Program-made: the position numbers and the translations under genes
Shown here: piece by piece, positions 1 through 35,039 of the stretch
Position numbering within the stretch: position 1 is the first letter of the stretch
How the letters are laid out: every line of letters starts with the position of its first letter
Notes under the pieces: model-generated
Seen by the model: only the letters and a program-made list of their open reading frames with translations
The model's database searches: none
Told to the model about the DNA's origin: nothing
NCBI GenBank assembly: GCA_002104945.1
Contig: MCFH01000125.1
Span: forward strand, 1-35,039
DNA from: Piromyces finnis finn
Taxonomy: Eukaryota > Fungi > Neocallimastigomycota
DNA: 35,039 nucleotides
Direction of reading: 5' to 3'

Positions 1-184
1 ATAATAAATTTCAGTATTTAATAATAACTTTATTTTATTTATAATTTAATTTCATCAGTTTAAAAAATATATATATATATTTTAAAAAAAAAAATAATAA
101 AAAAAATTTATAAATAAAAATAAATTTAATACACTTAAATAAAAATATAAAAAAGTTTTTATTGTTGACAATAAAATAACGAAA

Positions 185-1384
185 ATGAAGTACATTAATC
201 TTTCATTATTAGCTTTATGCCTCGTTCTGTTTTTGGTCAATCATGTAAGATAAAAAATAATAATTTTTATAAATATTTATTATATAACTTAAAATTATTA
301 ATATTTTAAAATTAATTATATTAAATTGTAGCAAAAACTATTCCAGGTTACTCTTCTCTTCATCAAAGTCCCTTCCAACTACCTACAACAATTACAAACA
401 ACACAACAACAATTACAACAACGGTTCCAAGACCTCTCCAACTACTACTACTACAAGTCTATCCAACAAACTAACTGGAATAACAACAACAACAACAACA
501 ACAACTGGAACAACAACAACAACAACAACGGTTCCAAGACTCTCCCAACTACTACTACTACTAAGTCTATCCAACAAACTAACTGGAATAACAATAACAA
601 CAACAACAACAACAACTGGAACAACAACAACAACAACAACAACGGTTCTAAGACTCTCCCAACTACTACTACTACCAAGTCTATCCAACAAACTAACTGG
701 AATAACAATAACAACAACAATAACAACAACTGGAACAACAACAACAACAACAACGGTTCCAAGACTCTCCCAACTACTACCACTACCAAGTCTATTCAAC
801 AAACTAACTGGAATAACAACAACAACAACAACAACTGGAACAACAACAACAACAACAACTGGAACAACAACAACAACAACGGTTCCAAGACTCTCCCAAC
901 TACTACTACTACCAAGTCTATTCAACAAACTAACTGGAACAACAACAACAACAATAACAACAACTGGAACAACAACAACAACGGTTCCAAGACTCTCCCA
1001 ACTACTACTACTACCAAGTCTATTCAACAAACTAACTGGAACAACAACAACAACAACAACAACGGTTCCAAGACTCTCCCAACTACTACTACTACCAAGT
1101 CTATCCAACAAACTAATTGGAATAACAATAATAACAACAACAACAACAATAACAACTGGAACAATAATAACAACAACAATAACAACAACAACTGGAACAA
1201 CAACAACAACAACAACAACAGTAATGTTAACTCTTCTGATTATCTTAGCTGTGGTTCTCAAGATTGGGATTGTAAGACTAAGAAGTCTAATGATTGTTAC
1301 TCTGCTCTTAACCAATGTTACCAAGGTAGTGATTACCAAAAATGTCAATCAATTAATGATATTTGTTCCAAGATTTGGAATTAA
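185..1384 (+). CDS. Secreted Asn/Thr-rich repeat protein with C-terminal 6-Cys module; 2 exons (185-244, 332-1384); several apparent 1-nt indels before ~455
   Basis: ATG at 185 gives signal-peptide-like MKYINLSLLALCLV. GTAAGA...TTGTAG intron at 245-331. Open frame 455-1384 reads repeats of GSKTLPTTTTTKSIQQTNW(N)nW(N)n, then CGSQDWDCKTKKSNDCYSALNQCYQGSDYQKCQSINDICSKIWN*. Joining the 5' part to this frame needs about 3 net single-base corrections. Confidence 0.75.
420..1220 (+). repeat. Coding tandem repeat: 7 units of ~80-120 bp with variable (AAC)n and (ACT)n tracts
   Basis: AACGGTTCCAAGACTCTCCCAACTACTACT recurs near 420, 528, 642, 762, 879, 981 and 1062. Confidence 0.95.
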
Positions 1385-2008
1385 AGATCTTAAACTTTTT
1401 TGTAAAATTAAAGAAATATATAAAGTAAATATAATTAAAAATTTATTTACAATATATTCAATAAGATAAAAGTAATTAGCTTTTATCTAAAAATAAAAGT
1501 ATTATTAATAAGCGTTGACGTTAAATGATAATACTATTATATATTTTATCAAGAAAAGATACAGAAAAAAAATTAGAAAGTTAGAATAAGAAATTTAATT
1601 TTTGTATATTCTTCTTTTTGTATATTAAATATATATAATATAACTAAATATAATTAAATATATATAATTGTTATAATAATTTTTATATTTTTTTTTTGAG
1701 CAATATAAAAATTGTACTATATATATATATATATATATAATTTTAAAAGAAAAATTACTTTTAAATACTATTTTTAAATAACTAAAAATTCTAAAATAAA
1801 GAATTATATATAAAATTAATTTTTAGTAAATATGAAAGAGTCATTGTTAATATTTTATATTTAGAAAACGTAATTGTGATCAAAGTAATATTACTTATAT
1901 ATAAAAAATATATTTTAAAAGATGTTTAAATAATTTTCAATTAATTAAAAATTAATATTTAACTTTTAAATAAAAAAGTATTTTCTTTTAATAGTTAATA
2001 AAAATTAT

Positions 2009-2080
2009 TAGCAGCGGTATGTTTCGATCATACGACCTGTGGGTTATGAGCCCACCACGCTTCCACTGCGCTACGCTGCT
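2009..2080 (-). tRNA. tRNA-iMet: Initiator tRNA-Met (CAT)
   Basis: Minus strand reads AGCAGCGTAGCGCAGTGGAAGCGTGGTGGGCTCATAACCCACAGGTCGTATGATCGAAACATACCGCTGCTA. It has the A1-U72 pair, CAT anticodon and ATCGAAA T-loop typical of eukaryotic initiators, and an oligo-T terminator a few nt downstream. Confidence 0.97.
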
Positions 2081-2091
2081 CTTTACAAAAT

Positions 2092-2586
2092 TGTAAGAAA
2101 TATTTGTGGCCATAAGTTTGCCCACAAATATTTCAATTGAAACCATATATTCTGGTCACCATTTATTGGCCAAATATATGCATAACCATATATTAATGGT
2201 TATTAATTAAATAGGAAGTTTATTTGCTTTACCCAATCAAGTGGTAAAGAAAATAAACTCATATAGTTAAATAGTATAGTCAAAACTAACGTTAAATACT
2301 TTAGCGTTAGTATTAAAGTAAATTAATAACTATAATAATAATTAATGTAGATAATTATAATTAATAAATAAAAGATATAATTAAAATATAATTATTTAAG
2401 TAAAATTATTTCATAAAATATTTATATAAGTGTTTATATTTATTTTAGTGTTATAATATTTATTTTCCTTCTTTTATTATTTTTTATAAAACTTTATTTA
2501 GTTATTAACTCGTATAGAGAGGTAATAACTAACTTAATTAACTAATTTAATAACCTATTAACTAATATTATAATAAACCTTTTACA
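2092..2586 (+). mobile_element. Solo LTR of family D
   Basis: TGTAAG...TTTTACA, nearly identical to 23545-24039. Perfect 5-bp TSD AAAAT at 2087-2091 and 2587-2591. Confidence 0.93.
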
Positions 2587-2632
2587 AAAATTTTGATATA
2601 AATTGGAATTAATAAATATGAAATTATAATCT

Positions 2633-3191
2633 TGATATAAACTAACCCTCAAAACAACTTAAAAATAAATAATAAATAATAATAATATTTAAATGTTTAA
2701 TTAAAAGTATAAAAATTATTTATTAAAACTCAGTTTAAATTATATTTTTGTTATAAAATAAACATAGTATAAATAACATTTTAAATAGTAAAATAGTGTT
2801 ATATTAATTAAATTAATTACTTTAAAATAAATTGTTTCTTTTATTTATTATTCATTATTATTTTAAAACATATTAATATTTTATTTTAAAAAGTTAAAAC
2901 AGAAAGAAAATTATAAATACATGTAATTATTTCCTAATTTAAAAATCAATCAATTCTTTTAATAAATGTATTAAATAAAGAGTTGATTCAAAAATATATT
3001 TTAAAATTGTGTTTTTAAAACATAACTTTTATATTTTGTTAATAATCGTTATGTCGAATTAAAATATTTCAAATAACTTTTATAATAAAAATTTACTTTA
3101 AATCTTTTTTTTTTTTATATAAATTGATAAGAACATTATCACTTTTATAATTAATTTAATTATAAATTAAGATAATATTAAACACTTATCA
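2633..3191 (+). mobile_element. Putative 5' LTR of element F (left edge uncertain: 2594 or 2633)
   Basis: TGATA...TATCA termini, followed 4 nt later by a TGG-type PBS. No second copy in the window to confirm it. Confidence 0.4.
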
Positions 3192-3195
3192 AATT

Positions 3196-3208
3196 TGGTG
3201 GAGAATCC
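3196..3208 (+). promoter_or_regulatory. Putative tRNA-Ala primer-binding site of element F
   Basis: TGGTGGAGAAT(CC) is complementary to a tRNA 3' end ATTCTCCACCA, which carries U70 and A73 as in tRNA-Ala. Confidence 0.55.
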
Positions 3209-3262
3209 TTTAAAAGGCCGGTGAAGCTAAGTATTAATATTTACTTCATATATTTATATATA

Positions 3263-3497
3263 TGTAACGAAATATTATAATAATAAACACACACACTCTA
3301 ATGTATCAAATATATGTATTTTTTTTTTAATAATGTTTATTTATTAAATTTATTATTATAATACGACTAACTCGCTAGGTCAGTGTATTATCAAACTAAA
3401 GACGAAACAAAAAAAAAAACTAATTTTTATTAATTATTAATAAAAACACTAAAGAACTATTTTATCTTTCTTATTCTCTCTTTATACATGAAAATTA

Positions 3498-3529
<32 letters not shown>

Positions 3530-3651
3530 CAATTTGATAAGTGAATTAATTACTTAATGATTGGTTATAAAAATATAATTATGAAATTTTCATTAATCTA
3601 ACCTTAATGATTTTCTAGTCTAACCCTTATCATTAGATATACCTCATTACA
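3263..3651 (-). repeat. Element A 3' LTR (389 bp)
   Basis: TGTAA/TTACA ends. Differs from the 5' LTR only in homopolymer lengths by my reading. Confidence 0.97.
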
Positions 3652-3663
3652 AGCTCCTCCTCT
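3652..3663 (-). promoter_or_regulatory. Polypurine tract of A
   Basis: Minus strand AGAGGAGGAGCT directly abuts the TGT of the LTR. Confidence 0.85.
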
Positions 3664-3696
3664 AAATTCGGATTCCAGACGAATTTATAAGCTAAT

Positions 3697-3743
<47 letters not shown>

Positions 3744-3776
3744 AGGCAGTTGACTTCATATGAGAATTAAAAGGTG

Positions 3777-3829
3777 TGGTACAATGGTCGAGTAGTTGGC
3801 AATGAACTAGAAGGTTGTGGGTTCGAAGT
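3777..3829 (+). promoter_or_regulatory. tRNA-type A-box/B-box-like cassette in the 3' UTR of A, antisense to the element
   Basis: TGGTACAATGG at 3777-3787 and GTTCGAAGT at 3821-3829 (1 mismatch to GTTCRANNC); spacing 44 nt. Confidence 0.45.
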
Positions 3830-4079
3830 CGGGGTTGGTAGAGTAACTTTGATGTAAGGCGGGTTGGCGCCAAGACTAAAGTATGTCCAACAAGTACTAG
3901 AGGTTTCATAGGCAAGGTTCCAATATGGCCGTTTGATAGTACTTGTTCTTGGTACGCTTGTAAGTCCAGTAAATCCCTATGGGAGCTTCGCCAAAACGGT
4001 ATCGGTTAAGTTTATTCTAAAAATTAATATCCCTCATTTGTGTCTAAAAATTAATGAAAATTAGTTAATTTTATTATTA

Positions 4080-4081
4080 TT

Positions 4082-4160
<79 letters not shown>

Positions 4161-7100
4161 GGTCTTGTTGAATTCTCTTAGCTTTGCTGGACAGTTCAGA
4201 TTTTCTTCGGGTTCCCATGAGGCTTCTGAAATAGGATATCCTTTCCATTTGATCAAGTACTGAGTTTTGTTATAGCGTCTTCTTTTGTCCAGAATTTCTT
4301 CTACTTCGTATTCCTCCTCTTCGTTTATAATGACAGGTGGTGGAGGTTGAACTTTTCGGTTTGTACTTTTCCCTTCGAAGTAAGGCTCGAGAGATGATTT
4401 ATGGAATACCGGATCAATCTTCATGTTACCAGGGAGTTTCAATTTAAATGAGACTTCTGATATTTGTTGTTCAATTTCATAGGGACCGAGTTTCCGAGGG
4501 GTGAATTTTTTATTTCCCTTAACTAAATTATTATTGATTAACCATACCTTTTCTCCTGGTTTGAATGACGGGCCTGGTTGTCTATGTCTATTGGCGAAAT
4601 GTTCTTGTTTCTTTTGGGCTTCCGAAAGGTTTTTTCTTGAGGGTGCTGATAATTTCTTTTAATTCTTTTGTGTATTCTTCAGCTCTTGGAACTTCACTTG
4701 TTGTTGGAATTGTTGGATTAAAATTAGGATGGAAACCATAGTTCAAGAAGAAGGGTGTTTGTTTTGCAGATTCTTGAACTGAATTATTGTAACTAAATTC
4801 AGCTAGGCTTAAGTATTCGATCCAGTTAGTGCCTTTGTAATTTGAGAAGCAGCGTAGATATTGTTCTACAACGGAGTTCACTCTCTCCGTCTGGCCATTG
4901 GATTGGTGGTGATAAGCAGAAGAGTATTTCAAATCAATCTTGAGGGTAGCAAAGAATTTCTTCCAAAACTTTGAAGTGAACTGAGAACCTTGGTCGAGAA
5001 CAATGTCGGAGGGGCATCCATGAAGTTTGAAGACGTTGTTAATGAAAGCTTCGGCAGCACGTTCAGCAGTGGGAACTTTTTCAAGAGGGATAAAGTGAGC
5101 CATTTTTGTCAATCGATCAATGACAACGAAGATACAGGTAAATCCACGAGAAGAGGGGAGGTCAGTGATAAATCCATAGCAATGGAAGACCAGGGACGTT
5201 CACCTAAAGGAAGAGTGGATAATAACCCGTAAGGTTTATGTCTAGAGGATTTCGAACGACAGCAGACCTCACAAGAACGGACATAGTCCTTAACATCCTG
5301 ATACATTTTGGGCCACCAGTAGTTACGGGAAATCAAGGATAAAGTTTTTGAAATACCAAAATGGCCGGCAGCAGGGGAGTCATGACAAGAAGACAGAATT
5401 TCAACTCGGCAATCATTAGGAACATAGATTTTATCTTGGAAAAGGAGGACGTTGTTACTAAGTTTGTAGTCAGAAGAACAATTATCATTGAGAAGTTGAT
5501 TAGAAGTCTCAATGAAGAATTTGTCAAGTTTACAAGAGAGAGCAATTTTTTCAAGAAGAGAAGAAGGAGTGGATGAAGCAAAGCAGGAGCTGAAATTTTC
5601 GGGACGAAAGACAGAGTTATTAGAATCGGAATTGCAAGAGTGAACAAGATAGTCAGGTCTTCTTGACAAGGCATCGGTTTTCCCCGTTCGAGGAACCAGG
5701 GCGATATTCAATGACAAAATCGAATTCAGCAAGGAAAAGGGACCATCTAATTAATCTCTGAGTCATCTTCTCCGGTTTCTTCTGAAAAAGGAGGTTTCTG
5801 TGGTCTGATATAATTTTGGAAAGGATGATTCGCACCTTTCAAAAAATGTCTCCACACTTCTAAGGACGCGACGATAGCCAAAAGTTCTTTATCATAGATA
5901 GGGTAGTTCTTCTCCGGGTTTGTAAGGGATCTAGAAAAGAACGCAACAGGGTGAAGAATATTGTCGGACTTGTTGACTTGAGACAATACAGCACCTATGG
6001 CGAAGCTGCTTGCATCGGTTTCGACAACGAAAGGTAGGTCAACATCAGGATATGCAAGGATAGGCTGACTAATAAAATGCTTAACCAAAGCATCAAAAGC
6101 ATCTTGAGCGGTATCGTTCCAAACGAAGGCGGTGTTCTTCTTGCAAAGTTGGTGGAGTGGGTGAGCAATCTTAGCAAAGCCAGGAATAAATCTACGATAA
6201 TAGTTGGCTAAGCCTAGGAAAGATTGTAGTTCATGGACCGATTTAGGAGTCGGCCATTCCGCAATGGCTTTCACCTTATTAGGGTCCATTCCGATACCAG
6301 AGGCAGAGATTCTATGACCAAGGAAGTCAAGACAAGGAGAGTCGAATAGACATTTTTCAAGTTTAGCGTACAGTCCGGCTTCTTCGAGTCTACGAAGGAC
6401 TTCATTGACGTGTTCATGATGTTCGGCTATATTATCAGAAAAAATGATAATATCGTCAATATACGAAAAGACGAATTTACCGATAATGCCTTCAAGAACG
6501 TCGTTAATAAAATGTTGGAAGACTGCAGGAGCGTTCTTGAGACCGAAAGGCATTACCAGATATTCGAAATGGCCAAATTGACAGGTGAAGGCGGTCTTAT
6601 ATTCATCGCCTTCTTTGATTCTTACCAAGTTATAGGCGGATCGAAGATCTAACTTCGAGAACACCTTAGCTTTTCCTAGATGATCCAACATGTCTTGGAT
6701 CAATGGGAGAGGGTACGAGTTCCTAATGGTGATTTCGTTCAAGCGGCGGTAGTCGATACACATACGAAGTTCTCCACTCTTCTTCGGGACAAACAGAACG
6801 GGAGCACCAGCTGGCGATTTGGATTTGCGGATAAACCCCCTTTTTTTAAATTTTCATTAATGGTTTCTTCTAATACCTTTGATTCTTTCTCAGTAAGTCG
6901 GTAGATTGGACCATAAAACAAGTTGCTATTTGGTCTCAGGTTGATCTCACAGTCGTACGGGCGATGAGGAGGGAGTTTATCAGCGAGCCTTTCCTCGAAC
7001 ACTTTGGAGTGTTGAGAGTAGTGAATTGGAATTTGGGGTGACTCAACTTCAGGTTCTTCTAAACAAGTGAATACATTGAAAGGGTATTCAGGTGTATTTC

Positions 7101-8359
7101 CAACTGACATTTCGTCCTTCGATTGGTCTTCGAGTTCAGAAGTGGTAGAGCTAGCAGATTCTTTCCTTAAGCAATTTTCCTTACAGTATTCAGAATGATA
7201 GGAAACGTCCTTACTAGCAAAATTGATTGTCGGATTGTGAAGGGCCAGCCAATCAGAGCCAAGAATACAACAGTAAGAAGGCAATTCTACGACGTAAAAT
7301 TGTAACTGGCATGAGTGATTCATGTGTTCCACAGTTATAGGCCAAGTCTGGCCGATAATCTTTTGGTGACCTCCGATACCTATAATTTGTGGGCATTTTA
7401 CTTTGGTAATTATAGGGATCTCATGGGCCTTAACAAAGGCGTGGTCTATCAAACAGAATTGTGAACCACTATCTAAGAGAACTTTAGTTCCGACAGATTT
7501 GTATGGAAGAACAACATCAACATCGATAACAGTTTGAGGTAAAGAGGAGTTATCCGAAAGTCGAGTGGATTTTTCTTGTTCATTCAAAACATGGACCCCA
7601 GCATTATTAGTATGGTTTTCCTTTTTGGTTCTAATAGGGCATTCAGATAATCGGTGACCAGGTTTACCACAATATAAGCAGAGATTCTCTTTCATTCGGC
7701 GGCTAGTTCTTCACTTGAAATGGGGCCAAAATTATTTTCCTTCTTGGGCTGAGTGGATTTACTTGTAGATCTTTCTGAGGAGCGGGATTGGAAGCTTTGT
7801 TTAGAACGGAAACTTCTATTGGATCTTCTGTTTATTTCCTCTTGGTGGCATGCCAATCTACTTCCTATACGACTGGCTATTGTTTGTAAGTTTATCAAGG
7901 TAGAAGGGCCAGGAAACATCTGAAGGATATGGGTGGCGATTCTATCGTCCAACCCATCAACAAAAGCATCCATCTTGGCTTGTTCATTCCAAGTGGATTC
8001 ATCAGCATAGTAGTTAAATTCCTTGATATACTCTTGAGTATTGGATAGGCCATGTTGTTTGATCTTCTTGAGCTTTTGGTTGGCAGTATAGACCATATCC
8101 TGAAAACCAAAAGCAGCCTTCAGCTTTCCAACAAAGGCGCCATAATCCTGTAAGCAAGGGATCATGGTTGTTAATCAAGGTAGCAGCCCAATTCATTGCA
8201 TCCCCGTAGAAGGCGACTAACGACGTAGAAGACCTTTTCTCCATCGTCCTTCCTATTTCAGGATGGAATCATAAAGATCATGTCCATTTTGGCTAAGAAT
8301 CCCTTCAGGTAGCGACGGTTGCCATCAAAACCGTTCTTCAAATCAGCAGAGTTATCCAT
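4080..8359 (-). CDS. gag-pol: Element A gag-pol, broken by multiple frameshifts
   Basis: ATG at 8359 ([13 protein letters not shown]). ORF pieces contain the zinc knuckle [14 protein letters not shown], protease LLDSGS, RT YIDD, RNase H ETDAS, integrase HHCC/DDE segments and chromodomain [16 protein letters not shown]. Confidence 0.93.
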
Positions 8360-8417
8360 AAAAAAAATTAGAAGTAAGCAAATAAACGAGGCACTGAGGT
8401 AGCGATCTTTTTCTTAG

Positions 8418-8428
8418 AGTGTTTTTAT
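8418..8428 (-). promoter_or_regulatory. Self-priming-type PBS of A (ATAAAAACACT)
   Basis: Directly follows the 5' LTR. Its perfect complement lies at 8605-8615 in the LTR, about 35 nt downstream of a TATAAAA on the minus strand. Confidence 0.85.
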
Positions 8429-8663
8429 TGTAACGAAATATTATAATAATAAACACACACACTCTAATGTATCAAATATATGTATTTTTTTTTTAATAAT
8501 GTTTATTTATTAAATTTATTATTATAATACGACTAACTCGCTAGGTCAGTGTATTATCAAACTAAAGACGAAACAAAAAAAAAACTAATTTTTATTAATT
8601 ATTAATAAAAACACTAAAGAACTATTTTATCTTTCTTATTCTCTCTTTTATACATGAAAATTA

Positions 8664-8694
<31 letters not shown>

Positions 8695-8816
8695 CAATTT
8701 GATAAGTGAATTAATTACTTAATGATTGGTTATAAAAATATAATTATGAAATTTTCATTAATCTAACCTTAATGATTTTCTAGTCTAACCCTTATCATTA
8801 GATATACCTCATTACA
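8429..8816 (-). repeat. Element A 5' LTR (388 bp)
   Basis: Direct repeat of 3263-3651. Confidence 0.97.
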
Positions 8817-9535
8817 ATATATATAAAACAAAAAAAAAAAAAAAAAAAAAAATATGTTATTGAATAAAATATATATTAATAGTGAATAATAATATTTAAT
8901 AACAATTATAATAAAACATATGAAATTATATAAATACATTTACATAAAGTGATTTATATACATCAATCGAGCAATTGAAATATAAAATATACAAATAATA
9001 ATAAATAATATTTTAAATATATAAATTGTTATGTGACTTGATATGATAATTAAATTAAAATTAACAATAAAATAAATTATATTATGCAAGATATATTAAA
9101 GTAATAGAAATATAAAAAATATAAATATATATATATATATATAAATTGAAATTATATAATCATAAATAAAATAGTTAAAACACTAGTAAATAACATATCA
9201 CAAATAATTATATTACTAAACATTGAATAATAATAATAATAAATATAAAAGGATAAATAATAAATAATAAATAATTAATGATTAATAATTAGTAATAATT
9301 AATAATAATTAGTAATAATATTGAAAATACAAATATTTGACGATCATATTCTAAGATAATAATAATAAATTATAATAAAAATTTATCATTTAATAATAGT
9401 ATAGACAATAATTATTATCAATAATATCAACAATAATTAATTAATAAACAAAAATAAGAAATAATAATAATTAATAAAATAGGAAATTATTTAAATATAA
9501 AATATATAAGAAATAACATAATAATAGTACAGAAA

Positions 9536-10683
9536 ATGGACAACCAGACAAAAATTATTACTTTCAATAGATTACCTATATTAGGCGAATCAAATATATC
9601 TTTTGACTCATGGAAATTCTCCTTTGACCATTGGTGTTCTACATTCAAAATCATTGAAGAAGCAGAAAAAATTGATTATTTACTAGCAATAACTGCGAAT
9701 GTGGCCAGAACAATTGTATATAATTCCTTAAACAAAAGCAGTCCAGATAACTATGAGACAATTTTAAAGAATCTCAGTAAACATTACAAGAAAACATCCT
9801 CCAAGAATTCAAAAATCTTAGAACTCTCTTCTATTACAATAAAAAAGATGAAAGTATCTCTGAATTTGATTTAAGATTCACGGAATTATTAAATCAAATA
9901 AATAAAACCGTCACATTATCAGAATTAATTATAACGTCTTATTATATTAATGCTTTCAGGAACTGGGAAAAAATATATGAAAATCTTATGGAAGAAGAAC
10001 CAACAACCCTAGAAGACGCCATGAAGATAACTTCGAAGAAAGAGAAGATAATGAACCTAATGAAAGAAAATAAAGGAAAGGCAATACCCTCTGGAACAAA
10101 CAAAGAAAAATTCAATAAATTAAATAAGTTTAGCAAATTTCAAGAAAATACAGATCATAGTGAAATTATGTACAACACAAAGAATAAAACTAGTACATCT
10201 TATTTACTACCAAATACAAGTGACAACAATGATAGAATTAAGAAGATGTACAATAATAATCACAACATATATAGAAATTATAATAATAGTAACAGATATG
10301 TCTCTAACTTCAATAATCCAAATAATAATCCAAATTACAGAATTTATAATAATGTACCAAATTATGATTATCCTAACAATAAAAACGGTTATAATAAATA
10401 TTATCAAAATAACAACAACAATGATAATTTAAATAATAATTACAATAATAAGATAATTAATAATGAACAAAGAAGTAATTATTATAATAGAAATCAATTC
10501 AATAACAGAATGGAAGAAAGAAGAAATATACTTAAAAATAATGCTGACAACAACGACGAAATTCAAGAGTTAACGCAAAAATTGTCAGAACTTAAGATAA
10601 ACTTCTGTGCAAATTGCTTACGTATTGGTCATCAAGACTTCGAATGTCCTGAGAATTATGATGAAGAAAATTATTTAAACTAA
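9536..10683 (+). CDS. gag: gag of element F (distinct lineage), with one apparent frameshift in the A-run near 9840-9846
   Basis: ORFs 9536-9874 and 9988-10683 join if one A is added (ITIKKDESISEFDLRF...). Contains an Asn-rich spacer and a C-terminal CCHC knuckle CANCLRIGHQDFEC. Confidence 0.8.
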
Positions 10684-10724
10684 TTGATGGGAGTATGCAA
10701 TCTCCCTATATAAACAAAATTGCA
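10674..10724 (+). promoter_or_regulatory. Predicted -1 programmed ribosomal frameshift signal (slippery heptamer plus H-type pseudoknot)
   Basis: T TTA AAC immediately precedes the gag TAA. After an 8-nt spacer, stem 1 is GGGAG(10689-93)/CTCCC(10702-06) and stem 2 is TGCAAT(10696-701)/ATTGCA(10719-24). Confidence 0.75.
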
Positions 10725-11322
10725 CGTCCAAATCAAAATCTAAATACAATAAATGTGCTTCACAAAAATAAAAAAACACATCTATTAAACTATTAGATAA
10801 AATAAAATAAATAATACTAATAAATCAATAATAAAACCTTCCATTTTGAACCAACCAAAAATTAATATATTAAAGCAAAAGAAGAAAGAAATCAGAGATA
10901 GAAGAAGAAGAATAATGGATATCGACTCAGAAGAAGAAAGTGAATATAATTGTAACGAAATATTATACAATAATGATAACCAAAATGAAATAAGCTATGT
11001 TGAAGAAAGCAGAGAAGAAAATGACAACAAAAATAATAAAAGTAACACAACTAATGAAAATAAATAAATGAGGAAAACAATAAAAATAATGGAGGCAATA
11101 AAGGAAACATTAATAGAAAGGAGGAAAATAATGAAGATGATGGAAATACAAAGATTAATAAAATAGAAGAAACTTCAAAAACTCTTAAGCAAAAAGAAAT
11201 ATTATGGAAACACCAAATAATATAGAAAATAATAGTAAAAAAATGATAACTAAGAGGAATATGACAGAAATCCAAATGCTTAATAAAAATCAAAAGTTCA
11301 ATATATTAAAGGAAGCTGATAA
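10684..11322 (+). pseudogene. Degenerate 5' portion of F pol, cut off by element B
   Basis: The -1 frame is open 10674-10793, followed by Asn/Glu/Lys-rich fragments in shifting frames. It ends at the B LTR before any protease motif. Confidence 0.45.
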
Positions 11323-11692
11323 TGTAAAGATATCAAACGCCTCTGTTTGATATCTTTAATGTAACTTAAGCCACAAGTATTATTGTTTAAGTTACACAAA
11401 TTATATTCAGAAAAAGAAAATGAGACATAATTTATTTATTAATAATTAAGATTTTAGTGTAGATTTTAAATAATAATATATAAGAAATAAATAGTTATAA
11501 TATAATATAATGTATTTAGGAAAATATAAATAGAAGATATTTTTCATCATTTTATCGATGTAATTGTTATTATTAAAATTCTATTATAATAAAAGATATT
11601 TTTAATAAAACAATTTTTTATTTTTATTTTAAATTTAGTGTTATTGTAATAGAATAGATATCCTAATCTATTCTTTCTGTGTCGCCATTACA
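11323..11692 (+). repeat. Element B 5' LTR (370 bp)
   Basis: TGTAAAG...CATTACA; repeated at 16714. Confidence 0.93.
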
Positions 11693-11703
11693 ATAACAAT
11701 TAC
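11693..11703 (+). promoter_or_regulatory. Self-priming-type PBS of B (ATAACAATTAC)
   Basis: Perfect complement GTAATTGTTAT at 11560-11570, 30-35 nt after TATAAA (11525-11530). Confidence 0.85.
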
Positions 11704-11742
11704 CTAACTACTTCAAGAGTACGTTAGGATATCTACTACTGT

Positions 11743-11852
11743 CAGAAGAAGAATTTATAGAAGAACTTGGTTGCTACCATAGAAGAAGAATCTACCGAAG
11801 TACTTGGTTGCTACCACAGAAGAAGAATTTATAGAAGAACTTGGTTCTACCG
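11743..11852 (+). repeat. 3 x 37-bp tandem repeat in the B 5' UTR
   Basis: CAGAAGAAGAATTTATAGAAGAACTTGGTTGCTACCA-like units. TACCGCCGAAGGACA also occurs twice (near 11848 and 11898). Confidence 0.85.
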
Positions 11853-12162
11853 CCGAAGGACAAGAAATATGAAGAAAGAAAAGCTACTTGTTAGATTTAC
11901 CGCCGAAGGACAGAAATTAAGAGAATGAAAACTATAAATCTTAAGGATTAGTAATACAAAACTTGTTCGACACTGCTTTGCAGAACGCGTTTGAATAACT
12001 TTTTGTATTAGATATAATTGTATATGTGTAATTAAAAAAAAAAAAAAAAAAAAAAATTTAAGATTACTTACTTAAAACAGTAGTAAGAAACCATTTTAAT
12101 TTATATTTATATTATATTTGAATTGGAGGACTTTAATTAGTGATTTAAAATTTAAATTTGAG

Positions 12163-15100
12163 ATGGGTGATAGGACTGTGGGTGTTTCTGGGAACTCGGG
12201 GAACATTATTAATGCTCCACCGATATTTTCTGGTAAACAAAGAGAATTGGATGGATTTTTAACTAGAGTTGAGTTGGTATTTCGTACTCGACCGACACTG
12301 TATAATACAGATCGAGTCAAGGTCGACTTCGTTATATCATACTTCTCTGGTAAACCTTTGGAATGGGCTTCAGTGTTGATGAAGAATAATAGTGGGGTTT
12401 TAAACCATTATGATGAATTTGTAGATAGGTTGAAGGCTAATTTTGGCAGTTATAGATACGATACCGTTGTAGCTAACGGTAAATTAGATAATCTTCGCCA
12501 AAGGAAACTTGGTCAGGTATTAGATTACATTACCGAGTTTCAACGTATTAGCCAAAATTCAAGCTTTAATGATAGCGCAAAAATCTACATGTTTCTGAAA
12601 GGTTTATTACCACCACTTAGGGAGAAGTTGGCTTTCATTGAATCAAACCCAACTTCAATTGAACAATTGATTTCTTCAACTATTTTAGTTGAAGATATGA
12701 TGAAAAGGAATTCCTTAAGTGAATTTTATTTTAATGGTAGAAGGGCTAATGATCCTATGGATGTGGATGTATTTAGAATTAGTAGAAGAATAAACGAAAA
12801 GGTATGTGAATATCCAAGGATCAAGTAAAAATTACAATGAAAACATAGACAACTTTGAAGAAGAAAAGAAAAAAGGGTTATGTTTTCTTTGTAAACAACC
12901 GGGACATTTAAAATTTAATTGTCCTAATAGAGTAAAGCCCAGAAAAGTGTTAAGAATTGTTAAAGAAAGGACTCCAAAAATTGTTAATCCAAAAATTTAC
13001 AAAGTTGGAGTCAAGGGAGTGAAAAGTGATTTAAACCTTGTGGATTTTACTTGAGTACCAATGAAGTTTCGGAAGTTAAAATTAAGGTTTTAATTGATTC
13101 CGGTTCTGAATTAAATTTCATTAATCCAAGTCTTGCTGAAGACCTTGGTATTAATTTGGAAAAAGTAGAACCATTCCGTGTATCAGGTGTTAGTGATGGA
13201 GTTGTTAGTGTTTGGGAAAGGACTGAGAAGTGCATGCTCCGTTGCAAAAATCACTTCGAAGTAATTCAACTTTATGGATTACAAGTCCCCGGTGTTGATG
13301 TTATTCTTGGTTTGCCGTGGATAAAGAAGCATAATCCAAATGCTTTCTACGACTCTAAGAAAATCGCTTTTAGTTCTGGTTATTGTGCCAGACATTGTAA
13401 AAAGGCAAAAGAAAAGAAAACCAAGAAAGAAGTCAAAGAATGATCAGTTAGATCATGATGTTCTCGACCGAAGCTTACCAAAAACCGAAAGTAGATCCCT
13501 CGTCCCAAACAATGAAGAAAAAGAATATGTTAAAGGCCGCCTTGTTAGAACCATAATGATGAAGATGAAGCGATGATGAATATATTAGTTTTAATAAAAA
13601 AGTTAAATGTATTGTAACAAAAATTAATGAAACATGTAATAATGATAATGAATCATGTAGTAATAATAATAATAAGAAAAGATATTAATAAAGATAAATT
13701 GGTCGCCGTACCAACCCAATATTTAGAATTTAGTGAAGTGTTTAATGAAAAAAATTGTGAAGTGTTACCTCCTCATAGACCTTATGATTGTGAAATCAAA
13801 CTTAAAGATGATTCGACTTTATTTTATGGACCTTGTATCCATTAACTGAAGTTGAAAGAGAGGAACTTAAAAAATATATTGATGAAATTTAAATAAAGGT
13901 TTTATTAGGAAATCATCGTCTCCTGCTGGTGCCCCAATTTTTTTGTTAAAAAGAAGGACTCCTAAGACTTTGTATCGATTATAGAAAGTTGAATGATATT
14001 ACATTCGTAATTCATATCCTTTACCTTTAATTAGTGACCTTTTGGATAGGGTGAAAAATGCTAAGATTTTTACTAAATTAGACCTTAAATCCGCTTATAA
14101 TCTTGTTCGTATTAAAGAAGGTGACGAATACAAAACGGCTTTTCGTACTAAGTATGGCATTTTGAATATCTGGTTATGCCTTTTGGATTAAAGAATGCAC
14201 CTGCAACTTTTCAACACTTCATTAACGATGTCCTTAGTGACTATTTAGACGATTTTGTTATCTCATATATTGATGATATTCTTATTTATTCTAATAATAT
14301 CGAAGAACATCATGAGCATGTTAAAAAGGTACTTAAGAAACTACTTGAAAATAATCTTTATGTTAAATTAGAAAAATGTGAGTTTGATGTTGAGAAAACC
14401 ACTTTTCTTGGTTATGTCATTTCAAAGGATGGATTGCAAATGGATGAAAATAAAGTTAAAGCAATTCTCGATTGGCCGGTTCCCAAGAATGTTAAAGAGG
14501 TTCAGTCTTTTATTGGTTATGAATATACAGAATTTTTATTAAAGACTTTGCTAAAATTGCAAACCCTCTTCACAAACTCACTAGAAAGAATGTTGCTTTT
14601 AACTGGGTGAAAGAAGATCAGGACGCTTTTATTTTATTAAAACTCTGTTCACGTCAGCTCCTATTCTGAAACATGCGGATAGTAATAAACAATTTATTGT
14701 AGAAACTGATGCTAGTAATTATGCTGTCGGTGCTATTCTCTCTCAAGAATTTGATGGCAAATTACATCCTATTGCATTTCTTTCTAAAAGTTTGACGAGT
14801 TGTCAAAGAAACTATCCTATATATGACAAGGAACTTTTAGCTATTGTAGTTGCTCTTGAAGAATGGCGTCATTATTTAGAAGGTGCACGCCATCCGTTCA
14901 TAATTTATACTGATCACAAGAATTTAACATTTCCTAGAAAACCTGAAATGTTATCTCAGAGACAAATTAGATGGAATTTGTTCTTATCCAGATTTGATTT
15001 TAAACTCATTTATAGAGCTGGAAAGAAATCCGGTAAGCCTGATATCCTGTCTCGTAGAAGTGACCATTTAAGAATAATATTAATTCTGATGTTTCTTGTC

Positions 15101-16588
15101 TTACTATTTCGTTTCATCATAGCGATAACAAACCGTTAATCGATTCTATTTTATTAGAACTTAAAAATGACGATTTGTATAATTCTATTGTCCAATTTAA
15201 AATGAATGGTTCTGCATGTAATGCACCTATTAAAAATATTGATAAAGTTATTATTGATAGTGAAGGATTTTTGTTATATAATAATCTTATTTATGTTCCT
15301 AAATCTCTTAGGACAGAGTTTTGGAACTTCATCATGATTCTGTTGCTGCTGGTCATTTCGGTATTAAGAAAACCTGAACTGATTTCCAGAAACTTTTGGT
15401 GGCCAAGGTTTCATTCAGACGTTAAATCTTTTATCAAATCTTGCGTGACTTGTTGCAAATCCAAAGTCCCCAGACATAAGCCTTATGGATTGTTATCCCC
15501 TTTGGACACTCCCAGTAGGCCCTGGTCTGATATTTCTATTGATTTTATTGTTGATCTTCCTAAGTCCAGAGATATGACAACTCTCATGGTTGTTGTCGAT
15601 AGATTTACTAAATTTGCTCACGCCATTCCTTTACGTTGTCTTCCTACTGCTTCGATTGCTGCTGATGCTTTTATTGCTAATGTCTTCCGTTTGCATGGTC
15701 TTCCTGATTCCATCATTTCTGATAGAGGCTCGCAATTTACTTCTGACTTTTGGTCAAGACTTTGTGACCTTCTTAATATCAATCATTCATTATCAACTGC
15801 CAACCATCCGCAGACAGATGGTCAAACGGAGAGGGTGAACGGCATATTAGAACAATATTTCCGTTGTTTTATAAATAAAAAGCAGAATAACTGGGTTGAT
15901 CTTATCCCATTTGCTGAATTTGCATATAATAAACTTTACAACAATCTATAAATCAATCCCATTCTTTGCTAATTATGGTTTTCATCCAAAGTTCAGCTTA
16001 GAAATTCCAGCTAATGATAGACCTAGTAGAGCTGAACAAAGAGTAATTGATATGAATGAAAACTTTAAATTATTAAAAGAAAACTTAGAAAAAGCAAAAG
16101 AAACATATAAGAAATATGCCGATATGAAAGAATGATTCCCCCGGATTGAAGTGGGAAAGAAGGTATGGTTATTGAAAGATTCTCCTGGAACTAACCTAAA
16201 GAGAAAATTAGCACCTCAAATGCTTGGCCATTTGAGATAATTGAAAAAGTTAGTTCTCTCGCTTTCAAATTGAAACTTCCAAAGACAATGAGATGTCATC
16301 CAGTCTTTCATGTTTCATTGTTAGAACCATACTTTGAAAACAAGTTTAACGACAGGTCTAATCGTAGGAAGAGGAAATATTCACCTTAACACAGATTTAA
16401 TTGAAAAAATTCCAGAGAAAATTGAAAAGATGAAATCTGTTAATGGTGAAACATTTTATAAGTTATCATGGAAAGGATTTGACAAATCCACTTGGATTTC
16501 TGAAGATCAGATTCCAGATAAACAATTAATACAAGAGTTTGAAAGAAACTCTAAAAAGTCAAAAATAAGTCGAACGACTCCTCCATGA
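12163..16588 (+). CDS. gag-pol: Element B gag-pol, multiply frameshifted, with an atypical chromodomain
   Basis: Gag [14 protein letters not shown], knuckle [14 protein letters not shown], protease LIDSGS, RT YIDD, RNase H ETDAS, integrase IDF..D..GQTE, and C-terminal [14 protein letters not shown]. Confidence 0.92.
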
Positions 16589-16713
16589 AAATTAGAAAGA
16601 ATAAAGTTGGTAATCTAATCAAGCACAGATACCAACCATTTGTAATTGAAATTCCTTCGAGAAAAGATTCCTTATAAATTAATCTCGCAGGAGCTCGACT
16701 TAGAGAGAGAGAT

Positions 16714-17308
16714 TGTAAAGATATCAAACGCCTCTGTTTGATATCTTTAATGTAACTTAAGCCACAATATTATTGTTTAAGTTACACAAATTATATTCAG
16801 AAAAAGAAAATGAGACATAATTTATTTATTAATAATTAAAGTTTAAAACAAAATAAATTATTAATTTATTTTTAATGTTTAACAAGTAAATTAATATTCT
16901 CAATTTAAATCCCTAGTTTTAGTATTGTTTTTTTATAGAAATAGATAAATAAATAAATGATTAATATATCAATAATACATGGGCACATATTCAAATTAAA
17001 GTACTTAATTTGAATTGCCAATTGTATTTTACTAAAAATAGTTATAGTTTAAATATTTATTAATAATTAAGATTTTAGTGTAGATTTTAAATAATAATAT
17101 ATAAGAAATAAATAGTTATAATATAATATAAATGTATTTAGGAAAAATATAAATAGAAGATATTTTTCATCATTTTATCGATGTAATTGTTATTAATATA
17201 ATTTCTATTATAATAAAAGATATTTTTTAACAAAACAATTTTATATAAATCTTTAGTGTATTGTAATAGAATAGATATCCTAATCTATTCTTTTGTGTCG
17301 ACTTTACA
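16714..17308 (+). repeat. Element B 3' LTR carrying an internal insertion
   Basis: Matches the 5' LTR once 16840-17070 is removed. The R-U5 half differs from the 5' LTR at several sites. Confidence 0.9.
16840..17053. other. 214-bp AT-rich insertion flanked by a 17-bp direct repeat
   Basis: TATTTATTAATAATTAA at 16823-16839 and 17054-17070. The 5' LTR has one copy and no insert. Confidence 0.85.
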
Positions 17309-18056
17309 AAAATATTATATATAAATTTTTAAATATGAAATTACATATTTTAAATAATAAAAATTATTTTAAATATGGCTGATATGTAGCTAGACATATT
17401 ATTTCATATCAGAAAATAAAATAAATAAAAAACAACTTTCTCTACAACACATTGATACAAGATACATAAAAAAATATAATATTTTAAATATTTTATGAAT
17501 AATATGTTAAGGATTTGAGATGAATTTAGGTAAGTTAGGTCAGAATGCCCTAACCCTACTTATTAAATTAATATAAATTATGTTTTATAATCAAACTTTT
17601 ATTTATTAATAAATTTATTAATACATTTTGTTAATCAAATATTTTATTAATCACTAAGTAGAGTTAAAAAACTTAATGATTTCTCGAAAAATTCAATTGT
17701 TGAATTAATTTTGAGTATTTATAATTTTTAAATCAATTAATTAATAATTATTCTATTTAATATAGTTACATTAATTATAAAATACATGATTCCAATTTTA
17801 ATATAATTAACTATTCTATAAATTAAAATATATTAAATATTTATATAATGACTTTAAGCTTATGACTTATCTTTATTACTTGCTTAAGTCATTTCAATCA
17901 TTTGAGGAGGAATGACTAATTATTTCATTTATTTAAATTTCCTTCCACATCAAATGAATAAAGAGATATTATTTAAACTTTAATAAATATAAAATCTTAA
18001 TAATTATAATTAATAAATATCTCTAAAAATATTATTAAATAATGTTTTTCTAAAAT

Positions 18057-18585
18057 TGTAATGTTTCTATAAAAATAATATATTTATATAGAAACGTTTC
18101 TGTACACAATAGGCGAGTATATCCACTTAAGTAATATGTTTTTTTAATATATTAATAAAAATATTTTATTTATTTTATTTTTTAAGTTTCTTTATTTAAT
18201 TTATAAAATAATATTTTATAATTTTGTGTAAATTACTTATTTTTTTATTATTAATTAATAAAAACACAAAAAATAATTTTTTTTGTAAATTTTCTTTCCT
18301 TTTATACTTTTCCAAAATTAATTAAAATTTAGGTTTCGGAAAGATAATAGTATTAATTAGTAATTAAATTTTAATTTCCGATATTTGATTGGTCTCGGCT
18401 AATTTCAATAAAATTTAAAATAAATTTATCGGAATATCTATTTAAAAAATTTTTAAAATCAATAAATAAAATTATTATTTTAAATTTGGTAAAGTTATGT
18501 GTCGAACCCACGACATCTATCGTGATTAATTTCGACATTTACCAATATACCAATATTACTAATTTCATTATCAATATTCGTTACA
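18057..18585 (-). repeat. Element C 3' LTR (529 bp)
   Basis: TGTAATG...CGTTACA on the + strand; repeated at 23031. Confidence 0.96.
18499..18552 (-). promoter_or_regulatory. tRNA-type A-box/B-box in U3 of the C LTR (second copy at 23472-23525)
   Basis: A-box-like TGGTATATTGG (18552-18542, 1 mismatch) and perfect GTTCRANNC match GTTCGACAC (18507-18499); spacing 45 nt. Confidence 0.6.
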
Positions 18586-18684
18586 TGGTCCTCCTCGAAT
18601 GATTCGGATACCAGACGAATCTTTAAAACTTTACAAAAAATTATAACAAGTTACATACAAAATTACAAATTACATTAAACTAGA

Positions 18685-21600
18685 CTAATAGGGTTCCAAA
18701 TCAGATACGTGAATGATTGGGTAGATTCTAAGTTCATCAGGAAGTTCAAGTTTATAGGATATCGGCGAAACTTTCTTTAAGATTTTAAAAGGTCCAAGTT
18801 TCCTTGGTTTAAGCTTCTTATTTCCATTTCTTATAATTAGATTACTATTTATCCATACTTTATCGCCTACTTTGAGCTCCGGTGGATTTTTTCTATTATT
18901 ATCATAGTATTTCTTTTGTTTGTTAATAGCTTCTTTTAAATTTTCTTTAAGTTGTTTTGTTAGTTCATCAAAGTCCTTAATGAATTCTTCAGCTCTAGGC
19001 ACATCTGAATGACTTGGGATGTGGGGAGAATGCTTAGGGTTATAGCCATAGTTGGCAAAAAATGGTGAGTATCTCAAAGATTCTTGAATTGAATTGTTAT
19101 AGCTAAATTCGGCAAGATGAAGATATTTGTACCAGTTGGATCCTTTGAGGTTGGAGTAGCACCTTAAGTATTGTTCAACAACGGAGTTCACCCTCTCCGT
19201 TAATCCATTAGTTTGATGGTGAAAAGGAGAAGAGAGTTTAAGATCAATGTTGAATGATTTACAAATTGCGTTCCAAAATTTAGAGGTGAATTGAGTCCCT
19301 CTGTCAGAAATTATTTCTTCGGGTAATCCATGGAGTCGAAAAATGTTGGACATGAAGGCAGAAGCTGTATCAAGAGCAGAGGGGACTTTAGGAAAAGGAA
19401 CAAAATGACTCATCTTAGTGAGTCTGTCAACAACAACGAAGATACAAGAAAATCCATTTGATGGAGGAAGATCGGTGACAAAATCCATCGAGATAGAGGA
19501 CCATAGTTTATTTGCTATCTCTAATGGTTGAAGAAACCCATAAGGTTTATAAGGTTTATGTCTTGAATCCTTTGAGCGGCAACAAATTTCGCAAGAGCGA
19601 ACGTATTCTTTAACGTCCGGGATTAAAGAAGACCACCAGAAATCACGATTTACGAGGGCGATTGTTTTTTTAATACCAAAATGTCCGGCAGAAGGCGAAT
19701 CATGGCAAATATTTAAGATAGTAGGACGGCAATTCTTTGGGACATAAACTTTATTGTTGAATAATAAAAAACTGTTACTTAGGGAGAACTTATCAATACT
19801 TGGGTGTGGGACCGGAGGATTCTTCGATTCGAGGTAATAGCAAATATTTTGATAAAATTTGTCATTTTTTAATTCGGATAAGATGTTTTCGTAAAGAGAA
19901 TAAATAACTGAAGCGGGAGCACAAAAGTTTTCAGGGCGAAGAACAGAAAGAGGGATTGAATTAGGTTCCATATTATCAGGAGCAGAAGCATAATCAGGTC
20001 TGCGAGATAATGCATCAGGTTTTCCATTATTGGAGCCGGAGCGATACCTGATGTTGAAATTAAACTCGGCTAGAAAAAGGGACCAACGAACATGCCTTTG
20101 GGTCATCTTCTCGGGCTTCTTTTGATATAATAGGTTTCTGTGATCAGAGAAGATTGTGAATGAAATGGAGGTTCCTTTTAGGAGATGACGCCAGTGTTCT
20201 AACGAGTCAACGATTGCTAGTAACTCTTTATCGTAAATTGGATAATTTTTTTCCGCAGCAGTGAGTGACCTAGAAAAGAAAGCTATAGGATGAACCTTGT
20301 TGTCTGAAAGGGAATTTTGCGAGAGAATGGCTCCAATGGCGAAGTTACTGCTATCAGTTTCTACCAAGAATGGAAGTTTCCTGTTAGGATAAGCTAAAAT
20401 GGGGGCAGAAGAGAACGTTTTCTTAATGTCTTCAAAGGCTTCTTGCGATTCTTTAGTCCATTCAAACTTAATACCCTTCTTGAGGAAAAGGGTTAATGGC
20501 TGAGAACGCTTTGCGAAGTTGGGAATAAAGCGTCGATAATAGTTAACTAAGCCTAAAAATGATTGAAGTTCTTTAGTATTGGAAGGAACGGGCCATTCAA
20601 GAATTGAGGATACTTTGGAAGGATCCATATATATCCCATTGTGAGCAATTCGATGTCCAAGGAAGTCGAGAAATGGGACAAAAAATTGGCACTTTTCAAT
20701 TTTTGCATATAGGCCAGCTTTCCTTAGCCTAGTAAGAACTTCATCAACGTGTTTGAGATGCATAATCTCATTTTCTGAGAAGATTAAAATGTCGTAGATA
20801 TAACTAAAGGCAAATTCACCGAGTATACCATCCAAAACGTCATTAATGAAGTGCTGAAAAACCGCGGGTGCGTTTTTCAGACCAAAGGGCATTACCAAGT
20901 ATTCGAAATGACCAAACTTACAGTTGAAAGCGGTTTTATATTCATCACCGCTCTTGATCCTAACCAAATTATATGCTGAACGTAAATCCAATTTTGAGAA
21001 TATATTTCCTTTTCCTAGCTGTTCTAGCATTTCATTAATAAGTGGTAGCGGATACGAATCACGGATTGTGATCTCATTTAGGCGTCTATAATCGACACAC
21101 ATACGTAGGTCGCCATTCTTCTTAGGCACAAATAGTACTGGAGCCCCAGCTGGTGACTTCGACTTTCTAATAAATCCCTTTGATAAATTATCATCAATAT
21201 ATTCTTTAAGTGCGGTCGATTCCTTTTCTGTTAATGGATAAATTGGTCCATAAAATAATTGAGATCCTGGTTTGAGATTGATCTCACAGTCATATTGACG
21301 GTGTGGAGGAAGGGTATTTGCTGATTTTTCGTCGAATACATCCTTAAAAGATCTAAGCTTAGAGGGTAACATTTCCATTATTTTCTCTTCTGAATTTAAT
21401 TCATTAGGAGATTCGGATTCAATGATATGAGTTGTGAAAGAGCTAGGTATAACTATACAATGTGAAAGGCAATAGTTAGATTTGAATGATATTTCTTTAT
21501 TGGCGAAGTCAATTGTCGGGTTGTGGGTACTAAGCCAATTTATTCCAAGGATTCCACAGTAAGAAGGTAGATCCAAAACATAAAATTCAGTTTGACATTG

Positions 21601-22656
21601 ATGATTCTTATATTTTAAGGAAATAGGAAGAGTTTTACTTAAAATAGGTTGCATTCCTCCAATTCCAGAAATTCTTGGGGGGATGGAACTGGAATCAAAT
21701 GGAATGTTGTTTTCCTTAGCAAAATAAACATCCATTAAGTTCAATTCAGAACCAGAATCTAAGAGAAGCTTGACAGTGGTAGAAGTTCCGGCGAAGGCTA
21801 GTTCGGTGGTTAGAATCGGTTGTCTTATATTTTGATTATCTGATAATCTTGGTCGAGCAGGTAATTTTGTATTTGAATGGGAAACAAAAGCTGAGCTTGA
21901 GGGTGCTTTATTCTTCTTATTAGCTAATGGGCAATCTTCTAGTTTATGTTGAGCGGATCCACAATATAAACAAAGATTTTCTTTTCTTCTACGTTCCTTT
22001 TCTTCTTTTGTGAGTGGACCTCGGTGTTTAATAAAAGGTTTAGATTGTTTCGTATTATTAGATGATGAGCTTTTACTAGAAGAATTTTTTCCATTACCAA
22101 ACAATTGTCTATGAGCGGATATTCTTGAGTCAATTCTAGTAGCGATAGTCTGCATTGAAGATAGTGTTTTCGGTCCAGGGAACATTTCAAGAATTCTACT
22201 AGCTATTGGGTCTTGAAGGCCTTCCAGAAAAGCATCCATCTTTGCATCCTCATTCCATGTAGATTCGTCCGCATACTTATTAAATTCTAGGATATAATTT
22301 TGTATATTACCTAGACGTCTTTGTTTTATTGTCCTGAGTTTCCTATTGGATACGAAAGCTGAATCAGAAGAACCGTACATTGCTTTTAGCTTTCCAACAA
22401 AGGCTTCGTAGTCATATAAACATGGGTCATTGTTTTTTATCAGAGAAACAATCCAATTCATTGCATCCCCGTACATTCTAGATATCAAATATACGACTTT
22501 ATCTGTATCACTGACATAACGGTCTGGATAGAGCATAAATATAAGTTCCATCTTAGCAATGAATCCTTTGAAAAATCGACGGTCTCCTGCAAAACCATCT
22601 TTCAAAGTTGCATTATCTAAGTTACTATTATTCGTATTTAAGAATTCGTGTTCCAT
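18685..22656 (-). CDS. gag-pol: Element C Gag-Pol polyprotein, 1323 aa, no chromodomain, RT motif YIYD
   Basis: Single ORF with knuckle CLYCGSAQHKLEDC, LLDSGS, RT, ETDSS RNase H and HHCC/DDE integrase. It ends IHVSDLEPY*. Confidence 0.97.
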   Translation of the reverse strand: MEHEFLNTNNSNLDNATLKDGFAGDRRFFKGFIAKMELIFMLYPDRYVSDTDKVVYLISRMYGDAMNWIVSLIKNNDPCLYDYEAFVGKLKAMYGSSDSAFVSNRKLRTIKQRRLGNIQNYILEFNKYADESTWNEDAKMDAFLEGLQDPIASRILEMFPGPKTLSSMQTIATRIDSRISAHRQLFGNGKNSSSKSSSSNNTKQSKPFIKHRGPLTKEEKERRRKENLCLYCGSAQHKLEDCPLANKKNKAPSSSAFVSHSNTKLPARPRLSDNQNIRQPILTTELAFAGTSTTVKLLLDSGSELNLMDVYFAKENNIPFDSSSIPPRISGIGGMQPILSKTLPISLKYKNHQCQTEFYVLDLPSYCGILGINWLSTHNPTIDFANKEISFKSNYCLSHCIVIPSSFTTHIIESESPNELNSEEKIMEMLPSKLRSFKDVFDEKSANTLPPHRQYDCEINLKPGSQLFYGPIYPLTEKESTALKEYIDDNLSKGFIRKSKSPAGAPVLFVPKKNGDLRMCVDYRRLNEITIRDSYPLPLINEMLEQLGKGNIFSKLDLRSAYNLVRIKSGDEYKTAFNCKFGHFEYLVMPFGLKNAPAVFQHFINDVLDGILGEFAFSYIYDILIFSENEIMHLKHVDEVLTRLRKAGLYAKIEKCQFFVPFLDFLGHRIAHNGIYMDPSKVSSILEWPVPSNTKELQSFLGLVNYYRRFIPNFAKRSQPLTLFLKKGIKFEWTKESQEAFEDIKKTFSSAPILAYPNRKLPFLVETDSSNFAIGAILSQNSLSDNKVHPIAFFSRSLTAAEKNYPIYDKELLAIVDSLEHWRHLLKGTSISFTIFSDHRNLLYQKKPEKMTQRHVRWSLFLAEFNFNIRYRSGSNNGKPDALSRRPDYASAPDNMEPNSIPLSVLRPENFCAPASVIYSLYENILSELKNDKFYQNICYYLESKNPPVPHPSIDKFSLSNSFLLFNNKVYVPKNCRPTILNICHDSPSAGHFGIKKTIALVNRDFWWSSLIPDVKEYVRSCEICCRSKDSRHKPYKPYGFLQPLEIANKLWSSISMDFVTDLPPSNGFSCIFVVVDRLTKMSHFVPFPKVPSALDTASAFMSNIFRLHGLPEEIISDRGTQFTSKFWNAICKSFNIDLKLSSPFHHQTNGLTERVNSVVEQYLRCYSNLKGSNWYKYLHLAEFSYNNSIQESLRYSPFFANYGYNPKHSPHIPSHSDVPRAEEFIKDFDELTKQLKENLKEAINKQKKYYDNNRKNPPELKVGDKVWINSNLIIRNGNKKLKPRKLGPFKILKKVSPISYKLELPDELRIYPIIHVSDLEPY

Positions 22657-22732
22657 AATTATTTTTTTTTAGGAAATATGCAAGAGAAGAAGAAATCGGA
22701 AATTAGAGAAGCTTAAGGGAGTCCAAAGTCCA

Positions 22733-22810
22733 AAAGAGAGTCCTAAAGAGAGTTCTAAAGAGAGTTCTAAAATGAGTCTAAAAAAAAATCCTAAAGATAG
22801 TCCAAAAGAT
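22733..22810. repeat. Degenerate ~12-bp tandem repeat in the C 5' UTR
   Basis: AAAGAGAGTCCT / AAAGAGAGTTCT / AAAGAGAGTTCT / AAAATGAGTCT... units. Confidence 0.7.
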
Positions 22811-23020
22811 AACAGATTCGAAGAGTTGAGTATTTTTCAAAAGAGTTTGATGGTAGGGAGAATTCAGAATATCTTAATAGATTTCAAAAAAAAATTTAAT
22901 ATAATCCCAGTAGGTTTCAGTATAGTTTACTGTAGTTCAAAAGATTTCGAAGGAGTTTATCAGCAATAAGTAAATTTTAATATGCTTTGATATACAAGGG
23001 TATTGTGTATATTTCTTAGG

Positions 23021-23030
23021 GTGTTTTTAT
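23021..23030 (-). promoter_or_regulatory. Self-priming-type PBS of C (ATAAAAACAC)
   Basis: Abuts the 5' LTR. Its complement lies at 23231-23240, about 35 nt downstream of TATAAAA on the minus strand (23273-23279). Confidence 0.8.
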
Positions 23031-23544
23031 TGTAATGTTTCTATAAAAATAATATATTTATATAGAAACGTTTCTGTACACAATAGGCGAGTATATCCAC
23101 TTAAGTAATATGTTTTTTTAATATATTAATAAAAATATTTTATTTTATTTTATTTTTAAGTTTCTTTATTTAATTTATAAAATAATATTTTATAATTTTG
23201 TGTAAATTACTTATTTTTTATTATTAATTAATAAAAACACAAAAAATAATTTTTTTTGTAAATTTTCTTTCCTTTTATACTTTTCCAAAATTAATTAAAA
23301 TTTAGGTTTCGGAAAGATAATAGTATTAATTAGTAATTAAATTTTAATTTCCGATATTTGATTGGTCTCGGCTAATTTCAATAAAATTTAAAATAAATTT
23401 ATCGGAATATCTATTTAAAAAATTTTTAAAATCAATAAATAAAATTATTATTTTAAATTTGGTAAAGTTATGTGTCGAACCCACGACATCTATCGTGATT
23501 AATTTCGACGTTTACCAATATACCAATATTACTAATTTCATTAT
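23031..23544 (-). repeat. Element C 5' LTR, truncated by insertion of D
   Basis: Matches 18057-18571, then switches abruptly to the TGTAAG of LTR D. Confidence 0.95.
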
Positions 23545-24039
23545 TGTAAGAAATATTTGTGGCCATAAGTTTGCCCACAAATATTTCAATTGAAACCATA
23601 TATTCTGGTCATCATTTATTGGCCAAATATATGTATAACCATATATTAATGGTTATTAATTAAATAGGAAGTTTATTTGCTTTACCCAATCAAGTGGTAA
23701 AGAAAATAAACTCATATAGTTAAATAGTATAGTCAAAACTAACGTTAAATACTTTAGCGTTAGTATTAAAGTAAATTAGTAACTATAATAATAATTAATG
23801 TAGATAATTATAATTAATAAATAAAAGATATAATTAAAATATAATTATTTAAGTAAAAGTTATTTCATAAAATATTTATATAAGTGTTTATATTTATTTT
23901 AGTGTTATAATATTTATTTTCTTTCTTTTATTATTTTTTATAAAACTTTATTTAGTTATTAACTCGTATAGAGAGGTAATAACTAACTTAATTAACTAAT
24001 TAGTAACTTATTAACTAATAATATAAAAAACCTTTTACA
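23545..24039 (+). repeat. Element D 5' LTR (495 bp)
   Basis: Near-identical to the solo LTR at 2092-2586. Confidence 0.95.
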
Positions 24040-24050
24040 ATACTAACGCT
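24040..24050 (+). promoter_or_regulatory. Self-priming-type PBS of D (ATACTAACGCT)
   Basis: Perfect complement AGCGTTAGTAT at 23756-23766 (also at 2303-2313 in the solo LTR). Confidence 0.9.
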
Positions 24051-24339
24051 TTATAGTTAGTTCTTACGTTAGCTTAGTTTTAATTAGGTTAGTTTTATTA
24101 AAGTTCTTAAAAAACATATTTTATTTTATTTAAATTATTGTTTAATAATAATCATTTACAATATTTTATATAATATTCAAATATTATATTTAAAAGAAGT
24201 AAATTTATTATTAAAAATAATTATTTTTTAATAGTTTAGTAATAAAAAGTTCATTATTTTAAAATTTAAAATTCACTATAATCATATTTTATATAATAAA
24301 TTCTTTAATTTATTGAAAGAATTTATTTTAGAGTTAGAA

Positions 24340-26490
24340 ATGAAAAATACAGGTAAGTCGCCTAACCCTCGAGGTGTCCATAAATTGGACACAAAAACAT
24401 CATTCGTAAGGGACGGGACCCGTCCTGACGCGGCGAGCGCGGATGGCATGGATGGTGTAGAGGGAATGTCACGGGTTCGAACCCCGGTGCTTCTCGAAAG
24501 CACTGAGGTCGAATCTAATCAGAATTTACAGGTTCAACAGGGGGATTCTATGCCCGCCCCTGTTGATCCTTCTTTCTTTTTTACTAATAATAGTGAGGTA
24601 AACCCAATGCAGCACATTGAAGTTCTTCTTAATAGATATGTTTCGGAAATATCTAGCCAGTTTGCTAGTATGGGAAACCGTCTGGGTGCTATGGAAGAAC
24701 AACTTCGGGGTATTGAGGTTTACAAGAGCGAGATAAACGATGCTCTTCAGCAAAAATTTGTTGAAGTGGATCAAAGGTTGGAAGCAAATGAGTCAGCTAG
24801 CCAAGTTAGCTTGGAAGAGCTGCATGCTGTGGAAAATGCCTTTACTGCAGAACATGAGGAAAGGTTACAAGACCACCAGCAAGTGCTAAACAACCAAGAA
24901 ACGTTGTACCGCCAATCTAGTGCCTTTGTCTCTTATAAAAAAGAGCTTGAAGAAGAGATGGCCAGATTGAGGGAACAACGAAACGCTCTAGAAGAAAGAG
25001 AAAAATTGTTCGAGGCTAAAGTCGAAGCCATGAACAGAAGAGCTGAAGCCAGAGCTCATGAAAGAACATCCTATCAAACCGGTGGTATGGGTAATCCTCA
25101 TGGTGCTGGAACTAGTAGTAGCACCAACCCTACGGAATACTCCGAGGATGGGGACGTGAAGATGTTCGACTGGCGAGTACATAGGTATGAAGAAAAAGTG
25201 CCTATGTTTGATAATAATGGGATAGACTTAGAGGGTTTTCAAGAGAAATGCTTACGTCATTTCAAACGTTACCCATATGACTATGGTAACGACGAAAAGG
25301 CAAAGGTTAGCTTCATTGAAGATCATCTAGGTGGGAAAGTATTGAGATGGTATAGACTCAGAGAGAGGATGTTGCAGCGTAGGAATCCTGATGCTGAAAG
25401 ACTATTCCTCCACCTTCAAGATAAGTTTCCACCAGAGTCTCCCCATGAACTCTGCAAGTCAAAGTTGCTTAAGCTCACACATGAGTGGGGAAAAGCATAC
25501 GATTACTTGGAAGAGTTCAATGAATTGACGGAAACACTTGGGCTCCCTGAAAATGTTAGGAGACAGGTGTTAATACAACAGGTCAGGCCTTCTGTCAGGG
25601 AAGCGTTCTATGATATCCCTGAACAGGAACGTACGCTGGAAACATTAAGTGAAGTCTTGTTAAAGTGCGATGATCACCAAGCAGTCTTCCGTAATGAAAC
25701 CATAGAAAAGTACGACAAAAGAGACCGCCAGACCACTATTATGGCCTTGTTGGACATTACAGACCCATGTAGACCATCTAGATGGGCTGAGTTGAAGCAG
25801 AAGAACAACAAGCCAAATAATAAGCCTAAAGTTGAGCAGACCAACACTCAGGCTTACGCAAAAAACAATAACGGTACTAAAGAACGTCGTGAATCCTTAA
25901 ATAAGTCAAGCTTTAGAAGAAGTTCTAGCTTCCAACCAAGGCAAGGACCTTCTAGTATGGGAAATAACCCATTACCTAAGGCTATGGCAAGTCAAACGAC
26001 GGTCAATAACAGTTACTACAGTCAGAACCAACTAGTAGCTGAAATAAATGCAAGAAGCAACCCTCGAGATATAAAAAGGGTGGAAGTCTTGTATGATACT
26101 GGTTCCACTACAAACCTCATTCACCCAAATTTGGCAAAGAAGCTCGGGTTAAAAGTAGTGGACAAACCAGCCATATTCAGAACTGTGAATGGAGATATCG
26201 AGTTAAAGCAGTTCTCAGATGACTTGCAGTTGAAGTTATGGTTAACTCCATCTGGCGAACAAGAAGCTAAACCATACTGCTTCAACACAAGTTGTCACCT
26301 ATCCGACAACATGCCGGAGATGATCATTGTGGGACTGGGCTTCATGGATGAGCACTTTATCTACAGAGGTTATGATAAAGATGCACAAGTGAGGTACTTC
26401 GTAGTAGATAATGATAAAGATAAAGGACATACCAACGGTTATGGTGTAAATGGTGGCGATATCTACTACTGTACTCAATTAAGTCCATAA
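24340..26490 (+). CDS. gag: Element D Gag-protease with a long Glu/Gln-rich N-terminal extension and no CCHC knuckle
   Basis: The 725-aa ORF track starts at TTG 24313; first ATG is at 24340. Contains the capsid-like segment VPMFDNNGIDLEGF...KVSFIEDHL and protease VLYDTGS. Confidence 0.85.
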   Translation: MKNTGKSPNPRGVHKLDTKTSFVRDGTRPDAASADGMDGVEGMSRVRTPVLLESTEVESNQNLQVQQGDSMPAPVDPSFFFTNNSEVNPMQHIEVLLNRYVSEISSQFASMGNRLGAMEEQLRGIEVYKSEINDALQQKFVEVDQRLEANESASQVSLEELHAVENAFTAEHEERLQDHQQVLNNQETLYRQSSAFVSYKKELEEEMARLREQRNALEEREKLFEAKVEAMNRRAEARAHERTSYQTGGMGNPHGAGTSSSTNPTEYSEDGDVKMFDWRVHRYEEKVPMFDNNGIDLEGFQEKCLRHFKRYPYDYGNDEKAKVSFIEDHLGGKVLRWYRLRERMLQRRNPDAERLFLHLQDKFPPESPHELCKSKLLKLTHEWGKAYDYLEEFNELTETLGLPENVRRQVLIQQVRPSVREAFYDIPEQERTLETLSEVLLKCDDHQAVFRNETIEKYDKRDRQTTIMALLDITDPCRPSRWAELKQKNNKPNNKPKVEQTNTQAYAKNNNGTKERRESLNKSSFRRSSSFQPRQGPSSMGNNPLPKAMASQTTVNNSYYSQNQLVAEINARSNPRDIKRVEVLYDTGSTTNLIHPNLAKKLGLKVVDKPAIFRTVNGDIELKQFSDDLQLKLWLTPSGEQEAKPYCFNTSCHLSDNMPEMIIVGLGFMDEHFIYRGYDKDAQVRYFVVDNDKDKGHTNGYGVNGGDIYYCTQLSP

Positions 26491-29341
26491 CTACAGTTAC
26501 TAATGCAAAAGCAAGAAGGCCTCTGGTAACTGTAACTGCGGAAAACATAGAAGCCGAAATCGTGGGTAATGGTAGCCACAAGGCTACAAAGGAAACCAGA
26601 AACGGAAGTTCCGGAGGGTTGGCATCGAGTTCCAACTTAGAGAAAAATCCCGTTTCAGTAGGGTTGGTACAGAGTGTTGACTTAGAGAAAAAATGTGATT
26701 CCGGAGGGTTGACATTTGAATCCAACTTAGAGAAAACTTGTGTTTCAGTAGGGTTGGTACAAGAGTCGAACTTAGAGAAAAATCACATTTACGTAGGGTT
26801 GGTACAGGAAGAAAACTTAAACGAAAATCAACCCACACCTGAAGAAATCGTGGAGAAGTACTACCACAATTTCAAAGAAGCATTTAATGAAGAGATAGCT
26901 AACCAGCTACCAGAACACCGTCCTTACGACTGTAAGATCGATCTGGAGCCGGATGCTAGTCTCCATAAAGGGCCTATATATCCCTTCAATCCAGAAGAGG
27001 AAAAAGCATTGAAGGAATATATAGAGGAAAACCTGGCAAAGGGCTTCATCAGGAAGTCAGAGAGTCCTGCAGGTTATCCTGTGTTATTCGTGCCCAAAAA
27101 GAGTGGTGAAAGACGATTATGTACTGATTATAGGCGTCTTAATAAGGTAACAGTGCGTAACTCCTTCCCCTTACCACTCATCAGTCAAGTGTTCGAGGCT
27201 ATGAAAGGCGCGACTATCTTCTCCAAGTTGGATTTGAAGTCTGCCTACAACCTCGTGCGTATTCGTGAAGGTGACGAATACAAGACGGCATTCTCAACCA
27301 AGTTTGGGCATTATGAATATCTAGTGATGCCATTTGGGTTGACTAATGCTCCTGCCACGTTCCAAGGGTTCATTAATACGGTGCTGGCAGAAGAAATCAA
27401 TGACTGCTGTCAAGTGTACTTGGATGATATCATCATCTACTCCAAGTCACTTGAAGAGCATGTAGGGCATGTAAAAAGAGTCCTACAAAAGCTAATAGAT
27501 AATCGTCTAGTAGCTAAATTAGCGAAGTGTGAGTTCCACAAGGAAGAACTTGCATTCCTGGGTCATGTAGTTGGAAAATATGGTATTAAAACCGACCCAG
27601 AGAAGTTAAAAGCTGTAGCAAGTTGGCCACAACCAACCAATATCAAAGAACTACAGTCATTCCTCGGATTCTGCAACTATTATAGGAAGTTTATAAAGGA
27701 CTTCTCTAAGATAGCAAGGCCGTTATATGCTATGACGTCCAAAAAGGTACAGTTCCTGTGGAATGAAGAACGCATCCAGGCGTTCGAGAAGTTAAAAGAA
27801 ATGCTGTTGTCTCCACCAGTATTAGCATATCCTGACCATGACCGTCAGTTCATAGTGGAGTGCGACGCTAGTAACTACGCGGTGGGTGGTGTACTATCAC
27901 AACTAGGCAATGACAATGAACTACACCCTGTGTATTACTATTCCAAGAAGCTTACGAAAGCAGAAATCAACTACTCCATCACGGAAAAGGAGTTATTGGC
28001 TATTAGGAATGCTTTCATCGAGTGGCGACACCTGTTGATGGGTGCGAAACATAAGGTCCTAGTATATAGTGACCATAGGAATCTCCTGTTCGCCACAAAA
28101 CCACAGTTGTTGACAGCAAGACAGGCAAGATGGCAAGAGCTGTTTGCTGCCTACAACTTCGAAATAATATATCGGCCAGGGAAAATGAATGGTAGAGCCG
28201 ATATCCTATCAAGAATGGTATCTCCAGAACAGGTACAACTGGAGATGGAAAAAGCTAGCCTCCTTCGACCTGAACAGGTAAAAGAATTTCCACCCGTGGA
28301 AGAAGAGTGCTATGCGGTGTTAGAAGTAAGCTTCGTGGGAGAATTGAAACAAGCTTACAACACGGATGAGCTTGCTAGGGAAATTAGAGATGGTCTTGAC
28401 GCAAAAAGAGGCCACAAGCTCATCAAAAAGAAGTGGTTGATGGTTAATGGGTTGATTGTTAGAAAGGATGCACCAGAACGTACATATGTACCAAAGGTGT
28501 TAAGGGAAACAATCATAAAACTTAACCATGATAGTGAAACAGCGGGTCACTTAGGAAAGGATAAGACTTACGACCTGATAGCCAGAAACTATTACTGGCC
28601 AAAAATGAAGGATGACATTGCGGGTTACATTAAAGCTTGTACCATATGTTGTACCCAAAAGGACAACAGACACAAGCCGTACGGTAGCGCTGCTAGGGTA
28701 AAAGTTGCAGACTTACCTTGGCAAGAAGTAGAAATTGACTTCCTGACGGACCTACCTATTAAGGAACGTAGAAAACCAGGTAGTAGTCCCTCAGAACCCC
28801 CAGAAGTCACTAGAAGAGGTTGTATCATGGTTTGTAGCGATAAGTTAACCAAAATGATACACTTAGTGGGATTTAGGAGTATGCCTACTGCTAGAGAAAC
28901 AGCCTTAGCATACTTACAACATGTATTCAAGTTACATGGTTGTCCCAAATCGGTTACTACGGATCGTGGTGTCCAGTTCACTAGTAAGTTGTGGAAGGAC
29001 ATTATGGGGTTCTTTGGCGTAGAAGTAAACCTTGCTACTACTGGCCATCATGAAACAGTTGGTCAGGTAGAACGTAACAACTCCTACGTAAGTATGTACC
29101 TTAGGTGCTTTGTGAAGACCTTTGATGACGACGAATGGTTGAAGTACTTGTACTTAGCTGAGTTCTGTTATAATAATGCAGTGCACAGTTCTACTAAGCA
29201 GTCCCCATTCCTAGCCTTGTATAACTACCAGGTACATATGAATCCTCAAGATTCAGAACTTGTCCACTCCCTTGGCGAAGCTCCTGTATTAGATAGCTTC
29301 GCTCACAACTTAGGTAACTTAAAGCACATGCTGGACATATC
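26424..29341 (+). CDS. pol: Element D RT-RNaseH-integrase, C-terminus cut by E
   Basis: Frame is open from 26424. Contains YLDD, ECDAS, HDSETAGH..C..C, IDF..TDRG..GQVE. Confidence 0.93.
26610..26834 (+). repeat. 5 x 45-bp coding tandem repeat in the PR-RT spacer of D
   Basis: SGGLASSSNLEKNPV / SVGLVQSVDLEKKCD / SGGLTFESNLEKTCV / SVGLVQESNLEKNHI / YVGLVQEENLNENQP. Confidence 0.88.
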
Positions 29342-29750
29342 TGTAAAGAACTAATGTTCAATAAATAAAAACACAAATATATAAAAAGGAAAATAATAAA
29401 AGCAAATAAAAATTTTATTATTGAACACTTAACAAAATTATAACAGGTTAGTGTTTAATAATTTTATTTTTATTATAAAATTTCTTTGTTAATAAAAACT
29501 CGAATTCCAAATAATTTTTTGAGAAATTTCACTCGTATTTATATAAATGTTTTTAAAAGTAAATTTATAAAAATTTTACAACTTAATTTTTTAAGCCAAT
29601 CAGAAATTATCTTCTTTGGTAAAATTTCGTTATAAAATATTTTAATAATTAAAAAAAAGATATTAATGAGGTTTCGAACTCGAGTAGTTCAAACCAAGGT
29701 CTTAGTTACTAACCACTAAGACAGGTTACTAATTTCTATGATTCGTTACA
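29342..29750 (-). repeat. Element E 3' LTR (409 bp; left edge inferred)
   Basis: TGTAA at 29342 and TTACA at 29750, with the PPT adjacent. The same TGTAA/TTACA ends occur in A-D. No second copy is available in the window. Confidence 0.75.
29651..29723 (-). promoter_or_regulatory. tRNA-type A-box, B-box and oligo-T terminator in U3 of the E LTR
   Basis: TGTCTTAGTGG (29723-29713, 1 mismatch), GTTCGAAAC (29679-29671), spacing 44 nt, and T8 at 29658-29651. Confidence 0.65.
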
Positions 29751-29847
29751 TGGTCCTCCTCCAGGATTCGGATACCAGACGAATCAACTAAATTTATTTG
29801 TTACTTTATTATAAAAGAAATAATTGAAACGAGTGAATACATTTTGA

Positions 29848-29888
<41 letters not shown>

Positions 29889-29991
29889 TGAATATTAAAT
29901 TATAAATATATTTTTTCATTTTCTATTTTCTATTTTCTATTCTCTTTTTCTCTTATCAATTACTAATTTTTTTTTAAATTAATAACTATTA

Positions 29992-32900
29992 CTAATGTGA
30001 ATTATTAAAGTTTTTAATTAGTTCATCGCAGTTTAAATTACTTTCAGGTTCCCAAGATGCTTCTGAAAGCGGATAACCTTTCCATTTTATTAGATATTGA
30101 ATCTTCCCATAATGCTTTCTTTTATCAAGTATTTCTTCTACTTCGTATTCTTCTTCTTCATTTACTATTATAGGTGGAGGTGGATCTTTGATTCTTCCAA
30201 AACTATCTTCATAATACGGTTCTAGGTTTGAAACATGAACAATTGGGTAAATCTTCAGCGATTTTGGTAATTCTAATTTATAAGTGAGATTAGAGATTTT
30301 ACTAATTATCCTAAACGGGCCAAGTTTCCTAGGATTAAATTTTTTATTTCCTTTATGAATTATCAAGGAGCTATCCAACCATACTTTGTCACCAGTCTTG
30401 AATGTCGGAGGTTCTTGTCTATACTTGTCGGCATATTTCTTTTGAACTTGGATGGCCTTCTTTAAGTTTTCTTTTAGTTTCTCCATTAGGTCTTCAAAGT
30501 CTCTTGTAAACTCTTCAGCTCTTGGAACATTCGTTTGGTCAGGAATTACCGGAGAGTATTTTGGGTGATAACCATAATTTAGGAAGAATGGTGAGAATTT
30601 TGTTGAGTCTTGAACAGCATTATTGTAACTGAATTCTGCCAATGGAAGAAAGTTGATCCAGTTTGTTCCTTTATAATTAGAAAAGCATCTTAAATATTGT
30701 TCAACAACGGAGTTTACCCTCTCCGTTTGGCCATTGGATTGATGATGATATGGTGAAGAATATTTAACATTGACGTCCAAAGATTGACAAATAGATTTCC
30801 AAAATTTCGAAGTGAATTGCGCGCCTCTATCGGAAATAATTTCAGAGGGGAGACCGTGAATTTTGAAAATATAATTCAAAAAAGCAAAAGCAGTATCAGA
30901 AGCAGAAGGAATACCTTTAAAGGGAATGAGGTGGCACATTTTAGTAAGGCGGTCAACTACAACAAGAATAGTGTTAAATCCATCCGAAGGAGGGAGGTCA
31001 GTAATGAAATCCATAGAAATAGAAGCCCAAGGATGGTCACTAATCTCAAGGGGTTGAAGTAAACCATATGGTTTATGACGAGAAGGCTTGGAGCGGCAAC
31101 AAATCTCGCAAGATCGGATATAATTCTTAACATCAATAGAAATGGATGGCCACCAAAAGTCACGAGAGATCAAAGAAATAGTTTTGCGGATACCAAAATG
31201 ACCGGCAGAGGGGGAATCATGACAGAGTTTCAAAACGGAGGGACGGCATTTTAAAGGGACATAGATTCTACTATCAAAAAGAAGAAAACTATTACTAAGG
31301 GAGAATTTATTACTTTGTGGATGTGGAGCTGGGAGATTCTTATTTTCAAGAAAATTGCAAATGTCAATGTAAAAAGAGTCGTTCACATATTCAGATAATA
31401 TTTCATCATTAAGAGAAGAAATGGAACAAATCAAAGCGCAGAAATTCTCAGGGCGTAAAACCGAAAAAGGAGCATCAGAAGGAAGAGAGGAATCTATATA
31501 ATCAGGTCTTCGTGAAAGCGCATCAGGTTTACCATTTGATGAACCAGAGCGGTAGAGAATTTTAAAGTTAAATTCGGAAAGGAAAAGGGCCCAACGAACG
31601 AGACGTTGTGACATTTTTTCCGGTTTCTTTTGATATAGTAAGTTTCGATGATCTGAATAAATAGTAAACGGGGTTAAAGCACCTTTGAGAAAATGTCGCC
31701 AAGTCTCAAGAGCATTAACAATAGCTAAAAGTTCTTTATCGTATATAGGATAGTTTCTTTCAGCGGAAGTAAGAGATCTTGAATAGAAAGCGACAGGATG
31801 GATCATTTTATCATCAGGAGATTTTTGAGACAGAACTGCTCCTATAGCAAAGTTGCTAGAGTCGGTTTCAACAATAAAGGGAAGATCACGATTTGGGTGA
31901 GACAGGATGGGAGCAGATGAAATTAATGATTTAATGGTATTAAATGCATCAAGAGCTTCAGAGGAAAAATCAAATTTAACGTTTTTACGAAGTAGTCTGT
32001 GAAGGGGTTGTGCAACTTTGGCAAAATTAGGAATAAACCGACGATAGTAGTTGGCTAGGCCAATAAAAGATTGAACTTCCTTGACACTGGACGGAACTGG
32101 CCAATTAATAATAGCAGAAACTTTATTGGGTCCATATGTATACCTTCAGAGGATATCCGATGACCAAGGAAATCAATAGAGGAAACAAAGAATTCACACT
32201 TTTCAAGCTTAGCATAAAGACCAGCATTTCTTAAGCGATCCAGGACTTCGATAACGTGCTTAATGTGGGATTTATGGTTTTCAGAAAAAATAATTAAATC
32301 GTCAATATATGAATAAACAAAAATCCCTAGAATATTTTCCAGAACATCATTGATAAAATGCTGAAAAACAGCCGGGGCGTTTTTCAGTCCGAATGGCATT
32401 ACCAGGTATTCAAAGTGGCCGAATTTGCAGGTGAAAGCTGTTTTATATTCATCACCCTTTTTGATTCGGACCAAATTATATGCTGATCGTAAATCCAATT
32501 TTGAGAAGATTTTCGCTTTACCAAGATGCTCTAGCATATCTTGAATCAGAGGTAGAGGATAGGAATCTCTAATGGTAATTTTGTTGAGTTCCCTATAATC
32601 TTGACAAAGACGGAGTTCACCATTCTTTTTAGGAACGAAAAGTACAGGCGCACCAGCAGGAGATTTGGATTTCCTAATGAAACCCTTTTTGAGGTTTTCA
32701 TCGATATAATCCTTCAAAACTCTTGTTTCTTCGTCTGTTAGTGGGTAGATTGGTCCATAAAATAGCTTGGCATTTTCGATTAGGTTTATTTGGCAATCAT
32801 AAGGACGATGAGGTGGTAATTGATCAGCAGAAGATTCGCTAAAGACGTCCATATATGATTCTAATTCCTTCGGAAGTTTAGTAGTAGGATTTGAGTCTTT

Positions 32901-34345
32901 AAAAGAGTTTTTTGGTGAACAAGAATCAACTTTAGAAAGAGATATATTAGAAGCCATGACAGTACAAGTCTCTTGTGATAAAGGATCGTTAACAGATTCA
33001 TTTGTTAATTAAGACAGATTTAGAACGATTTTCTTTGGGATTACGAGAATGAATAACTTAGAATTTGAAAAAGAAGATTTAGGTTGTCAATAAAAATAGG
33101 CAAAGAACGGAAGAAGAGTTATTGCAATCAGTAGAAAAAACAGAAGTTTCCTGATGGAATTCGGGAACATTCGAAGGAGAGTCATACAATGATCCAAGCA
33201 ATTGAAGAACCAAAGGATAATTTATTATTTTCAAAGTCAATACTTGGATTATGTTCCTTAAGCCAACGTAGACCTAGAATACAAGGATTACAGGTAGATC
33301 AGTAACGTAAAAGACAGTACGGCATAGGTGATCCATGTAGCGAAGATTAAGAAGTGGGTAACTCCGAACAGTTTTTGCTACCACCAATACCGAATACGTT
33401 GGGTAAATCTTCTTCATAGTGGTAGGGAATATTGTGATCGTTGCAATAGTCGACATCTATTAGATTAAGTGTAGAACCGGAGTCTATAAGAATTTTTGTG
33501 TCTAGTTCAAACGATAATTTAAAATTTGAGGTTACCCTATCTTGTTGATTTTTCTTGGAATTGGTAGATTTATTTTGTAGAGAAACTAAAGATTCGAATG
33601 CTGAGTTTTTTATTTCTTCTCTTATGACAATCTTTCAGTTGGTGTCCTGGAGATCCACAATAGACACATAAGTTTTCCTTACTTCTTCTTTCTTTTTCTT
33701 CCTTGGATAACGGACCAAAGTATCTTTTCTTCTTGGGATGTTCTTTTAGATTTGTGGAAGCCTTTTGGAGCCATTGCTGGAATTAGAACTTGGTCCCTTA
33801 GTATTTTTGTCAAAAATAATCCCCTGGTAGCAAGTCTGGAGTCTATTCTAGCTGCCAATAGTTTGGAGGGAAAACAAATCTCTTGTCCTGGGAACATCTC
33901 TAATATCTTCATTGCAACTTCTTGGTTGAGCCCAGCGATAAAGATCCATCTTAGCTTTCATTCCAGTTAGATTCATCAGAGTATTTGTTTAAATTCAAGG
34001 ATGTATCCTCTGATGCCGCCCAAACGATGTTGCTTGAGAGTACGTAGCATTTTGATTGGCTACGTAGACTGCATCATTGTTCCCGTAGAATGCCTTTAGT
34101 CTTTCCTTTGAATGCTTGGTAGTTGGTCAGACAATGGATCATGGTTGTCAATAAGGTAGCGGCCCAATTTAATGCATTTCCTAAAGGCGAGAAATCAGGT
34201 AGATAACCTTGCTCTCTTCATCTTGATATCTTTCGGGATAAAGGAGAAAAACAAGTTCTATTTTAGCTAAGAAACCTTTGAGATATTTTCTGTCTCCTGC
34301 GAAACCGTCTTTTAGTGAGGCGTTATCAAATATTTGTCCTTCCAT
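29992..34345 (-). CDS. gag-pol: Element E gag-pol, multiply frameshifted, with a canonical chromodomain
   Basis: ATG at 34345 (MEGQIFDNASLKDGFAGD), ILIDSGS near 33485, RT YIDD, integrase, and [25 protein letters not shown]. Confidence 0.93.
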
Positions 34346-34950
34346 TAAATTAAAAAAATTAATTGTTTGAAAATAAAATATGTAAATAAGATAAAGTTTA
34401 TGTTTGAAGAAATTAAGAAGAAAAAAAATTAAATCTTTATTATTATTTATTGATTAAAATATTTTAAATATAGACAAAGAGTCAAATTAAATAGTATTGG
34501 ACCATCAAATATTTAATTTTATTAGTATTCAATACTAGGTCCTTGTAGCTCTTTGTTGATAACGTAGATATTATCAATTGTTAATATTGGAAATGAAAAT
34601 TTTCAATAAAAGGAATTAACGGTATTAGTTTCTTTATTGTCACTTACTTAATTAAGCGGGAAAGAAAAAAAATAGGTTTAATTCCCCGATTATTAATAAT
34701 ATCTAAACAACAAAGTATTACGTATAGGTGTCCAACTATCCACGCTAAGGGAGTATTGAATCCTAACTTCTTTGTTATTTTAATATTTTTTCAAAAATAA
34801 TAAATAAAATTTAATTTTATTTATTAAAAGTAGAAAACGTTTTATTAGAAAATGAATTTTTTCTTTATTATTAAATTAAGCGTCCTGGCGCTCCCCTTAT
34901 AATAACTGTGGGTTTTACTTTTGTTTTCAGTACCTTATTGTTAAAATAAG

Positions 34951-35024
34951 CTTCACTGACTTACTTAATTTTTAATAAATTAAACTCTTCACTGACTTAC
35001 TTAATTTTTTAATTAAATTAAAAT
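34951..35024. repeat. ~36-bp tandem duplication, possibly part of the E 5' UTR
   Basis: CTTCACTGACTTACTTAATTTTT occurs twice (34951 and 34987). Confidence 0.75.
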
Positions 35025-35039
35025 TCTTCCTTTTTTAAA

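Follow-up and report, generated by a model that had tools for sequence, protein, structure and literature searches.

Pol III promoters inside LTRs are known from the TRIMp3 elements, which comprise Cassandra (5S-derived) as well as Helenus and Ajax (tRNA- and 5S-derived) (PMC10886601). Helenus TRIMs, found in fungi, animals and a plant, carry a tRNA-like Pol III promoter in the LTR; they are 311-1263 bp long, non-coding and non-autonomous, and are thought to be transcribed wholly by Pol III, and the autonomous partners of Helenus and other TRIMp3 elements must, according to the argument put forward there, use Pol II promoters (PMC10886601). Pol III transcription of Cassandra is stated to have been validated (PMC10886601); for the cassette described below such transcription would be a prediction.

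Pol III genes also serve as integration targets. According to two reports (10.1101/2021.07.27.453949 and PMC6101501), Ty3 insertions are confined to a narrow stretch at the start sites of Pol III genes, where TFIIIC bound to the A and B boxes sets TFIIIB at about 20 bp upstream of the A box.

In the Piromyces finnis contig analysed here, a tRNA-like pair of A and B boxes (the cassette) stands at the very start of U3 in autonomous Ty3/gypsy elements, and members of a tRNA-gene-targeting retrotransposon family, D, are inserted in front of it. The cassette is probably a decayed, tRNA-derived type-2 Pol III promoter, on which TFIIIC and TFIIIB would assemble and be read by D. To our knowledge, LTR-borne Pol III promoters have so far been known just from miniature non-coding LTR elements (Cassandra, Helenus and Ajax). 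The first-pass annotation of this DNA had been aware of no description of such promoters in fungal Ty3/Gypsy LTRs; this has to be narrowed, since tRNA-like Pol III promoters are known in the LTRs of the non-autonomous Helenus TRIMs (PMC10886601), and the new point is the presence of an LTR Pol III-type module in autonomous elements.

Like Helenus, the carriers of the cassette have tRNA-derived A and B boxes inside the LTR that do not make up a functional tRNA, occur in fungi and are flanked by target-site duplications (TSDs) of 5 bp (PMC10886601). They differ from it in being autonomous gag-pol elements of 5.5-6 kb with a separate TATA promoter and self-priming, and in their affiliation: in fungi, Helenus goes together with Copia elements, those of rusts and of some agarics, whereas the carriers are Tf1-type Ty3/gypsy elements. 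Being neither miniature (about 0.3-1.3 kb) nor non-autonomous, they are not Helenus. With Cassandra of plants they share an internal Pol III promoter that is located in the LTR and was taken from a small RNA gene, but the promoter of Cassandra is of type 1 (5S) and the element is non-autonomous. There is also a likeness to Tf1/Tf2 of Schizosaccharomyces pombe, as seen in the Tf2-type SH3 domain of the carriers, the chromodomain of E and a primer-binding site (PBS) complementary to LTR sequence after the TATA box; we know of no report of Pol III boxes in Tf1 LTRs.

Structure of the contig

The window, i.e. the whole stretch of DNA analysed, is an entire 35,039-bp contig of a 56-Mb assembly (GC content 31.5%), and contains a stack of LTR retrotransposons beside a single tRNA gene. 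The latter is a real tRNA-iMet gene (2009-2080, minus strand), recognised by ARAGORN and Rfam, and served as the reference for box spacing and D targeting. A D-family solo LTR (2092-2586, plus strand), flanked by the TSD ATTTT (2087-2091 and 2587-2591), is located, together with its duplication, 6 nt upstream of this gene. Tandem repeats at 385-1220 form a 9-nt-phased array that fills an ORF near the contig start. Elements A (LTRs at 3259-3652 and 8426-8817) and B (LTRs at about 11323-11693 and 16714-17309) carry no cassette in the window, and the B-box core GTTCGACAC at 11965 is not accompanied by an A box.

The cassettes of the window belong to elements C and E, both on the minus strand. Element C has a 3' LTR of 531 bp (18055-18585), an intact gag-pol ORF of 1323 aa (18685-22656) encoding capsid, protease, RT, RNase H, integrase and an SH3 domain, and a 5' LTR (23029-23544) without its first 14 nt, the place of which is taken by D. 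Element D, a Ty3-like element on the plus strand (23545-29341), begins with a 495-bp 5' LTR (23545-24039), the U3 end of which abuts position 15 of the C LTR; its internal part (24040-29341) contains two ORFs (24313-26490 and 26562-29354) and is cut at 29341 by the insertion of E. Element E extends from 29342 to the contig end; it consists of a 409-bp 3' LTR (29342-29750) and a coding part whose pol C-terminal ORF (29992-31806) encodes RNase H, integrase, SH3 and a chromodomain.

The region 18055-35039 is a three-level nest, with D inside the 5' LTR of C (position 15) and E inside the 3' end of D pol (29341/29342), and the 3' LTR of D and the first 14 nt of the C 5' LTR must lie past the contig end. 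The same C-D junction is present on contig C6 (about 14641-20627), representing either a duplication or a second haplotype. A 45-nt tandem repeat in 4-5 copies was also observed between the two ORFs of D (26609-26827).

Boxes and spacing of the cassette

The E LTR starts with TGTAACGAAT at 29750 and ends with TTCTTTACA at 29342, and the cassette occupies its positions 28-100. On the minus strand, the A-box-like TGTCTTAGTGG (29713-29723) is found at LTR positions 28-38, the B-box core GTTCGAAAC (29671-29679) begins 44 nt further on, counted start to start, and a T8 run that may act as a Pol III terminator follows at 29658-29651; all of these had been placed correctly in the first-pass annotation. 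Both C LTRs (minus strand) have TGGTATATTGG starting at 18552 and 23525 (18542-18552 and 23515-23525) and GTTCGACAC starting at 18507 and 23480 (18499-18507 and 23472-23480), with a spacing of 45 nt in each, again as given in that annotation; the other C-family loci (C154 and C13) lie outside the sequence analysed. The tRNA-iMet gene, with TAGCGCAGTGG at 2073 and GATCGAAAC at 2029, has the 44-nt spacing that had been noted for it. The E and C LTRs, described earlier as poorly alignable, gave no mutual BLAST match at 1e-5.

The boxes are of the type-2 form. The A box is TGTCTTAGTGG in the families E, F1 and F2, TGGTCTAGTGG and TGGTATAGTGG in two relatives (L134 and L132, respectively) and TGGTATATTGG in C, each with one or two mismatches to the consensus TRGCNNAGTGG, and the B boxes GAGTTCGAAACC, GGGTTCGACTC and GGGATCGACTC are close to GGTTCGANNCC. 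The A-to-B spacing is 44-45 nt in eight LTR lineages, as in the iMet gene of the window. The cassettes are not tRNAs, as had been recognised: no acceptor stem can be drawn, ARAGORN and Rfam (gathering score) call only iMet in the window, and Rfam at E<=1 gave no tRNA match on loci with F1, F2 and G cassettes.

The T8 run is present in E and F1, but F2 and C have just T4, G has no T run nearby, and the run is not conserved across the families. In one public run a variant of the T8 stretch is 3 nt shorter. Four public runs, out of six that matched, were inspected over 28800-31000; they consist of contigs of uncertain type, among which no segment was limited to the cassette and no starts or ends could be used, and they are uninformative as to a short RNA. 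The genome contains 78 copies of the E cassette stretch, of which 73 are identical, and 96 F2 cassettes.

Integration of D in front of tRNA genes and cassettes

Family D was sampled as 30 genomic LTR copies found by BLAST, each with its flanks and taken regardless of target. In this sample 11-13 nt separate the end of the D LTR from the start of the tRNA-iMet, Trp, Arg and Ser genes that it precedes. Clean 5-bp duplications are found at tRNA genes (ATTTT, AATTA, AATAA, AAATT), and two insertions have the opposite orientation. D is a tRNA-gene-targeting Ty3-like family. It resembles Ty3 of Saccharomyces cerevisiae and DGLT-A/TRE of Dictyostelium in using a window of a few nt upstream of tRNA genes and in its 5-bp TSD, but the targets of those elements are host Pol III genes, whereas D also targets mimics on another retrotransposon clade. 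No report of a mimic serving as the landing site of a tRNA-targeting family was found in the literature searched.

Six of the sampled D copies, representing five insertions, abut E-like LTRs, always in front of the cassette, and no copy in the sample lies elsewhere in an E-like element. One is a full-length D (L036/L037) with the TSD ATCAT within TGTAACGAATCATAGAAAT, hosted by an LTR of family F1. Two others (L038/L039 and L045/L046) share the TSD AATAC within TGCAATGAATACTAGAAAT of an F2 LTR and are different genomic copies, as their outer flanks differ. In the window, 19 nt lie between the A box of C and the end of the D LTR, made up of a presumed 5-nt duplication (ATAAT) and 14 nt. Among the sampled D insertions with an identifiable target, about a quarter to a third are at promoter mimics.

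Genome-wide pattern counts gave 20 D LTR ends located 17-22 nt upstream of a cassette A box, 18 of them upstream of TGTCTTAGTGG and two upstream of a C-type box, namely the one in the window and the one on contig C6, which duplicates the region. No D end in opposite orientation was found at a cassette in these counts, and the reversed-pattern controls recovered no D ends. The junctions are of at least 12 distinct kinds and involve host LTRs of families E, F1, F2 and C; seven have the same sequence and might go back to a common origin, but their flanks, where readable, are different. From the TSD to the A box there are 13-15 nt in tRNA genes and 12-17 nt in cassettes. A D end is carried by about 14% of the 96 F2 cassettes and by two of the 78 cassettes of E, which is the younger family. 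The corresponding pattern for other LTR families ending before a cassette recovered only D and intact LTR starts.

The sole sequence common to the D target sites is the pair of internal boxes, 13-60 nt away from the insertion. Since the targets are alike in these boxes alone, the geometry is that of factor-mediated choice, as in Ty3, and most simply D would be reading Pol III factors that have assembled on the cassette. As D lands at the matching spot before real tRNA genes and before the cassette, the cell very probably treats the cassette as a Pol III gene. It may be envisaged that TFIIIC, once bound to both boxes, brings TFIIIB to a site some 20 nt upstream of the A box, at approximately LTR positions 8-19, and that D reads this complex as it would that of a tRNA gene and integrates there. 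If the cassette is so recognised, each E, F or C copy adds two Pol III-type factor sites that are landing pads for tRNA-targeting elements, and the nest of E in D in C in the window may be the outcome of such landing. The insertion record of a tRNA-targeting family thus offers a natural, though indirect, in vivo read-out of module recognition.

Several further observations concern the D family. Its integrase (L037 2019-3416, minus strand; 26562-29354 in the window) consists of zinc, core and Tf2-type SH3 domains followed by about 77 residues without a Pfam match; there is no chromodomain, and this tail is a candidate reader of the Pol III complex. Some D elements lie, in either orientation, upstream of a tRNA-Ser(GCT) and a tRNA-Met(CAT) gene that are 8-9 nt apart on one strand (L041 2011-2175, L052 2008-2173), an arrangement suggestive of dicistronic transcription of the two tRNAs. 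Beside the D copies with unexplained flanks, Rfam and ARAGORN detected no other Pol III gene. A repeat beginning with GATAAATAATGAAATTAATAAATATAAAATT adjoins D ends on two contigs and in both orientations (L050, L055 on C187; L060 on C176); both boxes are missing from it, Rfam gave no match, and it may be another type of D target or a C-like LTR start whose boxes were lost.

The possibility that E itself targets tRNA genes was also considered and rejected: the 3' flanks of 30 sampled copies are diverse, many lying within other transposons, and only two (L007 and L021) have box-like neighbours. In L021 (1950-2060), a tRNA-like stretch, CTGGTTATTAAGG ... GGTTCGACCC with a CCTTA/TAAGG stem, comes right after the E LTR end; it was not called by ARAGORN and may represent either a further mimic or a tRNA gene in decay.

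Conservation, RNA structure and alternative explanations

Relatives of E were chosen by homology to the C-terminus of its pol (65-72% aa identity), regardless of boxes, and their 3' LTR was read from after the polypurine tract; six were informative, L135 being too short. Four of the six (L129, L132, L133 and L134) have the cassette, with the A box at LTR position 27-36 and the B box 44-45 nt further on, whereas it is decayed in L130 and absent in L131. Its decay or absence in such close relatives means that it is dispensable. Two more distant chromoviruses (L136 and L137, 45-50% identity) have no cassette. A pattern scan of metagenomes returned mostly real tRNA genes, and the only cassette-bearing contigs were L064 and L113, which weigh little for conservation because they were picked by their boxes.

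The first-pass annotation had proposed comparing the boxes with neighbouring U3, and in an identity alignment they turned out to be the most conserved blocks of a diverged U3. Across six lineages the mean pairwise identity is 0.97 in the A box, 0.84 in the B box and 0.46-0.53 in the flanks, figures that are somewhat inflated since the pattern that picked out L064 and L113 contained part of the A box and the regular expression that picked out G needed both boxes. Its main proposal, that U3 begins with a tRNA-type promoter module for Pol III, is accordingly supported by the retention of position and spacing, the conservation of the boxes and the D insertions in front of them.

L130 and L131 nearly coincide in their integrase region and in the spacer before the LTR (L130 2542, L131 4079), but their LTR starts are quite different: in that of L131 a GC-rich hairpin precedes a T run and the B box is missing, and that of L130 has the decayed cassette. 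This suggests exchange or replacement of LTR starts.

All versions of the cassette fold into two hairpins, one with the A box and one with the B box (z-scores -1.2 to -3.4). In E, hairpin 1 (29699-29722, minus strand) has an 8-bp stem, GTCTTAGT/ACTAAGAC, with the loop GGTTAGTA, and overlaps the A box; the B-box core lies in the 3' arm of the predicted second hairpin. Hairpin 1 shows compensatory changes, as in GTCTTAGT/ACTAAGAC of E versus GGTATAG/CTATACC of L132: the share of paired cells is 84%, compared with 20-48% in controls with a slid partner, and double changes occur in four of the eight pairs. This covariation among 11 related sequences is suggestive and hints at selection on the transcript or on a single-stranded form as well.

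One alternative starts from these folds. The cassette might be a cis-acting RNA or DNA structure, i.e. a pair of hairpins within U3 at the 3' end of the genomic RNA with a role in, for example, packaging, dimerisation or plus-strand transfer, in which case the resemblance to Pol III boxes would be left over from the past and Pol III factors would have no part in its conservation. The covariation of hairpin 1 and the presence of two hairpins in every version would fit this explanation, and it would account for the conserved 3' arm of hairpin 1, which TFIIIC binding alone does not need. It leaves unexplained, however, the insertions of a tRNA-targeting family in front of the cassette, which in four LTR families are as far from it as they would be from a tRNA gene, and C has lost hairpin 1 and yet retains both boxes, their spacing and the D insertion. 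As a substitute for the Pol III promoter a cis-acting structure is therefore improbable, although the two are compatible.

It is equally improbable that the cassette is the inert fossil of a tRNA gene or tRNA-derived SINE captured once, the D integrase recognising shared DNA sequence or shape without Pol III factors. The insertion of a SINE into an LTR was indeed proposed as an origin by Kojima (PMC10886601), the cassette has been lost in L130 and L131, and no known targeting domain is recognisable in the D integrase. Against this, the boxes and their spacing were kept while the remaining U3 diverged past recognition by BLAST, and the limitation of likeness among D targets to internal boxes 13-60 nt away is a factor-mediated geometry. 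Finally, chance resemblance in AT-rich sequence can practically be dismissed: single B-box cores are indeed frequent, as had been cautioned (nine in the window, both strands), but the paired motif (A-like box, 28-38 nt, G[AT]TCGANNC) occurs four times (iMet, E and the two C LTRs) against 0.035 expected in first-order Markov simulations of the window (7 of 200 contained one motif), at the same LTR position in unrelated-looking LTRs, and with targeted D insertions.

The carrier elements and possible roles of the cassette

The carriers of the putative Pol III promoter are of full length. Element C is 5.5 kb long with a full gag-protease-RT-RNase H-integrase ORF, which terminates with an SH3 domain about 100 nt before the LTR, and LTR pairs are 5.7 kb apart in E and 6.1 kb apart in F2. 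The assignment of the carriers to an autonomous chromovirus lineage applies, in the strict sense, only to E, which has a Tf2-type SH3 domain and a chromodomain (PF00385, residues 554-602, E=3e-17), but C has no chromodomain. The cassette stands at the start of U3 in an autonomous, self-priming, Tf1-like Ty3/gypsy clade including E, F1, F2, G, C and metagenomic relatives.

A TATA box is located 180-250 nt downstream of the cassette (E LTR position 206, C LTR position 279). In C and F2 the PBS finds its complement within the LTR, some 40 nt past this box, and in the C LTR the complement is at position 319. The 10 nt that follow the 5' LTR make up the complementary stretch, ATAAAAACAC in C (window 22990-23045) and ATAAAATCTC in F2 (L038 2000-2470). 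Pairing of the PBS with the element's own LTR implies that C and F2 are self-priming, as is Tf1. An RNA of the cassette was considered as the primer of reverse transcription and rejected, the PBS of C and F2 being complementary to the LTR after the TATA box and not to the cassette. Given a separate TATA promoter and self-priming, the genomic RNA would be produced from the Pol II promoter 180-250 nt further into the LTR, and the cassette would be neither its promoter nor its primer.

TFIIIC-bound B-box sites of yeasts (ETC/COC sites and tDNA barriers) act as boundaries without a stable RNA. By this comparison a similar role is plausible for a box pair standing before the Pol II promoter of an element that lands in heterochromatin, and a TFIIIC-type chromatin barrier in front of the LTR Pol II promoter may be ranked as the first candidate for what the cassette does for its carrier. 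The second, which does not exclude the first, might be a short two-hairpin Pol III RNA of about 85-90 nt in E. Both kinds of role, a TFIIIC boundary and an RNA of 75-100 nt, had been put forward as possibilities in the first-pass annotation.

A more far-reaching version of the Pol III promoter reading is possible but doubtful. In it the cassette would be an active Pol III gene: the conserved two-hairpin RNA of about 85-90 nt would serve the element, TFIIIC/TFIIIB would shield its Pol II promoter against the heterochromatin to which it is guided by the chromodomain, and, as a by-product, the at least about 180 sites would divert tRNA-targeting elements from host tRNA genes and seed nests. One mobile element would then be rewriting the target map of another.

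Even in its narrower form the reading concerns a Pol III-type module next to a Pol II promoter in full-length elements that were recently active, as the 73 identical E cassettes indicate. If it were confirmed, one transposon clade would make integration targets for another, which would help to explain nested stacks like that of this contig; the genome would have at least about 180 additional TFIIIC/TFIIIB sites (78 E and 96 F2 cassettes were counted); and the idea that elements landing in heterochromatin bring their own barrier would become directly testable.

Another feature of E is a run of about 35 A (element sense) at 29839-29892, between the stop of pol and the polypurine tract. In two public runs the contig depth is above 300 inside E and below 50 past this run, a fall that could reflect internal priming or early transcript ends.
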